Origin: Phyllobates terribilis
Lineage: Eukaryota
Assembly: GCF_046119375.1 (NCBI RefSeq)
Contig: NW_027362769.1
Location: 367,288,001-367,352,000 of the forward strand
Direction: 5' to 3'
DNA length: 64,000 nucleotides
In this document: positions 1 to 64,000 of the stretch, piece after piece
Position numbering within the stretch: the first letter of the stretch is position 1
Layout of the letters: every line of letters starts with the position of its first letter
Notes under the pieces: model-generated
Database searches by the model: none
Told to the model about the DNA's origin: nothing
The model's input: the letters and a program-made list of their open reading frames with translations, nothing else
Program-made: the position numbers and the translations under genes

Positions 1-1070
1 AGAGAGCGGGTAGGCCGGAGACAGAGCGAGGGCAGACTGGAGCCAGGGCGAAGGCAAGACGAAGCGAGGGCGAGAGCAGGCCGGGGCCAAGACGAAGGCA
101 GGCCAGACCAGAGCTAAATCAGGCCGGAGCCAAGTTGAGGGCAGGCCAGAGCCCCAGAGAGAGCAGGCCAGAGCGAGAGCAGGCCGGAGCCAAGGCGAGA
201 GCAGGCCGGAGCCAAGGCGATGGCAGGCCAGAGCCAGAGCGAGAGGAGGCCGGAGCCAGGGCGAAGGCAGGCAGATGCTATGGCTAGGGAAGGCCAGAGC
301 CAGAGAGAGAGCGGGCCGGAGCCAGGGTGAGGGGAGGCCAGAGCGAGAGCAGGCAGTAGCCAGGGCGAGGGCAGGTCGGAGCCAGACCGAGAGCATGCCG
401 GATCCAGGGCGAGGGCAGGCCAGAGCCAGAGCGAGAGCAGGCAGGAGCCAGGGCGAGCGCAGGTCGGAGCCAAGGCGAGGGAAGGCCAGAGCCAGAGGGA
501 GAGCAGGACGGGCCAGGGTGAGGACAGGCCGGAGCCAGAGCGAGAGTAGGCCAGAGCCAGGGCGAGAGCAAGCCGGAGCCAAGGCGAGGGCAGGCTAGAG
601 CCAGAGCGAGATCAGGCCGGAGCAAGGGCGAGGGCAGGCCAGAGCCAAGGCGAGGGCAGGCTAGAGCCAGACCGACGACAGGACATAGCCAGAGCGAGAG
701 CAGGCCGGAGCCAGGCCGAGAGAGGGCCGGAGCCAAGGCAAGGGCACACCGGAGCCAGAGCGAGAGCAGGCCGGAGCTAGAGCGAGAGCAGGCCGGAGCC
801 AGAGAAAGAGCAGGCCGGAGCCAGAGAAAGAGCAGGCCGGAGCCAAGGAGAGGGTAGGCCGGAGACAGGTCGAGGGCAGGCCGGAGACAGGTCGAGGGCA
901 GGCCAGAGCCAGAGCGAGAGCAGACCAGAGCAAGAGCGAGAGCAGGCCGGAGCCAGGGCAGGGGCAGGACGGAGCCAGAGCTAGAGCAGGCCGGAGCCAA
1001 GGCGAGGGCCGGCCGGAGGTAGAGCGAGAGCAGGCCGGAGCCAGGGCGAGGGCATGCCAGAGCGAGAGTA
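1..1070. repeat. Purine-rich degenerate tandem repeat (GCCAGAGCGAGAGCAGGCCGGA-type units); begins before the window
   Basis: Continuous shuffled gccagagc / gagagcag / gccggagcca / gggcgaggg motifs. The overlapping ORFs are low-complexity translations. Confidence 0.85.
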
Positions 1071-3327
1071 AAACCATATGCAGGCAAAGATAATAGGATG
1101 TACAGAAGTAACACCTACCCAATAGCTGGGAGTAGTATGGGAAAGACATTGAGTCCTCACTCGGCTTTGCCCCAGCGAAATTGTTTGTCATGTTTTGTTT
1201 TGTTCTTTCTCATATTGCAGTCACTGATGAAGGTCTGCTGTGGACTGATATTAAATTATATTTTCTGATGAACATAAGCCTTTGAGTGCCGAGGTTTTCT
1301 CTATACATGCCCTGTGATATCATCAGAAAGGTCACTGTTTTTTTTATGGATCCAATTTTCAACATTAACAAGAAATGAATTTAATAAAAAGACAAAACCC
1401 CCTACCTCGTTTTATAATTGTAAGACACACATTTAAAGAAACCCTTTTATTTTATCTATATTACCTACTGCTCTATGTACTAAAAGAAAACACAGGACTC
1501 TTTACTTCCATTCCTGACCGCATTAACCCATTTACAACCCAAGGTGGTTTGCACTTTAATGACCAGGCCAATTTTTACAATTCTGACCACTGTTACTTTA
1601 TGAGGTAATTACTCTGGAACGCTCAATGGTTCCCCCTGATTCTGAGATTGTTTTATCGTGACATATTGTACTTCATGATTGTGGTAAAATTTCTTCGATA
1701 TCACTTGCATTTATTTGTAAAAAAAATGGAAATTTGGCAAAAATTTTGAAAATTTTACAATTTTCAAAATTTTTATTTTTATGCCCTTAAATCAGAGAGA
1801 TATGTCACACAAAATAGTTAATAAATAACATTTCCCACATGTCTACTTTACATCAGCACAATTTTGGAACCAAATTTTTCTTTTTTATTAGGGAGCTATA
1901 AGGGTTAAAAGTTGACCAGCAATTTCTCATTTTTCCAACAAAATTTACAAAACCATTTTTTTAGGGACCACATCACATTTGATGTCACTTTGATGGGTCT
2001 TTATGACAGAAAATACCTAAAAGTGACACCATTCTAAAAACTGCACCCCTCAAGGTGCTCAAAACCACATTCAAGAACTTTATTAACACCTTCAGGTGCT
2101 TCACAGGAATTTTTGGAATGTGGAAGAAAAAAATTAATATTTAACTTTTTTCAAAAAATGTTACTTTAGGCACAATTTTTTTGATTTTCGCAGGGGTAAC
2201 AGGAAAAAATGGACCCCAAAATTTGTTGTGCAATTTTTCCTGAGCACGCAGATACACCATATGTGGGGAAAAAACACTGTTTGGGCGCACGGCAGGGTTC
2301 GGAAGGGAAGGAGCGCCATTTGACTTTTTGAATGTAAAATTTACTTGAACAATTAGCGGACGCTATGTTGCGTTTGGGGAGCCCCTGATGTGACTAAACA
2401 GTGGAAACCGTCACAAGTGACAACATCTTGGAAACTAGACCCCCTCAGGGAACTTATCTAGATGTGTGGTGAGCACCTTGAACCCCCTGGTGCTTCACAG
2501 AAGTTTATAACAGTGAGCAGTAAAAATAAAATTTTCACATTTTTCCCTCAAAAATGTTTTTCAGCCCCCAATTTTGCATTTTCATAAGGGTAACAGGAGG
2601 AATTGCACCATGCAGTTTTTTTTGCAATTTCTCCTGAGTAAGCAGATACCCCATATGTGGGGGAAAACCACTGTTTGGGCGCACGGCAGGGTTCGGAAAG
2701 GAAGGAGCGCCATTTGACTTTTTGAATGTAAAATTTGCTTGAATAATTAGCGGACGCCATGTTGCGTTTGGAGAGCCCCTGATGTGCCTAAACAGTGGAA
2801 ACCCCCCACAAGTGACACCATTTTGGAAACTAGACCCCTCAGGGAACTTATCTGGATGTGTGGTGAGCACCCTGAACTCCCAAGTGCTTTAAAGAAGTTT
2901 ATAACATGGAGCCGTGAAAATAAAATCAAACTATTTCCACAAAAATGATGTTTTAGCACCATTTTTTTTATTTTCACAAGGGTAAGTGGAGAAAATGGAC
3001 CCCAAAAACTTTTGTGCAATTTCTCCTGAGTACGCCAATACCCCATATGTGGGGAAAATACAGTGTTTGGGCGCACGGCAGAGTTCAGAAGGGAAGGAGC
3101 ACTGTGTGACTTTTTGAACGCAAAATTGGCTGGAATCGAGAGCGGACGCCATGTCGCGTTTGGAGAGCCCCTGATGTGACTAAATAGTGGAAAGCCCCCA
3201 CAAGTGACCCCATTATGGAAACTACACCCCTCAAGGATTTTATCAAGGGGTACAGCGAACATTTTGAACCCAGAGGTACGACACAGAATTTGATAACATT
3301 AGGTCATCATATTGAATAAGTTGTCAT

Positions 3328-3627
3328 TAGTCTTGAGCGCAAGTGCTCGCTACTTGAGTTTACATCGGGTACTCAGGTATGCACCATGTATCGAGGGTGC
3401 TCGAGTGACATGCTCGAGTCACCGCCCTCATGTTTCACGGCTATTAGACACCCAAAAAAAAACATGCGGGGATCGCTCATGCATGGCAGGCAATCCCCGC
3501 AAGGTATTTTTGGCCGCAAAGCATATGGGGCGGAGACTCGAGCATGTCACTCGAGCACCCGCGATACTCAGGGCATACCCGAGCACCCAATGCAAACTCA
3601 AGTAGCGAGCACTTGCGCTCAACACCA
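3328..3627. mobile_element. hAT-type MITE nested in piggyBac-type copy A
   Basis: Long TIRs (TAGTCTTGAGCGCAAGTGCTCGCTACTTGAGTTT / AAACTCAAGTAGCGAGCACTTGCGCTCAACACCA). Degenerate 8-bp TSD gttgtcat/gtcgccat. Confidence 0.7.
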
Positions 3628-3670
3628 GTCGCCATATCGTCTTCTTTTTTTTTTTACTTTTGAAAAAAAT

Positions 3671-3871
3671 CCCAACCCTAACCCTACCCTAGCCCAACCC
3701 TAACTCCAACCCTAACCCCAACCCCAACCCATACCCTAGCCCAACCCTAACCCTAACCCCAACCCTAACCATAGCCCAACCCTAACCCCAACCCTAAGCC
3801 TAACCCTAGCCCAACCCCAAACCTAGCCCATCCCTAACCCTAACCCTACCACAACCCTAACCCTAACCCTA
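3671..3871 (-). repeat. Interstitial telomere-like repeat, degenerate (CCCTAA)n
   Basis: ccctaa/ccccaa/ccctag hexamers, ending in perfect ccctaaccctaaccctaa. Confidence 0.85.
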
Positions 3872-5851
3872 AAGTTTATATTTTACGCCGTTCCTCGTGC
3901 GGTATAAGTGATTAGACGACTTTATTCTTCGGGTCAGTGCGATTACAGCGATGCCAGAATCATATCGGGATTTTATGATTGACAGCTGTCACACACTAAA
4001 AGACGCATTTTTTTGTAAAATCTAGTTTTTGCATCGCCATATTTTGAGAGCTATAACTTTTCCATATATTGGCCGACAGAGTCACGTGACATCTTGTTTT
4101 TTGCGGGATGAGTTGACATTTTTATTGGTGCCATTTTCAGGCACGTGACATTTTTTGATCGCTCTCTATTCCGATTTTTGGCAGGCAGAATAAACAAAAA
4201 CCAACAATTCAGGAATTGTTTTTTTTGTTTTTTTTTTATGCTGTTCCGTGTGTGGTAAAATTGATAAGGTAGCTTTATTCTTCGGGTCAGTACGTTTACA
4301 GTGGTACCACATTTACATTGTTTGTCTATGTTTTGGCGCTTTTACACAATAAAAGCTATTTTAAAGAAAAAATAATTTTTTTGCATAGCTTTATTCTGAG
4401 AGCTATAACTTTTTTCTTTTTCGGCTGATGGAGCTGTATGGCAGCTTGTTTTTTGCGGGACAAGATGACTTTTTCAGTGGTATCATTATTATTTATATTC
4501 GTCTTTTCGATTGCGTGTTATTCTATTTTTTGTTTGGCAGTATGATGATAAAGCATTGTTTTTTGCTTCATTTTTTATTTATTTTTTTTACCATGTTCAC
4601 TGAAGGGGCTAACTAGTGGGACAGTTTTATAGGTCAGGTCATTCCGGACGCGGCAATACCAAATATGTGTACTTTTATTGTTTTTTTTTGCATAATAATA
4701 TTTATTGATGGGTACATTATACTTTTATTTTTGATGGATTATTTTTTTATTTTTTTTTCTTCACTTTCTGACACTTTTTTTACTTTTATTCTTTGTCCCA
4801 CTATGGGACTTTCACTTTTTTTATTCTGATCGCCTGTATAGCATAGGGATGGAGCACCAGCCCTGTGCTATTCAGGCTGTCAGCGCTGCAAATGCAGAAG
4901 GTACTTTGGTCATGCACTGTGCATGCCAAAATATCTTCCTGCTGTCTGGTAACCCAGATGTTGTCATGACGACATCGGGTCGTCATGGCAACATCCGGGA
5001 AGCCGCGGCAGACATCGCTGGACGCCGGCAGGAGAGGTGAGTATCCCGATCACCTCCCCTTGCCCTAGCAATGCTACGATCGATTCAGCTGCGACAATCG
5101 GCTGACACCCGGCGGCGATCGCGCCCGCACAGCCTGTGTGTGGGCGCGATCGCAAAGACGTACTAATACGTATCAGGCTCTTAAGTCCCAGGGCGCAGAT
5201 ACATATTAGTACGTCTTGAGCTTTAAAGGGGTTAAACTACAACTCCAATGTCAGCCCCTAATTCAATAGGAACCAAAGATCTGAGTACAGAGAATGATAA
5301 TAAAATAATTTGTCCACATAAATGGCAAAACTACCCAAAAATGGAGCCCCATAAAGATGTCCCAACTTGACCTCCCCCACCCACCTAATATCAACTGATC
5401 ATCAGCAATTTCTCATTTAGACAAGGGGTTGTCCTGAAAATGTCTTATTACAGAGTGTTCCCGGCAATCCATGATAAATCCGGTGGATAAACTATAAGTA
5501 TACCAAAGCCTAAAAGTAAAGAGCTACTTACCTGGACTCATCCTCTTCCAGCTGTCCGGTTATAGTGACACAAGATGGCAGCAGTGTAGAACATTATACA
5601 TTCTATTCCAATTGTGATGTCTATGATGTCATGTGCCTTGTGATGTCATCATAGCTATCACTGTCATTTCAAATTTACAACCGCAAGAAAAAGTTGATTT
5701 CATTGTTTAAGAAAAAACATGGTGGGTAATTGCAGCCTGTGATTATTTTACATATTGTTATTAATATTTGTCATGTCCTTCACTGCCGCCTCCTGCACAG
5801 CTTTTTATATACTGTTTATTTTAATAATGGACAATTCACAAGCCCTGCATG

Positions 5852-7119
5852 TGACGCGCCCCCTGGGCCATGCTGCGCCGCGCCGCGCATGCGGGGACAC
5901 CCGGAGCCGGATCCAACTGGGGTTGTAGTCTCCGAGTGGCTGGGACCCGGTCCGTGCCCAGGGTGGTCAAACCGACAGCAATCTATTTGTAATGTTGTTA
6001 TAGAGTTCGACTACGCCACCCGTTGATTTGCGGTCACAAGGCCGCCGCTGCAAAACAGTCCGCTGAGGCCGGTGGTATATATGTGCAGCTATGGTGGTAT
6101 AACCCCCAACGAGAGAGGTATAGCCTCAGGGCAGCTGGTACGGGAGAAGGGAGTGATAGTGAGAGCGTCCCGGTACCTATGGTGCTGGTGGTGCGATGGA
6201 ACACAGAGACTGATTGCAGCTTTCAATGCTTTACTCACAGTTGTTATTAACGTCAGTCCTGCAGGTGATGACGACCCGAGCCGTGCTGCGTCCACCAGGT
6301 GCGGGACTCGGCCAACTCCCAGGCAGTTCCAGAGCGTGGTCCTGAGCTCCCCTCTCCTCCTTCCTACTGGCCGTCCCCACCAGGGATCCACCTCTGTCCG
6401 GCTCCCTCGGGCCTTCTGGTGGTAAAACCTTTCCCGGCTTCCCTGACCCTATACGTGGTTTGCCTTCCTGGTGGATATGGCGAGGGGTCGCGCCAAAACT
6501 TGTCCACGACCTCCGGTTCCTGGCAGAGGATATTTGGCCTCCACCAGTTTGGGATCCGGTACCCTGTTCTGCCAACCCTTCACCCGTTAGCTCGTGGGAT
6601 CTCAGGGTTCCCTCTTCTCCTGCGTCTCTGGGCCTCTCCTGGCGCTTCTGTTCTTTCTCCTTCCGCTGTCTCTCTGCTTCAGGCCTCCACTCCAGGCCTG
6701 ACTCTGGAGCTGGGCCCGGACTGAGCCACAGCTCCCTGTCAACCCTCTCTGGCTGAGCTCCTCTCTTAACAGACCCCTGATCCAAGATGGTGCCCCCCCT
6801 TATATACTCCCTTCTGACACCCGAGCCCAGGTGACTAGCACCCAATGGGCTCCTACCTATGCCCAGAGTCCCTCCCCTCTCTGCTCCTACACCACTGGGA
6901 TGTTCCTCCCCCCCCACTCCAGCCGGGGACAGAAGCTGTCGTACCTGCACATCTATCTGGTGGGAGTACCGTTGGTCTGTCCCCCGGAAATGGGGTGAGT
7001 GTAGTGCATGCAGCTAACTGAGCTCAGTTCCACACTCCATCCTTACCCGGGAGTGGAATACCACACCTCTGGTTCGAGGTGCAATACCCCTGTAGCAGCC
7101 GAGTCCTCGGGGTGCTACA
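5852..7119 (-). mobile_element. Solo LTR A (LTR-retrotransposon, probably Ty3/Gypsy-type)
   Basis: TG...CA termini. 4-bp TSD CATG (5848-5851, 7120-7123). Sense-strand TATA (gagtatataagg) followed by CCATCTT. Clear similarity to the LTR at 58736-59954, which abuts a PBS. Confidence 0.85.
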
Positions 7120-7222
7120 CATGTACTGTAGAATATATAGTTAATGGCCTCTGTTGAATGACTAGATGCCTATTAGAGCAATAAGATATACTCTAAGTCT
7201 ACAATCTTTTGGCTGAGTCTAA

Positions 7223-8500
7223 GGGCTCATACTCATCTGCGTTTAAATCACACGAGTGCAATCTGATAAAAAAAATAATTGGATTGCTCTCTGACTCTTG
7301 TTATTGAATGATTATGTGTTTCTGTGATTTTTTTTTTTCCCAGCTCGGATCGAACTGAGAAAAAAAAATCACAGCATGCTGCAAGTGGCTGCATATATCA
7401 GACGAGACTCGCCAATGCAAGTCAATGTGTGCGAGAAAAAAAACGCACAGCAAACGGACCATGCTTATGCCATCCACATAATACGCATCTATGTAACACC
7501 TTTCAGTGACTGTGGCGGCATCTCAGCACACAAATCCTGTATCTCAGATCTTTGTCTGGCCTTCTCTTCTGTGTTTTGGCCATCATGCCGACAAGACAAA
7601 GGTGATTGGGGTAGGAGACATGCTGGTGAGGGGGTTGTTGGCTGCCGTGATGCTGGTAATGGAGGTGGCTGCCAAGATGCTGGCACTGGAGGTGGCTGCC
7701 GTGATGGTGCCACTGTAGTTGGTGGTGGCTGCTGTGATGCTGTGACTGGAGGAGGTGGTGATGACTGGTGTGATGCTGGTACTGGAGGTGGTGGTGGTGA
7801 CTGCCGTGATGCTGGCACTGGAGGTGGTGGCTGCCGTAATGGTGGGTCTGCTGAGTGCCCTTCTTGAGGGGTCTAAAGACCGGGTTTTGTTGTCCTCAGA
7901 AAGTTGCCACTTTTCAAAGAATTAAAAGACGGCCATCGGTGAATTTGGTGGCGCAGCGGCAGACAAAACAATTTGGAGGGCAGCCCTGGTGTGCAGACTC
8001 AATAAAAAGGGAACGTGCCTGAAATAACGGGCCAGGCTTAGACAAAAACTCTCATCATCATCACTCACAGGTATTCCCATGTCACGTACGCCAGTGATGG
8101 TGGGGCGGTAGCGATGAGGGGAGGTGTCGAGGGGCTGTGGTGTACTGGTGCTCTCCGCAGGCACTTCTTCTTTCTGGCCCCCAGCTCCAGCCTCCATTTC
8201 AGATTCCTCTCTGGCCTCCAGCACCTCCAAGCTACAGGTATTTCCCTTTTTGGTCCAGTCAGATCTGTAAGGTCAGGGATGACAGAGAAAAAAGCATTTT
8301 TAATATGCAAAATAATAATCAAACCATTACAACAAATAAAACTGAAAAAGATAGCCACTTACGGGTGAAAATCTAGGACTAGGGTCAAAAACTGGAGCCG
8401 GTCATAATATAGGTATGGCCTTTCTTTTTAAGAGCCACATCACTACTGTTCCTACCCTGTTGTCGCTCGCGGCGGCACTGGTCCCGGTAACTGCTCCATA
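7223..8500 (-). mobile_element. Truncated PIF/Harbinger-like element with relic MADF(Myb/SANT)-BESS gene
   Basis: Terminus TAA|GGGCTCATACTCA at 7220-7235. Minus strand reads RRERQQGRNSSDVALKK/RPYLYYDRLQFL (MADF C-terminal-like, one frameshift), a GT-AG intron at 8265-8362, then ...DDDESFCLSLARYFRHVP...RAALQIVL (BESS-like). Confidence 0.6.
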
Positions 8501-8689
8501 ATCTTGTCACTACACCCACTGGAAAGATAAGTGGAAGAGATTATATACAATTTTTATAGGTAAAGGATGCTGTATGTAATAACATGTATAGTGTGTATTC
8601 TAATATCACTGCTAGCAGGGGCTGGCTGGCAAATTTTAGCCTGGGGGCAAGAACACAGCAGTGGTCCATGAGTAGTGGCCCATCCTTAA

Positions 8690-9504
8690 TGGTCGTTTTC
8701 CCACAAACAATAGTATATTTTAATCAATAGATCTTGGAGTTATAATAATTTCCACAATTGGATGTGATATAATAATGTTCCTGTGCGGAGATAATCTTAT
8801 AAATGTGCCCCTGCTGTGTACTGTGTAATGGCTGTGTCTGACTGTGCAGGAACATGTTCTGATCATACCACATCTCCTGGGCAGGGGGGGAGAAAAAGCG
8901 GAAACAGGCAGGATAGCAGGGGATCACAGAGGATTCTTTTTGTGAGTAAAACATTTCACTGCCTGTTTTTAAACAATATTTTAGCTCAAAGAAAGACTCA
9001 GCTGTGATCCCCTGCTGTAATGTATATATACTCTCTTTATATATAGAAGATTAGTGTGCACACAGTCTGTAGGTCAAGGTGCAGGTACACGGGATGTGGA
9101 ATCCCCTGAATTGGCGTAGATTAAATCACCTCACCGCACATTCTAGTTTCAAGATGCAAACTAAAGTCTATTTGAAGACATGCAATTAGACACATTTAAG
9201 GTGCAGGGAATAATGCAACAGTAAATGAACGTTTTGACCCATCGTTTGCATCTTGAGACTAGAGTGTGCAGTGATTTAATCTATGCTATATACTCTTTTG
9301 CTTCCTCTCCTGCCCAGTAGCTGTGGTATGATCAGACCATGTTCCTGCCCAGTCAGACACAGCCATTACACAGTACACAGCAGGGGCACATTAATAACAT
9401 TATCTCAGTACAGGGACATTTTATTTAAACACATCCAATTGTGGAAGTTATTATTATTCCAAGATCTATTGATTAAAATATACTTTTGTTCGCAGAAAAC
9501 CCCT
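8690..9504. mobile_element. Kolobok/T2-type MITE with ~200-bp TIRs
   Basis: TTAA at 8686-8689 and 9505-9508. Right end reads AGGGGTTTTC on the minus strand. 8700-8890 is the inverted match of 9300-9500. Additional inner inverted repeat at ~9120-9280. Confidence 0.7.
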
Positions 9505-10985
9505 TTAACCCCTTAATAACATTTGACGTACTAATACGCGTCTGTGCCCTGGGACTTAAGAGCCAGACCCGTATTAGTACGTCATGGCGATCGTGCGCGC
9601 ACACAGGCTGTGCGGGCGCGATCGCCGCCGGGTGTCAGCTGATTGTCACAGCTGACACCCGGTACTATGTGCAGGGAGCGGTCCTGCACCGCTCCCAGCA
9701 CATTAACCCCCGCTATGCTGCGATCGAAGTCGATCGAAATCGATCGCGGCATTGGGGGGCAAGGGGAGGTGATCGGCGATACTCACCTCCTCTTCCGGCT
9801 TCCAGCGCAGACTGCAGCGGCTTCCCGGGTGTTGCCATGACGACCCGATGTCGTCATGACAACATCCGGGTCACCAGAGAGCAGGAAGATTGCTTGGACA
9901 TGCGCAGTGCATCTCCAAGCAATCTTAACACTGTGCACTTCTGACAGCCTGCATGGCATAGGGATGGTGCTCCATTCCTATGCCATGCAGGCGATCAGAA
10001 AAAAAAAAAGTGAAAGTCCCAGAGTGGGACAAAGTAATAAGGTGTACAAACTGTCTGAAAGTGGGAAAAAAAAAAAAAAATGTGCAAAAATATTATAAAA
10101 AAATAAAAAAAATAATACACCAAAAATAAAAATATAATGTACCCATCAATAAATATTATTATAAAAAAAATTTAAAAAAAACAATAAAAGTACACATATT
10201 TGGTATCGCCGCGTCCGGAACAGCCTGACCTATAAAACTGTCCCACTAGTTAACCCCTTCAGTGAACACGGTAAAAAAAAAAAAAAAGCAGCAAAAAACA
10301 ATGCTTTATCACCATACCGCCAAACAAAAAGTGGAATAACACGCGATCAAAAAGACGCATATAAATAAAAATGATACCGCTGAAAACGTCATCTCGTCCC
10401 ACAAAAAACAAGCCGCCATACAGTTCCATCAGCCGAAAAATAAAAAAGTTTCAGCTCTCAGAATAAAGCGATGCTAAAAAATATTTTTTTCTATAAAATA
10501 GCTTTTATTGTGTATAAGCGCCAAAACATAGAAAAATTATACAAATGTGGTACCGCTGTAAACGTACTGACCCGAAGAATAAAGCTACCTCATCAATTTT
10601 ACCACACGCGGAACAGAATAAAAAAAAAAAAAAAAAAAACAATTCCTGAATTGTTGGTTTTTGTTTATTCTGCCTCCCAAAAATCGGAATAGAAAGCGAT
10701 CAAAAAATGTCACGTGCCTGAAAATGGCACCAATAACAACGTCAAGTCATCCCGCAAAAAACGAGCCGTCACATGACTGTCTGCCAAAATCTGGAAAAAT
10801 TATAGCTCTCAAAATATGGCGATGCAAAAACTAGATTTTACAAAAAATGCGTCTTTTAGTGTGTGACAGCTGTCAGTCATAAAAACCCCATATGATTCTG
10901 GCATTGCTGTAATCACACCGACCCGAAGAATAAAGTCATCTAATCACTTATACCGCACAAGGAACGGCGTCAAAAATAAACTCTT

Positions 10986-11226
10986 GGGTTAGGATTGGGC
11001 TAGGGTTAGGGCTGGGTTTGGGGCTAGGGTTGTGCTGGGGCTAGGGTTGTGCTGGGGCTAGGGTTATGCTGGGGCTAGGGTTGTGCTGGGGCTAGGGTTG
11101 TGCTGGGGCTAGGGTTGTGCTGGGGCTAGGGTTGTGCTGGGGCTAGGGTTGTGCTGGGGCTAGGGTTGTGCTGGGGCTAGGGTTGTGCTAGGGCTAGGGT
11201 TGTGCTAGGGCTAGGGCTGGGGTTGG
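10986..11226 (+). repeat. Telomere-like G-rich array homogenised to a 17-bp unit (CTAGGGTTGTGCTGGGG, ~11 copies)
   Basis: Starts gggttaggattgggctagggttaggg. Exact 17-bp period from ~11024 to ~11205. Confidence 0.85.
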
Positions 11227-11269
11227 GATTTTTTTCAAAAGTAAGAAAAAAAGATGACGATATGGTGAC

Positions 11270-11569
11270 TAGTGTTGAGAGCAAGTGTTCGCTACTTGAG
11301 TTTGCATCGGGTGCTCTGGTATGCATTGAGTATCGTGGGTATTTGAGTGACATGCTCGAGTCTCTGCCCCATATGCTTCGCGGCCAAAAAACTTTACGGG
11401 GATTGCCTGCCATGCACGAGCGATCCCCGCATGTTTTTTTTTGGGTGCCTAATAACCGTGAAACATGCGGAGCAGGGACTCGAGCATGTCACTCAAGCAC
11501 ACGCTGTACATGGTGCATACCTGAGTACCCGATGCAAACTCAAGTAGCGAGCACTTGCGCTCAAGAATA
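11270..11569. mobile_element. hAT-type MITE nested in piggyBac-type copy B (same insertion as 3328-3627)
   Basis: TAGTGTTGAG...CGCTCAAGAATA TIRs. Flanks atggtgac/atgacaac correspond to the reverse complements of the copy A flanks. Confidence 0.7.
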
Positions 11570-11659
11570 ATGACAACTTATTCAATATGATGACCTAATG
11601 TAAACAAATTCTGTGCCGTACCTCTGGGTTCAAAATGTTCACTATACACCTTAATAAAA

Positions 11660-12910
11660 TCCTTGAGGGGTATAGTTTCCAAAATGGGGACACTTGTGGG
11701 GGAGCTCCACTGTTTAGGCACATCACGGGCTCTCCAAACGCGACATGGTGTCCGCTAACAAATTGAATGGAAAATCGGCTCAAATTGTTAGCGGACGCCA
11801 TGTTGCGTTTGGAGAGCGCCTGTGTGCCCAAACATTGGAGCTCCCCCACAAGTGACCCCATTTTGGAAACTAGACCCCCCAAGGCACCTTTCTAGATGCA
11901 TAGTGAGCACTTGGAACCCCCAGGTGCTTCACAAATTGATTCGTAAAAATGAAAAAGTGAAAAAAAAAACACTTTTTCATTTTTACGAATCAATTTGTGA
12001 AGCACCTAGGGGTTCCAAGTGCTCACTATGCATCTAGATAGGTGCCTTGGGGGGTCTAGTTTCCAAAATGGGGTCACTTGTGGGGGAGCTCCAAAGTTTG
12101 GGCACAGAGGGGCTCTCCAAACGCAATGTGGTGTCCGCTAACAATTTGAGCCGATTTTCCATTCAATTTGTTAGCGGATACCATGTTGCATTTAGAGAGT
12201 CCCTGTGTGCCCAAACATTGGAGCTCCCCCACAAGTGACCCCATTTTGGAAACTAGACCCCCCAAGGCACCTATCTAGATGCATAGTGAGAACTTGGAAC
12301 CCCTAGGTGCTTCACAAATTGATTTGTAAAAATGAAAAAGTGTTTTTTTTTTCACTTTTTCATTTTTACGAATCAATTTGTGAAGCACCTGGGGGTTCCA
12401 AGTGCTCACTATGTATCTAGAAATGTGCCTTGGGGGGTCTAGTTTCCAAAATGGGGTCACTTGTGGGGGAGCTCCAAAGTTTGGGCACAGAGGGGCTCTC
12501 CAAACGCAATGTGGTGTCCGCTAACAATTTGAGCCGATTTTCCATTCAATTTGTTAGCGGATACCATGTTGCATTTAGAGAGTCCCTGTGTGCCCAAACA
12601 TTGGAGCTCCCCCACAAGTGACCCCATATTGGAAACTAGACCCCCCAAGGCACCTATCTAGATGCATAGTGAGCACTTGGAACCCCTAGGTGCTTCACAA
12701 ATTGATTCGTAAAAATGAAAAAGTGTTTTTTTTTTCACTTTTTCATTTTTACGAATCAATTTGTGAAGCACCTGGGGGTTCCAAGTGCTCACTATGCATC
12801 TAGAAAGGTGCCTTGGGGGGTCTAGTTTCCAAAATGGGGTCACTTGTGGGGGAGCTCCAAAGTTTGGGCACACAGGGGCTCTCCAAACAGAACATGGTGT
12901 CCGCTAATTA
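11660..12910. repeat. Array of six consecutive long palindromes (alternating inverted units, 383-bp period)
   Basis: Symmetry centres near 11773, 11964, 12157, 12346, 12540 and 12729. The ORF track repeats at 12047/12430/12813. Confidence 0.85.
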
Positions 12911-13973
12911 TTCAAGCAAATTTTACAATCAAAAAGTCAAATGGGGCTCCTTCCCTTCCGAGCCCTGCCGTGCGCCCAAACAGTGTTTCTTCCCCAAATA
13001 TTGGGTATCTGCGTGCCCAGGGGAAATTGCACAACAAATTTTGGGGTCCATTTTTTCTTGTTACCCCTGTGAAAATAAAAAAAATTGGGTCTAAAGTAAC
13101 ATTTTTGTGAAAAAAGTTAAATGTTCATTTTTTTCTTCCACATTGAAAAAATTCCTGTGAAGCACCTGAAGGGTTAATAAAGTTCTTGAATGTGGTTTTG
13201 AGCACCTTGAGGGGTGCAGTTTTTAGAATGGTGTCACTTTTGGGTATTTTCTGTCATAAAGACCTCTCAAAGTGACTTCAAATGTGATGTGGTCCCTAAA
13301 AAAATGGTTTTATAAATTTTGTTGGAAAAATGAGAAATCGCTGGTCAACTTTTAACCCTTATAGCTCCCTAACAAAAAAAAATTTTGGTTCCAAAATTGT
13401 GCTGATGTAAAGTAGACATGTGGGAAATGTTATTTATTAACTCTTTTGTGTGACATATTGCTCTGATTTCAGGGCTTAAAAATTCAAATTTTGAAAATCG
13501 CAAAATTTTCAAAATTTTTGCCAAATTTCCGTTTTTTTCACAAATAAACGCAAGTGATATCGAAGAAATTTTTCCACAATCATGAAGTACAATATGTCAC
13601 GAAAAAACATTCTCAGAATCAGGGGGATCCGTTGAAGCGTTCCAGAGTAATTACCTCATAAAGTGACAGTGGTCAGAATTGTAAAAATTGGCCCGGTCAT
13701 TAACGTGCAAACCACCCGCGGGGCTTAAGGGGTTAACATGTTTATTACCAGCTGATTCATAGGCTATATTCACACAAACGTATTGTCTAAGTGCTGCCCG
13801 TGGAAAAAAATGACAGCACTTGGTCCAGTTCAGGTGAGCATTTAAAAATGGTAATACATAAGCATAATATGTACAATGTCTGACCACTACAAAACGGATT
13901 TAGGTTGTTAGAGGTGTAATGCAAGTAATCCAAGGTACGCTGTGCTTTTCTAGACTCCTAAAAAACAGAGTAA

Positions 13974-14904
13974 GGCTAAGTGCCCACAATGCAGAAATGC
14001 TGAGAATTTTTCCTGAGCGTTTCTGCATCTCCCTGGCAGAAAAAACGAAGTGGATTGTACATGCGTTTTTCCTGCCAGGGACAAGCATAAGTGAAGCGTA
14101 CTTCACATGCATTTCCGCATGCGGGTTGTCAAGCGCTTTACAAGCGATTTTAGCATCACTTGGAAAGTGCTTGACAACTTGGTCACACTATATAAATCCA
14201 TGCAACCGGTATGGATTTATATAGTGTGACCGTAAAAGATTGGAAAAAAATAGAAAATAAATATTATACTTACCTTCTAACGGCCCCTGGTCTCCTTATC
14301 CGATGCGTCCGGCCTTCCAGGTGTCTCGCGGTTGTGTAAAAGGACCTGCCATGATGTCATTTAGTCATGTGACGGGTCAAGCGACCGCCGACGACAGCAG
14401 TCGCGTGACCTGTCACATGACTAAATGACGTCATGGCAGGTCCTTTTAGACCATCACGAGCTGCCAGGAAGCCAGGACGCATCACTATGGAGACCGGGGG
14501 ACATCAGAAGGTGAGTATAATGTATATTTTTTATTTTAATTCTTTTTTTTTTACAGGTGCTATGGTACCCGGGTCTGGAGGAGAGTCTCTTCTTCTCCAA
14601 ACCCGGGTACCATCTGCACATTGAATCGCTAAATACCCGCATGTGCACATCTAGTCATGCGGATATTATGCGATTCAATGCAAGTCAATGGCGGCGAAAA
14701 CGCTGCAATTACACAAAATAATTGGTAGTGCTGCGGATTTTTCTGCAATGATAATCCGCAGCGGAAATTTCCGCAGCATGTGCAGAGCACATGCGGATTA
14801 TCATTAGGAACATAGCAGACCTTCTACCAAGTGTTTTTTAAGCGTTTCTTCAGCGGAATTGCCATTGCGGAAACGCTTAAAAAACGCATAGTGGGCACAC
14901 AGCC
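13974..14904. mobile_element. PIF/Harbinger-type MITE
   Basis: 3-bp TSD TAA (13971-13973, 14905-14907). TIRs GGCTAAGTGCCCACAATGC / GCATAGTGGGCACACAGCC. Confidence 0.75.
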
Positions 14905-17900
14905 TAAAGGTGGTCACACATAAGCACAGGTCTGCCAGATAGATACCTATGAATTATTATTTTGTGTATTATTTCCTACATACTTGATCGAGCAAGTCAT
15001 CAATGTAAAAGTCAAATCCACATTATAGTATATGATGTATGAGTCACTAATTATCATGTGTGTCCCATCTGATGTCTGTGCACACAATGAACATATTATA
15101 CCACATACAATACAATATACATAGGAGAATATATGACTGATATATAGAGATGAACAACTTAATTTGCAGGACCCTGATCCAATGGTCAGATGAATATTCA
15201 GTGGCTGCTGGATAGGAGCCCTGACAGCCTCCTACCGGACACCATTCTCTTTCTCTTCCTTTGATTTGTAGACAGGCACAATGTCATGTATGTGTCACGC
15301 CAAAAAGATGACATCATGCAAAGACTATAATCAAAAGAGGAGTCAGAGATGCCGGCAGGCAGGAGGAGGCTCGCGGGGCTCTGGTCTGGTGGCCACAGAC
15401 TACTGATGGGACTGTTTGACCAGTGTCCTGAGAATCAATTCGCTTATCTGTATTGGAATAAGATATATTATGACTACATACATCAGATATTACATACAGA
15501 ATAGCATGTGACAGTTATATACCACACTATGAGCACAGACATCAGATATTACACCAGTGACATATTATCCTCTGTATAACATTGGATGCCTGTATCAAAG
15601 TACATCACATACAGTATACAGCATAATATGTGATGGTATGCGATATACTGTGATACAGACATCAGATATTCATACCTCTCAACTTTTGAAGAACAGAAAG
15701 GGGGACAGAAAGAGGCTATGTGCGGCAAATTTTGGTCACGCCCCTGGTCACACCCCAATCCACGCCCATTTACCATTATCTTTCTCGCCCGTCAGGAGGA
15801 GTTGTCAGAGGGGTGCTGGTAGTGAGGGAAATTCAGCAGACGGCCGAGACTGCAAGGAGCAGACCCAAATCCAGTACTGTCCACTGTATCCAGGGCAGTT
15901 GGGACTAGAGATGAGCAGATGGATTCCGGGGACTCCAGTCGGGCGTCCAGGTCAGTGCTACCTGGCGGCTGGACTGGAGGCCATGAATCTCTTATCTTCC
16001 GGGGCAGTGCGGCGTCATCTGTGAGTCCTGCTCAACTCTTGTTGGGACCTGAGGATTATTTTTTCTTCCTCATTCACAGTCGGAGCCGCCAGAACTTTCT
16101 CATCTTTATGTAGATTCATTATACGACATCTGGCTTTCTTGTGGTGGCTCTTACTGTATATTGGGGGCTATGCGAGGGCTCATACTGTAGGTAGCTGTGG
16201 TGTGTGCTAATACTGTATGTATGGAGTTGTGTGGGGGCTCATACTGTATATAGGGGGATGTCAGCATACTTAAATCTGCTCTATATTAAGTGATAATATA
16301 AATATGCAAAAAAAATAAAATTAATATGTTAATATTAATATTGAGCTAAATTAATTTGAACCTATTGGTTCGGGCTCCACAACAGTCACGGTCTCTCATG
16401 TGGCCCCTTGGGAACATTAATCTCCCACCCCTGTTCTATTTCAAAGAGCTATGTTAAAAATCACACAGACATCATACGGACATCATACACACAGCGGGCA
16501 CAACCATCACACAGACATCATACACACAGCGGGCACAACCATCACACAGACATCATACACACAGCGGGCACAACCATCACACAGACATCATACACACAGC
16601 GGGCACAACCATCACACAGACATCATACACACAGCGGGCACAACCATCACACAGACATCATACACACAGCGGGCACAACCATCACACAGACATCATACAC
16701 ACAGCGGGCACAACCATCACACAGACATCATACACACAGCATGCACAACCATCACACAGACATCATACACACAGCGTGCACAACCATCACACGGACATCA
16801 TACACACAGCGGGCACAACCATCACACGGACATCATACACACAGAGGGCACAACCATCACACGGACATCATACACACAGCGTGCACAACCATCACACAGA
16901 CATCATACACACAGCGGGCACAACCATCACACAGACATCATACACACAGCGGGCACAACCATCACACACATACATCATACACACAGCGGGCACAACCATC
17001 ACACAGACATCATACACACAGCGAGCATAACTATCACACGGACATCATACACACAGGGTGCACAACCATCACACGGACATCATACACACAACGAGCACAA
17101 CCATCACACACACAGCGGGCACAACCATCACACACACATCATACACAGAGCGGGCATGCCATCATACAGACATCATACACACAACGGGCACAACTATCAC
17201 ATGGACATCATACACACAGCGTGCACAACCATCACACAGACATCATACACGCAGCATGCACAACCATCACACAGACATCATACACACAGCGGACAAAACC
17301 ATCACACAGACATCATACACACAGCGGGCACAACCATCACATGGACATCATACACACAGCGGGCACAACCATCACATGGACATCATACACACAGAGGGCA
17401 CAACCATCACACAGACATCATACACACAACGGGCACAACCATCACATGGACATCATACACACAACGAGCATAACTATCACACGGACATCATTCACACATC
17501 GTGCACAACCATCCCACGGACATCATACACATAACGAGCACAACCATCACACACATACATCATACACACAGCGGGCACAACCATCACACGGACATCATAC
17601 ACACAACGGGCACAACCATCACACACACACACATCATACACACAGCGCGCACAGCCATCACACGGACATAATACACACAGCGGTCACAACCATCACACAG
17701 ACATCATACACACAATGAGCACAACAATCACACAGACAACATACACACAGCGAGCACAACCATCACATGGACATCATACACATAATGGGCACAACCATCA
17801 CACACACACACAGACATCATACACATAGCGTGCACAACCATCACACGGACATCATAAACACAACGGGCACAACCATCACAGGGACATCATACACACAGTG

Positions 17901-19426
17901 AGCATAACTATCACACGGACATCATACACACAGCGTGCACAACCATCACACAGACATCATACACACAACGAGCACAACCATCACACACATACATCATACA
18001 CACAGCGGGCACAACCATCACACGGACATCATACACACAACGGGCAAAACCATCACACGGACATCATACACACAGCGAGCATAACCATCACAAGGACATC
18101 ATACACACAACGAGCACAACCATCACAAGGACATCATACACACAACGAGCACAACCATCACACACATACATCATACACACAGCGGGCACAACCATCACAC
18201 ACACATCATACACACAGCGGGCACAACCATCACACACACATCATACACAGAGCGGGCATGCCATCATACAGACATCATACACACAAGGGGCACAACTATC
18301 ACATGGACATCATACACACAACGGGCACAACCATCACACGGACATCATACACACAACGGGCACAACCATCACACGGACATCATACACAAAGCGGGCACAA
18401 CCATCACACAGACATCATACACACAGCGGTCACAACCATCACATGGACATCATACACACAACGGGCACAACCATTGCACAGACATTATACACACAGCGAG
18501 CATAACTATCACATGGACATCATACACACAACGAGCACAACCATCACACATACATCATACACACAGCGGGCACAACCATCACACGGACATCATACACACA
18601 AAGGGCACAACCATCACACGGACATCATACACACAGCGAGCATAACTATCACACGGACATCATACAAACAGCGTGCACAACCATCACACGGACATCATAC
18701 ACACAACGAGCACAACCATCACACACATACATCATACACACAGCGGGCACAACCATCACACGGACATCATACACACAGCGAGCACAACCATCACACACAT
18801 ACATCATACACACAGCGGGCACAACCATCACACGGACATCATACACACAATGGGCACAACCATCACACGGACATCATACACACAGCGAGCACAACCATCA
18901 CACACATACATCAGACACAAAGTGGTCACAGCCATCACATGGACATCATACACACAACGGGCACAACCATCACACGGACATCATACACACAACGGGCACA
19001 ACCATCACACGGACATCATACACAAAGCGGGCACAACCATCACACAGACATCATACACACAGCGGTCACAACCATCACATGGACATCATACACACAACGG
19101 GCACAACCATTGCACAGACATAATACAGACAGCGAGCATAACTATCACATGGACATCATACACACAACGAGCACAACCATCACACATACATCATACACAC
19201 AGCGGGCACAACCATCACACGGACATCATACACACAAAGGGCACAACCATCACACGGACATCATACACACAACGAGCACAACCATCACACACATACATCA
19301 TACACACAGCGGGCACAACCATCACACGGACATCATACACACAATGGGCACAACCATCACACGGACATCATACACACAGCGAGCACAACCATCACACACA
19401 TACATCAGACACAAAGTGGTCACAAC

Positions 19427-20743
19427 ATTAACCAGAGTCATTAACCAGATGATTAATTAATCATTAATCATTAATCATTAACCAGAGTCAGCATGGGTTT
19501 GTAACTAACAAGTCATGTCAGACTAACTTAATTTCCTTCTATGACAGAATCACTGACTGGGTGGATCAGGGAAATGCTGTAGATATAGTATATCTTGACT
19601 TCAGCAAAGCATTTGACAAAGTATCTCACACCATCCTTATTGAAAAAATGACCAAGTATGCAATGGACCAGGCAACTGTTAGGTGGATTCATAACTGGCT
19701 TAGTGATCGGACTCAAAGGGTGGTTGTAAATGGCTTCACATCCAGCTGGATGAATGTCTCAAGTGGGGTACCACAGGGCTCCGCCCTGGGACCTGTATTG
19801 TTCAACATCTTTATCAATGATTTAGATGAAGGAATTGAGGGTAAACTGATTAAATTTGCTGATGACACAAAGCTAGGAGGGATAGCTAATTCTAGAGAAG
19901 AGAGAGAGAGGATTCAAAAAGACCTAAATAAACTGGAGCAGTGGGCAGCAACCAACAGAATGGTTTTTAACAGGGAAAAATGCAAAGTACTACATCTGAG
20001 CAATAAAAATGAAAAAAGCATATACAGAATGGGAGGAATAGAGCTATGCAACAGTACATGTGAAAAAGACTTAGGTATACTAATAGATCATAGACTGAAC
20101 ATGAGTCAACAGTGTGATGCAGCAGCAAAAAAGGCAAATACAATTCTGGGATGTATTAACAGAAGCATACAGTCTAGATCACGTGAAGTCATTATCGGTC
20201 TTTACTCCTCTTTGGTCAGACCTCATCTGGAATACTGTGTACAGTTTGGGCACCACATTTTAAAAAAGACATAGACAAACTGGAGCAAGTTCAGAGAAGA
20301 GCGACCAGAATGGTGACTGGTCTGCAAACCATGTCCTATGAGGAACGGTTGCAGGATTTGGGAATGTTTAGCTTGCAAAAAAGAAGACTGAGAGGAGACT
20401 TAATAGCTGTCTACAAATATGTCAAGGGCTGTCACATTGTAGAAGGATCATCTTTATTCTCATTTGCACAAGGAAAGACTAGAAGCAATGGGATGAAACT
20501 AAATGGGAGGAGACACAGATTAGATATTAGAAAAAACTTTTTGACAGTTAGGTTGATTAATGAGTGGAACAGGCGGCCACGAGAGGTGGTGAGTTCCCCT
20601 TCAATGGACGTCTTCAAACAGAGGCTGGACAGACATCTGTCTGAGATGATCTAGTGAATCCTGCTTTGAGCAGGGGGTTGGACCAGATGACCCAGGAGGT
20701 CCCTTCCAACTCTACCATTCTATGATTCTATGATTCTATGATT
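19427..20743 (+). mobile_element. 5'-truncated CR1 LINE (ORF2 reverse-transcriptase C-terminal part plus 3' UTR)
   Basis: QHGF...YLDFSKAFD...GVPQGSALGPVLF...KFADD RT motifs. Frameshift near 20246. CR1-type C-terminus (LFSLQKRRLRGDLI). 3' tail (ATTCTATG)3 at 20717-20740. Possible TSD CAAC. Confidence 0.93.
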
Positions 20744-21660
20744 CAACCATCACATGGACATCATACACACAACGGGCACAACCATCACACACATACATCA
20801 TACACACAGCGGGCACAACCATCACAGGGACATCATAAACACAACGGGCACAATCATCACACAAACATCATACACACAACGGGCACAACCATCACACGGT
20901 CATCATACACACAGCGGGCACAACCATCACACGGACATCATACACAAAGCGGTCACAACCATCACATGGACATCATACACCCAACGGGCAGAACCATCAC
21001 ACAGACATTATACACACAGCGAGCATAATTATCACACGGACATCATACACACAACGAGCACAACCATCACACACATACATCATACACACAGCGAGTACAA
21101 CCATCACACGGACATCGTATACACAATGGGGACAACCATCACACGGACATCATACACACAGCGAGCATAACTATCACACGGACATCATACACACAGCGTG
21201 CACAACCATCACACGGACATCATACACACAACGAGCGCAACCATCACACACATACATCATACACACAGCATGCACAACCATCACATGGACATCATACACA
21301 TAACGGGCACAACCATCACACACACAGCGGGCACAACCATCACACGGACATCATTCACACAACGGGCACAACCATCACACGGACATCATACACACAGCGA
21401 GCATAACTATCACACGGACATCATACACACAGCGTGCACAACCATCACACGGACATCATACACACAACGAGCACAACCATCACACACATACATCATACAC
21501 ACAGCGGGCACAACCATCACACGGACATCATAAACACAACGGGCACAATCATCACACAGACATCATACACACAGGGGGCACAACCATCACAAGGACATCA
21601 TACACACAACAGGCACAACCATCACACACACACACACATCACACACACAGCGGGCACAAC

Positions 21661-22898
21661 TGTGGCGCCCCTGAGGGTTCAGTCGCCACAGAGGTACTGC
21701 ACCTCAACCAGAGGTGTGGTATCTCCTTCTCTCAGGTAAGGAGGGAGTGCTGCCCGGAACCCCAACACCCACATTCAACACTACACTGCTCAAGGCCGGC
21801 TGGAGGGGCAACATGCATTCGCAAAGCTGAACCCTGTCCCTGGCTGGAGTGGAGGGGAACCCAGAGGTAGGGGGAATCAGTAGTGGGTGTGGGTGGAGGA
21901 AATAGTTTAGAGGAGCACCATTACAGGAGGCATATAAAAAGGGAAGCCATCTTAGGGTGGCAGTGCAGTAGAGCTCAGTGAGTGAGGGAAATCAGTCTGG
22001 GAGCAGAGGTTCTTTAGGAGCTCTGCTCCACAAGTAGGGCCCAGTCCTAGAGGCCCAGGAGGGGAGCAGATGAGTAGGCTCCGATCTACAGAAGGGATCC
22101 TAGGGAGTACGGCGAGTGCAGGACGGCACCCGTACGTCCCGAATCTGTCAGAAGACAGAGGGATCGTAGGCCGCAAGAAGAGGACCGGCCCCTGGTCCAG
22201 CCGTGTTACTCTAAGTCTCGGCTGGGAAAACCGGAGGCTTCTGGCTTATATAGTCAGTTGCCGAAGCCTCATTCTAATCCCCGTGAGGGTCAAGCAGGTC
22301 CAGGAACTCCAACAAGACAGGAGGGACTTCAGAGCACCCGAGCAGGATTGAGAGTGGGGAAGCGCAGGGCAGGAGGGAGAAAGACCCAGCGTGAACACAA
22401 GAAAGTGGGGTTCTGTCAGGTGCTTCAAATCTGCCTGACGAAGAGCTGAACCACTGCCTGGTGAATGCAGAGCGACGTGGGAGGCTAGCACCCGTACAGT
22501 GCACCAGTGGAACTGTCATAAGAACTGTGAGTAAAAACTCAGATGACTGCACCGTACTGCCTCCGTCCATTCTTTCATCTGCGCCCTCTTGCCTCCTGGC
22601 ACTACAACGCCCAGAGCAAGTTACACTACCTACACTGCCCTGGAGCTAAGCTCTACCTGTGGAGAGCCACACCATCCCTGCTGCCGTAACACCAGCTCCA
22701 GAGGACTGCTCCGCAGCGGCGGCTCCCTTTAGCCGCATTCCACAGGTGGCGTCACGAACACTGCACAAATCCCCTATAAATATTACCCCCCTTTTTGGTG
22801 ACCGCCCTGGGCCACGGACCGGGCCAGCCACCGTGATATCCCCCACCAGCATCCATAGGCCCGGCTGCCGAGTACCCCACGGCTCTGGGGGCGCGTCA
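21661..22898 (+). mobile_element. Solo LTR B (same clade as LTR A/C/D) inserted in the satellite
   Basis: TGTGGCGCCCC...GGCGCGTCA termini. TSD CAAC/CGAC. 5' end similar to LTR A/D (gtactgcacctcaaccagaggtgtggtat). TATA (catataaaagg) plus CCATCTT. Confidence 0.85.
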
Positions 22899-25800
22899 CG
22901 ACCATCATACACACAGCGGCACAATCATCACATGGACATCATACACACAGCGGGCTCAACCATCACACGGACATCATACAGACATCATACACACAACGGG
23001 CACAAGCATCACACAGACATCATACACACAACGGGCACAATCATCACACGGACATCATACACACAACGGGCACAATCATCACACGGACATCATACACACA
23101 ACGGGCACAATCATCACACGGACATCATACACACAACGGGCACAATCATCACACGGACATCATACACACAACGGGCACAATCATCACACGGACATCATAC
23201 ACACAACGGGCACAATTATCACACGGACATCATACACACAAAGGGCACAACCATAACACAGACATCATACACACAACGGGCACAATTATCACACGGACAT
23301 CATACACACAACGGTCACAATTATCACACGGACATCATACACACAGCGGTCACAACCATCACACACACACATCATACACAGCGGGCACAACCATCATACA
23401 CACAGCGGGCACAACATGACATGTATATATTCACTTCTTCTCCATCATGTCTCCAGTGGCAGTGGTGGGGCCTGGTGTTTGCAATCAGCAGCAGAGGATG
23501 GGCTGTACGCAGGAGAGCTGTCAGCCCTGCAGTGTCCCTAAATCCCCTTCCCATCTCCCCTAGTCCCGACTGCAGAGCTGCTGGTGACTTTGCATGAGCC
23601 CCCTCCCATCCTGTAATAACAGCAGCTACAGATGGGAGAGGCTGAGGGTCTCCCCCCTCACCTCAGGACAGCACCTTGTTGTCATGTCCTCCGCAGACTT
23701 GGCCCCGCCCCCTGTCCCCTCACCTCCTCATGCTGTGCGGTCTCTCTGCACAGTAGAATTCCTCTGCACTGATGCCGGGGAGGAGCAGGGAGCGGGAGGC
23801 GGAGCTACAAGGAGTCACACACAGCATGTAAAGCCTGCATGTCTGGAAAAAAAAAGCCCAGTGCCTAGCAACGCCCCTGCCGGGAGAAGAGTTGAGCCGG
23901 GACGGGACTGAGCCCTCAAATCGGGACAGGCCCAGGGAATAGGGGAGGGTTGTTAGCTATGGATATTATACCAGCCTCCTATTATTCTGTGTATAATATG
24001 GGATGTCTGTGCCTATAGTATATATATATTATACCACCTACAGGCTAATATGTAACTAGTGCACATTACACCATGAGTACAGACATTAGGTATTACACCA
24101 GTCACGTATTATCCTCTACAGCTCTTTAATATCTGTGGCGCTATTGTCCCCGCCGATCCTACCACAGACCGAATAATGCTACTGTCACACGATCAGTATT
24201 TTGTCAGTCTTTTTCTTGAGTATTTGGAAGCCAAAACCAGATGAGGAGCAATCAGAGAAAAGGTATAATACATACCAGTGCATATATTCTGCATTTATCA
24301 CTCTCCTGGTTTGGCTTACAAATATGGATAGTGAGACCATATCCTCACATAATCTACCAGCAGCCTGATGGGTGTTATGCCGGGGTCTTAGTGCACAGGA
24401 CCCGGTCATTACACGGCGTCCATCTACAGCTGGGACATTTCCTGTGAACACTCGCTCTCCCCTATCACCCGCACGGGTCTGATCCTGAAGATCTCATGTA
24501 TCAGAATCCAGTTGTTCATCCCAAGATAGTTTGTATTTATCATCTGCCACATAATGGATGAGTGGGACCGAACTCAGCATGGGCTGGGGGAGCAGACAAG
24601 GCACCAGTATAATTCAGGGGTGAATAAGCAGACACACGGCCACTGAGGAGTTAAATGGAGGAAATACTTGTATCCGGTATTGGTCGGTGCCTGAGGATGT
24701 CTGTCAGTCATTGGCTGATCACAGATCCGTTGGTGATTTTGAAATTCCCGCTCAATCGTTGTTCTTTGTCCTCCGGATTATTTATTAACGACTCCTGTTA
24801 ATAGCGGAGATCGCAATTTGAGCAATCCGGTCTGGGGGCAGCTCTACCCCGCTGAGAATACAGGGTCCTCTCCTCCAGAGCGGTCTGCCCCCGAACAAAT
24901 GTGATCGTTCTCCTGATCGGCAGGTGGAGGATGTGCCGGCCTTGTTATTATTCTGGGAGGTTATTAACCTTTTGAGGCCGCCATCCATCCGAGACTCCAG
25001 TGCCCAGGACGCGGTCATCACACAGACGTCCGTATTCCGGCTACACAGGGCGTCCATCCAGCTGCCTCATACGGACACATTCCCTGCGAGTATTCGCTGC
25101 CTCTACAACACAATCGTATCTGATCCTGTTAATATCAAGATCAACACATTCATCTGACTGCAGTATGATAGGATTTCTGCTGTGTAGTAATCGCAGCACA
25201 GAGAGCTATGTACTGTGTGCACAGAGGTATCTATCATGTATGACATTGCTGCAGAGTTATGACTTGGTGACAGATTGCAAATGTCAGAAACTTCTTACTG
25301 CTGTCCATGTTTCTGCTGTATCATTTATTCTCTACAATCTGCATTAGAAACATAATTTATTATACATATAATGATAGAAAAGGATCCAGAACCAAGATCT
25401 CATCTCATCCGTCTTCCTGATTGAGCCCAGCCGCTAATATCTCCCCATATCCTGCAGGAACAACAACCTGTAAGAGGCGGCAGCTGCACTGACAGCACAG
25501 AGGCCACTTCTCCCCGGGGAGACTTCATCTTCTTACAATCAGATTGGTGATCGGAGCTCTCTGCACTTCCGCAGTGATTTCATCTTATAGTATATTAACA
25601 CTTTTCTTTCCAGACTACTAAAGTTCTCTGATCTTTAATGGACTTACTATTTTCATCGTTGTTATTATACAGATGGAGATTGATGCTCAGATCTGAGTCT
25701 TATTGTTTGTTTTCTCAATGTGTCACCGAGATCCCCTATATTCGTTATACATCGCTACATCTGGTATTAGAGGAAGTTATCTAGAGATTGTATTGGGATA

Positions 25801-26470
25801 TTTCTCCTCTTAACAAGGGATTCATTGTTCTCCTCTTCATTCTTGGAGCTTCTACATGTGGATATATTGCCCGAGAGCCGCCCGTCCTGACACTGGATAA
25901 AGGGGAGGAGGACAAGTGAAAGAGCAGAAGAACGAGCAGTAACGGAGCAGGAATCTATAGAAAAGGAATAAAGCTCCTGTGAGGGTGTGATGACCGATAA
26001 CCTAACTGCATGTCTGACCTATGGGATCCGGACAACAGTGTAATTTTCTGAGCAATCTGCAATACATGATCGTACATGTCCTGTCACACACTTCCTCCCT
26101 GTAGCTGTACAATTGATCTGTACATGAATTACTGGATTAAACTACTGGGGAGATGATCGGGGGGATATGGTGGGGTCAAAGCAGAATTGGTCTTCCCTGA
26201 AATATCGCATGTAGGATGCGTCCCTGGCTAGTATATCGTATAAAGGGAGGTCAGACACACGGGGCACATCACAGCTTTTGGCTGATTCACTCGATATATC
26301 TATGAAAGGAAACCGAAGCATCCCTGACCCCGGGTCTTGTATTATAGAAAGCGGAGACTGCTCAACTAAAATCTCCAGACTCCTGTATGGGATGTAAACG
26401 ACCAATATAAGTCGGTCATAGAACCTCGTGTTATATGGGGACAAAGAACAGAAAAGCCATCAGCCACTGA

Positions 26471-27066
<596 letters not shown>

Positions 27067-27100
27067 GCGCCGCTCCTCCACATCTGTCCGAACAACCAAA

Positions 27101-27116
27101 GGCTCTTCTAAGAGCC
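27101..27116 (+). promoter_or_regulatory. Histone 3' stem-loop of H2A
   Basis: CAAA-GGCTCT TCTA AGAGCC-ACCA. Confidence 0.95.
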
Positions 27117-27964
27117 ACCACATCCTCCTCATCAGAGCCGGCACCGCTGATAGCAGGCGATGGTCCACACTATATAGAGAGAACAACACGATCTATTCTA
27201 TGTTCTACTGTATGATTTACTATAGATCAGAAATGTAAAGCATTAAATAGGTTGATCCTGCTATATTTCGTAGCGCAGATACTAATTTTAGTGACCCGGC
27301 TAATAGAGAGTTAAACGGTGGAGAAAACACTTGTATCTGGTATTGGTTGGCGCCTGCTGAGATGTCTGTAATTGGTGGTTTTGAGTTTCCCGCGCAATCT
27401 TTCTTTGTGCGTCGGATTATTACCCGCCCCTCTGCTTGTAGCGGAGATCGCAATCTGAGCAATGCGGTCTGAGCACAGCTCTACCCCTCTGAGAATACAG
27501 CGCAGAGCAGCTTTCCCCGAACACGGTAATGGTTCTTATCGAAAAGAGGATGGTTCTCCACTAATCATTTATGTGAGGTCATGAACCTTCAGCGGCCTCC
27601 ATATACACTGAGCCTGATACAAGCCCCGTCCTCAATCACAGGATCTTATGTTTCCATTCTGTAAGCAGCACTCGGAACATCACTACTGATGGGAGCAGTT
27701 GCGTATCTTGTATTAAAGAAAGCTGATACTGCTTCAATAACTCGGGATATCTACAGATTGCTGTAAGGAACGCAATCAGCCCGTCAAATACTATACATCA
27801 CTCCAACCACAACAAACTCATCCCTTCAGTGCAAGTATCCTCAGTTATCAATGAGTGAACATTTTTAACTCATGAACAGCGTATAAAGCTTGTACTGGCA
27901 TTCACACAAGCACAGGGATTGTTACTCCAACAGGAGATTGTAGCCTCTCATCTAGAAGATGTGG

Positions 27965-27980
27965 TGGCTCTGAAAAGAGC
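27965..27980 (-). promoter_or_regulatory. Histone 3' stem-loop of H4
   Basis: GGCTCTTTTCAGAGCC-ACCA on the minus strand. Confidence 0.95.
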
Positions 27981-28013
27981 CTTTGGGTTGTCAGGATGGA
28001 GCAGAGAACACAA

Positions 28014-28530
<517 letters not shown>

Positions 28531-30092
28531 CCGCAGCTTCTAATTATATATGTTTTACCTGTGATGAGAAATGTTTCAAAAACAGTCTGTAAATAAAAGG
28601 GCAGACACGACACCAGCTGCAAGTGATCTACACTTCATATAGAAACATCAGATCACTGCTGAATATACCTGTAACGGCACTGACAGTGATTAACCCCCAC
28701 TTCCATCATACCAGCATATTCGTAACATGCTATTCACTAATGTCCAGGAAGGGTCATTTCCGCACCTTACTACTCCCCTCATCATCCCTTGCATTCTGTA
28801 CAATCTACATGTGACATTCTGGCTGCTCCCGGTGACTAATCTATAGGATCCTGACTGAGCTCTGACATTTCTAAGATGGGCTTGTCACTTCTGATAGAAT
28901 TGCTCTTGGGGTGCGGTGATGTGAGGAGGATTGTGGCTGCCAGGATTATTGCCTCTTCTAAGGACAGTGCAGGGAGGAAGCCGCGGTCAGCAGCACTGCT
29001 CCGATACTAAATATTTTGCCACCACTGGGATTTTCCGCTCATCAGAAATGACAATATTTACTTTCTCCTAATAACACTTGTATTGTAATTGTCAGAGATC
29101 ATAAAACTCAGATATCACTTGTTTCTTCATATGAAGATTTGCATTTAGAGAATGTTATTTTCATGTAGAAGATAATGACAACAGCTCAGGTCAAATAAAA
29201 AAGGAACCGTATAAATAACAAAATCACTGAGCAGCTGATTGATTCTCATTCCAGTGGTCCCATATCCAATGGAGAATACACTGTGATCTGGAAGGTGATT
29301 ACATGAATGTGCTCAGTGGAGTTTATCTATAGACCGGACAATTCTCTTCACAGCAGAAGTAGTAACACAATTACATGTAGAAGCTGCGGAAACTCCAAGG
29401 AGCGGGAAATTCAAACTCCCTAACGTCCTGTGTTCAGCCAATCAGCAGAGGAAGGGGAGGAGCTAATGTTAGTAGTTACCGAATAGGAAGTTCCCGCTCA
29501 GGGGCTGATGGCTTTTTCTGTCCTTCTGGATCACGTAGTTTCAGGACTGTCGGATATCAGGAAATTTGCTTGTGTTGAGCGATCAATGGTCTCTTGGTTC
29601 CATACAGGAATTTCTATCATTTTCCAGGATCCAGGGAACAGTATCCGCTTTCTATAAACACAAAGTGCAGAACTGATTCTAACAATGGTGACTCCATCAC
29701 ACCAGCAATATGCCGGGAATATAAAGAAACGAGATACTGCAGTTTACAGAGAACTTTGAAAGAAGGAGGCGGGGATTTTATAAAATGTAGGTTAATATTA
29801 TCTAGATAAACCTACTACAGAGCTGCAGAGGATATTAGTCTCTTAATCCTGATGCGTTTTCAGGATCAGACCCGTGCTGCTGATAGGAGTCAGCGAGTGT
29901 TCACAGGAGATAGCGCTGGATAATGGACGTCCTATAATGATCGCATCATATACACCAAGAAATCTGCGCATGCTTTCTAGATTTCTTCACAACACCGTAC
30001 AGACTCCTAATAGATTATATAAAGATATTATTCAATAATCAGGGTAGAGAAGCAGATGTGAGGGATTAGCTCGTTATTATGGAGGATTTGGT

Positions 30093-30108
30093 GGCTCTGA
30101 AAAGAGCC
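30093..30108 (-). promoter_or_regulatory. Histone 3' stem-loop of H3
   Basis: GGCTCTTTTCAGAGCC-ACCA on the minus strand. Confidence 0.95.
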
Positions 30109-30139
30109 TTTGTGTTATAGTCAGACGTGTAGGACGGAT

Positions 30140-30646
<507 letters not shown>

Positions 30647-31196
30647 CTACAACTCTATTGGCTAGTTCATAAATTAACATGAGCCGCCAAAACACGTGCG
30701 ATGTCTGCGGCCAATCATTATTCACGAAATCAACCCAACACCCAGTAATCCCGCCCTCATAAAGAGGGGCAGGGTCTCTGTTCACACTCTTTTCTGGCTG
30801 CGGATACTGGCACAGGGTCACACCATGTCTACATGCGGCTTCTACAGCAAGAGCCGCAGTCGTCACTGTTCTATGTCACCAGTACACGGAGCTGTACAGG
30901 CTCTAATCTATCATCAGTCAAATCACTGGTTCTCCAATTCTCACATCGAAGTAATAACCGCACACTAATCCTTTCACTAATAAAGACGCAGGTTACAAGT
31001 GGTGATTGATTAGGATGATGTAGATTTCTGTAGGACATCGGCCCCTTCCCTCCATTGATTACACTGATCGGTCACCTGCACTGGTGTGATCGGGACACAG
31101 CGCAGCTCTATGCGGAGATGTGGGGAAAAGCTTATTCATTATAACACTGGAGCCGCTCCCTGTACACACTATAATCTAGAAGAGGCAGGATATACG

Positions 31197-31899
31197 GGCA
31201 CTGATCATACAGCTCTGCCGGGGACAAGGTGGTGGCACTGATCATACAGCTCTGCCGGGGACAAGATGATGGCACTGATCATACAGCTCTGCCGGGGACA
31301 AGGTGGTGGCACTGATCATACAGCTCTGCCGGGGACAAGGTGGTGGCACTGATCATACAGCTCTGCCGGGGACAAGATGATGGCACTGATCATACAGCTC
31401 TGCCAGGGACAAGGTGGTGGCTCTGATCATACAGCTCTGAAGGGGACAAGGTGGTGGCACTGATCATACAGCTCTGTCGGGGACAAGGTGATGGCACTGA
31501 TCATACAGCTCTGTCGGGGACAAGGTGGTGGCACTGATCATACAGCTCTGCAGGGGACAAGGTGGTGGCACTGATCATACAGCTCTGCAGGGGACAAGGT
31601 GGTGGCACTGATCATACAGCTCTGCAGGGGACAAGGTGGTGGCACTGATCATACAGCTCTGCAGGGGACAAGGTGGTGGCACTGATTATACAGCTCTGCA
31701 GGGGACAATGTGGTGGCACTGATTATACAGCTCTGCAGGGGACAAGGTGGTGGCACTGATCATACAGCTCTGCAGGGGACAAGGTGGTGGCACTGATCAT
31801 ACAGCTCTGCAGGGGACAAGGTGGTGGCACTGATTATACAGCTCTGCAGGGGACAAGGTGGTGGCACTGATTATACAGCTCTGCAGGGGACAAGGTGGT
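31197..31899 (-). repeat. 37-bp tandem array (19 copies) immediately 3' of the H1 stem-loop; each unit carries an HDE-like AGAGCTGTA
   Basis: tacagctct recurs every 37 bp from 31208 to 31874. Confidence 0.93.
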
Positions 31900-31915
31900 G
31901 GCTCTGAAAAGAGCC
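31900..31915 (-). promoter_or_regulatory. Histone 3' stem-loop of H1
   Basis: GGCTCTTTTCAGAGCC-ACCACC on the minus strand. Confidence 0.95.
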
Positions 31916-31945
31916 TTTGTGGTGTAATAACAGGGCGGTTTTGGA

Positions 31946-32602
31946 TTATTTCTTAGCTGCGGGCTTCTTGGCTTTAGTTGCCTTCTTAGCAGGACTCTTG
32001 GCAGCTTTGGGTTTAGCAGCTTTCTTAGCCGGACTCTTCGTCACCTTCTTGGGCTTCGGAGCGGCCTTTGGCTTCTTGGGGCTCTTGGCCGCCTTCTTGG
32101 CAGCTGCTGCGGGCTTCTTGGCCTTTTTCGGGCTCTTCTTGGCCGCGGTCGGAGCCTTCTTGGGCTTCTTCGGAGACTTGGCGGCTTTCTTGGCTGCAGC
32201 AGGCTTCTTGGGCTTGGTCGCAGCTGCTGACTTCCTCTTGGCCGCTTTGTCCTTAGTCTCCTGCTGCTTCTTGTTCAGCTTGAAGGACCCGGAGGCGCCG
32301 CTGCCCTTCACCTGGAGGAGGGCGCCCTTGGTGACCAGAGACTTGACGGCCAGCTTCAGGCGGCTGTTGTTCTTCTCTACATCGTATCCTCCGGCAGACA
32401 GAGCCTTCTTCAGGGCGGCCAGAGACACCCCACTGCGCTCCTTAGAGGCGGACACGGCTTTCACGATCAGATCGGAGACGCTGGGACCGGAGGGTTTCTT
32501 GCTTTTCTTGGCGCCCCCGGCGGCGGATTTCTTCGGCAGTTTCTTGGATTTGGCGGCCGGTTCTGCGGGAGGGGGAGCGGCGGCTGGTGCGGTCTCTGCC
32601 AT
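31946..32602 (-). CDS. H1: Somatic linker histone H1 (218 aa)
   Basis: [14 protein letters not shown]..., globular domain ([28 protein letters not shown]...[10 protein letters not shown]), K/A/P-rich tail. Confidence 0.97.
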
Positions 32603-32669
32603 CGTGTGCTGCAGAACTAGAACACAAATATCTCCTGATAGGAAAACGCTGAGACCGGAGCTGGAGGCG

Positions 32670-32810
32670 CCTGTTATATGTACAGGCTTACTGCGCACTG
32701 ATTGGCTGCTGAGCTGCATCGTCCTGAGCATCTATTGGCTGACACTGAGCACAGGCCCCGCCTCCTTCTAGCTGATCCCGAGTGGAGCTCCGCTCTCCCC
32801 TTGTGCTTCC
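32670..32810 (-). promoter_or_regulatory. H1 promoter (TATA-like, two CCAAT boxes, GC box)
   Basis: catataac (minus) at ~32672-32679, attgg at 32701 and 32734, ccccgcc at 32756-32762. Confidence 0.65.
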
Positions 32811-33399
32811 CTGCCCGGGATAAAAGCCCTTTACCGGCTAACACCGGACAGCAGAGCGCGCTTTCTCTGTCGCTTCCTCTTCTCCATCATCTCCACTGAC
32901 CGTTTGTAGCCGTCACCAGCAGAGATGCCGGGAAAGAGCCGAGAGGAGGTCCCGGGATCATCGCCTTCGTCCTCCCGATCTGCGCATCACTGTGTATCCG
33001 CGAAGATAAAACTGCTGCGGGAGCTCGTTCCTCCTATTCCCGGCTCTTGTCACCATCACAGGGATCTTTACTACAATATCCATCGTACAGGAAGCGGATT
33101 GTACGATGTGGGGACGACCTGGAGCTGCTGAGAGCCCAGAAGGGTAACACAGGCGATGGCCTCCGCTGACCGCCACCTCCCTGACCTGTAATATAAGTAC
33201 ACCCCGTATGTGCAGAGTATTGGGGGTGAATACGTATCCACATCAGTAGATGATCCACATAGGGGGCTGATTGCAATCACCTGTGTAATATCGTGTCTGA
33301 CCCTGTGTGTAGCTGTGACGCTGCAGCAGGTAATGGAGGGAAGAGCTCTGATAAGGCGCCAGCTTCACAATGCGACTCATCCCCCAACCAAACACATAA

Positions 33400-33740
33400 A
33401 CATCTCCGGTGAGATAACTGTGACCATGCATACCAGGAAAGGGGGTGAGGGGGTCATACATACCAGGATTGGGGGATAATGAGGCTATGCATACCAGGAT
33501 TAGGGAATGAGGGGGCCACACATACCAAGATTAGGGGATAAGGAGGGCACGCATACCAGGATTGGAAGATGAGGGGGGCCACGCATACCTGGATTGGGGG
33601 ATGAGGGGGGCATCCATACCAGGATTGGGGGATGAGGAGGCCATGCATACTCGAGTCAATACGTTTTCCCATTTTTTTGTGGTAAAATTAGGGGCCTCGG
33701 CTTATACTCTGGTTGGCTTTTATAAAATATACAGTATTTT
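33400..33740. mobile_element. Fragment of a non-autonomous DNA transposon with ~30-bp internal repeats (gcataccaggattgggggatgagg)
   Basis: Repeated units, and a terminus-like ggcctcggcttatactc...atatacagta. Duplicated at 59955-60140. Confidence 0.5.
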
Positions 33741-34652
33741 AAAATCAGTGAGTACGTGGTGCCCATAATATTGCAGGACTGTGGGGTGCATTATACTATA
33801 TGGGGGCTGCATTTTACCCTATAGGGTGTGTAATATACTGTATGGAGGGCTAGGGGGAGTGCATTATATTCTATGGACCATGGGAAGTTCATTGTACTAT
33901 ATGGAGGATTATGGGGGGCGCATTATATTATATGGAGGATTATGGAGGGCACATTATACTATATGGAAGGCTAGGTGGGGCCATTATAATATTTTGAGGC
34001 CTATGTGGGGGGCCATTATACTGTATGAAAGAAATTATATGGTGTGAAAGTTTGTGTGGGGTCCATCATACTGTTTGAAGGGCTGTGTAGGGGCTATTAT
34101 ACTGTATGTAAGCCCATTATGCTGTATGGAGGGCTGTGTAGGGGTCACAATTGGGGGATCATACTGTGTTGGGGTCACCAAACTTTGCCTTGGGATTTGA
34201 GGTGGGGTACAATAGCTTCATTATACTGTGCATGTGGAGGCATTCTCCTTGTGGGTGTCATACTGTGTTTGGGGGACACTTTTATGGGGTGTCATACTTT
34301 ATGGGGGCAATGAAAGAGGAATCTAGGACTTCAGCAGGAGGAAAATTACTAAGTAAAGGCTGGAAAGTTGTGAGATCTGCTCTTCTGTGACACAGATAAA
34401 TATATAAAAAGGAGACCCCGGAATATCTGATCTGGGGAGCAAGTGGTTGAGTTAAAAGCCACTGAACACAGGACAACTCGCTCAAAAATTACTGAAAGGA
34501 TCAGAGCTGTGAAGGAACTCATTCATAGTTTTCACTATCAGTCTAGAAAGGCTTAATCAGCTCTACTAGCGCCACCTGCCATTTACCCTGTGAATAGACG
34601 TAGACAGGAGAGGACACAGGAGCAGCCACAGCTCTGATGTAGATGGTGTGGT

Positions 34653-34930
<278 letters not shown>

Positions 34931-35107
34931 TTAGTGATGGACCCTCTGCAGCGGCAGAGCAGGGAGAGCGATCTCCCTGCTCTGCCTACTGCTGCAGTGC
35001 CCCTCTGCCTCCTCTTCGCAGAGCGACACTGCTGGTGCGTGAAAAGGAGGTCAGTCTCAGGCTTTCTGTGCGCACTGTGGAGGATGGACCGGCGTCGCCC
35101 CAGGCAG

Positions 35108-35432
35108 CGGCAGCAGAATGTATGGGCTCCTACCAGGTATATATTATTGGAGGCAGGAGAATGTATGGGCTCCTGGCAGGTATATATTATTGGAGGCAGG
35201 AGAATGTATGGGCTCCTGTCAGGTATATATTATTGGAGGCAGCAGAATGTATGGGCTCCTACCAGGTATATATTATTGGAGGCAGGAGAATGTATGGGCT
35301 CCTGGCAGGTATATATTACTGGAGGCAGGAGAATGTATGGGCTCCTGGCAGGTATATATTACTGGAGGCAGAAGAATGTATAGGCTCCTGTCAGGTATAT
35401 ATTATTGGAGGCAGGAGAATGTATAGGCTCTA
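35108..35432. repeat. 43-bp tandem repeat (~8 copies; 3 copies in the duplicate at 61523-61630)
   Basis: gaatgtat at 35116, 35159, ... 35417. Confidence 0.9.
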
Positions 35433-36596
35433 TTAATATGGCTGTGGTGAAATACAACTCAGCAAAAAAAATCTGTGGACTGGCTCCGTACCGTCCCTGG
35501 CCACATTCACCTGTCCATGTGTTTGTGGTTAGGCGGTCCTTCCCAGTAAGTTCACTGGGGAGGGCACGGGTAATGTTGTGGCACCCGTGCTTGTGGAGAA
35601 GACACCGGGACAAATAGTGGCGGCTGGGAACCAAATATGGATAGTATGGAGTATGGATACTCGGTCGCCGCCACCATAAGATTGTGGACAGCTTCCCCCT
35701 CCATGAGCCTAAAAGGCCACATTTCAAGTGCAAGCAGCTGTCAAAAATTTGGCAGTATATTATTGCGGCCTGTGGGTGGGTGGTTGGCTGGCTGCATATT
35801 TGCGCTTCCATTCCAAGGAATGGGTTAGGGACAACTGAACGCTGCACTGGGACAAGGACGTGGACGGTGATTGTTGCAAGTCTGCAGCGACAGGTGCATG
35901 GCGGGAGGCATCTTTGCATGAGCCAAGGATCACTTATGATGGGCACACTTTTAGGCAGTGACCTGGAAGTCAGAGATGCTTCCAGGGGTCTTCCCCATGC
36001 TGTTCCCATGTCTTTTCGGCACTGTATGCATGTTTCTGATGATGTGTCACACACCAGATGGCCAGATAAGGTTGTAAAATGACATTTCCCAGTGATTGCA
36101 TTTGTCTTGGTTGAAAGCAATGCAAAAGTGCAAAAACGCATCAAAAACGCTACGTGTGAACATAGCCCAAGGTGTGGAGAAATATTTTTGGTTTTGGTTA
36201 TTTATTTTGCCATATTCACAAGTTATTACCCTGGAAAGGATGTTCCTTGACATATTTCCCAGGAAAATCCATTTTGGATTCGTTTTTGTATGTTTTATTG
36301 TGAGTCCGTAAAAGTGGCGTAATACCTCTGACAACATTGCAGACAGCAGTGACCTGGGAGTCAGAAATGCTTCCAGGGGTCTTCCCCATGCTGTTACCAT
36401 ATCATTTGAGCACTGTTCCCATCGATTTGGGTAATTTTTAGGCCCTCTGCAGACTGCTGGGGAGAGCCGCCTGAAAAATGCTCGAGTTTCCCATAGACTT
36501 ACATTGGGCTCGTTGCTCAGGTCGAGCACCCGAGTATTCCAATTTGCTCGACCCGAGCAACGAGTACCTGAGCATTTTAGTGCTCGCTCATCACTA
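35433..36596 (-). mobile_element. Internally deleted hAT element with transposase core relic
   Basis: Terminus TAGTGATGAGCGAGC on the minus strand at 36596. LTTNTWTGECGQGRY resembles the hAT first-catalytic-Asp region (xTDxW). Confidence 0.7.
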
Positions 36597-37306
36597 TTCG
36601 CGACCGACCCATCACTACAGTCAAGGTTCCTCAGCCGGGTGATGTCGGTCGACAGAAAGGGAACAGGTTTCGGTGGCACGGTTCTCAGACGTGTGCACTA
36701 GTGACGTAGCAGAAGCTCCGGAGGTGTCAGATGGGAGATTCACGGTCAGGTCAGTGACCAGGAATGACACGCGAGACGAGACGCTACCTCTGACAGGGAC
36801 ATACGGTACCGGGAACGGATAGAGGGAAAGACAATAGTTAGACTGGGACCAGCAGACGCCAGAGCGACATTGCAAAAGTGGATAGAGAGTTACGGGGGAA
36901 ACGGGCAGCAAGTTGTGATAGGAACAGAGTATTGCCAAAGATTTAAAAGACTACCCCTTGCCCACTATAGTTAATGACAATCTAACTCCCCTTCCCTCCA
37001 ATAGATCATTTTAAACTACCAGCCCCTGAATTCTAGTGTATTCTGATTTATTCTGTTATGTGGTTTACGGCTGATTTTACTGTCAAATGTTGTAAACAAA
37101 TTGTTACCATATAGTACATGTTTTACAGTTTATATTAGTTGTTAAATAAAAGAAATATACATTTGTTCCCCCTGTGTCTCCGCTGTTGCATACTGTTTAC
37201 CTGCATTATACAAGTAGAGAAAGTTGTCCATCTCATGTGGTGAGATATTACTGTGATATTAATCCTGATATTTTTGGAAGCTGCAAAATATTATACTCCA
37301 TTTAAA

Positions 37307-40100
37307 ATGGACAAGGTGCATGGTAAGGGACGGGAAAGTGGACGTGATGCTGATGGCGTACGCAGAGCCCAAGGCCGTGGGCAAGATGAAACTGTGCCTG
37401 CTGAGGGAGCACAACAAGCACACACATGTCAACCTAGCTTCCTGTCCCACTTTTTAGGGGGCTGCGGAGCACCACTCTTGAAGACAGAGCAGTGTGAAAA
37501 GGTTGTTGGTTGGATAGCAGATAATGCTTCAATCAGTTTGCCACTACCACCACCCTCTCTTCCACATGGTCCAGTCTCAGTAGCCGTGACTCTGGACCAC
37601 ATAATCCTCACCCTGATCCTCCTTCCTCCCACCATACCGAGTGTCCAGAGACAAGTGATCTCACACTTGGATACTCCGAACAGCTGCTCACATTTCCATT
37701 GATAGATTCTGGCCTCTCGCTTTGTCCACTTCAATCGGGGCAAGAGGAGAACGCATGTAGTGATGCCCAAAATTTTGAGCAGCCACGATCACACGAAGGC
37801 GACGGTGGGAAAGTGCAATTACTGTCGCAAAAGGTGGATGATGATGAGACACAATTGCCAGCAAGTCAGAAAGAGGCCCAGGGTGCGTACGTGGAAGACG
37901 AGGTGGTGGACGATGAAGTCACTGACCAAACCTGGCAAAATAACATGCATAGCAAGGAGAGCAGTGCAGAGAGGGAGAGAGGCGTATAACCACAACAAGC
38001 AGGAAGAAGCAGTGGGGTGGCCACAGACACAAGGCAGGCAACTGTTCCCCAAAACACCAATACGAGAGAAGTTGCCAGTCCAACTGTTAGTCTTCCAGAG
38101 TCTGGCTCTTTTTTAAAGACTGTCAAGATAACCCCAAAAAAGGCTATTTGCAACATCTGCCATGCCAGCATCAGCAGGAGCAGCAAAACTACCAGCCTGA
38201 CCACCACCAGTATGCTCAGGCACATGACAGCAAAGCACCTGACTAGTTGGCCAGTGATGGTATATTTCACTGACGGCACACTGGGTTAATATAATGGAAG
38301 CCGGGACCTAGTCGGACCTTGGGACGGTACACATCCTCCCGACGCCGAGGATTGCGGGCCCCGGGTCAATCCGGATTGCCCCCACATTCTAAAGCTCCTG
38401 CACCTCATCCTCCTCTTCAGCCTCCATCTATAAAAAGGACCACATCAGCTGGAAGCTGAAAGTACTGTATCACTACCTCGGCCAAGCAGCAACAGGCTCT
38501 GCTGAAGCTTATCTGCTTAGGCGACAAACTGCACACTGCTGCAGAGTTGTTGAAAGCTGTAACAAAGCAGGCAGATCTTTGTCTCTCACCACTGAACATA
38601 CAGCCAGGCATGGTCGTGGGTGACAATGGCCGGAACATGGTGGCGGCTCTGAGGATTGGCAACCTCACACACGTATAATACCTGGCCCATGTGCTTAACC
38701 TCGTGGTTCAGCGGTTTCTCAAAACCTACCCAGAGCGGCCTGAGCTTCTTTTGAAAGTATGCCATGTGTGCCCATTTCAGAAAGTCAGCTACAGCTTCTG
38801 CTGCCCTGACAGTGCTTCAGCAGCGTTTGCAGCTTCTAGCTGACCGACTAGTGTGTGATATCACCACACTTTGGAACTCAGCATATGTTAGGAAGGATTT
38901 GTGATCAGCAGAGGGCAGTTGTTGAGTACCAGCTTCAACAGGCAGTTGTAATTCAGGTCAGCCTAAGCACATTAGAGCTGATGAGTGGGCATGGATGTAT
39001 GACATCTGTGCAGTCCTCCAAAACTTTGAGGACTCCACCAAGATGGTGAGCGGCGATGACGCCATAATTAGTGTCACCATCCCGCTTCTCTGTCTACTGA
39101 AACGCTCTCTGTTCACAATTAAAGAGGAGGCATTGCAGGCGGAGCACGATGAGATGGAGCAAGGAACTTTACAGGGTGATTCCACACATCCCAGTCTCAC
39201 CTTATCTCAATGCAGATTGGGTGATAATGAGGAGGAAAAGGAGGAGAAGGAACAGGAACTGGTTTCCTGCGCTAAAGACGGTACTATCCACACCACATTC
39301 ATACCGTCTGTTCAGCGTGGATGGACTGAAAAGGGGGAGGACAAGAAGGAGGACCAGGATGAGGATGAGAACATGGACAGTTGTCCTCTTTGTGGGGACA
39401 GGGAAGTCTTGGCTGTTGGCTGTCTGGCGCACATGGCTGACTTTATGTTCCGCTGCCTTTTCTGTGACCCTCGCATTGTACGTATTTCGAACAACAGTAA
39501 TTACTGGTTGGTCACACTTCTAGATCCGTGCTACAAGGAGAACTTTCTATCTCTCCTTCCTGTGACTGAGAGGTCTAATAAAATGTTGCAGTACCAGAAG
39601 GCCCTTGTTGAAGAATTACTAAAAAAATCCCCTGCTGACAATGCTGGCGCCAGAGGTCACAGTTCCTTGGACAACCAAGGAGTGCAGGTGAGAGAAACAG
39701 AACTCCAATCCAGCAGAGGCAGGGGAACACTGTCAAAGGTGTGGGGCAGTTTTCTCAGACCCTCCCAGCGCCCAGGCCCTTATGAGCGGGGTAGTTTCAC
39801 AAGGAGGGAAAAGTTTTGGAAGATGCTGAAGAAGTACCTTGCTGACCGTACCAGAGTCCTCCGTAATTCCTCTGTGTCTTACAACTATTGTGTATCCAAG
39901 CTGGACACGTGTCATGAACTGTCTCTCTACATCTTGGAGGTCCTGGCTTGCCCTACCACTAGCGTTTTGTCAGAGCGGGTTTTTAGTGCCGCCGGGGGCA
40001 TTATAACTGATAGGAGCATCTAACTGTCAACTGAAAATACTGAAAATGCTGACAGGCTGACTCATCAAAATGAACAAGGGTTGGATTGGGCCAGACTTCT
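37307..40100 (+). pseudogene. Degraded hAT transposase (BED zinc finger, catalytic core, hATC dimerisation domain)
   Basis: AICNICHASISR...MLRHMTAKH (BED, ~38130-38240), DNGRNMV...LAHVLNLVVQ, RLVCDITTLWNS, CPTTSVLSERVFSAAGGII. Multiple stops and frameshifts. Confidence 0.88.
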
Positions 40101-40200
40101 CGATACCTCTGGATGATAGCATCGTAACATAAACTCAAATCCAGTGGGTTTTTTTGAAGAGTCTATTCCCATGCACCCCTTCACACCCAGACATGGGTAT

Positions 40201-42060
40201 TAGTGTTCAGCGAATTTGTTCGGCGAATGTTCGAAAGTTTCAAATTCGGCACGAATATGGCACATTCGGATTCGTGTTCGCAAAGGCGAGCAAATTTTCC
40301 TAAAATCGGAAAAGTTCGACGAATTTGCGTGGGATCGTGAATACAGGGCAACCACGGCGTTTTGAACAATTTTGTTAGCATAGTGCAAGTGTATGATGAG
40401 CGGTGACATGTGCCAGGTGATTGTGGGGGCTGTGGAGAGTTTAGAACAGGTCAGATCAGCGGCACACTGTTTTGTTTTTTTTCCTGTGGGCGGTAACTTT
40501 AACTGAGGAAAGCGCGGCCAGCCAATCATAACGCAAGAAGCATCTACACTGTCCAGACATAAGGGCTTCTGCAATTGGCTGCAGAAATCACATGTCCTCT
40601 CAATATAAAAAGCGGCCATGTTCCCTCAGCGCCATTATATCCATGTCACTGCTGGAGACAGACGCAGCTCAGTGTTCTCCTGTGTAATGAGAGATATGAG
40701 CTAGATAGATGGGCGCTTGTGTGGTAGTCAGATAGTGTAGATAATTCCTGGCCTGTGTACCTCTGCAACCGCTGGTGCAGCACATTTTTGATGTTCTTGT
40801 GCAAGTACTGAGATACTGACAGAAACAGAGGCCCCGTGCCATACAATAGTGCTGTGCACCGCTGGTATAGAGCTCCATGTCTCAGTATACCTTGAATCTT
40901 TTTTTGCACTTGCTAATGTGATCAAGCAAGCGCAGTGCATCTTTTCATTTAGTTGGGTTGAAATTGTGCTCTGCGCAGTCTGCAGAGCTTCTTATTGCAG
41001 AGCACAAAATCTGTTTTTTGTTTTTTTTTCTGTTGCTATTGTGATATTGAAAGCTGTGTGCACTAAAGTTGTTTTAGTATCAGATACTATTTTATGATGT
41101 GGGCCATCCCTATCTGTGTATTGGTGGTGTAAGATCAGTGTCCCAAAGTCATTTAACCCCTGAAAAACAACAGTTACTTATTAAAATCTGTGAAAACTGG
41201 CTATTTGCCCGCTTTGATGCCCACAACCCATTTGGGCCAGGCTGGAGTGATCTTAATTTTATGCGGGCCATCACTCTTTATGTAGTGGCTGTGTGAGCTC
41301 AGTGGCCCAAGTCATTTAACCCCTGAAAAACACTAGTAAATGGCTATTTGCCCGCTTTGATGCCCGTTCTGATACACAGAACCCATTTTGGCAAGGCTGG
41401 AGTGACCTGAATTTTATGCGGGCCATCACTAGATATGAAATGCTGATGTGAGATCAGTGGCCCAAAGTAATTTAATCCCTGAAAAACACAAATTACTTCT
41501 TCAAATCTGTGAAAAATGTCTATTTGCCGGTTCTGATGCCCAGAACTCATTTGGGCCAGTCTGGAGTGACCTGTTTTTGACGTGGGACATCACTATGTAT
41601 ATAGTGGTGGTGTGAGATCAGTGGCCCAAAATCATTTTACCCCTAAAACACACCAGTTACTTATTCAAATCTGTGAAAAGTGGCTATTTGCCCTCTTTGA
41701 TGCCCGTTCTGATGCCCAAAACCCTTTTGGGCCAGCCTAGAGTGATCTGAATTTTATGCGCGCCATCAGAATGTATGTAATGGTGGTGTGTTATCAGTGG
41801 CCCAATGTAATTTAACCCATGGAAAACACAAGTTGCTTATTCAAATCTGTGAAAAGTGGCTAGTTGCCCACTTTGATGCCCGTTGTGATGCCCATAACCC
41901 ATTTGTGCCAGACTGCAGTAACTTGAGTTAGATGTGGGGCATCCTAGTCCTTCGCCCAAAGTAATTTAACCTTTCCAATATCGCCCTTCATTGCCCACTT
42001 CGATGCTCATTTTTGTGCCAGTTTTATGACTTCTGTAGCCCCTTTTAAGAGTATTCACAT
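40201..42060 (+). mobile_element. Non-autonomous hAT-like element with subterminal tandem repeats (~120-170-bp units at 41120-41990)
   Basis: TAGTGTTCAGCG left terminus with TTCG-rich subterminal motifs. Repeated gatcagtggcccaaagtcatttaacccctgaaaa units. Right end not found. Confidence 0.6.
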
Positions 42061-42198
42061 AAGGGGACTTCGCTGCAATAAATTTTATTACTGTATTTTT
42101 TTGTTTTTGTAATTAATCCTGAAAAAAAAGAAACTGGACGAATAAGAAACCAACTTCAGCATCGTCTACAAATGAGCCATTTCTTAAAATCCACATTC

Positions 42199-42271
42199 TT
42201 CCACGCTACACGGTTTACAATCATGCCCAAAGACGTCCAGCTGGCTTTCCGGATCTGTGGAGAAAGATTAG
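42199..42271 (+). pseudogene. H3: Decayed 3' end of an H3 gene
   Basis: HATRFTIMPKDVQLAFRICGERL* versus [23 protein letters not shown]. The following agatctgtcc matches the H3 3' UTR start. Confidence 0.75.
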
Positions 42272-44291
42272 ATCTGTCCCGATCACTGCACAGAGTCCTA
42301 CTTCAATAAGATCATTCTAACTACTGTATCTGGGTTCTACCAGCGATACTCAATCTGCGGTTACAGGATGGCGGGAGAGGGGGTTAATCCCTGTCAGTGC
42401 TTCTATTTCGCTCCATCTACACAGGCAGGAGGCTCCTCATTCACCCACGTAATATTCTATCCGGATTCCCTGTAGTGTCTGCGCCGATCCTATAACAGAC
42501 TAAGACAAGCCACATATGATCTACCAGGAGTCTGATGTGGGGGAAGTCTCCACTTATGAAAATAAGTGTGAAGCGGGGATCAGCAGACACACGGCTACTA
42601 AGGAGTTAAATGGAGGAAATACTAGTTTTTCTCTGTCTAGTGGCCTTATGTGAACATGCATTTACATTTTGCATGCACATCAATTTACGTTTCAGTTCAG
42701 ACTCCCAGGTTTTTTCTTTGTAGTTTAGTGTGCTTCAGTGCATATAAGGGTGTGGCCGCCCTTTGTCTGAGCTGAAAGGTTCATTCTGCCTCTCAGGTCC
42801 ATGCTTCTACTAGGGTTCAGTCTCTCTGCCCTTATCCATATGTATGTCACTTGACAAATGGTAAGGTTTTAATATTAGAGTTAGGACTGTCGCATAAGGG
42901 TTGCCGTGACGTGCGGGATGGCTTTTACATTATTTTGATCAAAATTATGTTAACTAAATACCCTTTATTATTTATCATTATTTTTATGCACTTGAGATTT
43001 ATCGATTTAATTCCAGTTATTTGGGTATTTTGCTTGTCTTTGGTTTTTCTCTGTCTAGTGGCCTTATGTGAACATGCATTTACATTTTGCATGCACATCA
43101 ATTTACGTTTCAGTTCAGACTCCCAGGTTTTTTCTTTGTATGGGGTATTGGTCGGCGCTGGCTGAGGTCTCTCGTTCATTCTCTGATCACAGTTTTGAAT
43201 TTCCCCTCAATCGTTGTTCTAAATCCGTCGGATTATTACCGGCCCCTCTGCTTGTAGTGGAGATCGCAATCTGAGCAATCCGGTCTGGGGGCAGCTGTAC
43301 CCACTGGGAATACAGGGTCCTGCTCTCCGGATCCGCTTGTCACCCAAACACGGTGATCGCTCCCCTGATCGGCTGGTGGAGGATGAGCCGCCATCATTAT
43401 TCTGGTGAGGGTATTAACCTTCAGAGGCCGCCGTCAACCCCAGTATTTAGTTCCCAGAACACGGGCATCAAATAGGCGTCTACATACAAGGTACACAGGG
43501 CGTCCATCCATCCATCTGCCTCATACATCGATATTCACTGTGAATATTCGCTGCCATCTGTAACCCACACGGATCTGATCCGGAAATATGTAGCAGAATC
43601 AACTCATTCATTTCACGGCAGGACCTGGATCTAATGCTCTGTGGTAAACCCATCACAACGGGTATGGACTGTGTGCACAGAGGTACATATGTACGACCAC
43701 CCCTCCCCATACACCCGTGTGTAATATTTATGTTATAGATCAATGGGAAGAAACATCACCCGAAGTCAGTGGTGTCAGCTCCAGAGTGGAAAGACTGGGG
43801 GAGCAGACAAGACACCATCTCATCTGGTTGATGCGGCTTCAGTCTTTATACCCATTAACCCTCGCTGAACCCCGGGTCTTCTATCAGAATACTGCTCCCC
43901 TAATCCGGAAAACCTAGAGACCTAGTATCCAGAGGCAGTCTAGAGCAAGCGATCGTTACACAACACAGATCGTCCTATAGTCGCCAGTACTGACCACACA
44001 CTGTATGAAAAAAATCAGCCTCAAAGCGGGAATTTCAAATCTTACAACCAACCAATCATCAAGTCACAGAACCAACCGCCATACACATCACATGACATTA
44101 ACCGGAATCCCGGATCAGAGTTAACCCATTAGTGTTAGAATTACAGTCCATCGATCTAAACAACTGTTTACATTATCTAACACCTCAGTATGCGGAGCAT
44201 GAACCCTGCACTGATGAGAACCAGACACCCGAGCTTCCTACCAGCAAGAATACAGAGCACATGAGAGATCAGTGCCCAGCCCAAGAAATTG

Positions 44292-44408
44292 TAGCCTCTC
44301 ACTTAGAAGATGTGGTGGCTCTGAAAAGAGCCTTTGGGTTGTCAAGATGCTCCACCCTGGCAACACAAAGGCTCTTTTCAGAGCCACCCAAATCTAAGTG
44401 AGAGGCTA
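44292..44408. other. Two orphan histone stem-loops back-to-back (44317-44332 minus, 44370-44385 plus) forming an imperfect palindrome
   Basis: Both have canonical GGCTCTTTTCAGAGCC-ACC plus H4-type downstream CTAAGTGAGAGGCTA. No histone CDS lies between them. Confidence 0.9.
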
Positions 44409-45680
44409 GTTTCCTGTTGTGCTGGGGGTGATCTGCGCTCTGCTGATTTCTCCTCTTGCTGGTAGATCGCTCTGGTATCAAGTTTCGTGCTCCACATACT
44501 GGGGAGTCGGAAACGTTAATAATTGCGCAGAGCTGTGGACTGTATGTCCTGATTAGCACCAGGCTCAGTGTATATGCAGAGTACGAGATCCTTTGTGCGG
44601 CTGCCTGTAATATTGGTAGCTGTTACAGCCTGGGACGTGTCTGTTATACACTCCTGACATGTACTGGTGTGTCTGCTCCGCAGTCTTTCACTTCTGGAGC
44701 TGACACCGCTGACTTTGGGTGATGTGATGTGTCTTCTTATGGATCTATAACATAAATATTACACACAGTGGATGCGGGGGAGTGGTGATACATATAGCTC
44801 TGTGCACACAGCTCATACCCTGCTGTGATGCGGTTATTACAGAACAGAAATCCAAGTCTTGCCATGAGATGAATGTGTTGATTCTGCTACATGATATTTT
44901 TTTCAGATCAGTGTAGGACGCAGGGGCAGCGAATATTCACTGCATGAGGCAGCTGGATAGATGGCCGCCCTGTGTACCCGGTATGTAGACTCCTATGTGA
45001 TGACCGCGGATCTGTTTAGCCAATGACTAGGAACCAGATATAAGGGTTTCCTCCTCCGTTTAACTCCTTAGTGGCCGTGTGACTGCTGATCACACACATG
45101 CTTTACACAAGCGGCTCCTTCCCCCACTCCAGACCCGCAGCGCTCACATCAGGCTCCTGGTAGAACCTCAGAGACTTGTCTTAGTCTGTGGAGTGATCGG
45201 CGCCGACACCACAGGGAATCCGCAAAGAATACGTGGGTGAGTGAGGAGCCTCCTGCACGTGTAGATGGAGCGGAGAAGCATCAGATCACTGCTGAATATA
45301 CAGATAACGGCATTGATTGGAATTAACCCCCTCTCCCCCTACATGAGGATTGTGTGGAGCTCAGAAAACCCAGGCAAAAATAATCGTCCAATTTATAGGT
45401 TTATTGGAATAAAAATGACTGGACTCCATGCTTAATCTTCCCCTATGCAAATATTTACCAATCATCCCTTCTATAATGTGCTGAATATACTAGATCACTG
45501 CCCAGCCAGGTAAAAGTAATCGCTGCACCATCACCACACCAGTAACATGTAGCAGGATCGACCTGTGCATTTAATGCTTCTACTCTATAGTAAACAATGT
45601 ATCGTGTAGTTCTATCTGACGCTGCAGGCGATGGTTCTCTTATCCACCAGCGGTGCCGGCTCTGATGAGGAGGATGTGGT

Positions 45681-45696
45681 GGCTCTTAGAAGAGCC
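45681..45696 (-). promoter_or_regulatory. Histone 3' stem-loop of H2A copy 2
   Basis: GGCTCTTCTAAGAGCC on the minus strand. Confidence 0.95.
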
Positions 45697-45730
45697 TTTG
45701 GTTGTTCGAACAGATGTGGAGGAGCGGCGC

Positions 45731-46836
<1,106 letters not shown>

Positions 46837-46869
46837 NNNNNTCCGTCTGCTGCTCGCCATCACCCCAAA

Positions 46870-46885
46870 GGCTCTTCTAAGAGCC
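46870..46885 (+). promoter_or_regulatory. Histone 3' stem-loop of H2B
   Basis: CAAA-GGCTCTTCTAAGAGCC-ACCACC. Confidence 0.95.
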
Positions 46886-46891
46886 ACCACC

Positions 46892-47271
46892 CCGTCTACA
46901 TCAGAGCTGTGGCTGCTCCTGTGTCCTCTCCCGTCTACATCAGAGCGGTGGCTGCTCCTGTGTCCTCTCCCGTCTACATCAGAGCGGTGGCTGCTCCTGT
47001 GTCCTCTCCCGTCTACATCAGAGCGGTGGCTGCTCCTGTGTCCTCTCCCGTCTACATCAGAGCTGTGGCTGCTCCTGTGTCCTCTCCCGTCTACGTCAGA
47101 GCTGTGGCTGCTCCTGTGTCCTCTCCCGTCTACGTCAGAGCTGTGGCTGCTCCTGTGTCCTCTCCCGTCTACGTCAGAGCTGTGGCTGCTCCTGTGTCCT
47201 CTCCCGTCTACGTCAGAGCTGTGGCTGCTCCTGTGTCCTCTCCCGTCTCCAGAGCTGTGGCTGCTCCTGTG
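46892..47271 (+). repeat. 39-bp tandem array (~10 copies) immediately 3' of the H2B stem-loop; HDE-like AGAGCTGT/AGAGCGGT in each unit
   Basis: Unit CCGTCTACATCAGAGCTGTGGCTGCTCCTGTGTCCTCTC. Confidence 0.93.
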
Positions 47272-48104
47272 TTCTGTCTATTCACAGGGTAAATGGCAGG
47301 TGGCGCTAGTACAGCTGATTTAACCCTTTCTAGACTGATAGTGAAACCTATGAATGAGTTCCTTCACAGCTCTGATCCTTTCAGTAATCTTATGAGCGAG
47401 TCCTGTGTTCAGTGGCTTTTTACTCCACCCCTTGCTCCCCAGATCTGATATTCCGGGGTCTCCTCCATCCGGTATAACCTGATTCGGTTAGTTCTTGTTT
47501 CTCCGAATAACATGAGATATTTGTGTAGAATTTATCTATAATTCCGGACACTTCTTTTCACAGAGGAAGAAATTACATCATTACATTTAGAAGTTGTGGA
47601 AACTGCAATGAGCGGGAAATTCATAATCCGCAGAGGAAGAGGAGGAGCTAATGTTACCAATGGGTGAATTCCCGCTCAGTGCTTGATGGATTTTCTGTTC
47701 TTTGTCATCATATAACACGTGGTCCTATGTCGGGCCGATATCGGGAACACCTGCATGTGTGCAGCGATTATTCCTCGTTTACATCACATACAGGAGTCTG
47801 TAGAGTTTCGGGATTAGGGCAGCAGATCTTTTTCTTCAGTACATTGCATCACAATCACTATTGTGGAGGACTATATACTGATCGGGGATTTATCCTACAA
47901 GAAACATTTCTAGAAAGATCAATTCTACTTTCCCATGCAGATCTCATTATGTCTCCCCGATCATCTCCTCAGCAGTTTTCCAGTAATCCATTTACAGATC
48001 AATTCTACAGCTAAAGGCAGATTTGTGACAGGACTCGTACGATTGTGGATTGCAGATTGCTGAGAGTTCATTGCTCAAAACATTACACTCTGCTGTCAGG
48101 AGCC

Positions 48105-48608
48105 TATAGGTCAGGCATGCAGTATAGGTCAGGCATGCAGTATAGGTCAGGCATGCAGCATAGGTCAGGCATGCAGCATAGGTCAGGCATGCAGCATAGG
48201 TCAGGCATGCAGCATAGGTCAGGCATGCAGTATAGGTCAGGCATGCAGCATAGGTCAGGCATGCAGTATAGGTCAGGCATGCAGCATAGGTCAGGCATGC
48301 AGCATAGGTCAGGCATGCAGTATAGGTCAGGCATGCAGTATAGGTCAGGCATGCAGTATAGGTCAGGCATGCAGCATAGGTCAGGCATGCAGTATAGGTC
48401 AGGCATGCAGTATAGGTCAGGCATGCAGCATAGGTCAGGCATGCAGCATAGGTCAGGCATGCAGTATAGGTCAGGCATGCAGTATAGGTCAGGCATGCAG
48501 TATAGGTCAGGCATGCAGTATAGGTCAGGCATGCAGTATAGGTCAGGCATGCAGTATAGGTCAGGCATGCAGCATAGGTCAGGCATGCAGTATAGGTCAG
48601 GCATGCAG
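48105..48608. repeat. 18-bp minisatellite (TATAGGTCAGGCATGCAG / CATAGG variant, ~28 copies)
   Basis: Direct 18-bp period. Confidence 0.95.
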
Positions 48609-48699
48609 TTAGATCCTCAGTCATCACATCCTCCTCAGGAGATTCTTTCCTGCTCAGGTACTGATCGCTCTTCTGCTCTTCCTCTTGTCCTCTCCCTCT

Positions 48700-48900
48700 T
48701 TATCCACTGACACTGAACATGGGCCCCGTCTCCTCCCAACAGAGTGAAGCTCCGCACTCCAGTTGTGCTTCTCTGCCCGGATAATGTCTGTCGTACAGAA
48801 AGCGGATTGTACGATGTGGAGACGATCTGCAGCTGCTGAGAGCCCAGAAGGGTAACACAGGTGATGGCCTCCCTGACCTGTAATATAAGTACACCCCACT
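48700..48900 (-). pseudogene. Decayed copy of the H1 promoter/upstream region with no H1 gene
   Basis: ctgacactgaacatgggccccg and gagtgaagctccgc...ttgtgcttc match 32740-32820. gtacag.aagcggattgtacgatgtgg...cccagaagggtaacacagg matches 33085-33150. Confidence 0.7.
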
Positions 48901-48999
48901 ATTGTGCAAAAGGTGAACTACTGAGAGAAGACACAAAATGAAGCGTCTACACACAGAGCACAGCTGTATATAGTGCACAGACTACACAACAATTATATA

Positions 49000-49415
49000 C
49001 ACTGTGTTCCAAATTATTATGCAAATAATATTTTCTCAGATTTTCCCAAATTACCTATATGAATTGCAGTCATTGTAATTTTCCAGTCAAATAACTATTA
49101 GAGTACGATTGAAAGGTTTTTGTACAAACTGCCTATGATAACAGTATATTTTAAAAAAAAATAAAAAACTCAAACTGCACTCAAAATGCATGTTCCAAAT
49201 TATTATGCACAGCAGAGTTTTCAACCTTTTCATTTTAATAAAGAACAAAAAAAATGGTCATTTTTGAAATTATAAGCATTAGCAGGTTATTACAAACTGA
49301 AATCAAACAGTTTTCAACTCAAAACTTTATTCTAGGTGATGTTACATTTGCACATAGGACCCCTTGTTCGAAAGGAGCTTCTGAACTCTCTCGTCCATTG
49401 CATTTGTCAGGTTTT
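49000..49415 (+). mobile_element. Tc1-like element left end (IR/DR type), truncated
   Basis: TA|CACTGTGTTCCAAATTATTATGCA with inner direct repeat TGTTCCAAATTATTATGCA at 49191. Confidence 0.7.
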
Positions 49416-49419
49416 GACA

Positions 49420-49581
49420 AATGCAAATTTAAACACCGCCTTGCTGAGTGGTCGCGGTCGGCGGTCGCGACCAATCAGTGATTTTGGCTCCAAATTTAAA
49501 CAACGCTCTGCTGATTGCGCTCGGCTTGACCGCATATATATACTAGAATACCCGATACGTTAGAATCGGGCCACCATCTAC
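49420..49581 (+). mobile_element. Possible Helitron 3' terminus
   Basis: Hairpin CCCGAT-acgttaga-ATCGGG (49551-49570) followed 7 nt later by CTAC (CTAG-like). Confidence 0.45.
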
Positions 49582-49589
49582 TAATATTT

Positions 49590-51940
49590 ATACTTGTGGA
49601 TTTGCTGCGGTTCCATTAAAGTCAATGGGCGGGAAACGCTGCAGAAACGCACATAGAGTGGTACCCGGATTGGCTGGGGAGGGCGACTACTCCCATCATC
49701 CGACCACCAGTCCCGCTGATAATAGCGAGAGCGGCGCGGCTGAGGGGATCAGCAGTGTTCTCAGCCGAGTCGGGGCTGCGCGCTGTGTAAGAAAAAATAA
49801 AAAATCACTATCTTCACCTGTCTGACAGCTCCCGATGTCCTCCTGGTCCTTACAATGTCCCCGGTGACGTGTTCAGCCCGGAGGCCGGCGGTACACTGCT
49901 GGGAGAGTGCTCGCTTCCAGCAGTGTACTTTGCTGCGCCGCCAGGACCTGAGGTCACATGAGCTCTCAGCTGAAGATCAGGGTTTCGGGGACTGAGCATA
50001 TAATAAAAAAAATATTAAAACCGTGGGTATTTTTATTTCATTAAAATACTTTATTCTGGCCTTGTCTTTTATTTAATTTAAAAAGCAGTGAAAACTTTTT
50101 TTTATTTTACAAAGCGGTGAAAACTTTACTACACGGTTAGTAATGGGGGCGTCTTATAGACGCCCTCCATTACTAACCTGAGCTTCACGTCAGCCGCCAA
50201 TACAAGGCTGACATGAACCCAGACCCCATTACCACACTCGCCACTGCTACAGGGCAGTGAGAAAAGCGGGTGCGCCATTTCTGGGACTGCTGAGGGGTGA
50301 TATTATTAGCCGCGGAGGGGACAGGATCCATGGCCCCTTCCTTGGCTATTAATATCAGCATGCAGCTGTCTGTATAGACTCTTCTGGTTAGAATTAATAG
50401 GGGGACCCTATGTCAATTTTTTTCTGGGATCCCACTGTAATCTAGCCAGTAAAGGCTAAGCAAACAGCTATAGGTTGTTATTAATAGCCAGGGAACATTG
50501 TTGGGCTAATGGCCCCTTCCCAAGCTACTAATATCAGCCTCCAGCGGCCGGCTTTCCCTTTGCTGGTTATAAAAATGACTCAGGAGCCCATGCCATAATT
50601 TTTTAAAAATTTTAGGCTCTGTGCCCATGATTCAGACTTTGCAGGGCTTTAGACACATATTCTTCCAAAACGTTGCATTCTTTTGAACGCAGGTAAATCC
50701 ACATGTGTTCACTAAAATATGCGGATTTACCACATTTAATGCATTCTAGAGGTCACATTTCGGTTACGGAGACTAGCGTCTCTGCAAGAGAATTTGACAT
50801 GCTGCGGTCCTGAAAGACGCGCCACATGACAATGTCCACGGGTGATACGCACACTCAGATGCATGCATAGTGGACATGGGATTTCTAGAAATCCCATCCA
50901 CTATCCTGTAACATCTCAACGCTGCAGGTTTCATCCTTTAAAAACACGCAGCGTCAAACCTGCAGCGGCTCCTGATCGTGGCCATATCCCCAAACTCACC
51001 CGCAGCATGTCAATTTCTGTAGCTAGTTTCTGCTGCAGATTTTAACCGATTGAAGTTTCATTTTATGCGGTGGATTCACATGTACCGACAACAAAAGTGC
51101 GGCAATAGAACACCGTGTTTTTGAGACAGAAAAAATATGCTACGTCATAGGCTAATGAAACAACTGTGAGCTGTTATTATAGTCAGGGAACATGTTTGAC
51201 TAATGGCACCTTCCTAGGCTAAAAGTAGCAGCTTTCAGCTGCCCCAGAAATTACATGAATGGGAGTGCTGATGAAAATTGGGTGAATTGGATTAGCTGAC
51301 ACCTAGCTCTTTTGTTTCGTGATGACACAATGTCAATCAGACCCTTTCATTACCAAACCTAAATAAAATAAAGAATTAAATAAACACACAGACACAGAGT
51401 AAACACTTTATTTGAAATACAACAGACACATTATTTTAAGGGATTCTGTCACCCCCTGGGAGATATCAGACCTCTACTATGGGCATACAAGTTAAAGAAA
51501 ATCTATACATACCTGTATGGCCCATAGTAGAGGTTTGATTTCAGAGAAAAGTGCTTTCATCTACTTTGTTTTCCACAGGATTGGTGTCCCCCGGAAACCA
51601 ATAAATCCCCATCTGTTTATTGTTCCCCAAAATATCCGCCTATATGCTTAGTTACCATATTATCCCACTGCCCTGCACGTCACAGGGACCTGTGATGAGC
51701 TCTGTTCTACCTCACTACTCGGGCATGCGCAAAATGCCGCTCACATAAGGCGCGCTTTGCTTCATCCTGGCCCCGTCTCGCCGTGCACTGTACCGCAGGG
51801 TTCCATTGTGCAGGCGTCGGGAATTGACAGTTACTGCATACGCAATAACAGTAAAGGAGACCCACTTTTTAATAATGGGAACAACAAAGCATAGCCGGTT
51901 GATGGCCCTCTAACAATAGTGAGGGCCGACTGTTGATCCT
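49590..51940. mobile_element. Mosaic of non-autonomous DNA-transposon fragments (Harbinger-like gctgcgg-rich pieces; Kolobok/T2-like TTAA|GGGATTCTGTCA at ~51437)
   Basis: Motif similarity to the 13974-14904 interior, and a local inverted repeat at 51470-51540. Boundaries uncertain. Confidence 0.4.
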
Positions 51941-52159
51941 TTAAGGGCCGCTGCAGAGGACTCATAGCTTGGTCCTCGTACATGTTACTCCTGTTATAGC
52001 GCAATGGTTGCTTTACTCATGCTGGACAGTGATATAGTCTATACTGAAGAGTATAAGGGACAACGGGGAAGGGTGAACATTAGGTCCTTGCCCGTGAGAA
52101 GCCAGTTTTTCATACATACAATGCGGCTGCTAATAAGGTAAGTCATACAATTGACAGCC

Positions 52160-52234
52160 TTCCTCACTAAACTGTTTACAAACTTGCACAAAGACAACTT
52201 GCTGGACCTCCGGATCTGTGGGAAAAGAGCTTAG
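52160..52234 (+). pseudogene. H3: Highly decayed H3 3' end
   Basis: caaagacaacttgctggacctccggatctgtgggaaaagagcttag aligns with H3 caaagacatccagctggcccgccggatccgtggggagagagcttag. Confidence 0.65.
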
Positions 52235-52243
52235 ATCTGCCCC

Positions 52244-53254
52244 TGACTTGCCCCCTGAGCCGTGGGGCACCCGGAACCGGGGTTTAGTGCGATGATGGGG
52301 GTAGTAGTGGCAACCCCATCCCGTGGCTCAGGGTGGTCAGACCAAATGCTGTGGCAGTCTATTTGTAGAGTTATGAATGTCCGACTACGCCACCCGTGGG
52401 TTGCGGTCAGGGATGACCGCCACTGCAAGGCAGACCGCTGATGCTGGTGTGCAGCACAGGGATAGGATAACTCCCAACGGGAAGAGTGTAGCCTCAGGGA
52501 AGCGTATGTGAATGCTGGTGGTGATAGTGCAGGCCGCAATAATAAGAGTTCAGAATCCGCTTCAAACAGTCCAGGGTCTTTATTGTAGGTATTACTAATG
52601 ACCCGACAGGAGTACCGGGTAGGAATGGGCCTGGGTGTCTGAGAGCATTCGGGCGAGCCCCACTGGTCAGGGTGAGTGTGAAGGCCTACCGTTCTCACTC
52701 TGCCCTTGCTGACTATCCCCCTTTTCGTGGTGTAATAGCCCACGTCCCTGAGCTGGCCATGTACTTCGCCTGTATGGCTTGCCACTCGGGCCTTGGGTAC
52801 CTTTTGCTTCCTCGTGCTGTACCGTTTCCCTCTGTGTGGCGGAGCCTCCATGCTTCTTTGGCCAAGGGACCTGAAATCCCTCGCGGGTTGGTTCTCTGCT
52901 GCTGGGCTTGCAACCCTGACAGCCTCGGACCCCAATGTCCGTTGGTGTAGTTCTCTCATCCAGAACCGGCTCTCGTCGCCTCTGTCCCTGGCTCGCAGCT
53001 TCTCCTCTGCCTCACGGACTCCTTGGCTACAGCTGAACTGTCCCTCCTTCTCTGGGACTAGTCTCAGTCCTGAGCTAGGTCGTCCAGTTCTCTCTAACCC
53101 TGCCCTCAGTTCCAGCTTTTATAAGGGCAGCCAGCTCCACCTACTGGCCTGGGACAGGAGGTGCTGTATGCTAATTGTCCCTGACCAGGGAACCTAACTC
53201 CTGCTCTCAGACACAGCCTATAATATTTGTGGCATCCAGGCCTGGGGTGACACA
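52244..53254 (-). mobile_element. Solo LTR C (same clade)
   Basis: TG...CA termini. TSD CCCC (52240-52243, 53255-53258). Shares the gactacgccacccg...gccgc.ctgcaa block with LTR A/D. Confidence 0.8.
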
Positions 53255-54260
53255 CCCCGATCACCTGAGGATAACAAGGTCCTAATTCTAGAAGAGCGAA
53301 CTTTTAAAAATCTGACTTATTTTGGTAGTGGGTTCTATGAGCGCCATTCAATCCTCAAGTAGGGGATGGCGGGAGAGGGGTTAATTCCATTCAGTGCCGT
53401 TATCTGTATATTCAGCAGTGATCTGATGCTTCTACTCCGCTCCATCTACACATCCAGGAGGCTCCTCATTCACCCACTAATCTACATTGATACCCTGTGG
53501 TGTTCGCTCCGATCCAACTGAGGAGAAGTCTCACAGGTTCTACAAGGAGCCTGATGTGAGCGTCGTGGGGTCTGGGGAAGACCCCGCTTCTGTAAAGCAT
53601 GTGTAAGTGCGGAGTGGGGATCAACAAAACACACGGCTACTAGAGTTAAACAGTGGCAGAAATACTTGTATCCGGTATTGATCGGCGCCTGAGGATGTCT
53701 GTCTGTCATTGGCTGATCACAGATCCGTTGGCTGTTTTTAATTTCCCGCTCAATCGTTCTTTGTCTTTTGTCATATTACCGGCTCCTCTGCTTGTAGGGA
53801 GAACGCTATCTGGTCTGGGGGAAGCTCTACCCCACTGTACGGCGCAGAGCCGCTTACCCCAATCACAGTGATCGTAGAGAGAAGGGTGGGCCTCAATTAT
53901 TAATTATTTTCGGGTTAACAATCTTCACCATCATTCAAGGTTTTCTCCAAGCAGCACTCGGAACATCGCTATTGATGGGAGCAGGAATGTACCTTGTATT
54001 ACAGAAAGCGGATACTGCTTCCATAACTCGGGAGATCTACAGATTCCTGTATTGGACGTAATCGGTGATTGACTAGAAATCATTCCAACCACAAGAAACT
54101 ATTAACCCTTCAGTGCCAGTATTCTCGGAGCTCCTTGTGAACAATGACTGAGTATTTTAATTCCTATTAAACAGTGTATAAATCTCGCACTGACATTCAC
54201 AGAAGCACAGGGATTATTACTCGCCAGCAGGAGATTGTAGCCTCACTTAGAAGATGTGGT

Positions 54261-54276
54261 GGCTCTGAAAAGAGCC
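54261..54276 (-). promoter_or_regulatory. Histone 3' stem-loop of H4 copy 2
   Basis: GGCTCTTTTCAGAGCC on the minus strand. Confidence 0.95.
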
Positions 54277-54308
54277 TTTGGGTTGTCAGGATGGAGCAGA
54301 GAATACAA

Positions 54309-54827
<519 letters not shown>

Positions 54828-56256
54828 CTATAACGGCACTGACAGTGATTAACCCCCACTTCCATCATACCAGCATATTCGTAACATGCTATTCACTAAT
54901 GTCCAGGAAGGGTCATTTCCGCACCTTACTACTCCCCTCATCATCCCGTGCATTCTGTACAATCTACATGTGACATTCTGGCTGCTCCCGGTGACTAATC
55001 TATAGGATCCTGACTGAGCTCTGACATTTCTAAGATGGGCTTGTCACTTCTGATAGAATTGCTCTTGGGGTGCGGTGATTTGAGGAGGATTGTGGCAGCC
55101 AGGATTATTGCCTCTTCTAAGGACAGTGCAGGGAGGAAGCCGCGGTCAGCAGCACTGCTCAGATACTTAATATTTTGCCACCACTGGGATTTTCCGCTCA
55201 TCAGAAATGACAATATTTACTTTCTCCTAATAACACTTGTATTGTAATTGTCAGAGATCATAAAACTCAGATATCACTTGTTTCTTCATATGAAGATTTG
55301 CATTTAGAGAACATTTGTTATTTTCATGTAGAAGATAATGACAACAGCTCAGGTCAAATAAAAAAGGAACCGTATAAATAACAAAATCACTGAGCAGCTG
55401 ATTGATTCTCATTCCAGTGGTCCCATATCCAATGGAGAATACACTGTGATCTGGAAGGTGATTACATGAATGTGGTCAGTGGAGTTTTATCTATAGACCG
55501 GACAATTCTCTTCACAGCAGAAGTAGTAACACAATTACATGTAGAAGCTGCGGAAACTACAAGGAGCGGGAAATTCAAACTCCCTAACGTCCTGTGTTCA
55601 GCCAATCAGCAGAGGAAGGGGAGGAGCTAATGTTAATAGTTACCGAATATGAAGTTCCCGCTCAGGGGCTGATGGCTTTTTCTGTCCTTCTGGATCACGT
55701 AGTTTCAGGACTGTCGGATATCAGGAAATTTGCTTGTGTTGAGCGATCAATGGTCTCTTGGTTCCATACAGGAATTTCTATCATTTTCCAGGATCCAGGG
55801 AACAGTATCCGCTTTCTATAAACACAAAGTGCAGAACTGATTCTAACAATGGTGACTCCATCACACCAGCAATATGCCGGGAATATAAAGAAACGAGATA
55901 CTGCAGTTTACAGAGAACTTTGAAAGAAGGAGGTGGGGATTTTATAAAATGTAGGTTAATATTATCTAGATAAACCTACTACAGAGCCGCAGAGGATATT
56001 AGTCTCTTAATCCTGATGCGTTTTCAGGATCAGACCCGTGCGGCTGATAGGAGTCAGCGAGTGTTCACAGGAGATAGCGCTGGATAATGGACGTCCTATA
56101 ATGATCGCATCATATACACCAAGAAATCTGCGCATGCTTTCTAGATTCTTTCACAACACAGTCCAGACTCCAAATAGATTATATAAAGCTGACATTCAAT
56201 AATCAGGGTAGAGAAGCAGATGTGAGGGATTAGCTCGTTATTATGGAGGATTTGGT

Positions 56257-56272
56257 GGCTCTGAAAAGAGCC
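56257..56272 (-). promoter_or_regulatory. Histone 3' stem-loop of H3 copy 2
   Basis: GGCTCTTTTCAGAGCC on the minus strand. Confidence 0.95.
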
Positions 56273-56303
56273 TTTGTGTTATAGTCAGACGTGTAGGACG
56301 GAT

Positions 56304-56810
<507 letters not shown>

Positions 56811-57050
56811 CTACAACTCTATTGGCTAGTTCATAAATTAACATGAGCCGCCAAAACACGTGTGATGTCTGCGACCAATCATTATTCACGAAATCAACCC
56901 AACACCCAGTAATCCCGCCCTCATAAAGAGGGGCAGGGTCTCTGTTCACACTCTTTTCTGGCTGCGGATACTGGCACAGGGTCACACCATGTCTACATGC
57001 GGCTTCTACAGCAAGAGCCGCCGTCGTCACTGTTCTTCTATGTCACCAGT

Positions 57051-58709
57051 GACAAAGACGTCGCCGGGGGTTCTGTGGTCCCGTATAAAACCCCACCCGT
57101 GCTCCATTTGGAATTTTATTACAGTCCCGCTGGCACGGGGACCGTGGGCAGTACGGGGGTTTCTGCGGGCCCGGCGCTTTTGCTCGGCGCTCTGGACTTG
57201 GAGCCGCTCCTCGCGGACCCGCCTCTCTCGTCGCTCCTTCGCAAAAGCCTCCAATTGTTGCCAGCAGCACTCCGTACGCTGGGCTGCGGCTGCCCGGGTC
57301 TCCTCGGTGAATCCCATCAGGTCCTCACCGGTAGGGTCCCACTCAAATTGGGCGTCCTCCAACGGAAGCGGATCGAGTTTGGCGGGCGCAGGAGCCGGAA
57401 TTAGAGGCTCATCCAGAGGCCGTTCTCTCCGGAATCGAGGGTGAATATATTCAGGTGGCCACACGAAGAGCAGCCCGTCCTGGGTGGTGTTTTGTGCGGA
57501 GCGGTCTTCGCCCAGATGGGGTGCTGTGGAGGCAGAGGGCGCTGTGGTGTTTGCGGCGCCCAGGGGCTCCTGGCCTTGCGTCCAGGCCGAAGGTAGTCTG
57601 AATACAAAGGGCGCTTTAAAGATTGCGGCGCCCGGGTCTACCAGGCCTTGCGACCAGACCGGTGGCATGATGGAGGTAGAGGGCGCTGTGAAGACGGCGG
57701 CGCCCGGGGGTACTTGGCCTTGCGACCAGGCCGGGGGCGCTTCTTGCTTGGCCGCGCTCTGAGTCGAGGCGCATGACGTAGCAGGGGGCGTGGCCGCGGC
57801 TCCTGCCGCTTGAGGCCTAGCTCAGAGCGGTGACGATGCAGCAACGTGAGTGGTGAGTGGGGGCAAGCTTGCGACCATCGGGCACGGGGTGTTGTCGTCC
57901 CCATTACCTGCTCCCTTTTCTTCAACTCCCTCCGCGGCGTCGTCTCCGGCCGTCGTCCCTCCTGCACCTTCCTCAGAGGCGGACATGCTCCTTGTCGTGG
58001 GTGGTGTGCTTCGCTGGCGGGTTCCAGCCTGCTGGGCCATCTCCTTGCTCCACTCCGCCAGAGCTTCCTGCTGTACCCGGGCCATCTTCCGTGCGAGGCC
58101 CTCCAGCGCGGTCTGTGCACGCTCCCGATCTCCGGGGAGCTGCGCCAGGATCTCCAGCAGGCCTTCTGTAGTGGCGGCCTGCAACAGGCTCCTGACCACA
58201 GGGTCGGTGCTGCCTGACTCTCCCTCCATCTCCGGGTGTGTTCTCTCTAGACTCCTCCAAGCTGCTCCCATCTTCTCTCTTTTGTTCTGTATCCGCCCCC
58301 ATTGAGGGTGGTCCTGGGGCAACTTGGTGATTGTCAGTTCCAGGGGCAGACCCCCCACGCTGATGGACATCTCAATCATTGCAGTCTCTGCTGGTGGGGG
58401 CGGTCTCCGCTTTTGGCGCCATTCTTCGACCTGGCCCACGATGGGAGGTGGTCTCTTGCCACCCTCTGGCACGCCCATAATGGCGTCCGCTCTGCCAGGG
58501 CGGGAAATCTTCTTAGATGGCGGGAATCGCTTCCCAGTGGCGGGAAACACTGCAGATGGCGGGAAAAGACTGCAGATGACGGGCAAATGGCGGGAACCGA
58601 TCCGAGATGGCGTCCGATGGCGGGGACCCTCCGGAACCGGCGGGAGACTTCTTTTTGAGGTAAATGCGAACTTTTCTTCAGGCACGCAGTACCCGGTGGT
58701 TGCGGGCAC
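57051..58709 (-). pseudogene. First ORF of an LTR retroelement (~550 codons, one in-frame TGA at 57822-57824), ending in a truncated cold-shock-domain motif
   Basis: ORFs 57822..58709 and 57027..57668 are in the same frame and the intervening codons are open. C-terminus SGTVIKFQMEHGWGFIRDHRTPGDVFV. Confidence 0.75.
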
Positions 58710-58711
58710 GT

Positions 58712-58730
58712 AATCCTGCCGACTACGCCA
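58712..58730 (-). promoter_or_regulatory. Primer-binding site complementary to the tRNA-Ser(AGA/TGA-type) 3' end
   Basis: Plus strand AATCCTGCCGACTACGCCA equals the recalled vertebrate tRNA-Ser 3' end including CCA. Lies 5 nt from the LTR end. Confidence 0.88.
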
Positions 58731-58735
58731 AAAGT

Positions 58736-59954
58736 TGACGCACCCCCTGGGCCATGTTCAAGGGATACCCGGAGCCGGATCTGTATGGGGGTAGTAGTCC
58801 TTGTGGCGGTGACCCGGTCCGTGCCCAGGGTGTCAAACTAAGTGGCAGTCTATGGCAGCAGATGTTAATTTGATCGACTACGCCACCCGTTGAGTGCGGC
58901 TTTGAAGCCGCCGCTGCAAAGCAGTCCGATGAGGCCGGTGGTATATGTGCAGCAGTGATGGTATAACCCCCAACGGGAGAGGTATGGCCTCAGGGCAGCA
59001 GGTGTGGATGATGGGTGTAGTTATGTTGTAGAAAGGAGAGTCAGAGACTTGAGGTGCAGTTTCAGGGTTTTTACTCACTGATGTTGCTTTAGTCACTCTG
59101 GCCTTGAGTGACCACCCGAGCCGTGCTGCGTCCACCAGGTGCGGGACTCGGCTAACCCCCAGGCAGTTCCGGAGCGTGGTCCTGAGCTTCCCTCTCACTC
59201 TTTCTCCTGGCCGTCCCCACCAGGGATCCACCTTTGTCCGGCTCCCTCGGGCCTCTTAGTGGTTGAACCTTCTCTGGCTTCCCTGGCCCTACTCGTGGTG
59301 TGCCTTCCTGGTGGATATGGTGAGGGTCGTGGCAAAACTTGACCACGACCTCCGGTTCCTGGTTAAGGGTTACTTCTGCCTCTGCCAGCTTGGGATCCGG
59401 TGCCCTTTTCTGCCAACCCTTCACCCTTTCTGGTCTGATTCTGGGTTCTTGGGGTTCCCTCTGTCTTTCTCTCTGGGTCCTTCTTACTCCTCTCTCTCTC
59501 TCTCTGCAGGCCTTGCTCTGGAGCTGGGCCCAGCCGGAGCCACAGCTCCCTGTCAGCCCTCCTGGCTGAGCTCCTCTGCTCTGCTTCTCCTCAGGCTCTC
59601 TGACCAAAGACCCTATTCTAAGATGGTGCCCACCTTATATACTCCCTCCATGTGTGAGCCCAGGTGACCAGCACCCAATGGGCTCCTAGCTTTACCCAGA
59701 CTACTCCCCCTATCTGCCCCTACACTACTGGGATGTTCCACCCCCCCTCCCACTCCAGCCAGGGACAGACGCTGTCGTACCTGCACATATACTGGTGGGA
59801 GTACCGTTGTTCTGTCCCCCGGAAATGGGATGTATGTAGTGCATGCAGCCTACTAAGCTCAGTTCCACACTCCATCCTTACCCGGGAGTGGAATACCACA
59901 CCTCTGGGTCGAGGTGCAATACCCCTGTAGCAGCCGAGTCCTCGGGGTGCTACA
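58736..59954 (-). mobile_element. 5' LTR (LTR D) of a truncated LTR retrotransposon
   Basis: TGTAGCACCCC...GCGTCA. TATA plus CCATCTT. Close similarity to solo LTR A. Flank CACG corresponds to an empty site near 33548 in the paralogous copy. Confidence 0.88.
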
Positions 59955-61061
59955 CACGCATATCTGGATCTGGATTGGGGGATGAGGGGGGCCACGCATA
60001 TCAGGATTGGGGGATGAGGGGGGGCATCCATACCAGGATTGGGGGATGAGGAGGCCATGCATACTCAAGTCAATATGTTTTCCCAGTTTTTTGTGGTAAA
60101 ATTAGGGGCCTTGGCTTATACTCTGGTTGGCTTTATACAGTATTTTAAAATCAGTGAGTACGTGGTGCCCATAATATTGCAGGACTGTGGGGTGCATTAT
60201 ACTATATGGGGGCTGCATTTTACCCTATGGGGTGTGTAATATACTGTATGGAGGACTACGGGGAGTGCATTATATTCTATGGAGGACCATGGGAAGTACA
60301 TTATACTATATGGAGGATTATGGGGGGCGCATTATATTATATGGAGGATTATGGAGGGCATATTATACTATATGGAAGGCTAGGTGGGGCCATTATAATA
60401 TTTTGAGGCCTATGTAGGGGGCCATTATACTGTATGAAAGCAATTATATGGTGTGAAGGTTTGTGTGGGGTCCATCATACTGTTTGGAGGGCTGTGTAGG
60501 GGCTATTATACTGTATGTAAGCCCATTATGCTGTATGGAGGGCTGTGTGGGGGTCACAATTGGGGGATCATACTGTGATGGGGTCACCAAACTTTGCCTT
60601 GGGATTTGAGGTGGGGTACAATAGCTTCATTATACTGTGCATGTGGAGGCATTCCCCTTGTGGGTGTCATACTGTGTTTGGGGGACACTTTTATGGGGTG
60701 TCATACTTTATGGGGGCAATAAAAGAGGAATCTAGGACTTCAGCAGGAGGAAAATTACTAAGTAAAGGCTGGAAAGTTGTGAGATCTGCTCTTCTGTGAC
60801 TCAGATATATATATATAAAGGAGACCCCGGAATATCTGATCTGGGGAGCAAGTGGTTGAGTTAAAAGCCACTGAACACACGACAACTCGCTCAAAAATTA
60901 CTGAAAGGATCAGAGCTGTGAAGGAACTCATTCATAGGTTTCACTATCAGTCTAGAAGGGCTTAATCAGCTCTACTAGCGCCACCTGCCATTTACCCCGT
61001 GAATAGACGTAGACAGGAGAGGACACAGGAGCAGCCACAGCTCTGATGTAGATGGTGTGGT

Positions 61062-61558
<497 letters not shown>

Positions 61559-61630
61559 TTATTGGAGGCAGGAGAATGTATGGGCTCCTGTCAGGTATAT
61601 ATTATTGGAGGCAGGAGAATGTATAGGCTC

Positions 61631-64000
61631 TAGTGTTGAGCGAACATGCTCGACACTGCTCGGTACTCGCCCGAGCATCACGCTACTCGGGATGTTCGGC
61701 GAGCACCGAGCATTTCCGGGTTACTCGGGCGGGGGCTCGGGTCTCCGCCCTGCATGTTTGGCGCTCTTTACAGAGCCAATGAACATGCAGGGATTGCCAG
61801 CCAGTCACTGTAATGCTGCAGCCATGTTGTTTGTGGGCATTACAGTGATTGGCTGGCCGCACAGCGTCACCTCGAGTATTTAAAACCGGGCGCTGCCATC
61901 TTGGACACAGTCGCTCCGGATCAGACAGTGTAGGGACAGCGCTGCTGATTTAGGGAGAGATATATCCTGCAAAATAGTTAGTGTAGGGTCTGTAAAGGCT
62001 GCCAGATCAAACAAACAGTCCTTCTCAGGACTAATATCCATCCCAGGTATATCAGGCAGGCAGGCTGTATAGGAGACGCAGTGGTTATACCAGCAAACGC
62101 TGCATTACAGTCCTGTGTGCTGCTCCTGTTGCTGAAATTGCTGGACTTAGCTCCAGGTCCCGGGGGCCAGGAAAAATCCTTTTTTTTTTTTATCTAAATC
62201 CTCTTTTTTTTTCCTCCTTCACAATGTACAAATACCCATCTTATTAACCTATTAACCTTTTGGTGCCCCCCCCCCCCCCAAAAAAAAAAGTGTGCCTCTG
62301 ATTTTTCAGACACAAATATATCTGTTCAAAATAGTCTGGTGTAGGCCAGAGAAATAGAAGTGTGGTTTGCAGTTCTATGGGCCATTTGTATCTAAAAAAA
62401 ACAGTTTGAGTGTGTCGCTCACTGTTCAGCCGCAAATATATATATTTAAAAAAGTCTGGTATACACCAGTAAATTATTACTGCGGTTTTGATGTTCCACG
62501 GTAAAACATCTCTATTATCCTGCTTTTAGCATTTTTTGCTGTAAAAAAAAAAATAATAGTGTCTCCCTGATTTTTCAGACACAAATATATCTGTTGAAAA
62601 TAGTCTGGTGTAGGCCAGAGAGACAGAAGTGTGCTTTTGCTGTTCCATGGTAAAAAATCTCTATTATCCTGCTTTTTGCATTTTTTGCTGTAAAAAAAAA
62701 AAATAATAGTGTCTCCCTGATTTTTCAGACACAAATATATCTGTTGAAAATAGTCTGGTGTAGGCCCGAGAAATACAAGTGTGGTTTTGCAGTTCCACGG
62801 TACAAACCTCTGTATTATCCACTTTTGGGCCATTTGTATCTAAAAAAAACAGTTTGAGTGTGTCGCTCACTGTTCAGCCGCAAATATATATATATTCAAA
62901 AAAGTCTGGTATACACCAGTAAATTATAACTGTGGTTTTGCTGTTCCACGGTAAAACATCTCTATTATCCTGCTTTTGGCATTTTTTGCCGTAAAAAATA
63001 GTGTCTCCTGATTGTTCAGACACAAATATATCTGTTGAAAATAGTCTGGTGTAGGCCCGAGAAATACAAGTGTGGCTTTGCAGTTTCACGGTTCAAACCT
63101 CTGTATTATCCACTTTTGGGCCATTTGTATCTAAAAAAAACAGTTTGAGTGTGTCGCTCACTGTTCAGCCACAAATATCTCTATTTAAAAAAGTGTGGTA
63201 TACCCCAATAAACAATAACTGTGGTTTTGCCATCCCACGGTAAAAAATCTCTATTATTCAGGTTTTGTTAGTTTTTTCCGTAAAGAAAAACAGTAGTGTC
63301 TCCTGACTGTTGTGACACAAAAATATATCTGTTGAAAATAGTCTTGTGTAGGCCCGACATCCCAGTGTGGTTTCGCAGTTCCACGGGTCAAATCGCTGTA
63401 CTATCCAGTTTTGGGCGTTTGGTATCTAAAAAAAAAGCAGTTTGAGTGTGTCGCTCACTGTTCAGCCGCAAATATCTCTATTTAAAAAAGTGTGGTATAC
63501 CCCAGTAAACAATAACTGTGGTTTTCCTCTTCCACGGTTCTAATCTACTCTTTATTACCCTTTTTCCATTGATAGTGCAAGTGTAAGCTATTTTACTTCC
63601 TTTACAATGGGCAAGGCGCGTGGCAAGGGACGTGGAAGTGGACGTTCTGGTGATGGTTCGTGCAGAGGACGGGGCCGTGGCCAAGGTGAAAATGTGCCAC
63701 AACCAACAGCCACATCTTCTCGCTCCCACTTCTTGACCAAATTACTAGGGAAGCACAGAACAACACCAGTATTGAGAACTGATCAGTGTGAACAGGTTAT
63801 TAATTGGATAGCAGACAATACTTCCAGTTACCTGGGCACCACCACCTCCGGTCTGTCTTCCACATGGTCAACTCTTAGTAGCCGTGAGTCTCGACCGCAT
63901 ACTCCTCCTCACCCTGATGCTCCTTCCTCCCACCATGCCGAGTGTCGTCAGACAGCAAGTGATCCCTCACTTGGACACTCTGAAGAGCTGTTCACTGGTC
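61631..64000 (+). mobile_element. hAT element: left end, subterminal repeats (62290-63530), and transposase N-terminus from ATG 63607; runs off the window
   Basis: TAGTGTTGAGCG terminus. MGKARGKGRGSGR...QCEQVINWIADN resembles MDKVHGKGRESGR...QCEKVVGWIADN at 37307. Confidence 0.8.

Follow-up and report, generated by a model that had tools for sequence, protein, structure and literature searches.

A cold-shock domain in the first open reading frame of a truncated LTR retrotransposon from the poison frog Phyllobates terribilis

Introduction

Can an LTR retrotransposon carry, in the position of gag, a cold-shock domain (CSD) of the type found in host Y-box proteins, and what would such a domain do for the element? 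LTR elements handle their own RNA via capsid and zinc-knuckle proteins. The question is raised by a locus in a 64,000-nt stretch of Phyllobates terribilis DNA (the window, meaning this whole stretch), and it is of particular relevance in frogs, the genomes of which are very large and rich in Gypsy elements; Gypsy/DIRS1 elements make up 13.79% of the dyeing poison frog assembly. Host Y-box proteins are RNA-packaging factors that viruses borrow in trans (e.g., PMC8903895). An element that encodes a Y-box-type CSD of its own where gag normally sits would therefore offer a natural test of whether a CSD can do nucleocapsid work or disguise the element RNA as stored germ-line mRNA.

Our preferred reading, to which we assign about an even chance of being correct, is that the locus holds a Ty3/Gypsy-type element with a captured and selected Y-box-type CSD that serves as its RNA chaperone or packaging protein. 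The element has the layout of an LTR followed by a primer-binding site and a long frame, the domain of a 53%-identical homolog shows the CSD fold, and the helix and CSD are conserved across frogs.

Results

The element lies within a copy of a histone repeat (54000-61630; sister repeat at 27714-35215), in which H3 (56304-56810), H4 (54309-54827) and an H2B-like frame (60952-61470) were read from the window sequence. The spacer up to 57050 is 98.3% identical to the sister at 28669-30883, and the match to the sister resumes from about 59955-59972. In between, the sister has about 2.66 kb (30884-33547) that include a histone H1 gene (Pfam E=1.2e-22), where the copy described here has 2,904 bp of element DNA, and the whole element segment is absent from the sister. 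Since the flanks match the sister and its 2.66 kb are gone, a single deletion (or one-ended insertion) took the 3' part of the element together with the H1 gene; the second target duplication was deleted as well. Further, because the DNA up to 57050 is spacer of the histone repeat, the truncation of the CSD at RNP2, which the initial annotation had attributed to a deletion, is real.

No further internal-region pieces of the element were returned by tblastn and blastn within the window, only the copy itself, and Pfam matches among 10 selected long window frames were limited to histone H1 and a hAT transposase dimerisation domain, the latter in a frame at 38926-40023 (E=9e-5). The window also contains a 495-bp perfect inverted duplication of histone-region DNA (26655-27149 and 45648-46142, 18.5 kb apart) and a large fold-back of nested inverted repeats, at about 1623-13635, that encloses the solo LTR at 5852-7119.

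Read on the minus strand, the surviving part of the element has the order proposed initially, i.e., an LTR (59954-58736), a primer-binding site (PBS; 58730-58713) and one long frame with a single TGA (58709-57051; Table 1). We take the PBS, TGGCGTAGTCGGCAGGAT, to be the complement of a tRNA-Ser 3' end and the CCGCCAT copies in the leader to be YY1-like. The flanks of the two more distantly related solo LTRs agree at 3/4 bases in each case. TG...CA ends and a 4-bp target duplication fit animal Gypsy mobilisation (accessible text of PMC10886601), and we read the element as what remains, at the 5' end, of a decayed LTR retrotransposon of Ty3/Gypsy type. Its 3' part is deleted, and without pol its clade is not assignable.

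Table 1. Features of the element, its insertion site and related LTRs in the window
Feature	Position	Strand	Remarks
Deletion junction	57050/57051	.	Element DNA fused to histone-repeat spacer
N-terminal half of CSD	57051..57131	-	Strands 1-3, RNP1, start of RNP2
Open frame	57051..58709	-	553 codons, one TGA; ends in GTVIKFQMEHGWGFIRDHRTPGDVFV
Arg/Glu-rich helix	57162..57305	-	48 residues, directly before CSD; core pLDDT about 85-93
72-nt internal repeats	57527..57738	-	Encode Ala/Pro-rich units of disordered linker
In-frame TGA	57822..57824	-	Within region aligned to uninterrupted homolog P0002
Leader with CCGCCAT copies	58517..58623	-	4 of the window's 14 copies, in about 107 bp
Primer-binding site	58713..58730	-	18 nt, TGGCGTAGTCGGCAGGAT, TGG-starting; 5-nt spacer after LTR
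5' LTR	58736..59954	-	1,219 bp, TGTAGCA...GCGTCA, TG...CA ends
PBS-like 11-mer in 5' LTR	58875..58885	-	150 nt before LTR 3' end; conserved predicted RNA structure
AGTAAA in 5' LTR	59075-59070	-	Sequence motif
TATATAA in 5' LTR	59641-59635	-	Sequence motif
Surviving flank CACG	59955..59958	+	Insertion site in minisatellite upstream of lost H1 gene
Solo LTR, same family	5852..7119	-	85% identity to 5' LTR over aligned bases; perfect 4-bp target duplication CATG/CATG
Solo LTR, related family	52244..53252	-	About 70%; flanks CCCC/CACC
Solo LTR, related family	21661..22898	+	About 70%; flanks CAAC/CGAC
PBS-like motif in other LTR	6008-6018	-	
PBS-like motif in other LTR	52381-52392	-	
PBS-like motif in other LTR	22747-22756	+	

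Two side observations concern the LTR ends. The 5' end of the LTR has a hairpin whose outer arms co-change between 59926-59954 and 21661-21690 (TGTAGCA...TGCTACA vs. TGTGGCG...CGCCACA). Moreover, CANN is found at one flank or more of all four insertions (CATG at 5848-5851, CAAC at 21657-21660, CACC at 53253-53256 and CACG at 59955-59958), a possible target preference; two of the sites are in minisatellites.

The frame following the PBS is open far beyond what chance would provide. The other five frames have 8, 12, 7, 5, and 19 stops, and none of 2,000 dinucleotide shuffles had one stop or fewer in any of the six frames, which rules out that the frame is open by chance in DNA of 63% GC. Its position directly after LTR and PBS, coupled to this openness, counts for the preferred reading. 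The earliest ATG of the frame occurs at 58478 (attATGG), and the part that resembles an uninterrupted homolog from the same species (XP_073514116.1, hereafter P0002) begins at a later one, at 58085. As the single TGA is located inside the region aligned to P0002, the copy in the window is broken.

The encoded protein consists, from N to C terminus, of weak helices, a disordered Ala/Pro linker, a long charged helix, and the CSD. A model of the window protein from 58478 (476 residues, X at the stop; mean pLDDT 45) showed three low-confidence helices (60-153), disorder over 229 residues (154-382) and a confident helix (392-439), with the half CSD not folded. A fold search with this low-confidence model gave 0 matches at E<=0.001, which is uninformative, and the ESM Atlas provided no usable match for the N-terminal 218 aa and only generic CSD clusters (scores <=0.85) for the CSD part.

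The motif at the end of the frame, GTVIKFQMEHGWGFI-RDHRTPG-DVFV, had been read in the initial annotation as a CSD signature with an eight-residue spacer before DVFV; we count seven residues (RDHRTPG), the same as the YBX spacing, and the CSD itself is real. Pfam CSD (PF00313) matched the window copy over profile positions 2-28 of 66, with E=0.00093 for a 57-aa end fragment, 0.013 for a 264-aa piece and 0.039 for the whole frame. The truncated copy reaches 19.5 bits and all window scores are below the gathering cut-off of 27 bits, and thus the window alone is only suggestive. The complete CSD of P0002, on the other hand, scored 36.9 bits (E=3.3e-9), and four relatives also exceeded the cut-off (P0006, 33.7; P0056, 44.2; P0077, 38.1; P0078, 32.3), with P0003, P0004, P0075 and P0076 below it. 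The P0002 domain was modelled as a 48-residue helix plus a five-strand OB barrel (mean pLDDT 75.7). Of 70 Foldseek matches at E<=0.001, CspA was the best (E=8.4e-7), and YBX1 and YBX2 were among the first 15; VIA-align gave Z 11.1 to CspB (rmsd 2.4, 70 aligned) and Z 11.0 to Lin28A (rmsd 1.9, 71 aligned). Accordingly, the profile and structure checks suggested with the initial annotation came out positive for the homolog, in both bit score and barrel; for the window copy, the profile match has E=9e-4 and is below the cut-off, and the half domain does not fold. That the motif is a chance look-alike is ruled out by the full domain and fold of P0002. A viral fold library gave 4 matches at E<=0.001, all of them phage or giant-virus CSD proteins, with no retroelement among the best 50 listed.

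Relatives of the protein were found in frogs. A search with 393 codons from 58229 provided a single match among 8,000 scored candidates, namely P0002, which shares 53% identity with the window frame over 359 columns without an intron and has only 36 residues after the CSD. Using P0002 as the query, phmmer returned 73 matches at E<=0.001 among 1.84 billion proteins. Ten of these were looked up: four are named frog proteins (Ranitomeya variabilis, R. imitator, Anomaloglossus baeobatrachus, and Bufo bufo), one is a Logan cluster of the same type (P0041/P0075) and the other five are either unnamed or CSD proteins of a different sort; most of the remaining matches are multi-CSD proteins. A helix+CSD profile built from 6 sequences gave 7 matches (6 frog, 1 JGI) when run on 7,999 candidates with lengths of 285-2,000 aa, and 3 (2 frog, already known, and 1 bacterial) among 1,990 shorter candidates. 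The relatives amount to eight named frog proteins in five hyloid species (XP_073514116.1, XP_077147014.1, XP_075187427.1, CAJ0923454.1, XP_040278526.1, XP_040294270.1, XP_040296155.1, XP_073510849.1), although a successful element should have left more; annotation that follows repeat masking would presumably miss further copies. As to the element family with a CSD proposed at the outset, the CSD is indeed part of the first ORF of an LTR element here and a CSD family does exist across five frog species; the relatives are known as annotated gene models, and it is this one copy that links the CSD ORF to an LTR.

Each of the three Bufo bufo models is on a different large contig, and the two P. terribilis models are likewise on separate contigs. 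Two relatives are fused to unrelated host genes, R3HCC1 in one case and a trypsin-family serine protease in the other. Dispersed and chimeric models of this kind are what mobile DNA inserted within or next to genes would produce. Two Bufo members are named 'Y-box-binding protein 2-A-like' by NCBI, and the models P0056, P0077, P0076, and P0078, which carry the names Y-box-binding protein 2-A-like, R3HCC1, or serine protease 33-like, are probably element-derived or chimeric. More generally, element-derived annotation artefacts probably account for several frog models called 'Y-box-binding protein 2-A-like', or for host genes in which an odd CSD stands at the N-terminus. The UniRef label of the R. 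imitator member is 'CSD domain-containing protein', with no transposon link.

The relatives appear only among annotated host gene models, as the members of a host or domesticated frog gene family would, and the LTR described here would then be a chance neighbour or a one-off capture. We find this scarcely credible given that the frame is unbroken from the PBS (the single TGA aside) and intronless relative to P0002, that the sister histone repeat is devoid of the whole segment, and that the members are dispersed, some of them in chimeric models.

The C-terminal tails are unrelated between members. P0002 and P0006 both end in GGRRR, their tails being otherwise unrelated, which might reflect shared downstream element sequence or an annotation artefact. 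TQT motifs are repeated in the post-CSD tails of P0003 (residues 342 and 353) and P0004 (402 and 465); we take these to resemble dynein light chain LC8-binding motifs, which would offer a second dimerisation route.

Across three linker blocks, the window frame shares 51-52% identity with P0002, as against 68-69% in the helix and CSD, and the better preservation of the latter suggests purifying selection. This bears on whether the CSD could be passenger cargo, that is, a Y-box cDNA fragment copied into a non-autonomous LTR element and carried without benefit. Several observations would fit such cargo: neither the frame nor its relatives show a Gag or Pol domain, this copy is broken, the tails are unrelated, and, within the genome, extra ORFs of rotifer LTR elements do not depart significantly from neutrality (accessible text of PMC5408684). 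However, frames and barrel core are kept at 26-56% identity between species, with helix and CSD above the linker, and neutral decay would not keep frames of 400-550 codons open at such identities. Hence, we judge passenger cargo very unlikely, and favor a selected domain.

In a comparison of the family profile with the PDB (48 matches), eight Y-box sequences came out on top (44.5-45.8 bits), followed by CspA (42.4), CARHSP1 (23.4), Lin28 (<=22.8) and CSDE1 (18.2). The Y-box likeness noted in the initial annotation is borne out to the extent that, by profile, Y-box proteins come closest among the solved structures, with a lead over CspA of only 3.4 bits; the loop after RNP2 differs by a 1-residue gap from YBX vs. 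5 from bacterial Csp. These comparisons favor, by a small margin, a CSD captured from a host Y-box (YBX/FRGY) gene that then diverged. A CSD tree (76 rows; 76 columns, which are too few; no vertebrate Y-box row; bootstrap not settled) does not demonstrate a single capture, since the 8 frog CSDs split in two groups, poison-frog vs. toad/Logan forms, and only 2% of bootstrap trees united them.

Across the family CSD regions (26-87% identical), two residues of the RNA-stacking type, the RNP1 Phe and an RNP2 aromatic residue, are each kept in 10/10 proteins. The strand-1 Trp is kept in 1/10 and the RNP2 His in 0/9, with Arg-Arg next in 8/9. Judging from these substitutions, the family CSD appears to have a remodelled, more basic binding face, and, with the Trp and His lost, its affinity or specificity must differ from that of Y-box proteins.

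With Y-box proteins as the nearest solved CSD relatives, the domain might instead be directed at the host, acting on germ-line mRNPs or the silencing machinery and not in reverse transcription; such a mimic could mask the element RNA as stored maternal mRNA or compete with FRGY2/YBX2. The Ala/Pro-rich N-terminal part (A+P 19-28% in four long members), the CSD, and the acidic then basic tail of P0002 form a layout that we take to recall Y-box proteins, and the NCBI name of the two Bufo members points in the same direction. A close mimic, however, should keep the Trp and His of the RNA surface, which are lost here, and identity to YBX is about 30%. Likewise, the long helix before the CSD is foreign to Y-box proteins, of which, to our knowledge, it is not a feature. 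We therefore regard a Y-box mimic as unlikely.

No capsid or CCHC Pfam family was found in the window frame or in the relatives checked, and the CCHC pattern was found in 0/10 family proteins, in agreement with the initial annotation, which had seen neither motif. Within the visible ORF, no Pfam capsid family, SCAN included, was matched, and the model shows no capsid-like domain, which at a mean pLDDT of 45 does not prove its absence. In the four uninterrupted dendrobatid models, the C-terminus follows the CSD by 36-154 residues and neither a Gag nor a Pol domain is present, which argues against a single polyprotein in the order CSD, gag, CCHC, and pol. Everything 3' of the CSD is deleted here and may have included gag-pol, in which case the CSD-ORF might be an accessory first ORF of an ordinary autonomous element (followed by gag with PNMA- or SCAN-type capsid and CCHC, and by pol) that serves regulation, for instance by controlling the translation of the ORFs after it. 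There is precedent for such a position: the extra ORFs of Ogre lie upstream of gag. The accessible text of PMC6431247 gives '1-2 extra ORFs' for Ogre, and among frog elements, Cer and Gmr have PNMA or SCAN domains (accessible text of PMC4131045). Against an accessory role, a CSD fused to a Gag or Pol Pfam family was seen in 0/7 matches among the 7,999 candidates of 285-2,000 aa, a weak point because separate ORFs would be annotated apart. Moreover, the preferred reading could have the same architecture, with the difference being one of function. We hold the accessory role to be very doubtful.

Finally, the LTRs contain a PBS-like motif, 11-12 nt of which are identical to the start of the PBS in 3/4 LTRs, the fourth being a variant with 6 identical nt; its distance to the LTR 3' end is 149-167 nt across the four, and 167 nt in the solo LTR at 5852-7119. 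The LTR at 21.7 kb carries the differing version TGGCGTCACG, which presumably fits another tRNA-Ser. The 11-mer was present in 1/2,000 LTR shuffles. The motif region has a shared predicted fold of 59 pairs, 12 of which changed on both sides, with 0/500 shuffles as high; the fold was derived from the same four LTR sequences used to score it, which makes it a lead only. In the predicted fold, pairing takes in the 5' part of the motif and leaves the remainder partly free. It is tempting to speculate, based on this prediction, that the motif in U5 may be a tRNA-operated switch or a primer-loading site, and a structured PBS-like U5 region would be an obvious substrate for an RNA chaperone. Helenus/TRIMp3, a short non-coding element with a tRNA-derived LTR bearing boxes A and B (accessible text of PMC10886601), was considered as the source of the motif and rejected, given that the LTR alone is 1,219 bp, the element is coding, and the LTR is not tRNA-derived: ARAGORN found 0 genes, and Rfam over LTR and leader (58200-60000) gave 2 chance-level matches, with no tRNA and no ribozyme.

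Discussion

Under the preferred reading, the LTR transcript would be translated into the CSD protein, the CSD of which would derive, by capture and later divergence, from a host Y-box (YBX/FRGY) transcript. The 48-residue helix, judging from its length and charge, may oligomerise the protein and thereby bring several CSDs together on single-stranded RNA to coat it. The target would be the element's own RNA, which would be melted, protected, or packaged for tRNA priming and reverse transcription, with protease, reverse transcriptase (RT) and integrase provided by separate downstream ORFs or by an autonomous partner in trans. Nucleocapsid and LINE ORF1p (coiled coil plus RNA-binding domain) handle element RNA in a similar way. 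A more radical version is that Gag has been wholly replaced, i.e., that the sole structural protein is a helix-oligomerised, Y-box-derived CSD that packages the RNA as a Y-box-like mRNP, with the second tRNA site in U5 as the switch or loading site. If true, such a Gag-less lineage would represent an LTR element moving without its own capsid; we consider this version decidedly unlikely.

The statement in the initial annotation that a CSD is no standard LTR-retrotransposon domain agrees with the literature examined: in titles and abstract starts, no CSD-bearing LTR element was found (Repbase, Dfam, GyDB, and subscription papers being beyond this scope), and 'cold shock' is absent from the accessible texts, supplements excluded, of PMC4131045, PMC6431247, PMC12208295, 10.1101/2023.11.06.565769, and 10.1101/2025.03.03.638093. 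The example table of frog element domains in PMC4131045 likewise does not list a CSD. Gmr1-like elements have a SCAN capsid and the order PR-IN-RT (accessible text of 10.1101/2025.03.03.638093).

Among known systems, the frog Ty3/Gypsy (Metaviridae) elements Gmr1, Cer, Mag, and Amn-san resemble the element in their TG...CA LTRs, PBS (for tRNA-Ser, presumably, in the element), 4-bp duplication, long first ORF after the PBS, and solo LTRs (accessible text of PMC4131045); the difference is a first ORF that has a CSD here, with no capsid (SCAN/PNMA) or CCHC found. YBX1/YBX2 (FRGY1/FRGY2) share the single CSD, a similar loop length and RNP1-RNP2 spacing, and an Ala/Pro-rich region upstream. However, host Y-box CSDs are nearly invariant and keep the strand-1 Trp and RNP2 His, whereas the family is only about 30% identical to them with both residues replaced, and has Arg-Arg after RNP2, a long helix before the CSD, no conserved tail, and its coding sequence in an LTR element. 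LIN28 is similar in CSD fold (Z 11.0 to Lin28A) but combines the CSD with two CCHC knuckles, as opposed to 0/10 in the family, and the profile gives it at most 22.8 bits vs. 45.8 for Y-box. LINE-1 ORF1p, from a non-LTR element, has a long helix and a single-stranded-RNA-binding RRM in the first ORF. Its working may be similar, even though an RRM is not a CSD and there is no homology. The retron Se72 effector (NCBIfam NF038236), a CSD protein of a reverse-transcriptase element, is the best NCBIfam match of P0002 (33.6 bits), yet this is far below the 82-bit cut-off and the system is one of bacterial defence, which makes it an analogy only. LTR elements with captured ORFs (the DEDDy/GDSL ORF3 of bdelloids, accessible text of PMC5408684; Ogre and Burro, accessible text of PMC6431247) likewise carry a host-type domain as cargo. 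The rotifer cargo is 3' (ORF3) and enzymatic (accessible text of PMC5408684), whereas the domain described here is of an RNA-binding type and at the 5' gag position. That is, captured cargo in LTR elements is already known, and an RNA-binding domain in the position of gag is the unusual part.

Follow-up and report, generated by a model that had tools for sequence, protein, structure and literature searches.

The U5 region of a group of Ty3/gypsy elements carries two sites complementary to the primer tRNA in addition to the true PBS (site P). Site M repeats the beginning of P, and site Q, located between M and P, is complementary to the tRNA's 5' end. M, Q, and the PBS of a given lineage of these elements all fit one tRNA-Ser isoacceptor. 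As judged from sequence comparison, M is a selected, tRNA-specific site. On balance, the evidence leans towards M and Q together acting as a non-priming docking site that would clamp both ends of the primer tRNA and keep it parked before its hand-off to the PBS. The original prediction had proposed a second annealing or loading site. Such a site is supported by conservation across families and by switching together with the primer tRNA; a second productive primer site is not supported.

Elements and tRNA-complementary sites in the window

The window, i.e., the whole 64,000-nt stretch of DNA that was analyzed, contains LTRs A, B, C, and D; the features of these elements given below lie on the minus strand unless stated otherwise. 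LTR D (58736-59954) serves as 5' LTR to a non-autonomous, truncated element of the Ty3/gypsy type, which matches the intact element L091 at 87-94%. Its 3' LTR is absent within the window, and the internal region (57049-58711) holds a broken ORF and is truncated at about 57049. The PBS of this element (58712-58730) is a 19-nt complement of the tRNA-Ser(AGA/TGA) 3' end. Site M (58875-58885) is an 11-nt complement of the equivalent of tRNA nt 66-76, which comprise the acceptor 3' strand, the discriminator, and CCA, while site Q (58794-58807), interrupted by a 3-nt insert in LTR D, complements tRNA-Ser nt 1-11. Solo LTR A (5852-7119, 4-bp TSD CATG) contains M at 6008-6018 and Q at 5925-5940, and solo LTR C (52244-53254, 4-bp TSD GGGG) contains M at 52381-52392 and Q at 52301-52311, both LTRs being of the AGA type. 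Solo LTR B (21661-22898, plus strand) belongs to the tRNA-Ser(CGA) lineage and has a 13-nt M at 22747-22759 and Q at 22827-22837. The tRNA-Ser(CGA) version of M in LTR B, as well as site Q, a third site, lay outside the original prediction. Both M and the PBS are complements of a host tRNA 3' end including CCA: the host genome (10.6 Gb) contains tRNA-Ser(AGA) and tRNA-Ser(TGA) genes whose 3' end matches them.

The sequence TGGCGTAGTCG occurs on the minus strand at 6008-6018, 52382-52392, 58720-58730 (the true PBS), and 58875-58885. These four matches compare with 0.48 expected, and four or more were obtained in 0 of 100 shuffles. The copies that had been predicted within LTRs A, C, and D were reproduced at their positions, each inside an LTR defined by TSDs or homology. 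The same applies to the distances between the motif and the LTR 3' end (149 nt in D, 166 nt in A, and 148 nt in C), to the CGGG directly preceding all three U5 copies, and to the 12-nt match in LTR C, where the 12th base at 52381 also fits. The motif is kept in solo LTRs, as had been proposed, since M is present in solo LTRs A and C. The placement of M and Q in U5 is suggested by two candidate signals, namely AGTAAA (59070-59075, also in LTR B at 22530), which would be a non-canonical poly(A) signal, and TATATAA (59635-59641), a candidate TATA box.

Elements L091-L096 have the features of LTR retrotransposons: TG...CA LTRs, 4-bp TSDs, a PBS, and a purine tract before the 3' LTR. An autonomous relative of LTR C (L094) has the pol order PR-RT-RNaseH-IN of Ty3/gypsy elements and a CCHC knuckle, and the best PDB match of its RT is Ty3 RT. 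With respect to the PNMA domain (gag), four broken gag pieces of L094 gave no Pfam match. Intact relatives of the LTR D element have LTRs that are 99.5-99.8% identical and an ORF with a cold-shock domain. In L091, the ORF at 1533-3707 ends in this domain (Pfam CSD, E 1.7e-7), whose window counterpart lies at 57030-57100. The reading frame of L091 is also open from within U5 across the PBS.

Other features of the window were observed as well. Two stretches, 27900-30200 and 54200-56300, are 99% identical and lie 26.2 kb apart, and several sites within C9 362-367 Mb also hold LTRs A and C, which suggests segmental duplication. Positions 1600-13600 hold large nested inverted repeats with units of 383-394 bp and telomere-like CCCTAA tracts, probably derived from a DNA transposon.

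Conservation and RNA structure around M

The prevalence of M was assessed in the first 90 consecutive PBS(AGA) sites of contig C1, picked regardless of M. M is carried by 88 of these 90 elements with at most two mismatches (exactly in 73), 143-178 nt upstream of the PBS; the two remaining elements have LTRs interrupted by other DNA. Genome-wide, there are 51,168 CA-N4-PBS(AGA) sites, and exact M falls inside the gap window, which undercounts, in 20,307. The weighted column conservation of M is 0.935 compared with a U5 mean of 0.758 among copies that are 72% alike, contrary to the possibility raised earlier that the motif might be no more conserved than flanking U5. M ranks 12 of 304 windows and is one of about four conserved U5 blocks. 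Within a lineage, M shows no positional change beyond copy-level or CpG-type changes and the last base of one family. In unrelated copies (L212, L213, L216, L217, L224, and L230), M has repeatedly lost 7 nt located between two CG dinucleotides.

The contigs of a second organism cover M with no listed difference there, which is weak evidence of presence only. No relatives were found in viral contigs, and a tRNA-Ser PBS is present in none of the 78 metagenome loci, which are 37-48% identical. Consequently, the comparison of M and Q is confined to one genome.

The structure of U5 was studied in an alignment of 57 rows. From 210 loci, 154 LTRs passing an M-anchored filter were dereplicated to 53, of which two broken ones were dropped, and six were added by hand; due to this filter, the alignment is unfit for estimating the prevalence of M. 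According to the alignment, U5 folds as multiple helices. The CGGG is part of the 3' strand of helix f (58886-58892 in LTR D), whose 5' strand (58971-58977) is located 85 nt away. M starts at the base of helix f with zero gap throughout the alignment. Helix f exists in three fully paired types, found in 32, 10, and 9 of the 57 representatives, and its paired fraction is 0.982 compared with 0.88 in shuffles that ignore kinship. Helix a (5' strand 58987-58993, partner 58929-58935, with one mismatch in LTR D) crosses helix f and has a paired fraction of 0.964 in 51 of the 57 rows, compared with 0.871 in shuffles of the same kind. One of the two double changes in helix f is of CpG type, while the other one and those of helix a are not. 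That M remains unchanged while helices a and f compensate is expected for a site with a host-encoded partner.

Further structural elements include helix c (58913-58953, pairing 58948-58953 with 58913-58918), recognized by eye from the alignment without a formal count, and hairpin e (58896-58911), whose variable stem shows compensation in the alignment. Q is enclosed by helices k/h (58745-58830, pairing 58824-58830 with 58745-58751) in the RNAalifold structure. Site alpha (58843-58850) is lineage-restricted, being absent in family E and the CGA lineages, and could pair with M or P. In the AGA families, M is predicted to be mostly paired to local segments (unpaired 0.13-0.46), and single-sequence folding gives inconsistent pairing partners. 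An Rfam search of 56500-60100 returned nothing credible, and interpretations of the U5 fold as HDV, twister, or hammerhead were weighed by eye and dropped.

The tRNA-Ser(CGA) lineage and site Q

A divergent U5 was traced to a sister lineage with a PBS matching tRNA-Ser(CGA), for which the gene was verified. CGA-PBS sites with a 4-5 nt spacer number 3,297 genome-wide, and an additional family of the CGA lineage, with a longer spacer, accounts for 12,155 LTR matches. In family F, the LTR end and the PBS are separated by an unusually long pyrimidine spacer of 7-8 nt (L452, L454, L460, L463, L472, and L478), compared with 4-5 nt in other families. The CGA-type M (13 nt, at most two mismatches) is present in 26 of 30 unbiased CGA-PBS sites, none of which carries the AGA type, and it is found in 0 of the 90 AGA-PBS sites. 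In the CGA lineage, the conservation of M amounts to 0.858, compared with a mean of 0.725, and the 20 nt that follow reach 0.579; M ranks only 41 of 288 there, with M10 often being A. Discordant pairs of M and P are limited to 4+1 genome-wide, compared with more than 20,307 concordant AGA pairs, and these five comprise three inter-family chimeras, one small deletion, and one E-like LTR with a CGA PBS.

The RT identity between the AGA and CGA lineages is 75%. The U5 tree needs two changes in all 200 bootstrap trees, while the AU test does not reject a single origin (p 0.33; halves 0.12 and 0.36; Q columns left in). Consequently, at least one primer switch took place, and perhaps two. A third tRNA type with the same U5 was not found in a search of the genome. 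Five single elements (L292-L296) have a PBS for other tRNA-Ser isoacceptors, in addition to one chance match; none of them has been amplified, and their U5 keeps the family type where it is visible.

Read-through copies of tRNA-Ser(CGA) are found at LTR ends in 7 of the 10 loci examined, out of 26, which indicates that this tRNA primes at P. Three loci (L483, L486, and L487) hold copies of the mature tRNA-Ser(CGA) 3' end of about 40-50 nt, far past the usual 18-nt stop, two of them at LTR ends. Only one intact tRNA-Ser(CGA) gene of matching sequence was found (L409, C2:193078382-193078463); the lineage has thousands of copies.

Site Q occupies the loop formed by helices k/h and complements tRNA nt 1-11/12. 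It is unbroken in the CGA lineage and family E, and in the main AGA families it has a 1-5 nt insert or one mismatch. The tRNA 5' end finds its best partner within U5 in Q in 52 of the 56 rows with an anchor, and Q is predicted to pair better with the cognate than with the non-cognate tRNA in 26 of 30 and 23 of 27 rows. The predicted Q:tRNA medians are -21.9 and -16.2, compared with -13.1 and -12.7, respectively, for shuffled sequences; in the main AGA families, the interrupted Q is only modestly better than controls (-16.2 versus -15.0 non-cognate and -12.7 shuffled). When the tRNA is scanned in 12-nt windows in the CGA lineage, only nt 1-12 stand out clearly. At the G7-U66 wobble of tRNA-Ser(CGA), the base of Q is C in 29 of 29 cases and that of M11 is A in 28 of 29, so that Q follows the 5' strand of the tRNA and M the 3' strand. 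At the family level, Q has changed mainly to G-U wobbles, in addition to some mismatches, and none of these changes is followed by M. A G4 isodecoder that would explain the Q mismatch of family F was not seen among the 10 loci examined, out of 26.

Proposed docking of the primer and alternative readings

Among the 22 genome-wide candidates whose sequence departs right before M, none is an LTR ending at M with a TSD. M does not define the LTR end in integrated copies as a PBS does, and the idea of a second productive primer site fails on this count. The earlier argument that the LTR boundary is not at M, based on TSDs located 148-166 nt further on, is reinforced by the same result. Fusions of M and P number one in the AGA and one in the CGA type genome-wide; in one element, M of the 5' LTR reaches the length of the full 18-nt complement, whereas the 3' LTR is normal (L447/L479). 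In these cases, conversion and rare priming are not distinguishable. Two chimeric LTR ends (L443 and L445) consist of a family F LTR that continues into its own PBS and is joined to a family E end via GCGTCAC microhomology, with tandem PBS remnants at the junction.

In the docking reading, the single-stranded NCCA of the tRNA would act as a toehold that lands on the UGGC of M. The acceptor stem would then open, its 3' strand pairing with M (11-13 bp) and its 5' strand with Q (11-12 nt), while the T-arm stays intact. Extension would be impeded by helix f, which adjoins the CCA end, and the tRNA could therefore be parked during loading or packaging. The 3' strand would subsequently move to the stronger 18-nt PBS, and Q would keep the 5' end as a PAS-like helper; the parking and hand-off steps are pure inference. 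Predicted energies for M:tRNA are about -21 kcal/mol (-20.9; range -19 to -25) and for Q:tRNA -15 to -24 kcal/mol, compared with about -37 kcal/mol (-36.7) for P:tRNA, -8.5 kcal/mol for the acceptor stem, and only -9 to -15 kcal/mol for M:Q. The docking reading draws on one genome and one or two switch events.

The most serious rival, possible though on the unlikely side, is an intramolecular switch. Here Q would be the real PAS-like helper, and M would only mask Q (or pair with alpha) or keep Q off the PBS until the tRNA arrives, thereby tracking the tRNA indirectly. M5-10 are by construction identical to tRNA nt 1-6 and are therefore able to pair with Q, GTGGC at M0-4 can pair with GCCAC of Q, and the predicted energies of M:Q and P:Q are equal (-11.6 and -11.7 kcal/mol). 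The HIV PAS is masked likewise, as described in the relevant part of PMC1865047. However, the bases at M11-13 in the CGA lineage track the 3' strand of the tRNA rather than Q, the order of the two Q segments does not allow a single helix with M, and changes in Q never drew compensation in M. A more elaborate proposal, tentative and rather improbable, is that U5 is a pseudoknotted clamp capturing uncharged tRNA-Ser by both ends, with the CCA helix stacked on helix f in a T-box-like manner and the primer parked, for packaging or as a charge-sensing switch, before it is passed on to the PBS. In the T-box antiterminator, UGGN pairs with the NCCA end of a tRNA beside an RNA helix. M, in contrast, would pair with the whole acceptor 3' strand, and the likeness is one of analogy only; Rfam gave no T-box match at E<=5 in 56500-60100, and no complement of the anticodon arm was seen.

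It is quite improbable that M is a functionless leftover from an LTR that was extended over an older PBS and that it persists, as the PBS does, through sporadic gene conversion or mis-priming. M is preceded by CA and 4-5 nt, as at a real LTR end, in the L443 and L445 chimeras an LTR end arose within an earlier PBS, and L447/L479 offers an example of an extended M. These events are, however, vanishingly rare (one extension and 1+1 fusions versus 51,168 and 3,297 PBS sites), CA and CGGG are accounted for by helix f, the match of M breaks off abruptly after 11-13 nt, the flanking linker decays, and same-strand conversion cannot yield Q. The suggestion that M acts as a decoy, drawing off the 3'-tRNA fragments by which LTR elements are silenced, found no positive support and is very unlikely. 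Such fragments act via the PBS and can be seed-independent, according to the part of PMC12853362 concerned, and M does track the cognate tRNA. Nevertheless, M covers only the 3' 11-13 nt of the fragment with far weaker predicted pairing than the PBS (medians -21.2 versus -36.7), placing such a site on the same RNA provides one more target, and Q and the fixed position of M against helix f are left unexplained.

A DNA-level protein site is a slim prospect: CAC[AG]GGTGGCG, which we take to resemble a CTCF-like core, is common to both lineages and kept in solo LTRs, but M positions 7-11 switch with the tRNA, and the bases upstream of M covary with the partner strand 85 nt away. Least probable of all is M as an alternative productive primer site, since LTRs do not end at M and tRNA read-through copies lie at the true PBS, even though 11 nt suffice as a PBS in Drosophila gypsy (PMC1635307, in the part concerned) and L447 could reflect rare priming at M.

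The docking arrangement of M and Q would work like the HIV PAS and the multipartite PBS of Ty1 and Ty3, although it appears to be neither. U5 of FIV or HIV-2 pairs with the tRNA 5' end, which would be a precedent for Q. In the relevant passages of PMC5066621, PMC1865047, and PMC11251516, the HIV-1 PAS is a U5 site for pairing with the T-arm that leader structure can mask, and a change of the PBS has to be accompanied by a change of this site. Q resembles it as a U5 site upstream of the PBS for the tRNA strand freed by PBS binding; it is complementary to the tRNA outside its 3' 18 nt and co-changes with the PBS. Unlike the PAS, which in these passages pairs with 8 nt of the T-arm 5' strand, Q would pair with tRNA nt 1-11/12, and M repeats the PBS itself, as no PAS equivalent does. 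Ty1 and Ty3, as presented in part of PMC5371799, have bipartite PBSs and are likewise LTR elements with several tRNA-complementary segments. Their segments bind different tRNA parts (acceptor, T-arm, and D-arm), those of Ty3 at opposite genome ends, whereas the elements described here have a full 18-nt PBS, the first 11-13 nt of which recur as M 135-180 nt upstream. The comparison with the bipartite Ty3 PBS made in the original prediction is inexact for M, whose tRNA target fully overlaps that of P, and would hold only for the pairs P+Q or M+Q, Q being complementary to another segment. Drosophila gypsy has a second, 3'-terminal 11-nt site that anneals tRNA and is dispensable for cDNA synthesis (PMC1635307, in the same part). 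M is similar in being an 11-nt non-PBS tRNA complement, but the gypsy site lies near the genome 3' end and binds the anticodon/T stems, while M lies in the LTR and would compete with the PBS for the same tRNA bases. The open-access texts searched contained no description of a U5 PBS duplicate that tracks the primer; the part of PMC4131045 consulted contains no PBS analysis.

The selection and loading of primer tRNAs by retroelements, and their holding without early priming, are known from a few models, namely HIV, Ty1, Ty3, and gypsy. With this group of Ty3/gypsy elements from a vertebrate, which numbers more than 50,000 copies with a PBS, comes a natural primer-switch experiment in which three sites were changed together, and the co-switching sites give a sharp, testable map of tRNA contacts. 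For annotation, PBS finders may call a false LTR end at M, and every solo LTR of the group carries complements of tRNA ends. If the pseudoknotted clamp were true, it would represent a eukaryotic retroelement RNA that senses or selects a tRNA by structure, and it would serve as a key matching non-autonomous passengers to helpers.
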